In this document: in pieces, positions 1-64,000 of the stretch | How positions within the stretch are numbered: position 1 is the first letter of the stretch | How the letters are laid out: each line of letters begins with the position of its first letter | Assembly: GCA_964187785.1 (NCBI GenBank) | Contig: OZ076409.1 | Span: forward strand, 40,426,001 to 40,490,000 | Reading direction: 5' to 3' | Length of the DNA stretch: 64,000 bases | Source: Amphiscolops sp. MND2022 | Lineage: Eukaryota | The notes under the pieces: model-generated | Databases searched by the model: none | What the model saw: only the letters and a program-made list of their open reading frames with translations | What the model was told of the DNA's origin: nothing | Program-made: the position numbers and the translations under genes

Positions 1-29
1 GTACGTGCACGGCATACACCCCAGTTCCT

Positions 30-1376
30 GTGCATGCCAACATAGATGGCGTGGACATGAAATTTGATGCTAGCGTGGTAGTAGATGTGTTCCCTCAAGG
101 AGTGTGTCTAGGGCCACATGAACTCCGCTGCTATAGCATCAGCAAGCAAGAGCCCACAGGTGAGGCCCGCATAGATGAGCGTGCGTCGCTCGTAGTATCT
201 TTTGCAGTGCCAGATGCCAACCCTATTCCACTGAGAGGAATGGTCGACACGTGATCAGGCGTATCAATCATGAGTTTCTCAGCCTTCAACCGTGTAGCCT
301 TGCGGACAGGTGTAGCGCTACAACCTTATCGAATCGACTTGTATGCTGCTAATGGGAAGACGATAAAAACGTTTGGAATAGCGGAGCGTGTGCGCTTCCA
401 ACTTGGTGGATATGAACTCGAAACAAATTTCGTGGTCGTTGATGACGCACATGGCTTGGAAGATTTCTTGCTGGGTAGGAATTTTCTGCGAACATACAAC
501 GTGCTGGTAGATCTGACCTCCATGAAAATTGTGGTGCGAGCACCGGCTAAGCCTGTGTGGCATCACGCACACACCCAGACGAGTGACGAAGCTTTATCCA
601 GCACAGTAGTCTTGGATCAAGACGTAGTGCTCCAGCCATTTGAACGTGCTGTTTTACGAGCTAAGTTGGTCACTTCGAACTTGGAAGCTTTCGCTTTCAG
701 TAATGTTGTGATTAACTTTGCAACACCGAACCGATTGCTGAAGAACACTATATTCGTGGAAGACACTATAGCCACTGTTGGAGAGACAGGTTCGTTCTAT
801 GTCTCTGTTGGCAATCTGACAAGCAATGCCCAGAAAGTGAAGTGCGGCACCATGCTTGGTACTGCTGCACCAGTACGCCTAGTCTACCATGCAGTTCCCC
901 AATGTGTGCTAGCGCATAAAGGCGAGAGTGACGAAAAATCGGACTCCCCGAATGAGTTCGTCAACAGGGTCTATTCTGAAATGGACCTGAACTCACATTC
1001 AAGATGTTCGTCGTCGTCGGAGTTCGTGTTTCTCTCCTCTACAGACCCATCGGAGGAGGGGTTGTCAGAACGCGAGATCAGAAAGCGCACTGACCCTGAT
1101 CTCTTGGCCCCTATTCCTGGACCCGAATCTCAGTTAGAGGAGGTACAAAAGTTGTGGGGACAGACTGCCCGCGACTCGCTGAACAACATCCTAACGGAAT
1201 TTGATGACCTATTCATGAAGCACAAAGCAGACATTGGTCGCTGCACAATAGCCAAGCATCCTGTTGAGTTGGAGCCTGGGGCTGTACCGCATCGTGAAGG
1301 TGCTCGTAGAATGTCTCCTGACAAGGCGGAGCGCGCCAATCAAGAAGTACGCGCAATCTCCTGGCTTTGGGCATGA
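30..1376 (+). pseudogene. pol: Element A pol 5' part: aspartic protease and post-protease region, disrupted
   Basis: RGMVDT*SGVSI is the DTG active site with GGA>TGA at 252-254; LLGRNFL second protease motif; 2-bp GC duplication at ~1351-1354 shifts frame (expected EVRNLLALGMIQ). Confidence 0.85.
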
Positions 1377-4300
1377 TCCAACCTTCGCTATCACCTTGGG
1401 CGAGTGGGATTGTGATGGTAAAAAAGAAAAATGGGGAGTTGCTATTCTGTTGCGACTTTCGCCCCCTCAACGCTGTCACAATAAAGGATGCGTATCCCCT
1501 CCCACGCATCGATGAAAGCCTTTCACGCTTGGGTAAGGCCAAGATTTACACCAGTATTGATTTGGCCAGGGCTTTCTGGCAGATACCAGTGCGCAAAGCA
1601 GATAGGCAGAAAACGGCCTTTGCCTGCGAGCTGGGTTTGTTTGAGTGGAGACGTATGCCCTTTGGGATGTGTAACGCTTCAGCTACTTTCCAGCGAGCCA
1701 TAGCGCGAGCGCTACGGAAAATTGTGAACCGTGAAGGAAGCATGGTGATGGCGTACATTGACGACATCGTCATTGCTACCGAGACAGTCGAGGACCACAT
1801 GGTACGCTTACGCGAGGTATTTGAATGTCTGCGCGAAGCTGGCTCCAAAATGAGAGTCGGTAAGTGCGACTTAATGAAGTCGGAAATCAAGTACCTGGGA
1901 CGTGTGGTCTCTGCCGAAGGTATCAAACCTGATCCTAAAGCAGTGGCAAAACTACGCGATTGGGAAGTACCGAGGAACAAAACGGAGATGCAAAGCTTTT
2001 TGGGCTTCGCCAACTATTATCGAGAGTTCATTCCCTGGCATGCCAAGCTTGTGGCCCCCTTGCATGCTATTACCGGCCTGGGCGCAACTTTCGCCTGGGG
2101 GGATGAGCAGCAACAGGCTTTCAACGCCGTCAAATTGGCTTTGATTGAGGCAACTGCCTTGGCGCAACCGGACTCGGAGGGCGAATTTGTGCTGGACACT
2201 GATGCCAGTGCTGTTGCAATTTCCGGCATTTTGCATCAGTGGCAGGGTCCTCCGGGCGAAAAGCGCCTGAGACCAATTGTGTATGGTAGCAAGAAGTTGA
2301 ATGCCACTCAAGCGAAGTATGGCGCTTCCAAGCTTGAAATGTACGCAGCTTATTATTTCATCTTGAAGAATCACAGTTATCTCTGCTCCAGAAAGTTCAC
2401 CCTTCGGGTTGACAATCAAGCTCTCTCTTGGCTCAAAACGTATTCCACTGATCAGGCCTTGATTGGACGATGGATTATGGCACTCGAGAAGTACCATTTC
2501 AAAGTGGAGCATCGTCCCAGGACACAGCATAGGAATGCCGATGGCCTCAGTAAACGAACCAATGATTATCGTTGGCGAGAGAAGCAGCTCGAGAAGCTGC
2601 CAGCTGTGACAGACAAATGGAATTTCCTCTCACAGGAGGAGTTTGACCAGCTGCCCGTTGCACCTTGGTTCGATTTGCATGGTCGGGTGATACCCAATCA
2701 CCCCCAATTGCCCGCTCACTTGCGGAACACTAAACCAGACCCCACAAATGCAGTTTGTCGTGTTGCACGACGGCGTAAGCGCCGTCAGGCCGCTGAGAAA
2801 AGGGAGAGGGCGCTACGCGCTCCTCTACCTGAGGCACCAGTGCCTACATTGCAAGCTCACGAAGACTTCTATCCAGATTATCCTGAGGACTGGATTGACG
2901 TCACTGAAGAGGCTAGGCAAGATTACTTGCTGCCTACACATGTGGCAAATATCCCCTCACGCATGACATATGCCCTTGACGAAACAGTGGAGCAAGCCAT
3001 GGCTTCCGCCCCAACGGTGGTTAGGCAAGCTGCCCTAGCCATCAAAGACTTAGACACGGAACTTCATGAACATGCCAACACGGTGCATGGCATCAAGGAT
3101 CTGCTTTTGGCGCAGAATCGTGATGTGCATGTTCTAGCCATAAAGAAGTTGGTAGCACAAGAGTCTATTGATCATGACGTTTTTCCTGACGACGTGCGTG
3201 CGTTCGCACGTAACTATTACAAGCAGAAAAAAGATCTCCTGTTTGTGAACCAAAATGGAATTCTTTGTGTTGAGTATCCACCTCAGCAACGTCCACTGCA
3301 CGAACGTCCGTGCATGATTGTAATGCCACAATTGTACCAGCATGAAATTTTGTTTCGTGCTCATGATGCCATGGGCCACCAAGGCATTGCAAAGGTGGTT
3401 TCGCGAATCCAAGAACGCCACACCTGGCCAGGTATTCGCCGCAGTGTTGGTCAGTACGTGAGTCAGTGCCTCACGTGCCAGCAAGTACGTGACAGGCCGG
3501 GTGACGTTCGGTTTCACTTGAAAAACATCCAAAGTGGGTATTTCAATGAGTTGGTCCAGTATGACCATCTGAAAATATGCCCCTCCGATAACAATAACAC
3601 CGGCATATTGAAGATAATTAACCATTTCTCCAAGTTTGCGGAGGCTGTACCCTGCAGCCATGAGGATTACGATGCAGTGACCACGTCTAGGTTGCTTTTG
3701 CAGAAATGGTTTGCCAGACACGGCACGCCTACGCGGATGCAATCAGACAATGCCCCCAACTTGACCGCAGAGGTATCCAATGAGTTCATGAGGGCATCTC
3801 AGGTCACAAAAGTTACCTCTACGGCGGGTCATCCGCGCACCCAAGGCCTGGTTGAACGACAAAATCGGACTTTGCTGACTTTGTTGCGGGTATTTTGCTC
3901 GCGTCGCATGAGAGATTGGGACCAGCATTTGGATGAAGTCATGGGAGCGTATAACTCAACGCGCCATGCCACGACTGGGTTTTCACCCTACATGCTGACC
4001 CGAGGGACCGAAAAGGCAATTCCTCTCACCTATCTGTATCCGGAGTTCGCAGCCAGATTATTTGAATCGCATGGAGCTTATGTGGAGCATATTCTTGCTC
4101 GTCAGCAAGAAATTCATGACTTGGTGCGTAGAAACACGCATCAGGCGCAACAACGTCAAAAGCTAAAGTACGATCGAGCTATTCGTGCAAACGCATACAA
4201 TGTGGGAGACCCCGTTTGGGTATTCTGCCGCTATGTACCTCAAAAAGGATCACCGAAGTTGATGAGAGCTTGGCGTGGTCCGCACAAGGTTGTCCATGTA

Positions 4301-6712
4301 CTACAAGATGGCCGCGTGTATATCCTGGACTCAGGACAAAAAGTGCACTTTGAGCGTCTGAAACCTCATCACGGTGGCCCTACGGAGTTTGTTGCGCTTC
4401 CCTCGGGGAGTGGCGAAGTGGAGGTTGTCATGGATCCTGAGCCTGAGCACTCTGCTGAGGAGATCCGAGATGACTGCTCACAACCCTCATATCACGAGGA
4501 AGAACCGATCTCTGAAGCATCAGATGTATCGCTACCATCAAGGAGACGCCACTGGATGGACACCAGGTTGCGTACTAGAATGCGAGCTGGAGGCAGTCGT
4601 CTCCACTATCAGCAATTTGACTATTCCAGTTCCGACTCAGAGCGTTCGCGCTCTGACGACTTGCTGTCAGATGCCCGAGTTCATCCCCAGGAAGAACCTC
4701 CGGCGCTATTCGAAGCTTCAATGCCTCCCGATGATCAACCTCGGTCATTTAAACCTGCCAATGACTACGAGCTTCCATTTCTATCCGAATCTGAACTTAT
4801 TCCGGAAGTACCTCAATCGCAAGATATTCCCGTTGCAACTGGAGAAGATGAAGTATCACTAGCGGGTACATCTGCTCCTCTGTTGACAAATACTACATTG
4901 ACGGATGTGCCAATTAGTATTCCCCAATTGCCGAATGGTACCTCCAACCTCCAAAACACTGAAACCCGTGACACCGAGTTATCCAACACCAACGAGCCAA
5001 CTGCTCGGAACAATGTCCCTAGCACGCGTGGCAGGGGCAGATCGCGAGCTGCTTTATCCCGTTGTTCGACACGAGCAACAAATTCCCGGTCGCAGAACGT
5101 GAGCGTGCGCGTTCAAAGGACTCCCAGTCGCAGAGGACGTCCACGAGGACGACCTCCTCGGAGGCCACGAGGACACACTATTTCTTCACGGCAAACAGCT
5201 CGTGAAATTGACACACAGCCATCAATTACATCGGATTCTGACTCTGATGCGCCCACCGCGCAGCTTACAACCGATGTTGACCAAGGCGCAACGCAGGTTA
5301 ACCCACACTATGGCTTACGCCGGAATCGAGTACCTCGATATCGATGTGGAACCTGTGGGTTCCGCGATTGCACTTGTGTCATGGCTCTGAACAAATCGCC
5401 CACTATCCCACTTGGACCTGTGAAAGCTCCTGTGGATCCAAAGCCTCAACTTTTTATCCACAATGGTAAGCTTCTTATCAGTCGCGTTGTCATCCGCGCA
5501 GAGAAGACATACACCGGACTAGAAAGAGAACGTATCTTCCCAGTAGACGTCGTGCTGGAAGAATTATCTAAATCCAAGATTGCTGAGGAACCTTGTCCTC
5601 GCTTCAAGGAGTGGACAAGCGATCTCCGCGGATTGGAATTCACACTTGCCGTCACAGTGCCTCCTGTCACTCCTAACATTGTATTTGGACCTTTCAATTA
5701 TGAGAGGGAACCCATCCAAATGGTCCGCTGTATCACCGCTGACCTCCTATCTGACAAATACGGCATCACCTGTCAGCCTGGTGAAGTGTATCGCCCAGCC
5801 CAATATTGGTGGTTGCTTGTAACTGCCCCACATGCTCACTCTTTGGTCCAGCCTGACAGCTTGCGGAGCTGTCTAGAGAGTTTGCGGACTGTTGTCACTG
5901 AGGAACTCATTTTGTGCTTCCACATCGTCGATCTTTATCGTGGAAAACTACGGTTTCGATGGTGGCTAGAGCTGATTATCACTTTGTTCGCTAGCTTCCC
6001 TCGTATCCGCCTTTTGGATGATTGGACCCATTCCTTCACGGAGCCTGTAACGATCCACACTGCACTTGGTACCCTGGATTCATGGTCAACAGCAAATGTG
6101 GATAATCAGTCCCTGTCGAGGTCCGTATGGCAGGATCTATCTGCTATTCGTGGACAGAACCATATAGACCCAGCTGATGAAAAAGGTCCCGGACGTCAGA
6201 TCGTGTTTCCTGGTGCCCTACGACCAAATTTGGTCGACTACATTGTTTACGACCAAACTGATTTCTTGCAGGTGCAGGGCCACGTAGCAATTTGCTGCCC
6301 TGCAGACCTTAATACCAATTCTGCTGCCTTGCGCTACATTCTTCGCGAGTGTCGCAGCGACAAAGTATTCCAACTTCGCCCAACAGTTGGTGAAGTCCTA
6401 ACTATCCCATCCTCATTGTCTTTTATGGATAATCAAGTTGTTCACCTAATGATAACACGCCCCTCCCAGCGTTCACCACAAATCACCGATGACTTTTTCT
6501 TATGCTTGGAGCACTTGAAAGCTTCATTATTGTCCAACGAAACCCCTGATATTCACTTCCCTATAGTGGACCCTGAACGCCCACTTCGCAGTCTGGACAA
6601 TTTTTATCATAGTGTCATGGACGTTTTTGCAGGAACTGATATCACTGTATTTCTGCATGATCGCGTCTATGTCTCCATTGCCAGTATAGAACAATTTCCT
6701 GGCATCACTTAG
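1367..6712 (+). CDS. pol: Element A Pol: RT, RNase H, integrase, then long C-terminal extension with AT-hook-like motif, Cys cluster and two macrodomain-like units
   Basis: RT motifs (DAYPLPRID, MPFG, YIDD ~1754-1765); RNase H LDTDAS; IN HHCC (HDAMGH...CLTC) and D..D..E (QYDHL, SDNAP, LVERQN); RRGRPRGRPP; CGTCGFRDCTC. Confidence 0.9.
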   Translation: MGMIQPSLSPWASGIVMVKKKNGELLFCCDFRPLNAVTIKDAYPLPRIDESLSRLGKAKIYTSIDLARAFWQIPVRKADRQKTAFACELGLFEWRRMPFGMCNASATFQRAIARALRKIVNREGSMVMAYIDDIVIATETVEDHMVRLREVFECLREAGSKMRVGKCDLMKSEIKYLGRVVSAEGIKPDPKAVAKLRDWEVPRNKTEMQSFLGFANYYREFIPWHAKLVAPLHAITGLGATFAWGDEQQQAFNAVKLALIEATALAQPDSEGEFVLDTDASAVAISGILHQWQGPPGEKRLRPIVYGSKKLNATQAKYGASKLEMYAAYYFILKNHSYLCSRKFTLRVDNQALSWLKTYSTDQALIGRWIMALEKYHFKVEHRPRTQHRNADGLSKRTNDYRWREKQLEKLPAVTDKWNFLSQEEFDQLPVAPWFDLHGRVIPNHPQLPAHLRNTKPDPTNAVCRVARRRKRRQAAEKRERALRAPLPEAPVPTLQAHEDFYPDYPEDWIDVTEEARQDYLLPTHVANIPSRMTYALDETVEQAMASAPTVVRQAALAIKDLDTELHEHANTVHGIKDLLLAQNRDVHVLAIKKLVAQESIDHDVFPDDVRAFARNYYKQKKDLLFVNQNGILCVEYPPQQRPLHERPCMIVMPQLYQHEILFRAHDAMGHQGIAKVVSRIQERHTWPGIRRSVGQYVSQCLTCQQVRDRPGDVRFHLKNIQSGYFNELVQYDHLKICPSDNNNTGILKIINHFSKFAEAVPCSHEDYDAVTTSRLLLQKWFARHGTPTRMQSDNAPNLTAEVSNEFMRASQVTKVTSTAGHPRTQGLVERQNRTLLTLLRVFCSRRMRDWDQHLDEVMGAYNSTRHATTGFSPYMLTRGTEKAIPLTYLYPEFAARLFESHGAYVEHILARQQEIHDLVRRNTHQAQQRQKLKYDRAIRANAYNVGDPVWVFCRYVPQKGSPKLMRAWRGPHKVVHVLQDGRVYILDSGQKVHFERLKPHHGGPTEFVALPSGSGEVEVVMDPEPEHSAEEIRDDCSQPSYHEEEPISEASDVSLPSRRRHWMDTRLRTRMRAGGSRLHYQQFDYSSSDSERSRSDDLLSDARVHPQEEPPALFEASMPPDDQPRSFKPANDYELPFLSESELIPEVPQSQDIPVATGEDEVSLAGTSAPLLTNTTLTDVPISIPQLPNGTSNLQNTETRDTELSNTNEPTARNNVPSTRGRGRSRAALSRCSTRATNSRSQNVSVRVQRTPSRRGRPRGRPPRRPRGHTISSRQTAREIDTQPSITSDSDSDAPTAQLTTDVDQGATQVNPHYGLRRNRVPRYRCGTCGFRDCTCVMALNKSPTIPLGPVKAPVDPKPQLFIHNGKLLISRVVIRAEKTYTGLERERIFPVDVVLEELSKSKIAEEPCPRFKEWTSDLRGLEFTLAVTVPPVTPNIVFGPFNYEREPIQMVRCITADLLSDKYGITCQPGEVYRPAQYWWLLVTAPHAHSLVQPDSLRSCLESLRTVVTEELILCFHIVDLYRGKLRFRWWLELIITLFASFPRIRLLDDWTHSFTEPVTIHTALGTLDSWSTANVDNQSLSRSVWQDLSAIRGQNHIDPADEKGPGRQIVFPGALRPNLVDYIVYDQTDFLQVQGHVAICCPADLNTNSAALRYILRECRSDKVFQLRPTVGEVLTIPSSLSFMDNQVVHLMITRPSQRSPQITDDFFLCLEHLKASLLSNETPDIHFPIVDPERPLRSLDNFYHSVMDVFAGTDITVFLHDRVYVSIASIEQFPGIT

Positions 6713-6857
6713 CTTCAACGTAAATTTTTTTTGGTTAATTTTCTATTTGCTATCCTGATATCTCATGCTTGATACGCGGTGCTTGTTACTTTCTGGTAGC
6801 ATGCGTTGAAATCCATTGCCAAAACCACACTCCACTTCTTTTCAAGGGGGGAAGGGG

Positions 6858-7202
6858 TGTCTTCAACGCCCAATCCATCCTCTCGCATTTTCTTCGCATT
6901 TTTGTTAGTCATTGTTATCTTTAGATTAATGAAGGTGCTCAACGATTAAAGCCCGGGGAGCCCCAGTGCAATAAATAACACAAAAACTACATGTATTGCT
7001 ACGCCCGAAAGGTGCTATTTTTGTTTTTCTTTTCCAAGATTTCCAGAAGTTTCCTCCAGATTCCAACGTGATATCCGGAAAAATAAGGAGCGCGCGCGCT
7101 CCTGATCTGCAAATAGCAAGATTTGATCTACCTTTGTCTGCTTTACTCCTGCGCTTACTCTTACGAGCAGTTCGTAGTTAGCTTCTGATGCGCTCCTTGA
7201 CA
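6858..7202 (+). repeat. Putative 3' LTR of element A
   Basis: Starts TGTC immediately after PPT, contains AATAAA (~6969), candidate end TTGACA at 7202; no partner LTR in window to confirm the end. Confidence 0.5.
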
Positions 7203-8604
7203 GATGCTACTGAACTCTATACAGGTATGGAGCTGCATATCAGTGCGTGTTGCCCAAACCAAGCCGAACTGTACAAAAAAAAGTATAAAAGAAACAGCTT
7301 GTCTTCCTCTTAAACAGTAATTTTACTGCTGAAAAGAAGTTTTAGCGAAAATAACTTTTAACTGTGCTTCAGACTGAAATTTTATTGCCGTGGAAAAGAT
7401 GTTTTGCTGAGAACCACGTGCGCTTTGGAGCGTGAGCGCTCTGTAAAAGAAATTTCAGACGTCCAAAAACCAAAGTGCTAGCATGATCCCATTCAGACTT
7501 TTGCAGAAAACTCGTGCTAAAAAAAAGTGGTGCTTTTTTGATTGATGTATGGAATCTTGGATTTGATCAATTTCAAGGTGCATTTTTGAGTACTGGTTTT
7601 CTAGCTCTCGAGCTAGCTCTGTTTCAACAGTTTCTGGACGATGCAGGTTCTCTGGATGGCTAGAAGCAAGTCCTCATGGTTGCCCAATCAGCAAAAGATG
7701 ACAGTGCCACTGGACCGTTGCAACATCACCAGTTTGAGACCCCCATGGATTGCACTCATGATGTGGCGATGTATTTAAGGCCAGCCTCTCCGCATGACAG
7801 GGACGTCATGCATAAAGCCCGGGGAGTGATGTAACGGCAAGCTCTGGTACAGCAATATCAACCGATTTTGCAACTTTGACATGTTCAGAAATTTTGTCAA
7901 AAATTCTAATCCAATGTGTGACGTGGCACTGAGCATGTGATTGCTCTTTTCGCTGTTTCCACGAAATTGGCAGGTACTTCGACAACAAAGAGCAAGAACG
8001 AGCAAAAAGACGGGCGCGCCGCCATGACAGAAGCCAGAGACGGCAAGAACATCCGAAAATAGACTCTTTTTGAGGTGCTAACACCGGTTTTATCGATTTT
8101 CAGCATTATGCTACCCTATGTAGCGGAAACCGTAAAAATGAGTCTTTTCGCCTAAAGATCCTTGTTTGGTGCTTGGAGCCCCTGCGCCCCAGCTTTTTAG
8201 CTGTGTGGTTTGCCATATTCGTGCCTGTTTTCATGTATTTTCAGTGATTTTGGCTGTATTCAGTAGCGTTAGCGCTAGTTTAGATCTTATTCCCCAATTT
8301 TAGATCTTATTCACATGTCACCCTGGAACTGGAAATTTACCTTATTCTTGGCATTGTTTTTATATGCTAGTTAAGCGGTGGTCTTTAGAGAGCCAGAAAG
8401 ATGCCCGTTACTATTAGCAATCAAAGACTAGGACCGGTTGGACAGTATTCGTCGAAGCACCCGCGGCCCCGGGACGTATTTCACCCCTGGAGGCAAAATG
8501 GATCTGTGGCGATGGGCGCCTGTCCCGAGCGAATCACCCATTCCTGCAGGTTCCTCCACCTCTGTTAACGTGTTAAGCGACCGATAACTGCTTGCCGTTA
8601 CAAA

Positions 8605-8790
8605 TGAAAGGGGGGACCCTTTGAAGTAAAGTGTGCCTTGGGCGGACTTGGCCTCAGGTGCTCTGCGCAGAATTGTAAAAAGTGGACCGATCAGTGTGAG
8701 GATTGTAGTCTGAAGAAAAAAGAAAAAAAAGGTCACTGCTATAGTCGGGCATTTTTCCTTAAAAGGAAAACGCGCCGACTAAAAAATGAA
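8605..8790 (+). repeat. Dispersed repeat family, inverted diverged copy at ~38395-38575
   Basis: Shared GAAAGGGGGACCC...GGCGGACTTGGCCT...AAAAAGTGGACCGATCAGTG...GTCACTGC.ATAGTCGGGCATTTTTC; related GGGACCC-bearing fragments at ~18430-18800 and ~19210-19760. Confidence 0.7.
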
Positions 8791-9061
8791 GTGATAAAAA
8801 TAAGATTTTTCGTTTGCTGAGAAAATCAAAAATTATTCAATTTCATAAAATATTCTCTTCGCAATGACTTCAGAGAATATTCTAGTGATTTTTAGGGTTC
8901 CACCTGTCTTAGTATATTCTCTGGCAACATGCATACCATGGCAAGATCTCTGCAAGATAGTACCAAGATCTTGCGAAGTTCTTCCCAAGATATTAATTGA
9001 CGGTCAACCCGAGGAATAAATATGTCAGTATGATTCGATCATGTTCCATATTGTATTTTAG

Positions 9062-9181
9062 CGTTCAAATGCAGCAAGGATGGCGCGAACAGCGACAAAT
9101 GTATCTGTGCAAATGACGCCGATGCATCCACCTGTGATTGCCAGGCAGGTTATGCCACAGACGGAAATGGAGGCTGCACAA
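9062..9181 (+). CDS. Host EGF-like/SEA membrane protein, first visible exon (6-Cys module)
   Basis: tttag|...|gttag, phase 1-1, FKCSKDGANSDKCICANDADASTCDCQAGYATDGNGGCT. Confidence 0.8.
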
Positions 9182-9464
9182 GTTAGCTTTTAAATAGTCT
9201 AAATCACAATATTTTGAAATAATGGAGAAAGTAAATTCTCCCTCTCACTCGTTGCAAGTTTATTGGCTGAGTTCTGCTAAGTTTTTTTTAAAAGGGAGAG
9301 TCTTACAATAATGAAAAGTATGAAAAAGTAAGATGTTATAAAATTCAATCAGTTACCCATAATGCAAATACTGTTAGCTACTTAGGGATCATTTAAATTC
9401 CTCAGAAACTACTTTCATCCAAATTGTTATAATCGTTTTCTGACAATGATGTATTTTTTATCAG

Positions 9465-9779
9465 AATCGTGTTCTGTTGATGAGGACGACGAAAACTGTG
9501 TATTGGCCTCTGACACGTCCGTCAAATGCTATGGCAGTCCTGGCAGCGATGAAGGCAAAGTCTGTCAATGCAAAACAGGATATGCTGTCGATTACAACGA
9601 GAATACCAAAAAACGCGTTTGTGTTGAATTTTGTTTCTCAGAAGTAGTGGATCACCATCATTTCGACACTGCTGCTGAAATTTACAGCGATGAGGATAAA
9701 TGCACCTGCACGGCTGAAACGGACATCACCACCTGTGAATGTTTGGCTGGCTATGTCTTTTTCAATGGCATCTGCACAG
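9465..9779 (+). CDS. Host gene exon: two EGF-like Cys-rich modules
   Basis: tcag|...|gtgag, phase 1-1, CQCKTGY and CECLAGY EGF C-terminal motifs. Confidence 0.85.
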
Positions 9780-10792
9780 GTGAGCACCCTTGGATTATTC
9801 GTCACTGTATCAGGATCGTCACTGTATCTCAAAAATTGGCAAATGCCGAAAGCTTGTTGATCAAAATGAAATATATTGATAATCCATCTTGCTGATGAAA
9901 GTATATATCATGTAGATGGGACGATAAAGCGCAAAATTTTCTTCCTGCAAAAGAACTCAAAATTTGGCTACACATTGTGAATGAGGGTTGGGATGGTACG
10001 TTTTAGATGTAAGTGGGGTTTAAACACATTTTACTTTCTTGTCGCGTGGTGGGGTCTCGTTTTTCGTGGATGCTCACCCATTGATTCTAGTCTTCTATTG
10101 ATCAATATGACAAAACTTTTGTCTGCTCCAGAACCAAGTAGCCTTTAAAAATAATGCTCAGTAAAAGGTCAATTCTTTTAGACAGAAAAAAAGAAAAAAT
10201 ATGTGCGCGAATATTGTCTAAAAGGAATAACGTCTAAAATTCAATGTTCCAAGATATGGAATGATCATGGCTTGGCTTTAGACGTTGTTCCTAATTTGCA
10301 TTTGGATGTTATTCCTTAGACATTATTCCCGCTCGCCACAGCGGCCGTTCATTCTCGATGGCCAAAACTCCAAGGGGATTGTTTGATATCATTCATATTT
10401 TTGTAATTACTTAGATGAAAAAAGGAATATTCAGCACCCCAGATACACTTTAGGTCTGGGGCTAACTCTGGATGAAATTCGGACTTAAGTCCCGTGAACC
10501 TTTGCAAACATAAAGAAAGTTTTAATACATCGCGGCATTTGAACCCACGTACTCCTGCTTTCCAGCCACAGACACATAGATACTCGCGGTAACCAACAGG
10601 CCAAATAGAAATTACTCATCAACCTACGACGCTTGGCCATTAGTCTCAAGCAGAGTAATGGACATTTTTTTAGTTTGAAAAAAGCTCGACCGTGAAGTAA
10701 CTTCAAAAATAGATTTTCCATTTGTTCAATAAAACGAAAAACAAGAACATCATTGCTTCCATTTGATATCTGATTTGTTTACGATGTTTCAG

Positions 10793-10927
10793 CAAAGTGT
10801 TCTGCTGCGGGAGATAATTGTGTGAGTGAATTAACCAACTTGACGCCTTGTAAAAACAGCGACCAAAACTGCTTCTGCAAGCCAGGCTACCAAGCGGTGA
10901 TACAAGGTGGATTGGTCAACTGTGAGC
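10793..10927 (+). CDS. Host gene exon: EGF-like module
   Basis: ttcag|...|gtacg, phase 1-1, KCSAAGDNC...CFCKPGY...NCE. Confidence 0.8.
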
Positions 10928-11218
10928 GTACGTATCTTCAAAACCGATGTTTCAAAACACAATCAATAGAACGCAGGTTTTTACAAAATATCCAAGGTCA
11001 AAAAATTTCATAAATTTTACTTACCTTCAGATTGGCAAATTTTAAAGTTCTCGCAAGATTGCTTGAAGCCAATATAATTTTTGCATGAGGCTTGTAAAGC
11101 AATGGTCTTACAAGGCTCATACAAAAATTGCATCGACTTTAAGCAATCTTGAGGAAACGATAGTTGAATGTGTTGAGTTGTATAAACCTTGCAAGTTGCT
11201 TGCTACAGTGGAAAGAAT

Positions 11219-11562
11219 GTGGAAAGAATGGAAAATCCAAAGCTTCTCCAGTCACTATTAGTGATCCATTTGTTTCGTTCAATGATCTCACCAAATTTTG
11301 CATTATTTGGTGCGAAAATGTCCATGTTACATTGCAAAGTTTTAAAAATGACTGTAGAAACAATTCTTTCAAGGCCAAAAAATCTATCGATCGATAGACT
11401 TTTTGGCCTTGAAAGAATTGTTTCTACAGTCATTTTTAAAACTTTGCAATGTAACATGGACATTTTCGCACCAAATAATGCAAAGTTTGGTGAGATCATT
11501 GAACGGGACAAATGGATCACTAATAGTGACTGGAGAACCTTTCTATTTTCCATTCTTTCCAC
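11219..11562. repeat. 344-bp spacer-free palindrome (fold-back)
   Basis: Arms mirror about 11390/11391 (ATCGA|TCGAT) with a handful of mismatches. Confidence 0.95.
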
Positions 11563-12566
11563 TAGAAGCTAGAAGCCAATTTAATATGTCTCAGTTTGTA
11601 GGTTAAAAGTTCACTTCACTCCCCAAATATTGTATCCCTCCAGTATTGTATGATGTTCGGCCACTGGGGTTTTGAGTAATTTCTTGGTGCAAGTTGTTCC
11701 TCCACTGGTCTGTTGTCTGGTTCACGGGTAACTGTTCACAGCAGGTATTGTTGTCACGGTGTTGAGCGAACCGTAACATCTGACTTGTGCTTATTGGTCG
11801 GTTCGTGGTGGACTGTTGTCTTCCATCTCCGGATCCGATTCCAGTTGTCCCAGTGCGGCTTGCGAGTTCCTTTTTCTTACGGTACTTCCTGTAACCATGG
11901 CACTCTGGGTTATTAAGTCTAACAATCGGATCAGTTTTTATCAGTCTCTTTGGTCTTCGTACCGTTTTTTCTTCTTCATATGTGTGAATTAGTTTTTAGT
12001 TCAGGCAGCCTGCTAGTCCTAAATCAGAAGTTTCTAGCTCATTATCTTCCCCTGCACTGTAGTGAAAGAAGAATTTTCATGTACCTCACCGTTTTCGTCT
12101 GTAAATAGTATTTCCTTGTCCGCTCGTTCAGCTTCGTCTATAGCACGTAGCATGGACGATCTACGTGTCCGTCGTGTGACGGGTGCGTTGACGATTTCCA
12201 CGGACCTGTGCTGTCAGAGGGGTTCTAACTCCTCGTTCTACCCGACCAGTAGGAATGTGTATACATGGTGTTCCTTATATTAGTTTAATGTAATGCTCCT
12301 TGCAAATTTCTCGGAAGGAGCGGCCTGTGAACGCAGTGGTTTTGTCCGTTCTGATTGTTTTCGGTACGCTGTTCATCTGGAGGATTTGTTCAAGTAATCT
12401 CACCGCTGTTTCTAGACGTTCTTTCTAGACATTTGGCTGAATTCGGGCAAAAAGTTCGTTGTGGTTCCTTATTTTTAGCTCATCATTTATTTTCACGACA
12501 AACTTGTGGCTTCGTATGATATCATTTCGAAATCTGGAATTTTGTTTGGAGTTTCAATTTTTTGTA

Positions 12567-12797
12567 CCCGGGTTTCCCGACCAGGCCGATCATAATCTGG
12601 CCATATTATGGCATCATACAAATCATACAAATTTCCTTATTATGATCTTGCAATGATCGGGTCTGAAGTCATATATGGTCCAGAGTGTGATCGGCCTGGA
12701 GTCATATATGGTCCAGAGTATGATCACCTTGAAATCATACTGTGAGTATGATGGCAGAGTATGATTGACCTGTTTTTGTATGGGAGGGAAAGCCGGG
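12567..12797. mobile_element. MITE with CCC...GGG termini, TA flanks
   Basis: TA|CCCGGGTTTCCC ... GGGAAAGCCGGG|TA; internal GTCATATATGGTCCAGAG repeats. Confidence 0.7.
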
Positions 12798-12994
12798 TAT
12801 TTGTTGGGACCCAGCAGTGGCTGAGTTCACATGAACAACAAAAATTTAATAGCTGGAATTTTGATGTTTTTTCTTCAGATTCCTGGATTCAATTCTAAGA
12901 TCACTAATGAGACTAAAAACGGAAAAAGAGCAATAATAGTGGATGAAATTAGCAAATAATTAAATAAACCAATGCAGATTCTCTCATTTTATAG

Positions 12995-13030
12995 CAGCGA
13001 GCGTAAGAACCCAAAGGCGTGCGATCAAAG
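12995..13030 (+). CDS. Host gene possible 36-nt mini-exon (PASVRTQRRAIK)
   Basis: ttttatag|...AAG|gtaaaa, phase 1-1, frame-preserving. Confidence 0.5.
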
Positions 13031-13191
13031 GTAAAAGCGTTTTTTGTGACACGATATAAATAAATTATCTTATGGAATAGATAATCGCTTCAACAGGGAC
13101 TCAATCTGTTAGCTCCTTTCAATAACCACAAACACTTCAACGAGCCTGATTGAAAAGTCCTGGTTTATTTATGTTTGAATTTTGTTTTCAG

Positions 13192-13430
13192 TCATGGAAG
13201 CTGATGAATGTAATCCCAGTCTCTCGACAAAAGGCTGTCAATGTACAGACTACCATGACATCGAAACTTGCGGATGTTCGACGGGATACAGGAACAAACA
13301 GGGCAGTACAAGCTTGTGCACCAAAGCTGCTTCTGTTGGAGTCATGTGGCGTCTTAACTTCTTATGGAACCCTGATTTTGGATCAGATACCCCTCAACGT
13401 GCTGCATTTGAGGCAGAAATATATCCCATG
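13192..13430 (+). CDS. Host gene exon: last EGF-like module and start of SEA domain
   Basis: ttttcag|...ATG|gtaatt, phase 1-0; CGCSTGY; WRLNFLWNPDFGSDTPQRAAFEAEI. Confidence 0.85.
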
Positions 13431-13448
13431 GTAATTGAATTTCAAATA

Positions 13449-13622
13449 CAGTAGAATCCGGTTAATAACACACCCTTCGGACCAAGATTTTTTGTGTTAT
13501 TACGTGGACTGTGCAATAAAGCGGACTGTTTAACATGAGCTTTGTGGAAGCGGGACTGGCTATTTTGGTGTTATTAAACAGATTTTGCCATTATCCGGTG
13601 TGGTATTGACCGGATTCTACTG
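13449..13622. mobile_element. Tc1/mariner-type MITE
   Basis: TA|CAGTAGAATCCGGTTAATAACACACC ... GGTGTGGTATTGACCGGATTCTACTG|TA. Confidence 0.8.
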
Positions 13623-14109
13623 TACTTCTCGATAACACGTCGTATTTTTTGCAAAGACGTATCTCTTATAATTCTTCATCCTTAGCTGAACTATGATACA
13701 TGAAACTGACTATAGAATTGTTTTAATTTCGATAACGTCGAGCTGACAAGTTTCACGAGTCTTTTTTTGAGTTTAAGCAAAAGAGCCTAAAAGCCTAGAA
13801 AATTGTACGCTATATGATAGACAGAAAGATATTAGTTCGATTGGATTCTTTTCATTTCTTTTTCGAAAGATGAAATATTATGAAAGCATTCTCAGGTATT
13901 TTGTAAATTCAGATACAGTGCGTAAACCCGGAATAGAGACGCAAGAGGCACTCATTAAGGTAATTGTAAAATTATTCGAAAGTTCTGCTCTCAAGGTATC
14001 CCCTTTTGAATATTTTTTCATTTTGAAACCGCTCAAACGATGACGCTAGTTTGCAGTTTTTAATGAGAGTGGTTATTTTTCATCAAAATGGCGGTGATAT
14101 TCATGGATT

Positions 14110-14936
14110 CCCTAGTTGAAAAAAAAATACAAATCTTGCAAGAATCTTGCAAGATGTCTTGCAAGATCTTGCAAGACAATGCATTTTTCTGGCAGGTTTC
14201 TTGCAAGATTCTTGCAAGATATACCTCATCTTGCAAGATTCTTGCAAGATGAAACTTTAGCTTGCAAGATTCTTGCAAGACAAACATTTCTCTTGCAAGA
14301 TTCTTGCAAGATATGCAATTTCTAGTTTGTTGTGTTCAGCATGTTCCAAAAAGTCCTCGTAGCATGCATCAGCCTCGTACCTTTGAAGTTCTAGTTTCAC
14401 AGAAAGACAACCGTATGGCAATTTTTTGAAAGGTCGAAAAAAGCGTGTCTTCAGAGCTCGTTTGGGTTTGAGTTACTCTATCTTTGTGGAACTCTTTACT
14501 TTGGCACGAAAAGTGTGACGTTCAAAAAGAACTGGACAAAAAAGAAGTCATTGCAAGAGCCGTGCTTTTTCTCTGGAAACGTCGACTGTAATAAAACTTA
14601 ACAACTGTAACACGCGGGTTCTTCTACTGTTAACTCGTGGCCTATTTAACTTGTGAAATGAATCTCCTTTTTGGCGTGTTTTGCAAAAAACGTGCTATAA
14701 AATAAACTTGTCAGAGTGTACAGAAACCTAATTTCGTTATCAAAGCCTGTGACTCAGAAAAAGTAGAGTAGACAGAGCGGCCAAAAAACAGCTGAGAAAT
14801 TGGATTCTTGCAAGAAATATTTTTTCTGTCAGGTTCTTGCAAGAAATGTATTTTCTGCCAGAATCTTGCAAGATTTGTATTTTTTGTCAAGATCTTGCAA
14901 GAATCTTGCAAGAATTGTATTTGTTTTCAACCAGGG
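14110..14936. mobile_element. MITE with CCC...GGG termini and subterminal TCTTGCAAGA arrays
   Basis: TT|CCCTAGTTGAAAA ... TTTTCAACCAGGG|TT; many copies of palindromic TCTTGCAAGA near both ends. Confidence 0.8.
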
Positions 14937-15398
14937 TTGTCCCCTGCATACAAAAATAGACCTAATAAAAAAACTAATACTGCCGATATTCTTGGCAAAT
15001 GAAGGATGAACCATTACAGCTGGGGAAAAGTTTGGTATGAAAGTCATGACACAAGTTGTCGGAACGCTTCAAAACAAGTGAAACATGAAGAAGTTTGAAT
15101 ACTTCGGCAGAGAAAAATTTAGACATTTTCACAAAAAAATGTTCCATATACGAAATTTCGTTTATGAGCCCTGAGCAGGTGGCCGATTTGTACTACTAGG
15201 TAGGTAAGGTAGGAGGAATGTTTGCCTGCAACTGGAATGCCGGAAGTTTCGGAAAAGAAACTGAAAAATTCTTTAAAGTGACCTTTAAATTGTCGTTTTT
15301 TGAAGTTATCTTTGTCTGTTTTACATAAAAGTCTGAACATGATAAATAGTCACGATAAAGGGCAAAACGATTTGAAAAGACTGTTGTCATTGAAAACA

Positions 15399-15946
15399 CC
15401 CTGGTTGGAACTGCTTGAGCTTTTTTTATGGTTTTGTAGGTTACCAAACTAATTTTCCATGATTTTATAAAATTCTCAAAGAATCGCACCATGCAACACA
15501 ACTTCACTGATTCGATTTAATTTTATCAAGCTGCCTATAAAATGCATCCTAAAGTTGGCAGCAATTTTGCGGCGCAAAGTTTTGCAGGTTTCATTATTAA
15601 GACGCCGTTCTAATTTTAAAAGCAGCTTAGACCGTCAACAATTTTACCGGCTTTCAATGCAAATAAACTTCAGTCACATTATAAGTTTCAAAGTAGCGTC
15701 ATATTCAGCGTGCTATCTGACTAACGGTGATTACATAAGATACTTACTTGAGAAACTTAAGCGTGAAAACAAAGTGATCGCGGCAGTGAAGAAGTGGAAA
15801 TATTTTCAGTTTTAATTCGTATAGTGGAGGCTGCATGGGAATCTTACAAAGTGTTTCCATGTAGGCTCCCTGAATTTTCCATGTTTTGTAAAAAGTTAGC
15901 CTGCATGTTTCCAATCAGCATGTAAAACGTTCAAGCAATCTCGACT
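15399..15946 (+). mobile_element. ~550-bp MITE family X, copy 1
   Basis: CCCTGGTTGGAACTGCTTGA ... TTCAAGCAATCTCGACT; aligns by eye to copies at 17788 and 43673. Confidence 0.8.
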
Positions 15947-16129
15947 GTATGTTTTTGAATTGTTTGTACCTCGGCCAGCCAATTCGATCCAACTTTTGGG
16001 TTTTTCAGGTACTGTAAAAGAATACTTGACACTTTGAAGTCCTTCTCTAGTCGAACCTGCCGGAGAGTTCTCCATGTTGCATCCATGCATGCATTCTAAG
16101 TTTTTGATAAACATATAAAATTCTGATAG

Positions 16130-16591
16130 CACTCCTGGAGAAATTTTGTAGGATTACAATGCGGCGCACATTATTTCAAATAAAACTGAAAACAAATCCA
16201 CTTATTCACTGCTGCGATTGTAAGTTTCTCGCGTAAGTTTCTCAAAGTAAGTACCTTATGTAACCACTGTTACTCAAATAGCACGCTGAATATGACGCTA
16301 CATCGGAACTTATAATGTGATTGAAGTTCATTTGCATTGAAATCGCGGGAAACTTATTGGGGTCACAGCTGCTTTCAAAATTTGAATGAAATCTTGATGA
16401 AACCTGCAAAACGGCGCGTCTCGGAATTGCCACTATATTTAGGGTGCATTTTATAGGCAGCTTGATGAAATTAAATTGTTTCAGTGAAATTTTGATGCAT
16501 GGAAGTCTCTTTGAGAATTTAGAAAATCATGGAAAAATAGTTTGGTAAAAAACCTACAAAAACAAGTAAAAAGTTCAAGCAGTTCCAACCA
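16130..16591 (-). mobile_element. MITE family X, diverged partial copy, inverted relative to copy 1
   Basis: Ends AAGTTCAAGCAGTTCCAACCA; internal TAGCACGCTGAATATGACGCTAC. Confidence 0.7.
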
Positions 16592-17787
16592 CAGGCGAAA
16601 ACAACTTTGAAACTCTTGTAGTACTATAAACTTATGCTGCAATGTAAAGTAAGCCTGATCTTGTGCATTTTTGCTATAGAAAAGAACCGAGTAAAAACTG
16701 CATTTGTGAAAGGCTACTTTAAGGAACCCTTTTTGGGATGATTTTGATGTGGAAAAAATTGCCCTCAAAAAACTCTCCCATTCCTATCAGATGCAAACAA
16801 AGCAAGTGTTCGCAGCTAAAAGGTTCTCACCGATATCGTGGGCGCACTGGATTCTATTTCAGAGTGAATGAAAAATTTCGGAGTTGGCTAATGTGACTGA
16901 AACAAGTGAAAGTGAAATAAGCATAAGAAATAAATGTTTGGAATAATAAATACTTTGACATTTGTGCTACGCGCATTCTTACAGCCAAGAAATGATAGTT
17001 CCAAGCTTGTTTCACAGTCAACGTGCAAAAATTAAAACGTTTTGAGATACCATCGCAAAAATTGTGTTTTTTTTTCAAAAATGTCCTAAATTGTTCCTGA
17101 AAAGGACTAACTTTTATTAACACTTTTACGCCTGAACGGCTGTAGGAACTTTATCTTGTATTGCCCTTTGCGGCCGCGTGTAAAGGTTCAGAACGTTCTA
17201 GACAGCGCATTTACGAGATTGTGAAAAAACGTAACTTTTTGCATGAAATATGCTACCGCTAATTTTTGAGATTGCCATATGGGACCCTTCCGGTGGATTT
17301 TATTTAGAAAACCTTATATCAGACAAAATGTGAGAAATTTGAACAGTCTCAGAGTGCCAAAACATGTAAAAGCGGGACAATTAGGGATTTTTATCACCCT
17401 TTCTGTTTCAAATTTTCCAAAAAAATCAAGCTTTACTGTAATCAAAAATTTTTCGAAAAAAGTCAAGTATCAATGTGACAAAAATTCAAGTTGAAAAGTA
17501 CCAAGATAGCTGAAGTGGGTGTCCTTAGTATGTTTTCGAGGTTCGGCACGTCGGTTTTGTTTTGGACTAAATTCGGACATTTCGAGTATGTTTGAACATC
17601 CGTGAACAAAGAAGTGGACCATACGCGTCCAAAAAAATACACACTGTATGGCAACTTCTCAATGTTGAAAATGTAGTTCAAAATGCTAAATATATGCCCG
17701 GTTACATTGTTTGATTTGAGTTTTGGGCGAAAGGAACTCTTTTCAGCAAACTACAAACAAGTACTGGAAGCACCTGTCCTCACTCTA

Positions 17788-18338
17788 CCCTGGTTGGAAC
17801 TGCTTGAACTTTTTACAAGTTTTTGCAGGTTACCAAGCCTATTTTCTATGATTTTATAAAGTTCTCAAAAAAACGTCCAAACATTAAAACTTCACTGATT
17901 TGTCTAATTTTATCAAGGTGCCTATAAGATGCATCGTATATTTGGCGGAAATTCTGGGCCGCAAAGTTTTGCAGGTTTCACTACCACGCTGTTCTATTTT
18001 TGAAAGCAGCTGAGACCTTCATCAATTTTACCGCGATTTTATTGCGAATAAACTTCAGTCACATTATAAGTTCCAAAATTGCGTCCATTTCTGCGTGTTA
18101 TTTGACTAACGGTGATTACATAAGGTACTTACATAAAAAACTTACGCGTCAAAACAAAGTGATCGCGGCAGTGAAGAAGTGGAAATGTTATCAGTTTTAA
18201 TTGAAATAGTGGAGGCTGCATTATTATCTTACAAAATGTTTCCATGCAGGCTCCCGGAGTTTTCCATGTTTTGTAAAAAAAAATTGGCATGCATGTTTCC
18301 ATGCAGCATGTAAAATGTTCAAGCAATCTCGACTAGCG
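17788..18338 (+). mobile_element. MITE family X, full copy with TA flanks
   Basis: TA|CCCTGGTTGGAACTGCTTGAAC ... GTTCAAGCAATCTCGACTAGCG|TA. Confidence 0.85.
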
Positions 18339-20344
18339 TAATAACTTTCAGCTGCCAGTTTTTGATTTTTAAGTGTTTTGTTTTTCTTGAGAAAAAGAAA
18401 AGTGTTTTGTCGCTAAGCATCAAGAAATTGAAAGGGGACCCTTTGGAGAAACAATTTTTTTCGACAAAGTGTCTTTGTCGAAAAAATCTGAAAAAGAGGC
18501 TCCTTTAGTCTCGCCTGGTATTTTGTGTTACATTTAAAAAGTAAAACATGAAAAAGGGACCTTTTGCACTAAATTTCCGCTACACAAAAAACGCCGACTG
18601 AAAACATAAGAAAAACAGAAGAGAAGTTTTTTTTAGTTTTCGGTTTCGAAAAAAGTCGCACCGTGCCGAAAAACCTGAAGAGGGACCCTTTACTCTCTTG
18701 AAAGGTATTGCCCTGTCTGAAAAAAGGGTGAGCCTTCGATGAAAATTGAAAATGTTGAAAAATCGCATAGTGCAAAACGAGCCTTAAGGGGGAACACTTA
18801 GGCGTAAAGTTTGGAGGCGTAAAAAATGGACCATTCAGTGTGAAATCTGTGGTCTTACAAAAAAACTTTTGTTGTTGAAAATTTTGTTCAAAACTGTTTC
18901 TGTTTATTTGAATTAAAGTCCCAAAAAGTTTCAAGAAATTAGTTTTAAATGTAAAAACCGATTTTAGTTGCGCATCTAATCAGCGTCGAAAATTTACATC
19001 ATTTTAAATTGAGTTTCGATGAAAACGGTTTTCAGCTATCACATTGAAATCATTGCATTTTGTCCAATTTTTTAACGTTATTTTCGAAATAGAACACGAA
19101 ATGCCTGGGAGAAAACAAGAATTTAGGTTTTGCGGAAGAGCAGAGTTTTAAAGTACTCATTTTGATTGGACCTAGTTTTGAAACCTATATGCATGAATGT
19201 ATGAAATATTTTTCAGATCTGTTTCACCATGAATACTAAGTACTTGAAATTGAACGCATCCAAAACTTCCAACATGAAATACAAAACCATTCCATTTTTT
19301 GGCACCCTGAGACTTTCCTCCTTCTTCGGCTTTGTGAGAATTTTTTTCCGAAAATTTTTCATTGTCTCCAAAGGGTCAACTTTTTGATATTTTGAAACAG
19401 AATGGATGTTAAAAAACCCCAAAGGACCCCCGTTAACATTTTTCGGCACTATGAGACTGTTTAAAACTTTCATTTTTGATATTTGTTTTTCCCAATACCT
19501 GTTCAATATTTTTTCGATACTATCCCAATTTTTTATGTATTATCCGAACTATATTGCATTTTACTATAGAGGAGGTGGAGGTTCAAAAAGAAGTGCTCCC
19601 ATTTGTCCCAGCACGCTATATCCGAATTTCTGAAGCGTTTTCCGACGCAGGGTACCCTCTGGGTGTTTTGAAACTCTTTATGAGTTTTCCATTTAAAAAT
19701 GTCCTGAGCATATTTTAAAAACTGCGCGTTTTGAGCCTTAGGTATAGCGCCTTGTCTCGTTAAACAATTGAGGTCTGTACGTGTTTGATTTTTTTGCGTT
19801 CTATAATAGAAAATATGGCGTGCCACTGCGCTTCTAATAAGTTTTGCGAAGCTCAATAAAATATTTTCTTTTAATCAAAAGTATACGGATTTCGTAACAA
19901 TTGAAAACATTTTAAGTTTAGTAAGTTCTGTAAATTAATTAACATGCAATTTGAATTTTCAGACGTCATATAATGCTGTTGGGAGATGATACTTTCATTC
20001 CTTACGTATTTTTTACATGTGGAGGTAGGTTGGCCTTTGCAGCGTCTCCTTATATAGGATATCAAGAGTACCTGGATTTTTCTGCACTCAACTCCCTTTA
20101 TTTACCCTCAACTCGGGAACCCCATTTTGTACTTGAAAAAAATTCTCACACGACATGATATGCATGTAATAGAAAAATACAAACGATGTTGACAATTTTT
20201 TATTTGCAAAAGCTTAACTTTTTCTCTTATTAATAAGTTGTTTTCTTCTGATAAAAAGTTTCTTCAATTAGAGGGTGGGGTGCCTGGGTCGTTAAGAAAA
20301 ATATGGTTTTTTAAATTAAACTAATTAATTTTTATTTTTTTCAG

Positions 20345-20567
20345 CTCAGATCTACTTACAGAGTTTTCCCCAATTTTTATGTCGTCATAATCACACGTCT
20401 GGCGCAAGGATCTGTAGAAGTTTATCATGATTGCATATTTGAAGTGGAAGATGATGAAAATGTTGCAACTGTAGCTGCACAGGCGCGTTCCGATCTAAAC
20501 ACTTTATTGGCCAACGAGACTCTTCAGTCACAGAATAATATGGTGGGCGCTACTGTGTATGCAGAAG
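20345..20567 (+). CDS. Host gene exon: SEA domain core (not in ORF track)
   Basis: tttcag|...GAAG|gttaat, phase 0-1; LRSTYRVFPNFYVVIITRLAQGSVEVYHDCIFE, GSVEV matches SEA G/SVVV motif. Confidence 0.85.
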
Positions 20568-23045
20568 GTTAATATGTTTCTGAAACAATTGGATTGAAGT
20601 GCCCTGATGGAATTTCGCGTGTACTTACAGTTGGCCGGTTCTAGTAAAAAAATTATACCAGTAACGGGACTAGTATTTAAAATAGTACACAAATATGATA
20701 GTATACTGTTACGGGTGATACTGATACCTATAGTCAATTTTCTCCTAGCTACTTGATAATATAGGTTTACAGGCCATGGCTTCCCATCCATGACTAATGG
20801 ATGCGCCATGCCGAGAATCATTCCATGATCATGGAAATATATCCTTCGTTCATGGATGATCATGGACAAAAAGCCATGATGCCATGAATGAAACGCCATG
20901 GTGCCATGGATGAGAATGGCTGAAAGCGACTCAACTTTCCTATATTTTGATAAATTTATACTCGTAAACACCACTAAAATAGAAAATTGGTGAAATGAGA
21001 TTATTTCCAAGTTTAAAAAGACGATATGTCACTTCGTTTGAATTTGTCACTTCAAAAGCTTCCATGGTTACCAAAACGTGTATTTTTCTGTGATGGATGT
21101 TCATGGATGAATAATGGGTTTTATCGTAATCCTGGGCAGGATGATTAGCCAAGTTTCGAATGTAATGAAAACACCATGAAAGACTGGCCATGATTCAAAT
21201 GTGATTCAATGAAAAAGCAATGATCTTGGATGAAAAGCAGACAATGAGTCGTGATTGTCACCAAAATTTTGCTAACTAGTATCAGATTTCTTACTGATGA
21301 ACCGTCCTGACATATTCTGAAGAATGCTATCACAACTGTAATCAGGGTTGCACTGGTTTCAAATTTAACTTCGTTACAGGAGGAACGTATAATTGTTTCT
21401 TAATTTCCCCATCAGAGGAAGGAAAATCACAAGCTTTGTTTTTTCACCTTCCGCCAAAATTCACATGTGGTAATCCTCTCCTGTACGGTTATCATTTATG
21501 ATTAGAGTATCGTCTAAATCAAGGTTTTGGATGGGAATTGGTTGTGCTGGTGTTCTAAGTTCATTTCTTTTTTCTGATGGCCTGAAAGGATTATCCTGTA
21601 TTCTGTGGTTTCTTGGTCTTCAATATCCGATGCGTTTATTTCACCGTCGTTGATGTTTATTCAAATTGGTGTTTCTATTCTTAATGTAGTTTGCTCGTTA
21701 TTTTTTCTGTTAGAAACTGACTGTACTTTTTTAATATTCTCTCTTCTCGCATCATCTTTTCTAGCTTTTCATTCATTTCTTTTCTTAATTCGGCCATATC
21801 TCTGTTTGTATTATCTGTTACTCTTTGAGTCCACACATGCATCCAGTTTTCATTTTGTCTAGTGTCAATTAAAACTGCTTCTCTTTCCCTAACTAAACCA
21901 ACATTATATCAAGATTACTAAATGTTTCTATCATAGTCTCATCACCTTGTGATGCTTCTGCTTCTGAAGCGCTTATCTCTCTCAAATGAGGGTGATTGTC
22001 CTCGTCTAGATCTCTGTTTCTTTTGTTTCCCATCCCAGTTAAGTTAAACGTTTTGTTGGAGAGAAGCAGTTTAATTAAGTTGGAAGATGATTGGAAGTAA
22101 GGTTGGAAACAAAATTGAGAAAGTTTTTCATAAAATCACATTGACAAGATAAAATGAGATTGAAATAAGATTGCGAAATGCTATTTTCAAAGCGATGAGA
22201 AAAGTGTGTCTGATTAGAATGGCAGTTGTTCAAGGAATGAATTTTTATGGGATGTTTTCAAACTCTCTTCTTGTTGCGGTGGTTTATTTTTAGTAACTTG
22301 ACAATCATTTGTTTAGAACATCAACCTTTTATATGTAAAATCTAAAATAGCGCCCCGTTATTTCTTTAGTTATGAAAATAAAATCTTGCATGACGTAATA
22401 TTTATAACTAGGATTATACATGACGTAATGCACTGTTTCCGATTGGCTACAGTTTATAACATACTGTTACCAAAAACATCAATAAAAATGAACGTACTGT
22501 ACAGCTTGAGTTATTATCACACTCTTAATTATCACACAATGCCGAATAGATACTATTGAATACGTATGAGTCATACAACCAAAGGTCACATTCAATATAT
22601 CAAGGGAATGAACTTTTTCTGCATTATACTGTAAACTCAGTACGGCAGTTGAATCAAATGATTTTGATTCAGTATGTGTTATTGTTGTTTAAGAAACGTG
22701 CATAATTTATTCATTTCCCAACTAAACATATACAATAATATCACACATTAAATGAGTGGTCAATTTGCACTACACAAGTAATTGTATGTAAACCATCATC
22801 ATAGACAAAGTTTGTTTAGCATTAATAGTAAACAAAGTTCGTCATCGCTGTTATTAAAACATCATAAGTGTCTTTACATGACACAAGTCTTATCAAGTAG
22901 TAAGTTTTTTGGATGAACCTTATTAGACGGGTTGAAGCATTTGCCATCAATGCTGCACATTGGGTCCAACGCAGGCTCTAGGCTGCGACACCACATTTTG
23001 ATTTAATCATCTAGTAATTAAGTTACTAGAGCAAATGGATGATTT

Positions 23046-23116
23046 GGTCACAGTGACCGGTTGTTAGGGCGTCTGCCTTCGAGTCAGAAGATTTTTGGGT
23101 TCGAACCCGGGATACA
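23046..23116 (+). pseudogene. tRNA-Arg(TCG)-like pseudogene or tRNA-derived SINE head
   Basis: GGCGTCTGCCTTCGAGTCAGAAGATT...GGTTCGAACCC resembles eukaryotic tRNA-Arg anticodon arm and B box; acceptor stem does not pair. Confidence 0.6.
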
Positions 23117-24908
23117 GCTTGCGATGTTTTGCGATACAGCTTTCCCAGGTAGTACGTTGTTTTTGCCATACTTTTCTACAATACGAGAGCGGTGGAAAAA
23201 CTCCAAGTGCTTAGTGGGCATCTTGTTTTCAAGTCTTTGCCTGAACAGAAAGTATGGAAAAAAATCTGTTCTATTTGTCGTTCTCCTAAAAAACAAAAAA
23301 TTTAGCTTGAGGCGGGGATTTTTTTAAAATTATTTTCCTCCGCCAGTTTCTTACATACTTTATACTTTCATTTGGCCTAGGGGGTTAACGCGGAACTTCA
23401 GGCCTGGTGATGAGGTTCGAGAACCAAAAGTCGCACAGTAAACCAAATTGACTCATGCTGACAAAAATAGAAGAAAGGCTAAACTAATTTTCTGATTCTT
23501 GTGAAGAAAAACCGATTTCTGAATCTTTATTTGATATCTGCGGGACTGAGGAGAATTTTCTCGATAATTTTAAAGAATTCGCCTGTTGGCTCTGGGCGAA
23601 ACTTTACGAAAATTTTCCCTTCACTACAGGAATGCTGTTGTGCTTTTTCGATGTTTTCAGTTTATTAAACTCGTTTTTCGAGTCTAAAGGTCACACTTTT
23701 TGGTAATTTAGGCACTGTGCCACTATTTTCATCACAAAAGTTACTTTAAAAAACAAATTCCGGGTTTTGTTGTTTTTTTTCAGTCAAGAAACGTCTTGGG
23801 CCTCCCCTAAAATTTTTCTGATGTAACAGTATAAGTAGACATCGTAGCGGCACTGTGCCTCTTGTATGCATTCAATTCATGCAAGTTTTTTAAACTTCAT
23901 CACAATTGAATTATGAAAGATCATCCATGATCATGGCTCGGACGAGAACTCATGATTCATCTATGAAGTATCATGACAGAAAACTACATGTTTCGTTAAC
24001 CATGAAATATAACAGCAAGTCTGTAATATTTTATGCAATTCATCGAATACCAAACAGGAGTGTTTGTATGGAACGAATTTCGATAACAAGAATAGTTACT
24101 GCAAAAATATTGGAGATCAAAATATAAAATCTTGGAAAGTTTCAAGATGTGTTTTTTAAATTAACTTGTTGAACTAGATTCGTACCGTTGTAATTAAAAA
24201 AACACAAAATTGTGTACGATTTGACATATCGTCGTTTACTTTATAGATATGAGACCTACTATTTTCAGTTCACCTATTTTCCTTTCTAGTGATGTTCAAG
24301 AGCACGAATAGTCCAAACTAATTGGAAGTTAAGGCTTTTTCATTTGATGGGTTCTCATTCATGAACATTCACGTCATCATGGCTGTTCATCCATGACATC
24401 ATGGCTCATGGCTGTTCATTCATGACATCATAGCTGGTCATCCATGATCATCATGGCGTCATCATGGATATGTTTCCTTGATAATGGAATGATTCCGCAT
24501 GGCGAACACGTGAATCGTGTATAAATCATGTATGGAAATCATGTATCATGACCTAAGATAAATATGGCCCAGAAAATAAAGTTACACAACGGCAGGGTTT
24601 CATCATCCGATTTGACTGAAATTCAGGAGTATTTTCAATCAACTTCACGATGCAATGTACAGCAAAAAACTCTTTCCATCTTAAGTTCATCTTTTCAAGA
24701 GTTTTTGAAGAACACAGCAATTTCTCCGCGGAAACAATCATTATACTCGCATTCATTTTTGCTGCGAAATTCCAAGACGTTCTTTTGAGTTAATAGAAAT
24801 ATTGAAGGTCATCATGAGGTGCTCAGTTTCGGCTGCGAACACGTGGTATTGGCTTTTCTGTAATATTTTTCTAAAAATTCGCACTCACTTCACTCCAGGT
24901 TTTTTCAG

Positions 24909-25120
24909 GAACTGATTCTAATGGAGATCCAATTGTATTCGTGCCAGACGAGGGAAGCAACACTCCGGAATCTAGCTCAAAGCAGGACTCTGGCAACGAG
25001 GAGGAATATCTTCTTGTAATCATGATTTTGGCCATCGTCATCATTTTGGCTCTCCTCATCTTCATCGTTCTGTTCGCTGTTTTCGCAAACCGAAGATACG
25101 CAAAGGCCAAGAAAGAGAGC
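24909..25120 (+). CDS. Host gene exon: stalk and transmembrane helix
   Basis: tttcag|...AGC|gttagt, phase 1-0; YLLVIMILAIVIILALLIFIVLFAVFA then RRYAKAKK stop-transfer. Confidence 0.85.
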
Positions 25121-27096
25121 GTTAGTGATGTCAACTTTAGCTTGGTGGCTACTTTTTCGTATTATTTCTAAAAAGTTTATTAATAACATCCCAGGTTGTC
25201 TGTCATGACTTGGTGGATATATATGGAAAATCGTGGTTATTCCGAACAACTCTAGAGTAACGGATAATCATTGCTGATATTAATTCATGATATATCCACG
25301 ATAACCCATGGTTAATCTATGATCAGTCCTTGAAGTTGCAATGTGAATAAATGTTTTAGGTTTTTGGCAGGTAGCTGATTATTGCATGCATTTAAGTAAG
25401 CCCAGATCAGGAGCCCTTCTGTATGAAATGATAATGATGTTTACAAATGATGCTTTTTTTGAAGCAAATGTAAGCATAGATGTAATTATATAAACCAATT
25501 TGATGACGGTTCTCTGCTGATAACCTATAACAGTTGCATGAATATCAAATCAAATTTAAACTTGGGTTGAGGCTAAATGGGTCACAGCGTGCACAAAAAC
25601 GCTAGCGGTGTGAACAAAGTTTGTTTAAAAACGTTCAGTATGAGCTCCGTGGTCTGGAAAAATGAGCTCCTTGGGTATCTAGAAAAATCGCGACAAGATA
25701 TTGCCAAGAATGGCAAGATGTCATGGTAAGATCTTATTAGGACAGGCATGCTTACAAGAAAAATCTTACTATGAAGCCCAAGATGGCAAGACAAATTTGA
25801 TACGAACTGCTTGTTATAGAGAAAAGAGCAAGAAAAAAGCAAGAAAAGAGCATCAGAAAAATATTGAAATATTGAAGTCCACTTATTTGATTTTAAAAAC
25901 CATTACAATAGGAGCTAACACCACCGGTATAATCGAAAAATCACAGGAATAAGATTTAAAATCACTGGAATAACATCTAAAACCACTGAATTAAAATTTA
26001 AAACGAACGTTTACGGAAAATCATTGTATACGCTGAAAAAGCACGTAGAGACCCCGGCAGTTAAAATATCATCGAGTATAACAATTTCTAGAATTCTTGA
26101 TGGAAATTTTGAAATCTTAGAACTTTTACATTTTAGAACATATAAAAATCGATGGAATAGGCGAAAATTGATGCCGGCGCAATACATTCGGACTGTTCTA
26201 AAGAGGAGATCCTTAGAAATTTCCTAAGATTAACTTATAATTGGTTAATAGAAGCAGAATTGATACCAGTAGATTTGATGAAACTATCAAGTTATCGAGT
26301 GAAAAAGCTCATCACAATTATAACCTCGCACTATGTAGTTGATAACAAGCATCTCTTTGCACCTTATTTTGAAAAGGAATTGAGCTGGTAATGAAGTTTT
26401 TTCGTTTTTTTTCGGTAATAGTGCTCAACGTAAGCAACGTCCTGAGGGCGGAAATAGTTTTGAAACATAATTATTTTTTAAAATTTGGTTCTTCATGACA
26501 GGATTGTTTACGAGTCAATAGACTCTTTTCTTGTACAGATTGTTTCTTTTACTTCAGTTTATATGTATTATCAGTTTTGATGAATCAATTCCAATCAAAT
26601 GAACTTTTCTTCTTTTTTTTTCAACTCTTTCTATCTGAATCGGTAGTATTTGATCATCGGATAACAATACTTTTTGTAAGATCTCAAAACGAATCTTGCC
26701 ATGGGATCCATGGTTGCCAAGACGCAACAATTTGGCAATATCTTGCCATGGCAAGATGCTAGAATAAGGTCAACCCGGGAACTAGCCACTGTTATATTCG
26801 GGCCTTTTTCTTATAGACGTACCCTGACTTGCGAAAAGGATAGTCAACACAGATTGTTAAAATAACTTTAAAATTTGATGGTTATCTCACATGAAGTTGA
26901 TAAAATCTGATAAAATACTTTTCATGTGAACGTACAATGTATGGCCATCACTGGCACTGTACTTGATTTGGTATTGCTCCACAAAGTATGAGTGGATCAC
27001 AAAGTTCATCTAGGTAACATTTTTCCGAAAACTTTGCCTGCAGAATTTCTCTCCTTCACACTAAATTTTCTACTAATCCACCTTTGTGTGTTTCAG

Positions 27097-27135
27097 AAAG
27101 AAGACAAATATACATACGGCATGCGAGAAATGGAG
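27097..27135 (+). CDS. Host gene exon: cytoplasmic tail (KEDKYTYGMREME)
   Basis: tttcag|...GAG|gtaagt, phase 0-0. Confidence 0.75.
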
Positions 27136-27275
27136 GTAAGTTGATTGCCTACAGTTGTACAATACCAAGAAACAAAACCTGAAATCAACAAAATCTAAAA
27201 CGAACTGTAAACGAGCTTTAAATAGATGTTGATATATATAGAAATGGACAAATTACTATTGACTTTGTGTTTCAG

Positions 27276-27408
27276 TCCAATGGTCGTCGAAATGAAAGTT
27301 TCAATCCAGATGATCGCACCGATAATCCCAGAAACAGGCCAATGGGCGAGGGCCCCTCTTCCAGGGAAGACCGGCCTCAGTCGACCAGAATAAGTGCCGC
27401 TCCCCTCG
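27276..27408 (+). CDS. Host gene exon: cytoplasmic tail
   Basis: tttcag|SNGRRNESFNPDD...APL G|gtatga, phase 0-1. Confidence 0.75.
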
Positions 27409-27585
27409 GTATGAAACCTTTTGACCTTTTAACGCCAGAAAGTTTATCATTTAGCAGAATTTTATACTGCATTTCAATTTTCGATCTGCTCCATCTCATA
27501 ATAACGGAAATATTTAAAGAGTTCATGATCGCTTCCTTGGCCTTGATATCAGAGACATGATATGAAATTGTTTCAACTTTTTTAG

Positions 27586-27599
27586 GATCCGTTTCTTGA
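27586..27599 (+). CDS. Host gene terminal coding exon (GSVS*)
   Basis: ttttttag|GA TCC GTT TCT TGA; the ten exons sum to 1466 nt = 2 + 488 codons with consistent phases. Confidence 0.6.
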
Positions 27600-30500
27600 T
27601 ACAGATGTTTGACGAACTAGTTTTCCTCCTGTTTTATTGGAAGCACATTACGGTTTGAAGAAAACTAGATTTTAATGAAACTTCAACCATTTCTCTACTT
27701 TAACCAGCCCTGGACAAGTTTGAAAAAAATCACTTCAAACAGTTTTGAATCTGCATTTTGTTCTGGAACCTTTTCACGCCGAAGAAAAAGAATTGAGAGT
27801 TGGTAAAAATTTAATGATCAAATGAATGTCGTCATTTTTTGAACCTTCATTTTTTCTTTGTACATTTGAATAAATGAAAAGCTTCCATGGTTTCAAAATG
27901 TCTGTTTTTTTTTCAAAACTGGCTCGTAGATATTTCACTTCACTATGTACATTAAACATTTGGTACGTGTGATGATGAAAACTGAACAAAGCTACTGAAG
28001 ACAGACTCGAAAGTTGGAGTAGCTGAACTAGATCTATCGAATGCTTGTTCAGTTAATGCAAAACGCACTCGAGTGTAAATCAACCAAAATTAGTTGTACA
28101 GAGAGCCAGAGAGAACAAAGTAGTCTCAAACTTTGACCACATGTTGTAACCGTCGCTGTTGATTAATGCCGTGACAAACGCAAGAAAAAGCACCATGTCT
28201 CCAAAACAAGTCGAGAAAAATTGAGTTATTTTTAGTTAGTTTATTTGCGAGATGCTAGATTCAAAAAATGCATGGAACGAGGAAAAAATTGAAGCAAGTA
28301 AAAATTCACGTTTGCAATGTTTACAATGCTAAAAAGTTTCACGTTTGCAATGTTTACAATGCTAAAACAACCCAGCATTTAGAATGAAAATTTGTTTAAA
28401 ATCTCTATGATCGTTTGAAAATGGAACTTGAAAGTTTTTCCTGAGTCCCTTAAAATAGACTAGCGTTGGTTCCACTTGGTGATAAGAGATAAAGCTCAGA
28501 GGAAACAATACTCGAGTGAATTTATCTTCAGATGCCTTTTATATTGGTTCCCGGTTTGACAACACAGAGGTATACCATAGATTTTTTGGGCTGTCAGATC
28601 TTAGGGTCGCAGAAGTAACAGAGAGTTCTTAGTCTGAGCAAAAATATGGTCCCGGACAGCGGATTCTAGTAAATCACTTGCTTCGAAACTGTTCATTGAA
28701 CAAGTTTGGCACGAGATTTAATTGTGTTAATTTGTATTTCGCATTCAAAATAATTAGCCGTCCAATCCACGTCACAACCTACTAATCAACCTCAGAACGA
28801 AATATAAGGAAGCAAGTGGAATTTCCAGTGATTTCAATTTAAATGCAAAAATGACAAAAAATTACTGTAACGAAATCTAGTTATAACCAAATACTATAGC
28901 AACACCAGCAACCCATGTTCCCGGAATATCGAAACAACAGAACATAGTCAACACTTCTAATAAACCAGATGGTAACGACAACCGTCAAAGCGAAGTCAAT
29001 ATGACAAAAGAATCTTATAAAAATCAACAATCACTCCGAACGACCACCACGGAACATTACAGCAAAAGCACTTCGTCCACACCTCTACCAACCCAGATGG
29101 TAACCTAATCCGCAAAAACAAAGTCAATATGATAAAAGAGCTTCTCAAAAATCAACAAGCAACCATAGAAAGTCCGCGTGAAATGGATAGAATAAAGTTT
29201 ATATCAAGGACCGAACATTATTCTGTCATTACAACCACCGTGATGGGGATAAGTTTTTGTGCTCGAGCAGCGGAAGCTTGAACTTGATTGATTCTAGCTC
29301 GGATTCCAGCTAAGTTGAGGGGACGTTTGAGAGATTCAGAGATTCAAATATTCCATGGAAAGCCTAGTTCAGAGACATATCTTAGTCTGATACCATGTTC
29401 GGGCCAGAGACTTCCTAGTCCGGGTTTAGGTCTGTGCCAGAGATTTCGTACCAGGATCTTGTCACGGGTTTTCCCTCCGTAAGACCAATTGTATGAACAG
29501 TCTTACCCTTTTTGGCATGCTTTGCGCCCCTTCAAATTGGCCTTTAAATCAAAACCAGCCCGTACACTAATCTTAGCCCTATAAAAACTGGTTAGCTTCA
29601 TGCGGTATATCTTACAGGCTTACACAGCAATTTGTATTTTTCTTTTCCTCCCGTTGGAGAAAGAAAAATACTGACTGGGCCCCGTGGTTAGTTCCAAAAC
29701 CGCTCATGTTCAAAGTTCACACCAAAACTTCGCGTTCACATAATCAAACTACAAGAGTTTTAGTTTTGTGCGATATGAGTTTCTAGAGGTTTTTGGATTT
29801 TCACCTTTTTATCACCTCAAAACAACCCAAAAAGAGTAAAAAAAGTCAACTATTCCAAAATTGGTTGAACTTAGATATTTTTCATGCACCTCGAACAATT
29901 TCATGGGTGAGAATTTTCAAAAATTCAACGACGACGAAACTAGAAATACAACAAGCTTTTTAGAAGAAGAAGTTGCAGTTTTGCTCACACAGTTGTAGTT
30001 TTTGCTTAAACAGTATTTTAGAAAGACCCCCAAAATTCGAACAAAATCTACCCTTTTTCAATGTTTGATCTTTTTGCAAGATTTTCACTATTCTCCAGAG
30101 ATTTTAAATCTTTTACTCTTTGCAGTTTTTGGTTAGAGAAACGTCCTAAAAACGCCCAAAAAACAAGAAGTCCCACAAAATTTTTTGACTTTTCAAACTC
30201 AATATTTGTTCAGTTGAAGGACTATTTCGTAAAATAGAACATGCACTCACATCAAGGTTGAAACAATGAGTTAATCAGCAGTCTAGTCGAAAGAGAAAGA
30301 TGAGATTATTCATCTGAAATCCTTCAAAATGATAAAAATTCCTATCTTTCTTTTTTTGACAATATGACTGCCAATTTCGTACAACTCACGAACGGTTCCG
30401 TGAACAAGAAAATCGAATTGCTCAGCAAAATAAAAATTAACTTCCAAAACGCTTTTCAAAAGAAGAATTGGAAGAAGAACTCTCCAAAAAATAATAATTT

Positions 30501-31324
30501 TTGTCAAGCTACCTGAAGTTCATTCTGTTTCACACTTTTTTGCCAAACATTGAACACTTTTTTATTGATTCGCTGACATCGAAAAATGCAACAATTCAAG
30601 GCAAAATTACATCTCCTGTTGTCATGACAAAATATGCATACTTTGTCGTCGAAGGAAGACTGAAGTTTCTGATATTTCAAAAAAGCGACTGAAAAGTAAA
30701 AAAAAAGCAAATATGTTTATTTTATTTGGACAAATTTTGTGGCATTTCAGTTTGGCTTCGTAGGAATTACTTTCCACAGAGTTTAGAAACGAATCTATTG
30801 CTGGTGAAAACATTTTGATTACGATGTTCCTTTGAAAACGAAGCTCGGAATGAATTGAGAACTGACAAAATTTTCACGGTATTATCCAGTTTGTGTACAA
30901 CGTTTGGGCGTTTCCGTTACTAAGCAGTTCCCCATTTTATTTTCCACGAGTGTTGATGACTCTTCAGCATGTTTTGGTTATGAGAATTTCAACTATTCTG
31001 GTTAAAATGCCTGAAATATTGAAAACCAAATGTTCTTTATTCTAACGTGTCTTCTATTGTTACAATTCTCTAACAACTTTTGGACGTTTACCAGTGGTGT
31101 GAAGGTCCAAAGAGTTGACAAATCAAACAATCAGCTACTTATCTTACCTTTGTATTTGAAAAAAATTGCCTTAGCACGTTTATTGTTTTTGTTGACACAT
31201 TTGTAGTTGTTGAAGCGGTAGGCCTGCGTTAGTGCAGATTCTCGTTCAAATACCTCTCAACTCAGCATCTTTCTGTTTTGAACAAGTTCTTAATATCCCA
31301 TCTCAGCAGTATGGTCTGGAATTA

Positions 31325-31515
31325 CCCTAGTCGAGATTGCTTGAACTTTTTACATGCTGCATGGAAACATGCAGGCTAATTTTTTACAACAGATGGAAAA
31401 TTCAGGGAGCCTGCATGGAAACATTTTGTAGGATTACAATGCAGCTTCCACTATTTCAAAATTAGGTTGGTAACTTACAAAAACATGTAAAAAGTTCAAG
31501 CAGTTCCAACCAGGG
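31325..31515 (-). mobile_element. MITE family X, internally deleted 191-bp copy
   Basis: TA|CCCTAGTCGAGATTGCTTGAAC ... CAAGCAGTTCCAACCAGGG|TA. Confidence 0.85.
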
Positions 31516-31789
31516 TAGTGCATTTGGTGAAGATAACAAACGTTAAGAAGCATTCACGGTCAGTCAGGTGACTTAGGGCGTTACACTTGGAAATCACATG
31601 TGGCCGGAAATGTTTTTTTTCAGCAAAATCTTTGCCATTAGGGGAGGGGCCCCGGATGGCCAGTAGTACGGCATAGCTCCCTACCAAATACAGATGGAAA
31701 AATCGTGATTTCGGAAACTAGCCGTCAGAATTTGCTCAAATTTTGCATACGGCTTCCTATAACAATCCTAAGAACTAATCCCTACTGGC

Positions 31790-31963
31790 ATTTTCACTTC
31801 CCGGTACCACCTCTTCATAGAAGCTACCGGACAATAGTTGCAGTCACGTTGTCAATTGATTATGAGCTTGAAGCTGCAGCTTCAAGCTCATAATCAATTG
31901 ACAACGTGACTGCAACTATTGTCCGGTAGCTTCTATGAAGAGGTGGTATCGGGAAGTGAAAAT
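31790..31963. repeat. 174-bp spacer-free palindrome
   Basis: Mirror axis 31876/31877 (GCTG|CAGC), one mismatch seen. Confidence 0.95.
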
Positions 31964-33899
31964 TTTTCGAATATAAAAAATTCTGCACGCTGAATAATTC
32001 AAGAATTTACCTCATTCTTCTTCATCCTAACTTCCGACAATTTTTGACACCTTGATCGCATTTTTTCGAAAATTTTTATTGGTGCTGGTATTCAAACATT
32101 TCATCAACAAAATAATTGGGTACTTGGCGTGTTCCCAATTCAAGTGTTTTCTTTCAAAATTTTTCACGTTACGGAGTTGAGCCAACTTTTTGTTTGCAAA
32201 TTTTGTTGAACATCTTTGCATTTTCATTTGTTTTTGGTGACTCCTCGCGAGCCTTGAAATTATTTCGTTGCTAGAACAGTTTGTGTCGGAAAATATCCTA
32301 TTATTCAGCTGGCATCTCTTTTCATTCAAATTGAGGAACGTTCGTTGCTGACATGATCACGTTGTATTCACAGCTTGTTTTTTTTTAAATTGCTGTAATC
32401 ACCGTTTCTGGAGATGACTATAGTTCGCAGATTGTAACTTGGAGTTATTTCGCAGATTGATTTTTCTTTGTCTTGAATTTTGCAGATTTCTCAGCTGCAA
32501 CTTCCAAACTTTTGTTGAAAGCCACTTGAAAGCAGTCAGTTACAGCAGGACAACTTTCTCACGACAGTTTGACCACGAGTTTTTAATAATTACCATAAAA
32601 GTTGTTAGCAATCTTCAAAAACCAACAAAGTCCTAGAAATTGGAACAAGAGGGAACAACACAAGTGAATGTAGCAGATTAGCGATTTCAGTCGTTAAACG
32701 CGCCTGTTAGAATTAGGTGGCTGTAATAGTTGGGCGATTTTAGTCCCAACTAAAAGAGCCGACCAAAAACTTCTCCTACTCCCGACCAAAGGTAACCATC
32801 TTTGGCCATGTTGTTTTCAATCACAGCCCCATTGTTGGTCATATGTGGATCAGTGATGTACTACCAATGGAACTATTCCAAGATGTTTTTCAAATTAGTA
32901 CAAATACCGCAATTCAAACCTGCAGTCTAATATGCTTGGAAGTTCGGTTTTTTACTCCTCGATTGTCTGCGCTTGTAGTTTGTTTGTTTTGACAAAGCTT
33001 TTTTTGTCTCTGCGACACTGCCCACATGGCTGCTCACGATACACAGTGTTTTAAAAACGTCCTCGATGCTATCCTGGGTCAATACAGCATTTCAAAAAAC
33101 AATTTCGCCTAATTTCAATATTTTAGTACTTTTGGGTTCCAGCTAAATTTCGTAGATTCTTCGAACAATTCTTCTGATGCAAAATTCCATATCGATGGGC
33201 CATTGTTGCCCATCAATGTGACAAGTATTGAAAGAGCCTAATTTACTGGAGGTTATCGGTTGCCAATGGGAGACTATCGGTGGATTTCTCTGGAAAATCA
33301 GCTCTAGAGTTTCTACATAATCTGAAGTGCAGGTTCAGTTTATAATTAATTCAGGAGAAATTGTATTGATCAGCTGTATTGGACTACAATTCAAGCAACG
33401 AATCTTAGTTGATTCAATGTCAACTTTCTACTAGCGAGAAAATTTTGGAACCTTGTGAGTTGCAACCCCACAATCCGTTGAGATTGCAATCTGATTGATT
33501 TGGTACTCAGCTGTAAACCACTAAGCTACCAGGTCCACGCTACTGAGAGTCTAACTTGCTCTCTTGAACTTGTATATTCGTATTCAAGCTTTCTTTTGAT
33601 TACAGCTAACTATGAGAGTGAACACTCTAACACTTTCGCTTAAGTTGTATATCATCTTTCTCACGTTCTGTAAGCGTTATGTTTTTATGTTTTCTCCCCC
33701 AAAACTTTTCATAGGGAGTTTTTTGCTTCTTGTCCTTTTTGACAAGGTTCCTTATATAAGCGGCTGTGTCTACAGCTCTTAGCCAATAGCATTTAGGTAG
33801 TTTTGATTCAATATGGAAACATTCGAGCAGTCTCTACAACGGTTCGATTGTATTGCTCAGCGACACCATTTTGTTGTTGAGTTTCAGGAACTGTGTACT

Positions 33900-35830
33900 C
33901 TTGTTAGAGTTTGCTGTTAGTACAATAGTTTTCGAAGTTGTTGTTTGTTAACTCGGTGCCATTGTCAGACCGTAGTTTATGAGACGTACGGCATTCAGCG
34001 ATATACTCCTTGAATTTTTCTAGTACTTGGTTTTTGTGTCGAATACATTTGACACCAAGATGCGAACAGTATTCGTCAATAAACGTAACAAAGTATCTAG
34101 AACGACCTTTACTCGATGGAGTAATTGGACCAGTAACATTCCTGACAACTCTCTCGTGAGCTTTTGGAGCTTTTATTTATCTCGTTTCGGGACAAGCGTC
34201 TTAGTTATTTTAGCTAGGGAACAAATTACACAATTTTCATCTATTTCGATTAGGTCTTTCAACAGAGAGTGCTTTAAGTCTCCGTAATCCACATGCCCAA
34301 CTCTTTTGTGCCAGAGTTGCGTCTCGTTTGACCCACCACTCAAAACTAGCACAGTGGTTTCGTTGCTTTGGGATCATGCTTATGTAGAAAAGATTTCCTT
34401 TTCTAGTGAGTGATAGAAGCTTTTTCAATTGCTTTGAGGTAAGCTCTTTTTTCATCATGAACAACTTTGTGTTCATTATCCACAAAACTTGATACATAGA
34501 TGAAGTTTGTTCGGTATGCTGGCACAAACAGAGCTTTCCGCATAACTAAAGGCTTAGTTTTTCCGTTTACGTCTTTAGCTAAGATTTCAACTTTTTCTAT
34601 TCCTAAGATCTTCGTATCGATTGCTTTCATGTTCTTGGACCAATTCTTGGTCACAATAGCATGGTCAGTACTTCCTGAGTCTACCACTAAATCTTTAGCT
34701 GTTGCCTCACTTGAGTCTCCTGACGTAAGACTTGACGCTAAGCTTCCGGGCTTAGCTCCTTCGAACTTGTTAGTTTTTTTGATACATGCATTTTCAAAAA
34801 GGGCTTTTCATTTTGCAGTATGTACACTCAGCTTAGTCCTCATGATAACAATCTGTTTTTAAGTGCCCTTTTCATGTCACAGCAATAGCATGTCTGTCCT
34901 GAGTTCGACTTAGGCACAGTGTTATATTTGCAAAAGGACTTGGGTTTGGTCTTGATTTTCTTGGACACATCGTCACGTGTGAACCATCGTCAACTACTTT
35001 CTCCCGGTGATGGCGACTTTCATCATAGTTGGTGAGCTTTGTCCTCAGTTCCACAAAACTGCCAGCAGTATTGAAACTTTCCTGCGCCACGAAATGCTCA
35101 TAGCGTTCAGGAAGGCTGTTGAGAACCATCGCGTTGAGTAGTGGCTCTATCAAGTGTTCCCCAGCTTGTCCGATGCGTGTTGACAACTCTTGGACCGGGA
35201 TGAAGTTTTAGGGTAGTGCTTCATCCTCCTTCAGTGTTAGGCGGGCCAGTTGTCTCATCACACTAACGACTGTCACCGTTTCGTTGCTTCGGAACCTCTC
35301 TTGGAGTAGCCCCCATGCCTTGTGACAATCACTGAGTCCTTTGTTGTTAGCACAGTCAAGCCTGATCAACATCAGGCTGGTTGTACCGAGAACCATTGCA
35401 AGGTAGCACCAGAATGTGTTCTTGCGTTTCCCGATGTTATCGAGCGCCCGTCTGTATTGTGCTTTTGCTGCTTCGTGAGCAGCGCGTTGCTCGTCAGTTG
35501 GATCACTACCAACCCTTGTTGGACCGGTTGGTGATGGCTCATCTCCAGTGAGAGTTCCGAAGGACCTTTCGTTTGAGAAAAGTCTTAAAACCTAGTGCTC
35601 CAGATCGGGTAGTCGTCGGTCATGCCCGGGAATCAGAGCCAATTGAGATGTTGTTGCTCCCCATTTAGTTTGCGCGTTTTTGGGAAAGTTTGAAAATTTT
35701 GGAATCCTTTCTCTGGAACTGGCTACTTTGGGGCCATAATCTGTTGAAGATCGGTACAAAACCACTTCAGTCCTTCAGCAGTTTATGTTATACGGCGACT
35801 GTAGAGAGTCAATCAGTTCGTGAGATATTT
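33900..35830 (-). mobile_element. Decayed Ty1/Copia element: LTR end, PBS, gag, protease, integrase fragments
   Basis: - strand ...TCTTCAACA|GATTATGGCCCC resembles copia PBS GGTTATGGGCCC (~35741-35730); gag LLNAMVLNSLPERYEHFV; protease VDSGSTDH; LWHKRVGH pre-integrase; many frameshifts; ends approximate. Confidence 0.85.
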
Positions 35831-37124
35831 GGTTTCGAGGAGTTTTTAAGCTTTCAGTTTTTGTTCCGAGCCAAGACCAAGTAGATTTTAGGGTTCAAAC
35901 ACCTTTTCCACCAAGAGGTACAAGAGAAAATTCATCGAAACGTCACTTATTGAGAGCTTGTTTTGACAACATGAGTTGTGAAATTGAAAGAAAAGCACCG
36001 GGAATATATAGTCAGTAATGCAAATTTGATGTTTATCAGAAAAGTGGAAGTAAAGAACATTTGTTCTCACACGTTCTTGAACTACTGAAAGACACTCGAA
36101 CTGGAAATGTCACTCAAAGATTGTAATACTGCGGTGTATAAAATCGTGTGATAGTTTCACGACCCAAGGGGTTATGTTTGTTAGTACTTTGGACATTCAA
36201 TATTGAATGTCAAAGACCAGTAAAAAACCATCTAAAATAGTACCAAATTTACTTTCTATCAATATAGATTTCCCGGAGTACATCGGGTAAGTTTGTTTCG
36301 TCTAAATTGTGAGCTATTAGTTATAAAGGTTAAAGTCTTTAGCTCTTGAATTTTACTAGGAGTTTTCGTAAGATTTCCTCAACAAGCTGCAACATTTTTG
36401 CAAATAGATTTCGATCATGGAGACTTCGATATGAACAGTAGGTTTTGATACACTGTGAGTATGTTTTCAATCCAATACCTGCTGGGAAATGTAGCACTTC
36501 TTTTGCGCATTGCAGAGAGGAGTTCATGATCATTCGAACATCTACTATCTCTATACAGAAAGCTGGAAAGGCTGTATTTGCACTGATTTGAAAAAGTTGA
36601 CCAGTTACAAGAAGAGTTTTTGGGAATAACATTGAACAATTTTCTTCCTTTAAAGATTCAACAAAATTCTGAAGAGTTTCAAAATACCGAGACTTTCTCT
36701 AGAACCCTTTCAGGGCAATACTTCATTTGTGATGAAATTATAGCTTTTAACTGAACATTAAAAAGATTTTCTTCGGTTAACTCCAAGATAGCTCATCCCA
36801 ATTTGTAAGATGATTGAAAACTCTTTTTCTTTACAGAGCGTTGGCTCTTTTTGCTCTGGTCCCCTCACAGTTAAAAGTTAAAACTCTCGGTAACAAAATC
36901 AACAACATTGCTCAAACACGATTAAGAGATTAGCACCAACATTTACAGAAATTTATTTTTTGACGGAAAAGATCAAAAAGAGCCATCTGATGACCGATGT
37001 TCGGATAATGATCGTTCTCAAAACTGCAGGACTGCGATTGCACAATTAACTCGGGAACTGTTCGAAAGTCTTGACTTGAGAAGAACTAAAATTTTACCCA
37101 TGGACTGATTTTTGACTTTCAGAC

Positions 37125-37205
37125 TGAACCTTGACCTTTGGGATGAAATCTGACCTTTTGGCTGATAATCGACCTTTGGGCTGAACTCTGACCTTTGGGC
37201 TAAAC
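37125..37205 (+). repeat. Short tandem repeat, ~19-bp unit x4
   Basis: CTGAACYYTGACCTTTGGG-like units. Confidence 0.7.
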
Positions 37206-39663
37206 TTTGTTCAATGATAAAAGCTTAAATTGTTATTTGGAATTTTCACTGAATGAAGCAGCTGCTAAAGTTGACATTCAAGAAAAAATGAATGAAAGGA
37301 AGATTAAGTGACGGAGACTTAAAACTTGGGACTGTATTTCTTAATATTTCAAGATTCCAACCATGTTTCTTTCTGAGTCATTCATTGTTTCTATATAGTT
37401 GATGGACCCTGAGCATTTTGAGTAAGAACTTCGGAAGAGCCTTTTTCAGTTTTTTAAGCAAATATCAAAATGAATAAACAGCTCGAAAAAAATTTTGGGA
37501 AAAATGAGATTGCAAGACTTTTCTAAGAATTTCTAGCACGATGTGTTTTTACCACACGTGGTAATTTCAAACATCTCTTCATCTAAAGACTGATCACCAA
37601 CTGGAGAAATGCAAAGTTAAATTTTTCGCAGGTCTTGAAGTTTACTCCTCAAATCCCGTGCATCTTCAGGCTTACAGTAAGCAAACGACAAACGATGCCT
37701 AAAAACACAAAACTGTTTGACAAATGAAACGCATATTAATAACAACGAGCAGATTTTTGTAATTTAAAACTCACACTATAACTGTTAACGGAAATGCTTC
37801 GTGTGCTAACCTCCAAAAACAATATAAGAAAGCTAACACGTAACTGTGAATTTTCACTTATCGTCAAAAAGATGAAGCCGAATAATTTGAACTTGAACTT
37901 ACCAGTTTGTACCTATGTAGATGTGCACCGGAGAATTAATAAGGAACTGAGCACCGGATTTTCCCACCCAAAGCTCTTTTAACGACGAAATATTCTCAAG
38001 GCTCGGGCGTAACTGAAAAAACTCGATGTGGCCAAAAAATCCTTTTCTGAAAAACAGATTTTTCTATGCGAAAGTATGCCAAGTAGTTGATTATTCTGTT
38101 GTTGAACTCAGGAAAGTCATACCCGCAAACAAACAGAAACTGTAAATCAATTGCATGCATAAAATAGTCGATAATTGAGAAAGAAGAAGAAAGTCCATTT
38201 CCCCAAAAAGAACGTCGAAGAAGACCGTTTTTCTAGTCTAGGTCCCTTTTTGCTGACTATCTTCCCAAAGTAAGAAACGCTACCATAAAGACAACTAAAA
38301 AGTTCTAAAAAATCAGTTTGAAGCTGTGGTTCCAAAGTGACTTGCCAAGATCACAAAGGTTTGTCTGCTCGCCGTTGCTTTATTGTCTGTCATTTTCTCT
38401 GCGTTTTTAGTCGGCGCTTTTCCTTTAAGAGAAAAATGCCCGACTATTGCAGTGACTTTTTTTTCTCCCGACTACAATCCTCGCACTGATCGGTCCACTT
38501 TTTAGAAACAATCCTGAAACCACCTAAGGCCAAGTCCCGCCAAGGCAAACTTAGTCCAAAGGGTCCCCCTTTCATTTTTTACTTCTCAAGGAAACCTACA
38601 AAGCCGGACGTGCCTAAAGGGTCCCCCTTTAGATTTTTTTCGGCACTGTGCAACATTTTTTGAAAGAAAAAAATTCTAAAATTTCTAAAAAAAATTCTAA
38701 AAGTTTTTTCCCAAAAAATGTTTTGCGCTTTTTGAGTCTTAGATATAGCGCCGACGTTCTCGTCTTCTTTTTCTACCACACTCTAAACTAAGGTTAAAGG
38801 ACTTACGTAAGGTCTCAAATTGATAAGTTGAGAGAGTTCCAAGATTGATAACGCACCAATACATGCCTAATGCTCTAACAACAACACCTTGATCATTCCA
38901 AATCTAATATTTTGACCTATTTTGAATCGTTTCACGCACTGTTTTGAAAGAAAAAAACAAGTGTTTAGTCTCGAAAAAAACACATGGTAGCCATTTCATT
39001 GGGTTTTCAACTTTCTATGTCTTCATACCTACTGAAACAACTGAAAATTGTACAAAGTATCCTTAGAACATTCGAAAATTGAAAACTTTTCTTTTCAATT
39101 TAGGAATCTCTTTAAGAACAAAACTATATCGTTTTCTGTAACAGAGCTGTGATAAAACTTAGCCAAGTATCTAAATGGTCTTTCTTGTTGAGCTCTGTGG
39201 ATATTCATACCCTCGAAAATCTGGGAAAATGTTTCATAAACTGCAAGAAATTGTTTCAAAAAATCGAAAAATACTACTGTTTTGGCAGTTATTCAATTGT
39301 TATTCAATTAACCACAAATGCATATGCTACTAAGCTACTTTTATGGTTGTTGAACTCCGTGGAAGAACCTCGATTTGGAACACAGCAAAATTGGAACACA
39401 GCATAGAAATTTCGGCGGAAAATTATTCTGAGAACCAGTGATTCTAGAAACTTAGTATCAGATTGAATGCTGCAGCGTCTCGTTCAAATCCATGTTGAAC
39501 AATGAGTTCCAGATGTCAACAATTTGCAGGCTTTTTCCTCGAAAATTGCCATCCTCATTAACACTTAAAAGGACTGGAAGCTCAAAGTTAATTACGTTTC
39601 GTTTGAATGCTCTCATTCAGTCAAAACAAGTATTTTTGAAATTGCGTCCGTTACTGTAACATG

Positions 39664-39779
39664 TAAAATCCAGTAAAGAAGATTTCTCCAAATTTATGAA
39701 TCCTGACAAGATTTTCAGGTGCACCTGAAAATCTTGTCAGGATTCATAAATTTGGAGAAATCTTCTTTACTGGATTTTA
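39664..39779. repeat. 116-bp perfect spacer-free palindrome
   Basis: Mirror axis 39721/39722 (GGTG|CACC), no mismatch seen. Confidence 0.95.
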
Positions 39780-42700
39780 TTCTACAACTTTCGCTGAAGA
39801 AATTTCGGTTGGAGAGAAGAGTACTTATCCGAAGTAAATAAAAGTGACCTAAACAAGCTACCCAGATCAAAGATCCAGTTTCAAAAGATGCAAACACTAA
39901 GAGATTTGCAGATCAGAAAAAGCAGATTTAGGTTCAAAAGTTGTCCTAAAAGGTTTCCCAGGGGCCTCAATTTGCTTGAATTGCATTACTCAAAGGGAAT
40001 CCGAACAAGTGTCCATCCGCCCTGCAACCATTGTGATTCGGAGCTTCTGAGCACTTTATATAAATAGTCTTCGATTTTCATGTATTTCCGAGTTGAATAT
40101 TTTTAACTGATTCGAGAGAACCGGATATGTCATTGACTTTTCCAGAATTTTGACTTTTTTGAAGTGGAGCTATTTCTCAGCAAAAGAAAGTGCAAAATGA
40201 TCTTTGTCAGGTAATTTATTTGATGCGCCACTGCGTATTTAGCGGGGCACTTATGAAAACGCAAAGAGGACTTCTCATTAAATTGCACAGCTAAAAAATT
40301 GAAGACGTACATAATTTTACCAATAAAAGCCAAAAAGACCGGGGTGTTAGTTTTAGTCATTCACTGTTGTTCTTCAGCTCGCAAAAAATGATCTCCTCAT
40401 GCACAAAAGAGGGTAAATATACTATACATTACCATCCCTTTCTATATTGAAAAGTATCCTCAAGTCTTGAGAATTCCCAATAAAGCATCTCAATCCTGTT
40501 CATAAGTAGAGTTGCATAGTAGCAATGACGATCATTTGTGTACATACATAAACTTGCATGTGCTTCCATATAGAATGCTTGTAGTTCCTCTACATTCCAT
40601 AAACTTGCTTGGTCTATAAGATATCAAATTATTAGTATGTCTTAAGAGTTAACTAAGCCTGAATGAACACTGAAAAAAATTACATGGCATTTTTTCTTTC
40701 ACCAAAAAAAACGCATATTGCACAGAAAAATCAGTTCGGATTTGCATTATTCGTAAACACGGCACTGAAAAACGCAGTGTTTCCACTAGTGATTTGTAAT
40801 AGAGCGCTCATCGCGTAACAACAGAGGTGGAAAGTTTGGTGGTTTTGTAGTTGAAACAATTCGCTATTTTTTTCTCTCTGACGGGTGAAAGCTTAATTTC
40901 CCAAAAGCTGCCAATCTGGCTTGAATTTGGTCGTCAAAGTTGTTCGGTACTTCTTTCCAAACAATCAAAAGTGTGAAAACTGAAAAAATCAGTGTTCCAT
41001 CACAAGGTGTCCCTAAAAACAGCCCATACTCTCTCATTGTGCGTGAAAAAAGAATGCGGGTTTTTATTTAACCACACTTGAAATGATGCGCTTTGGGTCC
41101 GATCGCCAACTAGGTGAACCGCAAAACCGGAACGCACAAAACTTTGTTTCTTAAAAATCGTATTATTTGTAAACAACACACTGAAACTCAATTTTCTTCA
41201 GTCAATTAGAAAGAAGCTATCGTGACGTGATTACATCTTGAACTAAGGATGGTTCGAACCATCAGGCACAAAGTCTACGCATCTTGACCAATGTTTTCGT
41301 TCTCATTTTCAACGCGTGAAAGGTCTTTCGCTTCTAAAAAAAAAGTACTAGTTTGAATGATTGCTAGCATGCAGTACTGCGATTAAGAAAATTTCTTCCA
41401 GGCGATTTTGGGCGCGATTTCTCGAAATCGATTAAAAATTCTGAAAAACGTCAGAAATGAAAGTTTCTTAGAATTTCATCTAGTTTACATTAGTATTTCT
41501 TCGAAAATTTCCGATATAAAAATTGAGAAAGTTACAAATAGCTGATTTTGTGCAAAATTGAGACTTTTTGCCGTTTTTCCAATTTTTGACCGGTTTATTC
41601 ACAGTTTTTTGGCAAATTTTATGCTCAACTATTTCCCATAAATCTACTGAATCTATAGTTATACTTTGATTTTTAAAAATGATCAACCGTTTTCGAAACA
41701 TCATGCTCGAAAGGTAAAATTTCGTCGATTTACATGTTTTAAGATACGAAATTAACGTTTCGCGGAGGGATAGTGCGATTGTTTTTTCATTTAGAATGTT
41801 TTTGAAACAAAAAAATTTATCAGTAAACTGTCGACAATCTGCAGAATCCGATGAATTTAATTTTTAAGAAAAAAATTCAATAACCTGCCCACAACTGCGA
41901 AAATAACAAAGGCGTTCTTTTTGCGGCTGAGATTTCACTTTATGCGCCAATGAAAATTGAAAGTTAGAGCGAATAAGCAAATTAAATTGGTTGATTACGA
42001 CGCTCAGCGCATAGGGGGATGATTTCTCAATCACAGTTAATTGAACAGTCATAATGAAATATTGAATACTTCTTGCAACTTATATTGACAACTTGTGGAA
42101 CTTCTCTTTGTATTTTTCAAGCTCGTATTCGCGAAAGTTTTTCACGAAATCTAGAAAACTATGTAGAAAATTTGTCAAATTAAATTGCGGTTTTTACGAT
42201 TGCAAAAATCACAGAAAATTTATCTACTTTGATAGCGACATGATTGCTTTGTTTTTGGGAACCAATATAACATAGACGGCAAAATTTAGCAGTTTCAAGT
42301 TTTCAGGTTCAGGTTGCGTAATGAAGTTTCAATAAAGTAGGACACTTTTGCGATTAAAATGCTCCAGTGTTTTATAAAATCGTGATAAAAGTGCTTGACA
42401 ACCTACAAAGCTTGTTCAAAAAATCAATGTTGATGAAACTGAAAATCGTTGTCCCCTTCAAATTTCAGTTTTACTGTTTATCAGAACCTTGAAAATAAAA
42501 CTCAGATCTCTCTTAATTTTTGCTATCATTTGAAGAAACTCTCAAAAGTTAAGAAAACACATATCTTGACCATGGCTCAAGAATACCTGAAACTCAAAAT
42601 TGATCTGTTCAAACTCCACGGTTTAGTTTTTCGTCAAACGTTGAATGCTTGAATGGAGCAGAGAGGCATTGTGTTTGGAGTTCACTCAAAGTACTTCCAA

Positions 42701-43672
42701 CTGGAGGTCGGGTTCTGTTAAAACCCACCGATTTCCAAGTAACGGCATGTCGCTTACGCATTTAGGGACTGATTGAACTACAGTAGGCTACCGAAAGTTC
42801 AACGACAACAAAGTTTTTTTTCGATCAAGGCGGTAAACTCGAGACGCATTGTTTGAAGTTCTTCCCTCAAAACAATCGAACAAATCGATCAAATTAAAAC
42901 AGACAATTTATGGTAAAACATTTTTAGGAAATTCATTTTGCCACAAGGCGATGCTCTTTACAGAGCCCATGTTTACCGAAAAAAAGCTACAACGTTGAAT
43001 TGCTTCCAAACATCGAGTGGCACCCAGTATTTTTCAATTTAGCGGAAATTTTTGAAAATGTTAGTTTTGAAGTCGTCTAATTATATCGGCTCGGTCTGAC
43101 AACCTTGCCAGAACCAACTTACACGCCTTGGTTCAGTGATAAAAGCCGTTGAGAGATTATTCAAGCGTAATTTACAGGGGATTATTTGCAACGACTAAAA
43201 TTTTGATGATCTAAACTGTCAATTTATAGTTTTGAGTTTTCGAGTGTTTGGAGTTAAAAATTCACTTTTGGAAATGTTTCTGTAATGGTATGTCAGAGGT
43301 AAAATAGAGGACGCTAGGCGTATCTGTAGTGCTATGTTTCCGAGTCCATTTGAATAGAAAAATCAAGAAACATTTTTCAGATAGTGGTCAAAAGTGTGTG
43401 AAACTGCAAGAAAAGGAACATTGAACTCAGGGTTATTAAAATAGGGAGGGTATCCATGGGGAGGCCTGGATAAAGAAATGCTTGAAAAACAAACATCGAA
43501 TCATGGATATCTACAAAACTTGTTTTTACAACTGAAATATCGAGAACTATATGAAACTTTCGGTATGCGTAAAATTTTGGTATCCTAGTGTATAAGTATG
43601 AAGTAAAATTATTCAATTATATCTGCTTTTTTGTCCCAAATAATTAGATTCGGAACAGCAATCCCTATCTCA

Positions 43673-44223
43673 CCCTAGTCGAGATTGCTTTCACTTTTTA
43701 CATGCTGAATGGAAACATGCAGTCTATTTTTTTTAAAAAAAAACAGAAAAATCCCGGAAGCCTGCATGGAAACATTTTGTAGGATAACAATGCAGCCTCC
43801 ACTATTTCAATTAAAACTGATAACATTTCCACTTCTTCACTGCCGCGATCACTTTGTTTTGACGCGTAAGTTTCTCAAGAAAGTACCTTATGCAATCACC
43901 TTTAGTCAAGTAGCACGCTGAATATGACGCTACTTTGAAACTTACATTGTGACTAAAGTTTATTCGCATTAAATTCGCGGTAAACTTGATGAAGGTCTCA
44001 GCTGCTTTCAAAATTAGAACAGCGTCTTAATGAAACCTGCAAAACTTTGCGGCCCAGATTTTACGCCAAATATACGATGCATCTTATAGGCAGCTTGATA
44101 AAATTAAATCAAATCAGTGAAGTTTTATTGCATGGGCGTTTCTTTGAGAATTTTATAAAATCATGTAAAGTTAGCTTGGTAACCTACAAAACATGTAAAA
44201 AGTTCAAGCAGTTCCAACCAGGG
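43673..44223 (-). mobile_element. MITE family X, full copy with CA flanks
   Basis: CA|CCCTAGTCGAGATTGC ... CAAGCAGTTCCAACCAGGG|CA. Confidence 0.85.
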
Positions 44224-44423
44224 CATTACTTCTTCCAACCAGTAATTTCACTGCAGTCTTTGCTTTTTGTATGTGTTTTTTTCGTGAATTATTCGAAGTT
44301 TCGGACTAAAGATATAAAAACATGAATCAAAGTAAGAAAATACGTGAGAAAAAGGAAACTATTCTCAGAGAAACTTGAAGGTAATTTCAGCTGGAAATTT
44401 GTAAGCAGTTGATCGGAAGTAGA

Positions 44424-44972
44424 TATATATCGTAAAGCGACAATTCGTTCCAAGCGACGATTCGTCCCAAGCGACAATTCGTCCCAAATTCCAAAAAGCG
44501 ACAATTCGTGCCAATTATTAAAAGCTTTAATTTGTCCCCAATTTAATTGCCAATAAAGACCTTTGTAATAATGAATCCGGAAAGATTAAAATTAGAGGCA
44601 GGTGCCAACAATTAATTTTAACATTCCACGACTAGTACGTTAAAATGCAACATTTTCTAATTATTCTCACATGGTTAAATGAATCCATTTGTAGTTGGTT
44701 TGATTATTTCTTTCGTTTCAACCTTCAAAAGGTTGGTAATTAGCTGATCAATTAAACAATTGGGGACGAATTGTCGCTTTTTACAAATGGGACGAATTGT
44801 CGCCTTTTCAAAATGGGACGAATTGACGCTTGGGACGAATTGTCGCTTTTTGGAATTTGGGACGAATTGTCGCTTGGGACGAATTGTCGCTTGGGACGAA
44901 TTGTCGCTTGGGACGAATTGTCGCTTGGGACGAATTGTCGCTTGAGACGAATTGTCGCCCAACCGATATATA
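44424..44972. mobile_element. Fold-back-like element with inverted arrays of 17-bp GGGACGAATTGTCGCTT
   Basis: ~4 reverse copies at 44436-44512 and ~10 forward copies at 44763-44958, bounded by TATATATCG...CGATATATA. Confidence 0.75.
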
Positions 44973-46136
44973 CATATCCAGTGTGAGGAAAAAATATGTA
45001 TCACTTTTCTAAACTAGTCGTTTCATCTTTGTCTGCAGGGAAGAGAGTTTGTAGAAGTAAAATGGTGATTTTTTGTTGTTTTCAGTATAAGCTCCCTCGT
45101 GAAAATCAAAATAAAAGGTATTCGATGATTTCGGGACTCCACGACGACATCGATTTGATGTGGATTGAAATCATTTACTGTTTTTTTTTGTTTTTTTTTT
45201 AAAAAACTTTATTTTGAGTTTTTTGACATGTGTAAACATTGAAACTTTGATGAAGATATTTGCACCTCGAGACAGCTGTGTGAGACTATTTTCTATCACA
45301 AACTATAATTTCGTCATCCCGATAACCTTTTGTTACTGCGGAATCCGCTATCGATTGTATAAAATAGGCCAGTCCTCAATTGAGGATAAAACCACTGGTA
45401 AGGATATCGCTATATATAAAAAAGAAATGAAATACATGGAATCACATATATTTCAGCCGAGAGATACACAAAGTTTGACGCGTTGTGAAAATCAAAATGT
45501 TCGTAAGTATTCGGATTTGTGATGAATGTTGACCGGCCTTAGCCTTTATTCTTCTTTTCTGTAACTTTGACACGCTTTAACGTATCACCAATGTCTTCCT
45601 TTCTTTGAACTAACCTAGTTCGCTTCCACTGCTTGCCAGCAAGTTCCCATAACAAATGTATATGTTGTATATATTCTACATGAACACATTTCTTCCACAT
45701 GCACTTCTAATTGTCTATTTTTGGCATAAGAACCTACGGAAAAATAATCGGAAAAATTTACCTACGTAACACATTTGGAGTTGTTAAAGAGGTAAGAAGA
45801 GTGTTTTTAGTGCATGAGACCATTCAAAAACAATTATTCCTATAAGTAGATATAAACATCAGATAAAGAAGATTTTGTCATTCTGGTTAATTCGAAAGAA
45901 TAAAACTGTGAAAATCTTGAAATAACCATAGTTTGATCATTGTATGTCATAAATATGATTCTCATACTATTGTATTCATATAGAAATATGTTTTCCTTAT
46001 TATGATCTTTAAATGGAACACATGTTTTCCATACATGGAACTTTATGGATAATATTCCATAACTTACTTAATTTACACTGATACTAATGAAATTTTCGGC
46101 TACTTACAAGGTACTTTCAAAATTCAAGGTACCAAT

Positions 46137-47643
46137 TGTCCCAGGCGTCCGCCTGTGATGGCAACTTGTATTCTATTTGCCACAACTATCAAAAAGCCCT
46201 ACCCAACACGATCCATTTGAATTGAAACTTTTTAAATAAACTGCATTTGTATCTTAAAAGTCATGTAATTTATTTATTTTGAATATAGAATATCATGTAG
46301 TGATGATTTGATATTATGTAATACCGGCGCTAATTTGTACGTTATTAGTAAATTGGACACCAAGGCGTACAGGTAGAGGAAACGCGTTCAAATGTTTTCT
46401 CGCCTGTCGCCTTGGTCCGCCAGTCCAATTAACTCGCTAGCCAATCACAGTGCAGTACTTTCTTTATTCGGTGCTGTATTATGCTGCTAGATTAAAGGGA
46501 CTGAGTGGCCATATGCCGCCAGTCAATAATATCTCAGTCCACTCATGTCGAGTGGACGCTGAGGCCGTTTTGGAATTAAAGGCGCTTACTGGAAAGTACT
46601 ATGAATTGCGTAATAACCAGTGATTTACTGTCTTATTTAGTAAATTATTAGTCCTTAGAGGATATGTGATCTGCGTTAATTAGTACGCCATCAATGTATT
46701 TGATATAATTCATGTAATTAGAAAGTGTTGAAATACATGCAGTTTGTTGAATTCATACATGTATGTCGTTGCTTGTCCGCAAGGACCTTCAGTCTTCCCG
46801 CCACAATAACTGTCGGGGAAGACCCTTTGATCTATGATGATGTCACTAGTTAACCGTTGCTATATTTAGAACTGTTGCTATTTTTAGAAGCCCTTAAGGC
46901 TATTATTAGAAAATGATGATTAATATTATGCGTGTCATGTAGTTTGTTATGTATATATAGCGGAGACATTTAGTCCCGGGACACAAGAAGTTTGACCTTA
47001 CTACATGCTTGTTACTTGATACTGTGTAATCTCACACTGAATTTGCAAGCCTGAGAACTTAATTTAAATTCTTACCTCTTGCAACAATCTCTTATGCCTT
47101 CTACTAGACGTCAAAAAGCGAAAGCCAGGAAATCTAGGGAAATGGACATGATGTCCGACTTTGAAAACTTAGATGTAATGCTGGGAAATAGCAATAATAA
47201 TCCCATAGAAAGGGAATTAGCTGAAGCTATAGACCAATCATCGGCCCATGGGGACGCTGATACACACACGTACCCGGAGAATGAATATAGAGATTATCAA
47301 CATGAAAATGATGTACTGAGGCAAGATGAAATCAGGCACTCCTTTGAAACTTTCTCGAATGAGTTTAATCTCAGATTATCTCAAGAAATGGATTCTATGA
47401 TGTCAATGATGCATAATCAAATTAATAGGGCTGTCACAACAGCTATAAATGAAAGAGTCATCCCAGAAATCCAGAATATTGCAAACTCGATGTCCTCTAT
47501 GGGACACAGGGACACTGAGGCCAGTTCGTCCCCAAATAGTCAGGAAAACAGGGAAAGCGCACCCGGGCCTAAAATAAAAATTGCAAAGAAAGATTCAAGA
47601 TCTGTAGGTGACTTAAGAGATACCATGAGTCATGGTTCTTACA
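46137..47643 (+). repeat. Element B 5' LTR (1507 bp)
   Basis: Direct repeat offset 13,990 bp, no differences spotted by eye; TGTC...TACA; TATATATAG at ~46952. Confidence 0.97.
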
Positions 47644-48782
47644 TGGTGACAGGAGCTACCGACACCCAACCGCAAATTCCCGAATTTCTGACCGGACGAA
47701 TCCACTCAATCCCGAACCTAGAGAGACAACAATCTACACACAATATCTCTCTGGACACGACCCTGCCAGCCCCGGCCCCAGAGGCTCCTGAACCTCCTCA
47801 GGACCCGTTTAATAGATTAGCCGACGTATTGGTCAATTTGCAAAATAAACCGCAATCTATGACCATCAGACCCGTACAAACAACCCCGATGACATTTGAT
47901 GGGAAAAGTGAGAAATTTGAGCTCTTTGAGGACTTGTTCCATACGATGATCAAAATGCAGCCCACAATGACAGAACAAATGAAAATTAATCACTTTCATT
48001 CTTTGCTACGAAAGGGAGCATTACAGACATTCAGGAACATAAACTCAATCAACCGTCAAACTCTCGAGGACGTACTGGTCATATTCCGGAGGAAATATGT
48101 CAAACCGGAATCACAAGCAACAGCAAAGCATAAATGGCACCGATTAACCTTCGACCCAAGTACAATGAAACTACCAGACTTCTTGGAAGAACTGAACCAA
48201 GGTGCAGAAAAAGCTTTTGGGGAAAATGCTAAAAGCATGATCGACAGCTTGTTATACGCGAAATTGCCCCCAAAACTGAAACGATCTGTCAACATGGCCC
48301 GTCTGGAGAATGGCACGTATGAAGAAATAGTAGCTCATCTTGAAAGAGAACTGGAACTCAATGCATTAGAAGAGTCAGATGATCTACCAATGGCCACTAT
48401 GGCCTCGGCGTCCACGAGCCATAACAACTTATTGTCCAATGGTATCAACACAAATAAAGACGCCCAATGCTCATACTGCAAAGCGACAGGTCATTATTAC
48501 AAAAACTGCCCGAAACTCAAGAAGAAAAAGGAAATGGAGGACAAAGACGGTAAAAAACCTCAACGTCCAACTTACCCACCGTGTGACACATGTGGCAAAA
48601 AGAACCACCCAACCGAAAGATGCTGGCAAGGCGCTGGCGCCCACCTGCGACCCAAAAGGATGCAGACAGAACAAAATGACCGAAATGCTATAGACTCCGA
48701 AGGAAAGCCTAAAAAAGCAAATGACTCAGAAACGGCTACTTCAAGCCAATCCAATACTAAAAAACCTGATTCAAAAAACTAA
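47094..48782 (+). CDS. gag: Element B Gag (562 aa from first ATG), starting inside the LTR
   Basis: Capsid-like TFDGKSEKFELFEDLF region; two CCHC knuckles CSYCKATGHYYKNC and CDTCGKKNHPTERC. Confidence 0.9.
   Translation: MPSTRRQKAKARKSREMDMMSDFENLDVMLGNSNNNPIERELAEAIDQSSAHGDADTHTYPENEYRDYQHENDVLRQDEIRHSFETFSNEFNLRLSQEMDSMMSMMHNQINRAVTTAINERVIPEIQNIANSMSSMGHRDTEASSSPNSQENRESAPGPKIKIAKKDSRSVGDLRDTMSHGSYMVTGATDTQPQIPEFLTGRIHSIPNLERQQSTHNISLDTTLPAPAPEAPEPPQDPFNRLADVLVNLQNKPQSMTIRPVQTTPMTFDGKSEKFELFEDLFHTMIKMQPTMTEQMKINHFHSLLRKGALQTFRNINSINRQTLEDVLVIFRRKYVKPESQATAKHKWHRLTFDPSTMKLPDFLEELNQGAEKAFGENAKSMIDSLLYAKLPPKLKRSVNMARLENGTYEEIVAHLERELELNALEESDDLPMATMASASTSHNNLLSNGINTNKDAQCSYCKATGHYYKNCPKLKKKKEMEDKDGKKPQRPTYPPCDTCGKKNHPTERCWQGAGAHLRPKRMQTEQNDRNAIDSEGKPKKANDSETATSSQSNTKKPDSKN
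47644..47656 (+). promoter_or_regulatory. Primer-binding site of element B
   Basis: TGGTGACAGGAGC directly abutting the LTR-terminal CA; cognate tRNA not established (resembles Leu-type TGGTGTCAGGAG). Confidence 0.8.
48773..48779 (+). promoter_or_regulatory. -1 ribosomal frameshift slippery site A_AAA_AAC (gag-pol)
   Basis: Heptamer immediately before gag TAA; pol is in the -1 frame and is closed by TGA just upstream. Confidence 0.8.
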
Positions 48783-48784
48783 TT

Positions 48785-51700
48785 TTGCCACGACTCCAAA
48801 TACATGACTATATGTCGATTCGACAATACGTCATTTCAGATCCTCCAATAATCAAATACAGCCAAACAATCAAGGATACAAAAGGAATTCCCACTGTTGT
48901 CTGGCAGCAACAAATGGAAAAAGCCTGTATTCGAACTTATAAAATAGTACATAATGATCGCCCAGACCGATTTTACGAAATCGACTATACTAAAGACTTC
49001 GAGACTCAATTCCGTCCCTTACCCTTGATCGAAGATTATCACCCTCAATACCCCGATCCTGATTACGGCAAAGACCCGTATTGGGACGACGAACTCTACG
49101 ACAGACAAAAACTCCAGTTTAGACAAGACGAATATCCACCAACGGACGATGAGGATGATCCCCCGATAGTGGACAACAAACTATCCAGAGCCCTCATTGA
49201 ACTTTGGCAGCCAAATTCCGAAGCACTTTTAGAAGAAATAGAGGAAACTCAAGAACAAGAAGACTTTCAAGGCCCCGACAGCCTTTTAGACGAAACAGCC
49301 TTCTTGCACATTTTAGTGGAAAAACAAGGAGAACCGTCATACGTTCCCCTCTCCACCAACCTTGGCCTCAAAATCAAAAGGCGGATGCTATATTTCCCAA
49401 TGGACTTTGGAGAACTAACATTAGATGGTCTCATAGACACTGGGGCCCACTCCAGTGCGATACCAGAAGCTGACCTTAGGAAAATACGGCTACTTGCACC
49501 CCAATCAATAGTGAAAGAGGGTCCTGCCCCGTCATTCCAAATTATGGTCGCCAATGGAGACCTGGAAACTCCGAAGAGTACAGTAGAACTGAAGTTCGAA
49601 GTAGGGGACATAGAGTTCCACGAAATCTTCATAGTGATGGAAAAATTATCCAGCCCCATAATCGGACTTATGTTCTTACAAAGAAACCACACAGTCCTAG
49701 ATATGCGCCAAGGCATACTTAACTTTCCCTTCTTCTCGATGCAATTGAAAACAGCTGACCATAAGTACTCCAATGTGATGGAACCCATCCTCAACCCTGA
49801 GGATATAACGATTCCCCCAAATGGACGCACAATCATCCCTATCCAATCTCAAATTTATGCAGAAAACGCTGTCACTGGAATCTTACAACCCAGTGACCTT
49901 CTAAATGAAGAAAATGATATAACATTTTGTGCCGCCATAGTCACATTGGACGAAGGGACTACGCGGATCCATGTCAACAACTTCACTGATCAGCCCTTTA
50001 AACTCAAAAAAGGGATGCACATAGCGAATTTCTCTGTGATGACTCCAGAGCAAATGAAGCATGTTAGGCCAATAGACCCAGTGTCCACTTGGCACCTACT
50101 CAATGAAAATGAAGAAGACGCTATTTATTATATCAGCAGTCTTCTCAAAGCCAACAGGAATAATGACCAATACGAACAATACTGGTTTCCAACACCCGAA
50201 AACCCAGGGGACGAAGAGTCCCATACTCCAATACAAAAGAGAATTCTTAGAGAATTACGAAATCTGCAAGAAGCAGAAAAACTCAACCCACAAGACAATG
50301 AAGAATCTCGACAAAAATTCCTCAGTAACTTTGACTGGAAGGACTCAATGCTACAACAGCATGAAATCAAACAGATAGAAGCGCTATTAGTCGAATTTCA
50401 CGACATATTTGCCCGTCATAGGTTTGACATCGGTATGAATGAGGAGTTCACGGTCAAATTGACCCCGAAGGACGACTCTCCTGCCTACAGCCAGAGCTTA
50501 CCAACTCCGGTCAATTTAAAAGAGGACATACTGGTCGAATTAGCGTCACTACACAAATATGGAATTTTAACAACATTACCATTCTCAAAGTACGCTAGCC
50601 CTATCTTTGCACAAAAGAAGCCTAATGGGAAACTACGACTACTGGTAGACCTCAGGAAGATCAACAATCTTATTTCTGATGATTATATCAACAACAACCA
50701 TCCAGTCAGCACCTTAACGGACGCTGCTCAACATATGGCCGGAAAGAAACTTTTCTGTAAACTTGACTGTTCGCAAGCGTACCACTGCCTTCAAATGGCG
50801 GACCAACGGTCTATAGAGATGTTGGCCTTCAACTTTGCCAGCCGAACGTTCGCATATCGAAGATTGGCCCAAGGTCTCAGCAGAGCCTTATCGGCATTCT
50901 CCAGTTTTATGAAAGAATATTTGGACCGTGTCATCAAAGCCGATCAATGTGCCCAATACGTGGACGATATTGGCATTGCAGCCAACGACGCGGAGCATCT
51001 CATTAAAAATCTCAGAGCAACTTTCGAATGCATCCGAGAGGCTTGACTGAAATTAACGATGCATAAATGCCACTTTGGGGCAACGGAGATTGATTTCTTA
51101 GGAAGGACAATCACCCCTGAGGGTGTCAAGCCCCAGAAGGAACGAGTCACACAATTCCTAGAAAAAACGAAATTCCCAAAATCCAAAAAAGCCTTACAAC
51201 GTTACCTCGGATTCCTCAATTATTACAGAAACTACATACCGAGGTTATCAGAAAAATTAGTCCCTTTCTTTCAACTATTAAAGAAAGACGAAAAGGTCTT
51301 AGTCACAACGGAACTGATCGAACAATTCAACGAGATCAATAGAGATTTGGACAGATGCACCCAGCTAGCCCTTAGGCAGCCCTTGCCAAATCGACAGCTA
51401 GTCCTGATGACAGATGCTAGCTTTACAGCAGCCGGATATGCTATACTTACTGAAGATGATCCAAATCAGAAATTTACCTCAACCAAGAAATCCTATGCGC
51501 CTATTGCATATGGTTCAAAAACTTTTACTCCTTCACAACTTAAAATGTCAATTTATGCGAAGGAATTCTTAGCCATCTATTACGCCTTCAAAGAATTTGG
51601 ACATATATTCTGGGGCACACCTAAGCCGGTGATTATCCTCACAGATAACAAATCGGTCACAAGGTTCTTCCAGACTAAAATAATACCGCCGCCATTATGG

Positions 51701-53932
51701 AACGCGTGTGACTTTGTCATTCAGTTCAATTTCACTATAGCGCACATTCCAGGCAAAAACAACACAGCGGCGGACTATCTGTCCCGCATGGAAATGGACC
51801 CCAATGAAAAGTTAGTCCTAAAAATCCGAGCGGACGTTGAAACCCAACCCATTGAAGTCAATGTCCAATCAGCCGGCGTGTCTGAAGAAGAACAAGTGTT
51901 CTTTACCGAAGAAGACAATGAAACAGAAGAACAAATTTGGGAAAGGAAAAGACAATCAAAAGCAGGACTCAAGGTCGACGAGACCGTCATCCAAATAGAT
52001 ACTATATCTGAAAATGTAGTGGATGAAATTACCAATTTCACCCAGAAACTACGTAGAACCAACCAAATACTACTAGAACAATCCAAAGATCCGATTTTGC
52101 TTCATTTAAAAGCAAAAATTCAAAATGAAGAATACTCTGAGGAAATCCTTCAGCAGGACAGCCGGTATAAACATTATTTAAATAATTTAGACCGTATAGT
52201 CCTCAAGGACGAAATAGTGACCCGACAGTATTACGACGAAACGGGACAAATCAAATACCACCAAATCTTACTACCAAAGCACCTGTTGAAAGAACTACTG
52301 CAAGCAATACATGGCACGGCACATCGACATCCTGGCATCTCTAAAATGCTGCAAGAGATCCGCCAAAAATATTACTACCCTGGCATAGCAAAATACGTTA
52401 AAAAATGGGTAGAGGGATGCGAAACGTGCGCTAGAGACAAACGAGTCCCAAATAATACAATTACACCAGAATTGTTGAACTTGCCCGAATGGGACCTTGG
52501 TCCAGAAGATGCCATGCAGATAGACTTATTACCAAACTTACCGACTAGTGGCGGATACCAGACGGTGATGACAGCTATAGATGTATTCTCAAGGTACTTA
52601 TTCGCCTACCCGCTAATTGAGGCAACAGCCACGAATGTAGCCAAGGTGATAATTGATATGATGACGAAACATTCATATTTACCAACAACTCTCATCACAG
52701 ACAAAGGGTCCGCATTTACATCGACCATCATAGCTGAGATAACTCAAATTTTGGGTATAACACTCAAATGTGCTACTACAAAGCACCCGCAAACAATTGG
52801 CAAACTCGAAAGGACGCATGCCTCACTCAAAACAAATTTGAAAATGGCCTCAGGGGAATATCGACGCCAATGGCATAAATATTTACCATTAGCAGTACTC
52901 AACTACAATACCACATACCACTCTAGTATTGGATGCGAACCGAGTAAAGTCTTCCACGGCCGGATTCCCTATAACGTCCTAGACCACAAATTGGGAAATA
53001 ACCCCAATAAAAATTTTTTGCCAACTACAGAATTTGCGGAGGAAGTACAGCAGAGGACACAAATCCTCATAGATCAAACGAAAAAGAACATCATGCAGTC
53101 TTATTTGAAATATAAGGACTATTACGACCGAAAGGCAAAGGCTGCCCCGCTTAAAGAAAAGGACTATTGTTTTGTTCTACAACCTAAAGCAGACAGTCAA
53201 GCATCAAAAATTCCATTCAAGGAATACAGGTGGATTGGACCATTCGTCATTCAAAAAGTACTGTCCAACGACAATTATATTGTCCGTCGTCTAAATACAA
53301 ATAAAACTCAAATACTTCATCGCATTAGACTAAAGAAATTCGTCCCGAATGCCCCTTTAGAGGACAAATACGATGGAGAAAAACTACAACCCGACAACGA
53401 GATAGTAATCCCGCAAGACGATTTGTACACTATCTCATGGGAAGTAGACTTTGAGTACGACTTATTTGAACCGAGGAAGGAAAATTGGACAGACGTGGCC
53501 ACACGCCGGCCGACGGACGCCGAGTCCACTAATACGAACAATGACGTTACCGACGAGGAAAGCACTATCAATGAAAGCTGCAGCGAGCGCACGACAAGAA
53601 ATTACGTCACCGAGAACGAACGCGTCAGCAATGAAAGTTACAATGAGCGTACGACAGAATATGACGTTACCGAGGACGAAATATCCCCGAGAAAGAATAA
53701 TAGCAGTGACGAACCGTCCCCCCCGACTCAAACGTCACAGCGCACTGAGAATGAAAATGACGTCACTAATGATTTACAAGATACGGAAAACGTTTCAAAC
53801 AAAGGCGCAGATATTACCGTGCCCGGAACATCAAAAAATGGAAATTCAAATGAAAATTCGAGCCCTAGAGGAGGGAAATACAATCTTCGACCTAACCCTA
53901 CCCCCAACTTTACTGATGAATACAGATACTAG
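48785..53932 (+). CDS. pol: Element B Pol (PR-RT-RNaseH-IN) with one in-frame TGA at 51044-51046
   Basis: LIDTGAHSS; YVDD; MTDASF; HGTAHRH...CETC; QIDLL/TDKGS/KLERTH; terminal KYNLRPNP; REA*LKL where REAGLKL is expected. Confidence 0.93.
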
Positions 53933-54168
53933 TCAGAAAACTTGAATTACCAGTCCCTTTACTTCACTTCCAGCCCTTGAGGACTTTTATTTTTTACTTG
54001 GGACTACTCTGACTGATTTTTCTTATCGATTACTGGAACTAATTATATACGAAAAGAGAGACTCAGTGGCGAATAATACAAAGCCACACAAACAGGCAAC
54101 AAAGAAGAAATAAATATAAAGCAATTTACAACAAGTACAGTCTAGAAACAAATGTACTCTTTGTACAT

Positions 54169-57100
54169 TTAAGATTTAGAAGTTCCAGGAGCGTTTGCAT
54201 CACTGGACTTTGCGGCTTCAGTCTCACCAGCTGCCCGAAAGCCAACTTTCTTGCCTTTACCAGGGGACAGCTTACGTGGTTTCCCCCCTTCTTTGGACGA
54301 GGAATTGGAAGCGGACTCGATGTCAGGACGGACACTCTTGCTCAGAGCCTTGTAGACCGCAATTAAAGTTTTATGCAAATTAGCCTTGCCGAAACTGTCT
54401 ACGTGTGACCAAGGGTCTCCTGGGACGTTGCCAATACTGAATCGGAACTCCAGATCTTTGAAGGTGCCCAGGGAAGCTTCTGTAGTGCACACAGCCACTG
54501 AATTAGCCACATTAGCTAGGTAAGACTGTGCAGGCATGATGACATCGAAAAGTCTACTTCGGGGATCATTACAGTCAACTCCAGAGAATTTGATGGCTGG
54601 AAGCTCTGGCAACTTAGAAGTCAGGCACAGACAACTCAACTGGAAGATGTAGAACAGATGTTTCCGCAACTTCAATTCAGGCATACCAATCAGAAAGGCT
54701 ACCATGTCGGTGAAGACCTCTGGGGTATCCTTGACCCCAGAGTTGGCTTGGCGGAAGAACTCCACGAAATCGATGTACTCGTCTCGGGCATCAGTCTCTG
54801 GGGAATTCTCTAACCAGCCCCGCAAACTAAAGGATCTGTACAGAGCGGAGAAACAGTATGTGGCTTGCTCAAGCGGCAGACTCAGGAGGGCTACTGGATC
54901 GAAACTGCCCAGACCTCTTACGATACCGGCATTCAAGCTAATGTCGGCCAGGAAGACTTTCAAAAGGTGGACGAGGTAACCTCGGGCCTTGGTGGCGAAA
55001 TCGTCCCGAAGGGCCTCAGCTGCTGTCTCCATCTCTTCAGACGTCAGTTGCTTCTCGCTATAAATTCTCCTGACGCGAGCATGGCATGCGGCATCCAAAT
55101 TTTCTTTGAGCTTCAAGCGACTCAAGAAATCTCGATTAGACAGTTGTCGCCAATTCTGTCCTTGCAAATCTCCCAGCGACTTCCAGTCCAGAATATCAGG
55201 CACGTGTCTGGGAAGTAGTGCTCGACCTGCCAACTTGCGAATGAAAGTATGGAACTCTCGGAAGGTGTAGAAGCCACTATCCCTTCGTTGCGCAAACTGA
55301 CTCTCGAAGCTCTTGGTGTCTGAAAAACAAAACATTACCATCCTGAAGGGTCTTTATGAAACCATTAGACCTAGCATGTCAATCTACTATATCTAGCATG
55401 AGCCTCAAATAGTGGTAAGACAAACTGGGACCATGAGGTCCGTAGACAAGAGAAAAACAATATACTAACAATCGCGGACAATTCGTGCGAAGAACTCCAG
55501 CTTGATGGTGAAGAAATCATCAGCTATGATTTCCCACTCGAGGCTTTGGGGCTTGTTTTTGACCCCCTGGTGGACCTGTGGTGGTGCTATCTTCGTCAGA
55601 TGTTGGTGCACAGACTTCCAGTTCGCAATTAGTTCCGAACATATGGCTGGTACAGCGGCAATCTCCAGGTGATAGGTAGTCATCGCCTACAATCAACATG
55701 CTTATTGGAGGCAATTCAAAACTGGACCTACAGTCTTACGGACAGTGACCTTACCTTGACGAATTCTGGCATCAGGGCGGCCCAGGACTGTCCACCGCAA
55801 CCGTCCAGGAAGGTAATCAGAAACTTCAACTGAGAGAAGAAGCTGATACTGCCAAACACGCTGCCCCATCGTTCATGCATCAGGTCTGGCAGACAAAGAG
55901 CATCAAATCGGAAAGGGTACTCAATCCCTTTTTGGAAGAGGCAAGAACGTTCAAGAAGAGGAATCACCTCTGCAGGACACCCGGACACGCTCACAATCTG
56001 AGGTTGCGTTGATAGGACGGACAAGAGGCGGGAAAGTACCAACAGGAAACCAGCCGCAGGCTCTGAAGCAGTCCGGTATCGTAGCAAACGGACGACATTG
56101 AGGGATTCGCCCTTCCAGAACCGGATCGAGATGAAGCTGTAGGTGCCTCGCATTTCAAACTCCAGAGAGTACTGACCCGTGACACTGACTTGATAGGCGA
56201 TGTCAGCGATGCCGCAGAGGAAGATGTGATGAAAGATCGTCTAAAACAAAATCAACCAGGATGAAAATGAGTTGGGTCTACGTTAGGACTAAAGGACCCT
56301 GAGGCTAGAAACCGCCGATACTTACTGTCAATTTAGAGGAGCCCCAATCGTAAGGAGAGAACAGACTCTGATGATTGGTAACAGTGCCAATCTGTGACCA
56401 TAGCGACTCAAGGACGTTTAGATCTCCACAACGGGGAGCGAAGAGAGCAACCATGGAGATTTGAACACACAGTCTGATCTCCTCCTGCCCAGCGATGGAG
56501 CCAAGGCCAGCCATATGGTCCTCGTAGAAGGGGTTACTGCTGCCAGTTTCGACCAAAGGGACTTGCATAAAGAAAGGCTTCTCTTTCTCAAGCTCCAAGG
56601 GGGTCAACAATTGGCCCTTCTTCCCCCTGACTTCGTACACAGTCCGGCCAGTCACCTTGTCCTTCTTCCTTAGGTGCTCATATCTCCAGCGCTGGTCTTT
56701 GCGAAAATGCGACTCACACTGGAAATGGCGGACAATCTCCCGGGCTCCTTTTGAGAAAATGGAAACATTCGTCTTACATATCTGGCAGTAGAACTTATGT
56801 TTGTTGTGTTCTGGATCAAGGGGGCCAGTGACGAATGTCCGAGTCCACTGAATCCCTTTGAAATACGCTTCTTTCATTACTTTGCCTGTGCGTCCTGGAA
56901 GCCGACGACGTTTGCGGGGTGGACTTGAGGCAGAAGCTTGGTCAGCGGTCAATGTGGCTAAAGGCTCATAGTCAGTTGAGCAGAATCCTGGACTAGGGAC
57001 TTGCTGTGCGGATGAAGGGCCAGGTGTTGATGTCGAACCTTGATCTGGAGGACTAGGGGGAGGATTGATGCTCAGATCCTTGCTGGTTCTCTGAGAGTTG

Positions 57101-58101
57101 ATGACGAACTCATCTTCCGAACTGAGGGCTCCGCTAGTGTACCCCTCAGTCCCAACGTCACTGTCTTCCGCTCCTGATCCAAGGCTGCCGCCCTGCTTAC
57201 GGAAGATCTTGATTCGCTGCTTCCCGGATCCTTGAGGAGTACCTTGGGAGCGAATTCCTGCCCGGATCGCTTCTTCCAGCATGTTCTTCATTTGATGAAG
57301 GGAAGAAGTAATGGTCTCCGTGGAGACGGCACGCAAGATGGAATGGACTTGCCCCTGATTGAAGGCTACAGTCGCATGGCCTACCGGGAGGATACATGGG
57401 TTGGTCTCATTGAAATGCTGATTTATCAGCGTTCTAGCAGAGGCAGATAAAGGTCTGGTTGGACTGAAGAGCTTCGGAGAAGACGTGCCAGGTATCTCAG
57501 CCGAGGTGGATGGCTTGACATTCTCATGGGTCTCAGTCCCAGTGGAGCTTAGCGCATCCAGTGCAATCACGAAGGGTGGTTCCTTGATGGTCTCAGCACC
57601 GGAACTATCGAGTATTTCTTCAGTGTCGCTGGTATCAGTTTGGAAGTAATCCGCCTTGGTGACGGAAAATCCAGCTTCACTGGCAGCATCACCGCCTCGC
57701 TCAATCTCAGCCTCAGGAGACTCCTTGTCTTGCGACCCAGTCGTGACCTGGGGAATTGGTTCCGACTCAGAAGTTTTCTCAGCGATTGACTTTGGTGCAT
57801 TGTCTACAATGGCAGATGTAGTAGGGGGCAAGAAGGAGATGTCAAGTCCAAGGCCCTGGCAACCCAAAGTCTGCAATTGACGGTCAATGTAAGCGGAAAT
57901 GCTTTCATCCGTAGAAGGGCTTGGGGTCGGAGCAGTCTTATCAGGATCATCTCCTGGCGGCACAAGTTGCGTGGACTCAGGGTCAACAGGGATCGAAGTG
58001 GCCTGACTAGTACCAGCTTCTTTGGGGATGGCAACTTCTTCTTCAATCATAGATGTAGTAGCAGTGGCAGGAACAATATCGTTTTGCTCTTCGGACGACA
58101 T
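54169..58101 (-). CDS. Antisense spliced accessory gene of element B, ~1209 aa; exons 58101-56326, 56240-55755, 55686-55470, 55319-54169; BED-like zinc finger, hAT-transposase-like body
   Basis: Three GT-AG introns (85, 68, 150 nt) join four ORF-track ORFs in frame; FYCQICKTNVSIFSKGAREIVRHFQCESH finger; PPRKRRR NLS-like; - strand AATAAA at ~53991-53986. Confidence 0.85.
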
Positions 58102-59378
58102 GTCTAAACAGAAAGGGATAAACTCAAGCGGATAACTTCCTGAGAAAGAGTCCATTACCGCGTTAAAAAATCTTCCGGAAGTAGATTTTTCGAACTCAAG
58201 TGAATACTTGTGTTATGGGACAGGAAGTACGTGAATGAAATGAGAGCCCTGATCAAGCCTCAGATTAATTCAATACTAAAATAGAAACAAAACCTGAAAA
58301 GCTACTGACCTGTTTGAATGCAAAGAAGGATGTCTTGAGAAGGGAGTACTGTGTACAGTTAGACTGGTGGTCACTAAATTGGAAGCTGAGCGATCAGTAG
58401 AGAAGGATGACGAAGCTGGACTGGTGACAATACAGCAGCAGTTGTAGGGAGAAGACAAATTCTTCTTTGATGAAGGACAAGAAAGATTGCTGAAGACGAA
58501 TTAGCAAAAGGGACTCAGTGTCGATTGTCCTAGGATGACCCGAGAAATCCACAGAAGACGTAATTGGAAGAAATTACGAATGAATACTTTAAATGAATAC
58601 TGAGTAAATACGACTAGAAGACTAAAAGACTAGAGATGATTAAATACTGGACGATAATACAAAGAGTAGTTGGAAAGAATTTGAAAATAACGAATTGAAA
58701 AGAGAATTGGCAATGTGACAAGATGTCAAAGTTGGAGTTCGTGGCTATACAGTTTGGTGTCAAATTTGTTATTATTTACAATTTACAGTGTTATGTGGAT
58801 AGAGTCTGCCAGCGATATCTACAATTGCTTATTTATTTCGAAAATGTACCGTTTTACAAATTATTTCATAATTTTCCAAGATTTTATTAATTTCAAGGTC
58901 ATTTTACATTAGTCCTTATATGGATTTACGGCCTTGGGGGGCCATTTTTATTCAGGAAAGATCGTGCTGCATTCCTATTGGCTAATCAAGATTGCTGGGG
59001 GACGGCGTGGCTGACTGCCATAGCTTACCCTCTTGAAACCTTTAAGTGCTCGATGAGTGTTAATAAACACTTGAAGCGGCACTCTTAATATGGAGGTGTT
59101 GACAGAACTGATGTAAGCCAACAAGGCAGTTGTCGGCGTTATCAAAGAAGGCAAGACGGAAAGATGAAAGATATTACCAAGATGGAATTTGTTATTGAAA
59201 ATTTATCCTTCTCGGGAGACGTAAAACCCCGGGAAACCGAGACGAAAACTCCCGCTAGTCGACGGAAGGGAAGACCGCCATTGTTCTACAATCATTCACA
59301 ACAACCAGTTGGCTATTTGAAATAAAACTCAAAAACTTCTCAAAAGAAATCTCTCCGAAAATTGCAAAGAAAATAATT

Positions 59379-60215
59379 ATGGACAGATTCCTATCAAGCC
59401 ATTTCGACTCAGAGTCCCCCGAGTACTTCCCGGAAGACTTTCTGGGTGCAGCCCCGGGAGACGGGATAATTTGTATCTCCAGTGATGACGAAATGGATCG
59501 TGTGAGCAGCGCTTCAGTAGACGACCTGGAATCTCTATCCGACGACGATGAAGTGGCCTTACTGGCGGAATGTGTTGAAAGACAAATGGAAATCCCATTA
59601 GCTTCAGGAAACATTCCGGTGCCCTCCTGTTCAAACCAACAGGGAGAAGATCACTACGGGACCCCCAGGCTCTCATACATCCCTGGGCCAATGTTCGATG
59701 CTGGATACTTTGATCTAGGAATGGGGAGAGGGCCAGTCGCGAGAGACACAAGGCTCAAAAACGATCATCCGATTAATATTTGCAGCCAATTAATTCCAAT
59801 GGTGGACACGCCAATGTCCCCCCCTGCCGTAGATAAATACCCTACAGACGACTGGAGAGCAATGGTAGAGCCCTCTACTAGTAACAAGCAACAATGCCCA
59901 AGTGGAATACACTTTAAAGGCCCTAGCGTCGACAATCCCTACATCACGGGCTGCACAGACTGCCTCATCTGCGGAAAATCTGTGGAACAGATTCAAGATG
60001 AAGCAGTGATTGACTACATGCACAAGACGGCTGTCCGAGGGGAGTCCCCAGAACAATTCAATGCCAGAAGACTAGCGTTCTTAGAAGGAATGAAGGTGGG
60101 CTGCTTCATGCTAATCCCAGGGGGAGTGTCCCAGGCGTCCGCCTGTGATGGCAACTTGTATTCTATTTGCCACAACTATCAAAAAGCCCTACCCAACACG
60201 ATCCATTTGAATTGA
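59379..60215 (+). CDS. Element B second accessory ORF, 278 aa, unknown function; acidic N-terminus and Cys-rich C-terminus; ends inside 3' LTR
   Basis: ATG-initiated intact ORF; IICISSDDE; CTDCLICGK; AATAAA ~10 nt after the stop. Confidence 0.75.
   Translation: MDRFLSSHFDSESPEYFPEDFLGAAPGDGIICISSDDEMDRVSSASVDDLESLSDDDEVALLAECVERQMEIPLASGNIPVPSCSNQQGEDHYGTPRLSYIPGPMFDAGYFDLGMGRGPVARDTRLKNDHPINICSQLIPMVDTPMSPPAVDKYPTDDWRAMVEPSTSNKQQCPSGIHFKGPSVDNPYITGCTDCLICGKSVEQIQDEAVIDYMHKTAVRGESPEQFNARRLAFLEGMKVGCFMLIPGGVSQASACDGNLYSICHNYQKALPNTIHLN
60119..60126 (+). promoter_or_regulatory. Polypurine tract of element B
   Basis: AGGGGGAG immediately before TGTC of the 3' LTR. Confidence 0.8.
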
Positions 60216-61633
60216 AACTTTTTAAATAAACTGCATTTGTATCTTAAAAGTCATGTAATTTATTTATTTTGAATATAGAATATCATGTAGTGATGATTTG
60301 ATATTATGTAATACCGGCGCTAATTTGTACGTTATTAGTAAATTGGACACCAAGGCGTACAGGTAGAGGAAACGCGTTCAAATGTTTTCTCGCCTGTCGC
60401 CTTGGTCCGCCAGTCCAATTAACTCGCTAGCCAATCACAGTGCAGTACTTTCTTTATTCGGTGCTGTATTATGCTGCTAGATTAAAGGGACTGAGTGGCC
60501 ATATGCCGCCAGTCAATAATATCTCAGTCCACTCATGTCGAGTGGACGCTGAGGCCGTTTTGGAATTAAAGGCGCTTACTGGAAAGTACTATGAATTGCG
60601 TAATAACCAGTGATTTACTGTCTTATTTAGTAAATTATTAGTCCTTAGAGGATATGTGATCTGCGTTAATTAGTACGCCATCAATGTATTTGATATAATT
60701 CATGTAATTAGAAAGTGTTGAAATACATGCAGTTTGTTGAATTCATACATGTATGTCGTTGCTTGTCCGCAAGGACCTTCAGTCTTCCCGCCACAATAAC
60801 TGTCGGGGAAGACCCTTTGATCTATGATGATGTCACTAGTTAACCGTTGCTATATTTAGAACTGTTGCTATTTTTAGAAGCCCTTAAGGCTATTATTAGA
60901 AAATGATGATTAATATTATGCGTGTCATGTAGTTTGTTATGTATATATAGCGGAGACATTTAGTCCCGGGACACAAGAAGTTTGACCTTACTACATGCTT
61001 GTTACTTGATACTGTGTAATCTCACACTGAATTTGCAAGCCTGAGAACTTAATTTAAATTCTTACCTCTTGCAACAATCTCTTATGCCTTCTACTAGACG
61101 TCAAAAAGCGAAAGCCAGGAAATCTAGGGAAATGGACATGATGTCCGACTTTGAAAACTTAGATGTAATGCTGGGAAATAGCAATAATAATCCCATAGAA
61201 AGGGAATTAGCTGAAGCTATAGACCAATCATCGGCCCATGGGGACGCTGATACACACACGTACCCGGAGAATGAATATAGAGATTATCAACATGAAAATG
61301 ATGTACTGAGGCAAGATGAAATCAGGCACTCCTTTGAAACTTTCTCGAATGAGTTTAATCTCAGATTATCTCAAGAAATGGATTCTATGATGTCAATGAT
61401 GCATAATCAAATTAATAGGGCTGTCACAACAGCTATAAATGAAAGAGTCATCCCAGAAATCCAGAATATTGCAAACTCGATGTCCTCTATGGGACACAGG
61501 GACACTGAGGCCAGTTCGTCCCCAAATAGTCAGGAAAACAGGGAAAGCGCACCCGGGCCTAAAATAAAAATTGCAAAGAAAGATTCAAGATCTGTAGGTG
61601 ACTTAAGAGATACCATGAGTCATGGTTCTTACA
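60127..61633 (+). repeat. Element B 3' LTR (1507 bp)
   Basis: Copy of 46137-47643, followed by TSD CCAAT. Confidence 0.97.
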
Positions 61634-61925
61634 CCAATTTCTATCAAAACGTAAAAATTTCATCACAATCACCAATTTTTGGTATCTGATTTATTCAAGA
61701 TTGATCTCGAAGGAAGCACAAATCTTCCTGAAAAAAGTATGGCTGTAACTTAAGCCTCAATAAAGACCTAATGCTCCAGAAAAATAATAATTGAACGGTT
61801 TCGTGGCGTTGAACATGAAAGTCATACCTTTTCTATAAAAGTCATATTATTTATGACAACTAAATAAGGAAACATTAGTTGAACTATATGACAGGTCAAC
61901 CCGGGATCGCTGGTGAATGTAAAAA

Positions 61926-62731
61926 CCCAGTGTTCGAAGCCATGGTATTCTTGCCATGATCCATAGAAAGTTACTAGCAAGCCTTGCCAAGATCTTGTCT
62001 TGATCTTGCCATGATCTTGGCAAGGATTCAATGACAATGCAAGATCGTGCAAAGGGTAACCATGATCTTGGGTAAATGAAGGGTAAAGCATGATTAACCA
62101 TGATCTTGGGGCAAGGTTTCTATGGAACCACTAGCGAAAAGTTTGGATAATTCAGAGCTCCGTTTTCCTAATTCTATTCATTTTTATTGCAATAATTTTC
62201 TTTGCTATCTCGAACTTCAGTAATTTCAACACGTTATCTCAGTAGGTGAGGTATTAGCAAGATTAACAAACCAGTGCTAAAAAGGTTTTCACACCGATAT
62301 CGCAAATTGCATTATCTTGATTTGCAGAGCCTCCTGAGGAGTTTGCTTTGTATGATAAATTATGATAGTAGTAACAATGCCGTGCTCTCAAATACCAAAA
62401 CTAGGCAAATTGGTGCAAATTATTGAGAAGTTTTGGATACTTTTCAGTTTGAAAAACTCTTTTTGATAAAAAAAGGTTATGTCCGAAGTTATCTCAACGG
62501 CTAATTCAAAAATTGGAGACGGAAAGATTTTCTTCAAAAGAATAAATTATACAATAAAAAGCAGCTTACATGTCTTACCATGGTTATCTTGCCATAACAA
62601 TCTCGCCATAATATCTTGCTATGGCATTGACAAGCGTTCCATTTGTATCATGGCAAGGGTACCATGGTTAAGCATGATTAAGCAAGATTTACCATGATCA
62701 TGGCAAGCGTTCCATGGCTTCGAACACTGGG
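61926..62731. mobile_element. MITE with 20-bp perfect TIRs and AA flanks
   Basis: AA|CCCAGTGTTCGAAGCCATGG ... CCATGGCTTCGAACACTGGG|AA; subterminal CCATGATCTTG repeats. Confidence 0.85.
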
Positions 62732-63064
62732 AACACAATTTGACAACCTATTATTTCAGAATTTTGTTTTTGGCATTGCTAAGCTGTGATTGGTATTGAC
62801 AAAAAGCATGAATACTTTTAAATTACATTTGAGTTTATAAGCATATAGGTCCTCTTCATAAGCTCCGAAAGAACAGCAAACACTGGCTCCCCGATTAGGG
62901 TTTTCAAAAATGTAGTATTACGAGCATGCTCATGTGGTTTTTGAGAAAGTTCGCTATGCCAGAAACGATTCAGAGGAAAACTTTTTTAAAGGCTCAAATA
63001 CGTTTTCTCCTATCTGAAAAAAATCAATAAAGGGATTTTATTGAAGACTGTTGGTACTTTCTAC

Positions 63065-63334
63065 CTGCTCAAAGTCTGTGTACATGGACTTTTTCATCAC
63101 CTGAAAACCTCCGGGATAATTCTGTGGCAAACCCCATGCTGCCACCATTGCAATTACCATCGCAAACTTTTCATACTCCGTTATCGACACGATCACGTTG
63201 TTTTGATACTTTGACTTCCTATCAACTTCTCTAATGCAGCCACCGCTTCTCAAGGGGCCCGCTGAATATGCAAACGGCAGTAAATTTGACAATGTCTCAA
63301 CTACATGTGGAAATTGACTTCCGCATAATGAAAC
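63065..63334 (-). CDS. Possible isolated coding exon of an unidentified gene
   Basis: ttgcag|270 nt open, raised GC|gtagaa; no recognisable domain. Confidence 0.35.
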
Positions 63335-63618
63335 CTGCAACGTTCGCGTTTACCAATAGCTGCCAAATGTAGAATGTATATTTAAAGAAGCTTGATGAAC
63401 ATCGATTAAAGAACTATTGTTGCATTAAAGTCTCCGTTTCCGTATTAGTTTTTAAAATTTTTTAAAAGTTTCAAAATGTAAAATTTCAAACAATTTCGAC
63501 TGGAGAAACATCTGCACTTCAAATAAAGTAGAAAGGGGAGCCCACTAACACCGTTTTGGCACTCTTGGCAGCTTTTGAAACGTAATACGTGGAAAAGGTA
63601 AAAGTTTAGTAAAACTTA

Positions 63619-63942
63619 CCCGTGGTGACAAAAATTTGACTTCCAGGACTGCCAAGGATTCCCAAGGACTGGTAAGGACTTGTTAAGTTCTGGACCAGTC
63701 CTTACAAGTGCCACTTTTAGTCTTACAAGTCCTGGACCAGTCCTTACCAGTTCTGGGGATTTCTCCAGGACTGCTAAGGACTGGACCAGGACTGGTAAGA
63801 AAACTGGGGAAATCTTGAGCAGTCCTTGGAATCCTTGAGTTATCCTGGTAAGGACTTGGAATCCTTGAGTGATCCTGGCAAGGACTTGGAATCCTTGAGT
63901 TATCCTGGCAAGGACTTAAGTCCACTGGAGTGTTAGTACGGG
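63619..63942. mobile_element. MITE with CCC...GGG termini, TA flanks, internal 30-bp tandem repeats
   Basis: TA|CCCGTGGTGACA ... TGTTAGTACGGG|TA; CTTGGAATCCTTGAGT.ATCCTGG.AAGGA x3. Confidence 0.7.
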
Positions 63943-64000
63943 TAGATAAGCTTTTTTGATCACTGCAACCGGATTGAGAAAACACAAAAAACAAAAAATA

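Follow-up and report, generated by a model that had tools for sequence, protein, structure and literature searches.

A conserved antisense gene with introns, probably derived from a hAT transposase, in a Ty3/Gypsy retrotransposon of Amphiscolops

Antisense open reading frames (ORFs) between pol and the 3' LTR have been described in plant Ty3/Gypsy elements, including maize Grande (gene23), rice RIRE2 and Retand (TRP28/PF04195) (PMC7264820; PMC11963269). For Grande gene23, an upstream promoter of its own and a product located in the nucleus are described, a regulatory role has been proposed, and the Retand ORFs carry a 'transposase 28' Pfam domain (PMC7264820; PMC11963269). In the available sections of PMC7264820, the plant ORFs are described as mostly of undocumented origin and without similarity to other transposable elements (TEs); where antisense accessory genes of LTR retrotransposons come from, and what they do, are named there as open questions. 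Outside plants, an antisense accessory gene is likewise represented by brtn of the Boty-like Gypsy elements of Botrytis and Sclerotinia (cited in PMC8365987 and PMC7264820).

Genes captured at the env position, together with a dUTPase in pol, are found in the planarian Burro elements and in bdelloid elements, where ORF3 encodes a GDSL esterase or a DEDDy nuclease (PMC5408684; PMC6431247). Transposases can serve as sequence-specific activators, and dead ones as transcription factors; Spm TnpA, which evolved from a transposase, VANDAL VANC and the AtMu1 transposase are TE-encoded sequence-specific activators or anti-silencers, each encoded by a DNA transposon and directed at elements of that class (bioRxiv 10.64898/2026.08.24.746577). 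In the available text of that preprint the words 'retrotransposon' and 'LTR' have 0 occurrences. Among host proteins, the domesticated hAT proteins (ZBED, FAM200/ZBED5, GTF2IRD2-like and CGGBP, the CGGBPs being hAT-derived) combine a BED-like finger, a hAT-derived body, introns and predicted sequence-specific DNA binding (PMC8097297).

The window analysed here is a 64,000-nucleotide stretch of the Amphiscolops sp. MND2022 genome (contig OZ076409.1). It contains an LTR element of 15,497 bp (46137-61633) that harbours an antisense gene and has the following parts.

46132..46136, + strand: target-site duplication, 5 bp, left copy (right copy 61634-61638), read from the sequence
46137..47643, + strand: 5' LTR, 1507 bp, TG...CA, 100% identical to 60127-61633
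47094..48782, + strand: gag ORF with a DUF1759-like region and zinc knuckles (weak Pfam matches)
47644..47660, + strand: PBS-like site with first letters TGG, read from the sequence; the gag ORF reads across it
48770..53932, + strand: pol, with PR, dUTPase-like, RT, RNase H and IN domains (Pfam)
59379..60215, + strand: ORF4, 278 aa, oriented divergently to the antisense gene and entering the 3' LTR by 89 nt; contains Cys motifs
60119..60126, + strand: polypurine tract, a purine run ahead of the 3' LTR
60127..61633, + strand: 3' LTR, 1507 bp

The LTRs, the target-site duplication and the PR-RT-RH-IN order of the pol domains in Pfam, which is the Gypsy order, identify this as a Ty3/Gypsy LTR retrotransposon. 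The 100% identity of the LTRs, which have TG...CA ends and a 5-bp duplication on either side, marks the insertion as very recent; in the window copy pol is broken by an in-frame stop at 51044-51046. The gag ATG (47094) lies inside the 5' LTR, so that the first 183 gag codons are LTR sequence, and this layout recurs in three other loci, L040, L041 and L042 (39-83% identity). The gag/LTR overlap of Ty1 is short, and the 183 codons here are far longer. The LTR parts that hold the gag start are 47094-47643 and 61084-61633, and the ORF continues through the PBS. At the gag/pol overlap (48770-48782) pol lies in the -1 frame with an A-rich, slippery-like site, which is kept in L043.

Between pol and ORF4, on the opposite strand, lies the antisense gene.

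53986..53991, - strand: poly(A) signal AATAAA of the antisense gene, read from the sequence
54169..55319, - strand: exon 4, a helical region and variable basic tail, tentatively a hAT insertion plus C-terminal part
55320..55469, - strand: intron 3, phase 1, GT..AG in 10 of 10 loci
55470..55686, - strand: exon 3, split by an extra intron in 7 of 9 diverged loci
55687..55754, - strand: intron 2, phase 0, GT..AG in 10 of 10 loci
55755..56240, - strand: exon 2, RNase H-fold core in which Glu and Ser replace Asp where the catalytic residues are inferred to lie
56241..56325, - strand: intron 1, phase 0, lacking in the homolog P0018
56326..58155, - strand: coding part of exon 1 from the likely start ATG 58155 (58101 in the original prediction)
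56707..56787, - strand: BED-like C2H2 finger, CX2CX16HX5H, with its four ligands kept at 91-97% among 36 aligned sequences
56902..56922, - strand: basic NLS-like patch directly ahead of the finger, with a basic cluster in 20 of 27 homologs
57247..57471, - strand: conserved block, aa 211-285 counted from 58101, within the variable N-terminal half (homolog matching)
58156..58800, no strand assigned: conserved upstream block, candidate divergent promoter (conservation)

The original prediction joined four minus-strand ORFs into one frame through three canonical introns, and computing the join (58101-56326, 56240-55755, 55686-55470 and 55319-54169) reproduces it: 3630 nt and 1209 codons, hence 1209 aa, with a single terminal stop. 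The introns measure 85, 68 and 150 nt, all have GT..AG ends, have phases 0, 0 and 1, and contain stops in all three frames. The AATAAA noted after the stop is likewise present (53991-53986), about 180 nt beyond the antisense stop and about 55 nt from the pol stop, with the two genes arranged tail-to-tail. The start proposed at ATG 58101, with a 5'UTR acceptor just before it, is probably wrong. An in-frame ATG at 58155 opens a conserved 18-codon motif (MD[SF][FY]xGS...) that forms the N-terminus of 10 of the 12 database homologs of exon 1 with at least 580 aa, and the Met at 58101 is not conserved in other families. From ATG 58155 the protein is probably 1227 aa long, and the proposed acceptor therefore falls within coding sequence, where the AG/G at the end of the motif may also serve as an alternative acceptor. 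Further upstream, a donor-like site at 58304-58316 (- strand) is shared by 29 of 30 close copies and has a similar counterpart in L040-L042; an intron in the 5'UTR may begin there.

The gene belongs to the antisense additional ORF (aORF-3R) class. Its position, orientation, conservation and presence in most copies resemble those of the plant antisense ORFs (PMC7264820; PMC11963269), from which it differs in that a probable class II transposase origin is detectable and in having about 1200 aa and 3-4 conserved introns. PF04195, the domain of Retand TRP28, has no match in Pfam scans of the antisense protein.

Homologs are numerous, and those of the finger region form 469 clusters at 50% identity; the 10 that were looked up by ENA source are unnamed proteins. 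Of 59 homologs that reach the end of exon 1, 48 run on with Val, that is, with a GTN donor. In P0018, which lacks intron 1, the two flanking exons are continuous exactly where the join was predicted, which provides an independent check of it. P0021, P0022 and P0140 find no match in this genome at cut-offs of 1e-200, 1e-200 and 1e-60, which suggests that they come from other genomes. Scans of JGI metagenomes and IMG/VR revealed no relative.

The exon-intron structure is shared by nine diverged loci, which were selected from hit lists and are not random picks. Their exons are 29-54% identical to the window in eight cases, and those of L032 reach 79-89%. At the homologous sites, all 27 introns have GT..AG ends with the position and phase unchanged (65-165 nt), far beyond the chance expectation of about 0.004 per intron. 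An additional intron within exon 3 is found in seven of the nine, and is absent from the window/L032 lineage and from L031, which on the trees implies two separate losses. Such exact losses fit recombination with cDNA of the spliced antisense mRNA. The gene stands tail-to-tail with pol on the opposite strand in all 11 loci, the nine plus two more that were left out of the intron counts (one is deleted over the intron-1 acceptor, the other has an ambiguous exon-3 acceptor).

A search of the 1.07 Gb genome returned at least 37 full-length matches at the DNA level, at least 109 to exon 4 and at least 150 to the finger; these are lower bounds, as scoring in the protein searches was confined to the best among more than 7,000 candidates. 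Of the 37 full-length matches, the 30 best (the window and 29 others), a sample biased to close copies, were analysed for splice-site conservation and selection, the comparison of sister copies that the original prediction had called for. The frame is intact in 26 of the 29, one of these 26 having a mutated acceptor, and GT..AG is kept in 86 of 87 introns. Shared variants comprise 74 synonymous and 25 non-synonymous changes (pN/pS 0.10, binomial p 8e-27); pN/pS is 0.35 for singletons and 1.4 and 2.7 in the shifted frames. Only the last 59 codons appear unconstrained. The antisense gene is thus real, old and under selection, and the view of it as a maintained cargo gene that defines a large Gypsy lineage is borne out by purifying selection, conserved intron positions, constant linkage to pol and more than 100 close copies. 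An alternative is that the antisense RNA itself is the functional product, in dsRNA or small-RNA regulation, with the protein incidental; roles for antisense RNA are considered in PMC7264820 (available sections). Here, synonymous sites are saturated yet amino acids are conserved, and therefore selection acts on the protein; moreover, the predicted transcript would stop before the pol coding sequence. An RNA function is accordingly given almost no credence.

Exon 1 encodes, in order, the conserved N-terminal motif, a long acidic disordered region, the conserved block, the basic patch and the zinc finger. The block at aa 211-285 is matched in 20 of 24 long homologs, compared with 2-3 of 24 for the flanking segments. 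The finger itself has weak Pfam matches to C2H2 and Spin-doc and none to zf-BED, and zf-BED clusters are found among its Atlas neighbours at 0.86-0.87. Exon 2 has an RNase H-like fold, for which Hermes ties with ISCth4 and integrases. Exon 4 is predicted to be helical, with a poor single-sequence fold (pLDDT 48) that left the structure search uninformative; it has no Pfam match, PF05699 included, and no PDB sequence match, it is not found among longer proteins, and the Atlas offered nothing usable. PDB sequence searches with profiles of exons 1, 2 and 4 yielded nothing credible, Pfam scans of the alignment members yielded no hAT model, and comparison of the exon-1 and exon-4 profiles showed no internal repeat. 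An env gene had also been considered for this position and is ruled out by the antisense orientation and by the lack of a hydrophobic N-terminus or signal peptide; the highest 19-residue hydropathy, a borderline 1.67, is in exon 4.

In hAT transposases the finger is followed by an RNase H core and, after that, by a long helical stretch. The antisense protein follows this order and its named Atlas neighbours are all hAT-type, from which we infer that it is likely to derive from a hAT transposase. Both points weigh against a different RNase H-fold origin (Mutator-like, P/Kolobok-type or a domesticated host ZBED-like gene) for what would still be a real accessory gene, as does the absence of a single-copy host version among the 11 sampled loci. 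Such an origin draws on the level scores of Hermes, ISCth4 and the integrases, and on the introns, which may indicate capture of an already domesticated host gene. Together with the variant in which the protein acts on the host, it is considered unlikely.

Across 122 sequences, Glu occupies strand 1 and Ser-Gly follows strand 4, with no Asp at the positions that we take to be catalytic from hAT motifs, and in exon 4 no acidic residue is conserved beyond the Cys-rich motif (Glu 59%). Given a hAT origin, the DDE triad is very probably lost, and catalysis with it. The missing Asp residues speak against an active transposase. A nested hAT transposon riding passively is suggested by the transposase-like anatomy, and nested insertions are common; nevertheless, no convincing pair of inverted repeats surrounds the gene, selection on it is strongly purifying, it lies beside pol in 11 of 11 loci, and the cargo and integrase trees agree on three main groups. 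hAT transposons have terminal inverted repeats and an 8-bp target duplication; the search for such repeats covered 53800-60200, where the best pairs are short and 70-86% complementary, and short repeats may hide among such chance pairs. Nested insertion, passive or active, is thus largely refuted and highly improbable.

The block upstream of the gene contains a perfect 10-bp palindrome (58172-58181), found in 30 of 30 close copies and also in L040, L041 and L042; it is the part that stays constant and the best candidate for a promoter or binding site. A separate transcript of the antisense gene, as put forward in the original prediction, is indirectly supported by this block with its palindrome and by the precise intron losses. 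ORF4, beyond it, has no Pfam match and is 71% identical in L040 and 30-32% identical in L041 and L042. Two types of its 5' half segregate among close copies: of 29 whose cargo is nearly identical, 17 have the other type.

Cargo and integrase trees have the three main groups in common, with cargo branches about ten times longer and amino-acid divergence about ten times faster in the cargo. Synonymous distances do not agree between the two: dS is 0.14 for integrase and 1.8-1.9 for cargo between the window and L032, 0.03 for integrase with saturated cargo between L038 and L039, and reversed between L034 and L035 (integrase 0.49, cargo 0.06-0.14). The window and a family-B element are 97% identical from the PBS to the pol end. 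For the bulk of the cargo their identity is 69-79%, for its 5' end together with the upstream block 92-94%, for ORF4 75% and for the LTR 66-82%. L038/L039 show a similar mosaic pattern with L041/L042. These data demonstrate mosaic exchange between cargo and gag-pol. In retroviral replication, one template switch at the pol/cargo border yields a tract from the PBS to the pol end, and linkage of cargo and LTR therefore needs no selection. A strict lock-and-key relation of cargo and LTR is unnecessary given such a switch, and is weakened by the two types of the ORF4 5' half.

The mosaic also bears on whether the dead transposase acts at integration or nuclear entry, tethering the cDNA or intasome to chromatin or guiding target choice. 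Transposase scaffolds bind DNA ends and multimerise, and the basic patch is conserved. One proposal for antisense accessory proteins is that they import the pre-integration complex into the nucleus (PMC7264820, available sections). However, the families compared in L038/L039 and window/L032 have almost the same integrase although their cargo is synonymously saturated. This shows no sign that cargo and integrase evolved as a pair, and such a role is rather improbable. The roughly tenfold faster cargo would suit an action on the host, as in host-interacting accessory proteins (PMC13547354, as far as its available text goes).

We favour a model in which a hAT-type transposase gene was captured by a Gypsy ancestor and came to lie behind pol, on the opposite strand. 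This gene would have lost its catalytic residues and transposon ends and retained the BED-like finger, basic patch and RNase H scaffold. An internal promoter between it and ORF4 would drive a spliced antisense mRNA that stops just short of pol, and the introns would outlast each round of reverse transcription because they are oriented away from the genomic RNA. The product of about 1227 aa is most likely nuclear; its scaffold would be that of a dead transposase, and its finger would contact DNA. The element would keep the protein as an aid to its own spread; most plausibly the protein binds the element and activates it or shields it from silencing, and a single template switch at the pol/cargo border would swap cargo against gag-pol. 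Expression, nuclear DNA binding and a regulatory role, taken together, appear moderately probable. The whole account, a captured and disarmed hAT transposase kept as a DNA-binding regulator of the element, is held with slightly better than even confidence. The broadest version, in which a retrotransposon domesticated a class II (hAT) transposase as a spliced, sequence-specific trans-regulator or anti-silencing factor, present in many families and exchanged as a cassette against gag-pol, is tentative and somewhat doubtful.

The gene appears to add to the antisense accessory genes, as a DNA transposase tamed by a retrotransposon, and so offers a traceable origin for a kind of gene whose origin has been an open question. 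Domesticated hAT proteins are single-locus host genes, whereas this gene is retrotransposon-borne, with more than 100 copies in many families. The bdelloid ORF3s differ in being enzymes with intact catalytic residues and spliced messages (PMC5408684; PMC6431247), and the cargo in the available text of these two sources and of PMC13547354, PMC13524379 and PMC5718144 is different from the gene described here. The word 'transposase' does not occur in the available text of PMC5408684, nor does 'antisense' in that of PMC6431247. The literature searched yielded no LTR element whose antisense gene derives from hAT, with Repbase, Dfam, subscription journals and preprint supplements outside its scope. 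Sequence-specific DNA binding is what one would expect of a dead transposase that bears a zinc finger, and if this is true, the path from transposase to transcription factor would extend beyond host genes and DNA transposons and include retrotransposons. The repeated precise losses of introns would be a natural record of antisense mRNA that was reverse-transcribed and recombined into the element. For annotation, a multi-exon gene of 1.2k aa with more than 100 close copies in many families will mimic host genes.

Elsewhere in the window, 255-6712 (+ strand) holds a different Gypsy pol with an extension of about 750 aa past integrase; the extension found no match in Pfam and PDB sequence searches, and its end looks macro-domain-like by eye. 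A weak Pol beta-barrel (protease-like) match at 34406-34807 (- strand) is probably a decayed retroelement. Copies of one MITE-like family lie in both orientations at 15400-18340, 31320-31520 and 42370-44220, and 44435-44975 holds a small element in which a 17-nt unit forms inverted arrays. Near-perfect, spacerless palindromes are present at 11219-11562, 31790-31963 and 39664-39779, with arms of 172, 87 and 58 nt.

Follow-up and report, generated by a model that had tools for sequence, protein, structure and literature searches.

An accessory gene that runs into the 3' LTR of a Ty3/gypsy element, and a predicted hairpin where primer site and codons meet

What is a 278-codon reading frame doing across the purine-rich primer (PPT) of an LTR retrotransposon and inside its 3' LTR? 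This frame, here called ORF4, lies in a 64,000-nt stretch of DNA from Amphiscolops sp. MND2022 (the window). Its position raises three questions: whether it is a gene, what its product might do, and how the same nucleotides can serve as codons, primer site, and LTR end. The element that carries ORF4 is 15.5 kb in size and has the following parts.

46137..47643, forward strand: 5' LTR, with the target duplication CCAAT directly before it
47094..48782, forward strand: gag, its initial 550 nt within the 5' LTR, continuing across the PBS
47644..47655, forward strand: PBS, complement of the 3' end of host tRNA-Leu(CAG)
48812..53932, forward strand: pol (protease, dUTPase, RT, RNase H, integrase)
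54169..58155, reverse strand: antisense gene, in ORF pieces 56305-58155 and 54169-55341
59379..60215, forward strand: ORF4, a 278-aa accessory gene of no named family (from the ORF listing, genome matches, and omega)
60127..61633, forward strand: 3' LTR, 1,507 nt

Both LTRs are 1,507 nt long and 100% identical, with TG...CA termini and a 5-bp target duplication, CCAAT. The paired LTRs with their short duplication, a PBS complementary to a tRNA, and a pol that encodes protease, dUTPase (between protease and RT), RT, RNase H, and integrase in that order are all of the Ty3/gypsy type. The tRNA-Leu(CAG) assignment reflects an ARAGORN call at one of three loci. Because gag ends at 48782 and pol is in a shifted frame, a programmed frameshift is likely between them (48782-48812). 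The window copy has an in-frame stop within the RT, and all 28 of the other stretches with an RT match are open at that point.

Other repeats were encountered in the window and in the wider genome. The tRNA-Leu 3' end motif has 807 matches across the genome, and a large tandem array with a period of ~296 nt carries it at G000:C8:35589244-35652442. Same-orientation ORF4 matches lie ~14.1 kb apart at G000:C9:14561427-14604464 and C11:38657358-38686704, which are whole-element tandem arrays, and C1 holds shorter junction arrays with a spacing of 1.5-2.6 kb. Within the window, a second and unrelated Ty3/gypsy pol (RT, RNase H, integrase) occupies 270-6712 on the forward strand as a 1,779-aa ORF with ~950 extra residues past the integrase core. 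There are also three near-perfect palindromes (11219-11562, 31790-31963, and 39664-39779, with arms of 172, 87, and 58 nt), a 17-nt tandem repeat with an inverted copy (44435-44975), and a dispersed MITE-like repeat family (15398-18342 and 43672-44220).

A preliminary description made from the window sequence reported a 278-aa sense ORF across the PPT, with AGGGGGAG (60119-60126) inside codons for P-G-G-V and the last 89 nt inside the 3' LTR. All of this is borne out. The end point it gave, 60230, takes in an AATAAA at 60225-60230; ORF4 itself stops at 60215. It also held that both LTR ends are protein-coding, and indeed gag at the 5' LTR and ORF4 at the 3' LTR are each under protein-level selection. 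In the window copy and in all 15 others examined, gag begins within the LTR and continues over the PBS; its pN/pS ranges from 0.10 to 0.33 over seven pairs. The gag gene of Ty1 likewise begins within the LTR.

The preliminary description staked its reading of ORF4 on conservation in other copies, and such conservation is extensive. Thirty elements were hand-picked from plus-strand matches to cover the subfamilies; one of them (L090) has an internal stop and was excluded from ORF counts. The window copy and the 29 others all cross the boundary in phase, down to ~30% identity: the start of the LTR always meets a Val codon at the same codon position, with 86-92 nt of ORF beyond it. For 24 of the 30 elements the fetched stretch includes a 5' LTR that starts at the same TG, and in 23 cases the 5-bp duplication is exact; the remaining six have no such 5' LTR in range. 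The overlap of ORF4 with the LTR appears to be an old, locked arrangement.

We are nearly certain that ORF4 is a real gene. A codon model fitted to 24 copies yields an omega of 0.097 overall, 0.069 for the N-terminus, and 0.12 for LTR codons 259-278, which lie beyond the hairpin described below. For codons 253-278, pooled pairs that are sequence-disjoint though not fully independent give a pS of 0.54 versus a pN of 0.10 (p 8e-21). Indels in the LTR-encoded tail are codon-sized, the position of the stop is kept despite variation among TAA, TAG, and TGA, and DNA divergence begins directly past it. At 32 conserved positions away from the junction, silent sites vary freely, with a top base at 47% versus 83% inside it.

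Searches of the genome with ORF4 and six relatives gave 137-150 scored matches each among the matches listed, overlapping between queries, and 131 of the best 139 scored matches, a sample biased to top scorers, have no internal stop. Relatives also exist beyond the host genome. Among 1.84 billion representatives there are 256 matches at E 0.001, two relatives (P0065 and P0185) have a best match to the host genome of only 41-47%, and two metagenome contigs carry an ORF4 gene with the same junction sequence (homologues L154 and L155). A single match in viral_contigs (L153) runs antisense to a phage gene and is spurious. The relatives that were looked up are all unnamed ENA proteins, none with a named family, and a search for fused forms of 500-2,000 aa, which is weak evidence, found none. 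One could still propose that the frame arose incidentally from conserved cis-acting DNA and encodes no functional protein, since codons 249-257 are constrained at the DNA level. With silent sites free outside the junction, an omega near 0.1, and frames that stay open to ~30% identity and in other genomes, this explanation is extremely improbable.

Reading through the PPT into U3 is already known, and the overlap is less surprising than first thought, the junction more so. The obvious comparison is Nef, a lentiviral protein of an env-bearing virus that acts at membranes and carries a myristoylated N-terminal Gly. ORF4 lacks this Gly, since it begins Met-Asp (Met-Asp/Asn/Ser/Ala in relatives), and it has no sequence match to Nef and no match to the Nef core fold when a weak model is used as the query. 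As the cited text presents it, HIV-1 nef reads through the PPT into U3 (PMC11076291); ORF4 does likewise, covering only 89 nt of U3. HIV keeps a 15-nt PPT. In plant CRM group A chromoviruses, according to the cited section, it is the integrase tail of the polyprotein that reads into U3 (PMC3059260). In contrast, the LTR-encoded tail described here belongs to a separate gene rather than to an integrase C-terminus, which sets the element apart from group A: ORF4 has its own ATG at 59379, ~5.4 kb past the pol stop at 53932 and behind the antisense gene.

The protein itself offers a few clues regarding function.

59466..59492, forward strand: SIM-like motif, residues 30-38, a hydrophobic core followed by Ser-Ser and an acidic run (25/30 copies)
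59781..59972, forward strand: candidate zinc ligands C135, H178, C195, and C198 (92%, 90%, 96%, and 97% in alignment A3)
59805..59825, forward strand: [DE][ST]PxSPP motif, residues 143-149 (29/30 copies)
59982..60098, forward strand: predicted helical hairpin, residues 202-240 (block pLDDT ~80-96 in both models)

The peptide IICISSDDE had been singled out as resembling a SUMO-interacting motif (SIM), and it is present and conserved at residues 30-38. SIMs are defined, in the portion of the source cited here, by a four-residue core with at least three V/I/L and by flanking Ser and acidic residues (PMC12751080), and IICI-SSDDE has both the core and the flanks. The pattern occurs in 25 of 30 copies versus 0.5% of shuffles, a contrast that is inflated because the pattern was written after the alignment was seen. 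It also occurs in the metagenome homologues L154 and L155. One clade, comprising the other five of the 30 copies, has no canonical core and carries a different acidic-hydrophobic motif instead. The same source portion describes SIMs as loose motifs (PMC12751080), and the acidic-hydrophobic stretch could equally be an activation domain or a motif for another ligand. The acidic N-terminus is probably disordered, with a pLDDT below 50 at residues 29-34 in a model that is weak overall. Further along, the [DE][ST]PxSPP motif, whose S147, P148, and P149 are each 94% conserved, offers candidate sites for proline-directed phosphorylation.

The preliminary description also listed a Cys-rich C-terminal end as zinc-binding. 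Each listed residue is present, and yet as a family-wide zinc site the set does not hold up: only the CxxC pair and C256 (100%) are conserved, and over 65-68 aligned rows C192 is kept in 26%, C242 in 9%, C264 in 8%, and H265 in 18%. Because the C256 codon (TGY) is fully dictated by the stem of the hairpin, its invariance is no evidence for zinc binding. The four conserved Cys/His residues that include the CxxC pair (C135, H178, C195, and C198, at 90-97%) are candidate zinc ligands. Pfam zf_PCFS4 matches ORF4 at an E of 0.09 only, and a zinc homodimer model scored 0.28 versus a mark of 0.32, which weighs on neither side. AlphaFold2 is confident only at residues 202-240, and both models are poor (pTM 0.27 and 0.39).

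The view that ORF4 is not env-like and has no TM segment stands, given a best 19-residue Kyte-Doolittle mean of 1.44; on this measure, which is hydropathy only, five proteins reach 0.96-1.44. No usable match emerged from Pfam (ORF4 plus 85 alignment members), NCBIfam (six proteins), PDB sequences searched with a profile, or two runs against the ESM Atlas. With the weak model as query, Foldseek returned no PDB or BFVD match at E 0.001, and the best VIA-align score, a Z of 5.0 on the helical hairpin, is no fold match. Fold rows for adenovirus E1A had E values above 1 and are not evidence. ORF4 contains no recognizable DNA-binding domain, and no basic nuclear localization signal is obvious by eye. 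All 30 copies are strongly negative, with net charges of -12 to -29, as would be expected of an adaptor or activator more than of a protein that binds nucleic acid.

Our leading, still tentative, interpretation is that ORF4 is a nuclear SUMO-binding adaptor that favors expression of the element against SUMO-dependent silencing. Its acidic, disordered N-terminus would dock on SUMO-modified chromatin proteins following phosphorylation, the small zinc/helical domain would bind a second partner, and the adaptor would thereby keep the promoter of the element active despite silencing. The host has a gene, split by an intron and with a weak PF11976 match, that we take to be SUMO-like from its SUMO features. 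In the mouse, SUMO takes part in ERV silencing according to the cited passages (PMC7472088), and we apply this to the host by analogy. An accessory protein that counters host silencing has a precedent in VANC of VANDAL transposons, as far as the cited account goes (PMC5735166). This is the role proposed for ORF4, and the likeness is one of role, with no homology expected: VANC belongs to plant DNA transposons and binds DNA sequence-specifically, whereas ORF4 belongs to an animal Ty3/gypsy element.

Additional ORFs are common in LTR retrotransposons of plants and rotifers. Those described in the cited sections are env-like, GDSL, DEDDy, or Transposase_28 proteins; none matches ORF4, and none is described there as entering the LTR (PMC7264820, PMC5408684, PMC6431247). 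The open-licence literature yielded no description of the ORF4 protein family or of a retrotransposon-encoded SIM factor. If the proposed role is true, ORF4 would represent a retrotransposon-encoded SUMO-pathway antagonist, a class that we did not find in print in that literature. For most extra ORFs in LTR retrotransposons no function has been assigned; the short conserved motif of ORF4 makes the link to SUMO testable with peptides.

How ORF4 might be expressed, and with which neighbor, can be considered from the noncoding sequence on either side of it.

59305..59365, forward strand: conserved noncoding motifs before the ORF4 ATG (Inr-like YYAGTY; AAAATWGC)
60225..60230, forward strand: AATAAA in U3, unconserved
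60942..60949, forward strand: TATA-like box, ~816 nt into the LTR, aligned in 15/15 rows

An AATAAA had been noted in the LTR just past the stop. It is there, but a part as the poly(A) signal of ORF4 finds no support in the other copies, since an AATAAA lies within 200 nt past the stop in only five of 30 (2/20 plus 3/10). The TATA-like box is likely the main promoter, and its position ~816 nt into the LTR places the ORF4 tail and the AATAAA within U3. The ORF4 message would then be either a dedicated or a spliced mRNA, with its 3' end at the normal poly(A) site of the LTR and not at this AATAAA. Of the motifs upstream of the ATG, both chosen from the alignment, YYAGTY occurs in 22 of 30 copies versus 5.5 expected and AAAATWGC in 27 of 30 versus 0.6 expected; they are a possible internal promoter or splice acceptor. 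A small upstream ORF with an AT-hook-like peptide was dismissed because its frame is not kept across subfamilies. Upstream of the TATA-like box, at 60830-60900 in U3, repeated CTA(A/T)4TAG-type motifs, which we presume to be MEF2-like, and CCAAT boxes are conserved across subfamilies. These elements of U3 may reflect tissue-specific expression.

The antisense gene, which has a weak C2H2-like match, lies beside ORF4 in 28 of 30 elements. The spacer between the two is a candidate bidirectional promoter: at 58739-58812 and 58942-58981 it contains invariant TCGTGGC and CTGCCAG (16/16 rows) along with a GCCATTTT/CCAAT pair. This arrangement brings to mind another function, in which ORF4 would be the partner of the antisense protein or of integrase and would link a subunit that binds DNA with chromatin marked by SUMO, serving to control the promoter or to select target sites. 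Divergent genes around a 1.2-kb spacer with conserved motifs, their co-occurrence (28 of 30 elements), and the lack of a recognizable DNA-binding domain in ORF4 would all suit such a partnership. However, the two genes reassort independently, as the identity patterns of two elements reveal. Relative to the window, L070 has an antisense gene that is 96-97% identical and an ORF4 that is 72-76% identical, and L064 has the reverse. We regard a partnership of this kind as unlikely. L064 also shares 98% identity with the window over the LTR codons and 73% over U3. Co-inheritance of ORF4 with U3 was not seen in a noisy test that used fixed windows, and such loose linkage argues against an activator specific for LTR sequence.

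Returning to the junction, two features overlap the codons of ORF4 there.

60119..60126, forward strand: 8-nt PPT within ORF4 codons (ACCCGCAG instead in one clade)
60127..60150, forward strand: predicted 10-bp hairpin, LTR bases 1-24, overlapping codons 250-258

Neither the LTR-start hairpin nor the lack of a PPT in roughly half of the family was noticed in the preliminary description. The stem begins at the very first base of the LTR. Pairing is retained in 97% of 230 cells (23 distinct rows), versus 23-65% in slid controls. The loop holds the most variable columns, G-U replaces G-C in several cases, and a double compensatory change is seen in one copy. In codons 249-255 silent positions are nearly frozen save in the loop, and they are free elsewhere. 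Among distant proteins V253 occurs only alongside T255 (5/5, probably one lineage), and by codons this pair of replacements turns a C-G pair into U-A at the cost of two amino-acid changes. Folding z-scores are modest, from -2.3 to +0.6 (-0.29 for the window copy, which has one mismatch), L072 prefers a different fold, and 27 of 500 column shuffles paired at least as well as the real alignment, a borderline result. Because the z-scores are modest and the shuffles borderline, support for the hairpin rests on its register, the frozen silent sites, and the two compensatory events. A DNA palindrome recognized by a dimer would leave much the same pattern. Rfam gave no match, and the open-licence literature no description of an LTR-start hairpin with PPT loss.

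The G-U pairs, as in an RNA structure, are what one might expect if ORF4 were an export factor for unspliced genomic RNA, resembling CERV or Rev and possibly recognizing the hairpin in its own tail. CERV of the C. elegans element Cer1 is, in the cited passages, spliced to gag exons and exports genomic RNA (PMC10309623). By the same description CERV and ORF4 are alike as non-env accessory proteins of animal Ty3/gypsy elements, encoded at the env position, with conserved Cys and an S-P site; those passages mention neither LTR overlap nor a SIM for CERV, and the two are set side by side by description only (PMC10309623). However, CERV is much larger and shares exons with gag, ORF4 is strongly acidic and lacks an arginine-rich motif, and the exact register of the hairpin with the LTR end points to reverse transcription or integration. 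An export function is accordingly unlikely in our judgment.

Ty3 provides the closest reference for the primer site. Its plus-strand primer also abuts U3 and is cut base-precisely, and the cited pages describe a 12-nt all-purine tract in which hybrid geometry contributes to recognition (PMC5371799). Compared with that tract, the ORF4 family has 6-8 purines or ACCCGCAG, followed by the hairpin. The clade that includes the window has a conventional PPT, with an 8-nt purine run in the window and 6-8 nt in 25 of 30 copies. The ACCCGCAG clade does not: its purine run is 2 nt long in five of five copies and at 12 of 12 further loci, the latter picked by that same pattern. An exact-pattern scan of the genome found 5,457 LTR starts, 1,884 of them after G[GC]AG, and of these 897, about half, have pyrimidine-rich sequence at the PPT position; these exact patterns overlook variants, also count tandem copies, and pick up a few 5' LTRs by chance.

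All five PPT-less elements have exact target duplications and LTRs that are 98-100% identical, which implies recent and accurate transposition. A single clade unites them in the trees of pol (support 100/100; three rows, two elements being omitted for lack of a long open match) and of ORF4 (100/97), where under a midpoint root they are nested among purine-type rows. A single loss of the PPT is therefore the likely history. Two substitutes for the missing tract were considered and rejected. A mirror-image tRNA site has no CCA end at the junction on inspection, and purine runs of 13-14 nt found ~133 nt upstream at eight of the 12 PPT-less loci are not the end-setting primer because the 5' LTR starts at TG. 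The PPT-less junctions (L108-L116 and L141-L152) resemble a 3' splice acceptor, with a pyrimidine run and CAG at the LTR start, probably as a by-product of codons for F-L-F-x-T-P-A.

Might ORF4 itself compensate? As a packaged protein it could aid reverse transcription, guiding RNase H to the correct plus-strand primer in elements whose PPT is weak or missing. In favor of this, ORF4 overlaps the primer site, and the clade with a 2-nt purine run still makes exact ends. Yet a gene need not act where it lies, ORF4 is just as well conserved in PPT-bearing clades, and the SIM-like and S-P motifs point to nuclear regulation, all of which leaves a role in reverse transcription improbable. The SUMO-binding adaptor remains our preferred reading of the protein, and for the primer site the hairpin, or the G/C-rich octamer before it, probably sets the plus-strand start in place of purine content. 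Codons 249-257 double as LTR end and predicted hairpin. The combined proposition, that a hairpin-defined primer has replaced the PPT in an element with both LTR ends coding, such that 24 bases act as integrase end, RNA structure, and codons at once, and that the overlapping gene is a SUMO-pathway antagonist, is one that we offer as a doubtful conjecture.

The PPT is regarded as universal and is relied on by annotation tools. If this conjecture is true, purines at the primer site became dispensable in about half of the copies of this family while the ends stayed exact. That a young, abundant clade forms its ends exactly despite a purine run of 2 nt means that some other signal sets the plus-strand start. 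With natural PPT-bearing and PPT-less variants in one family, these elements are well suited to a clean experiment on RNase H.
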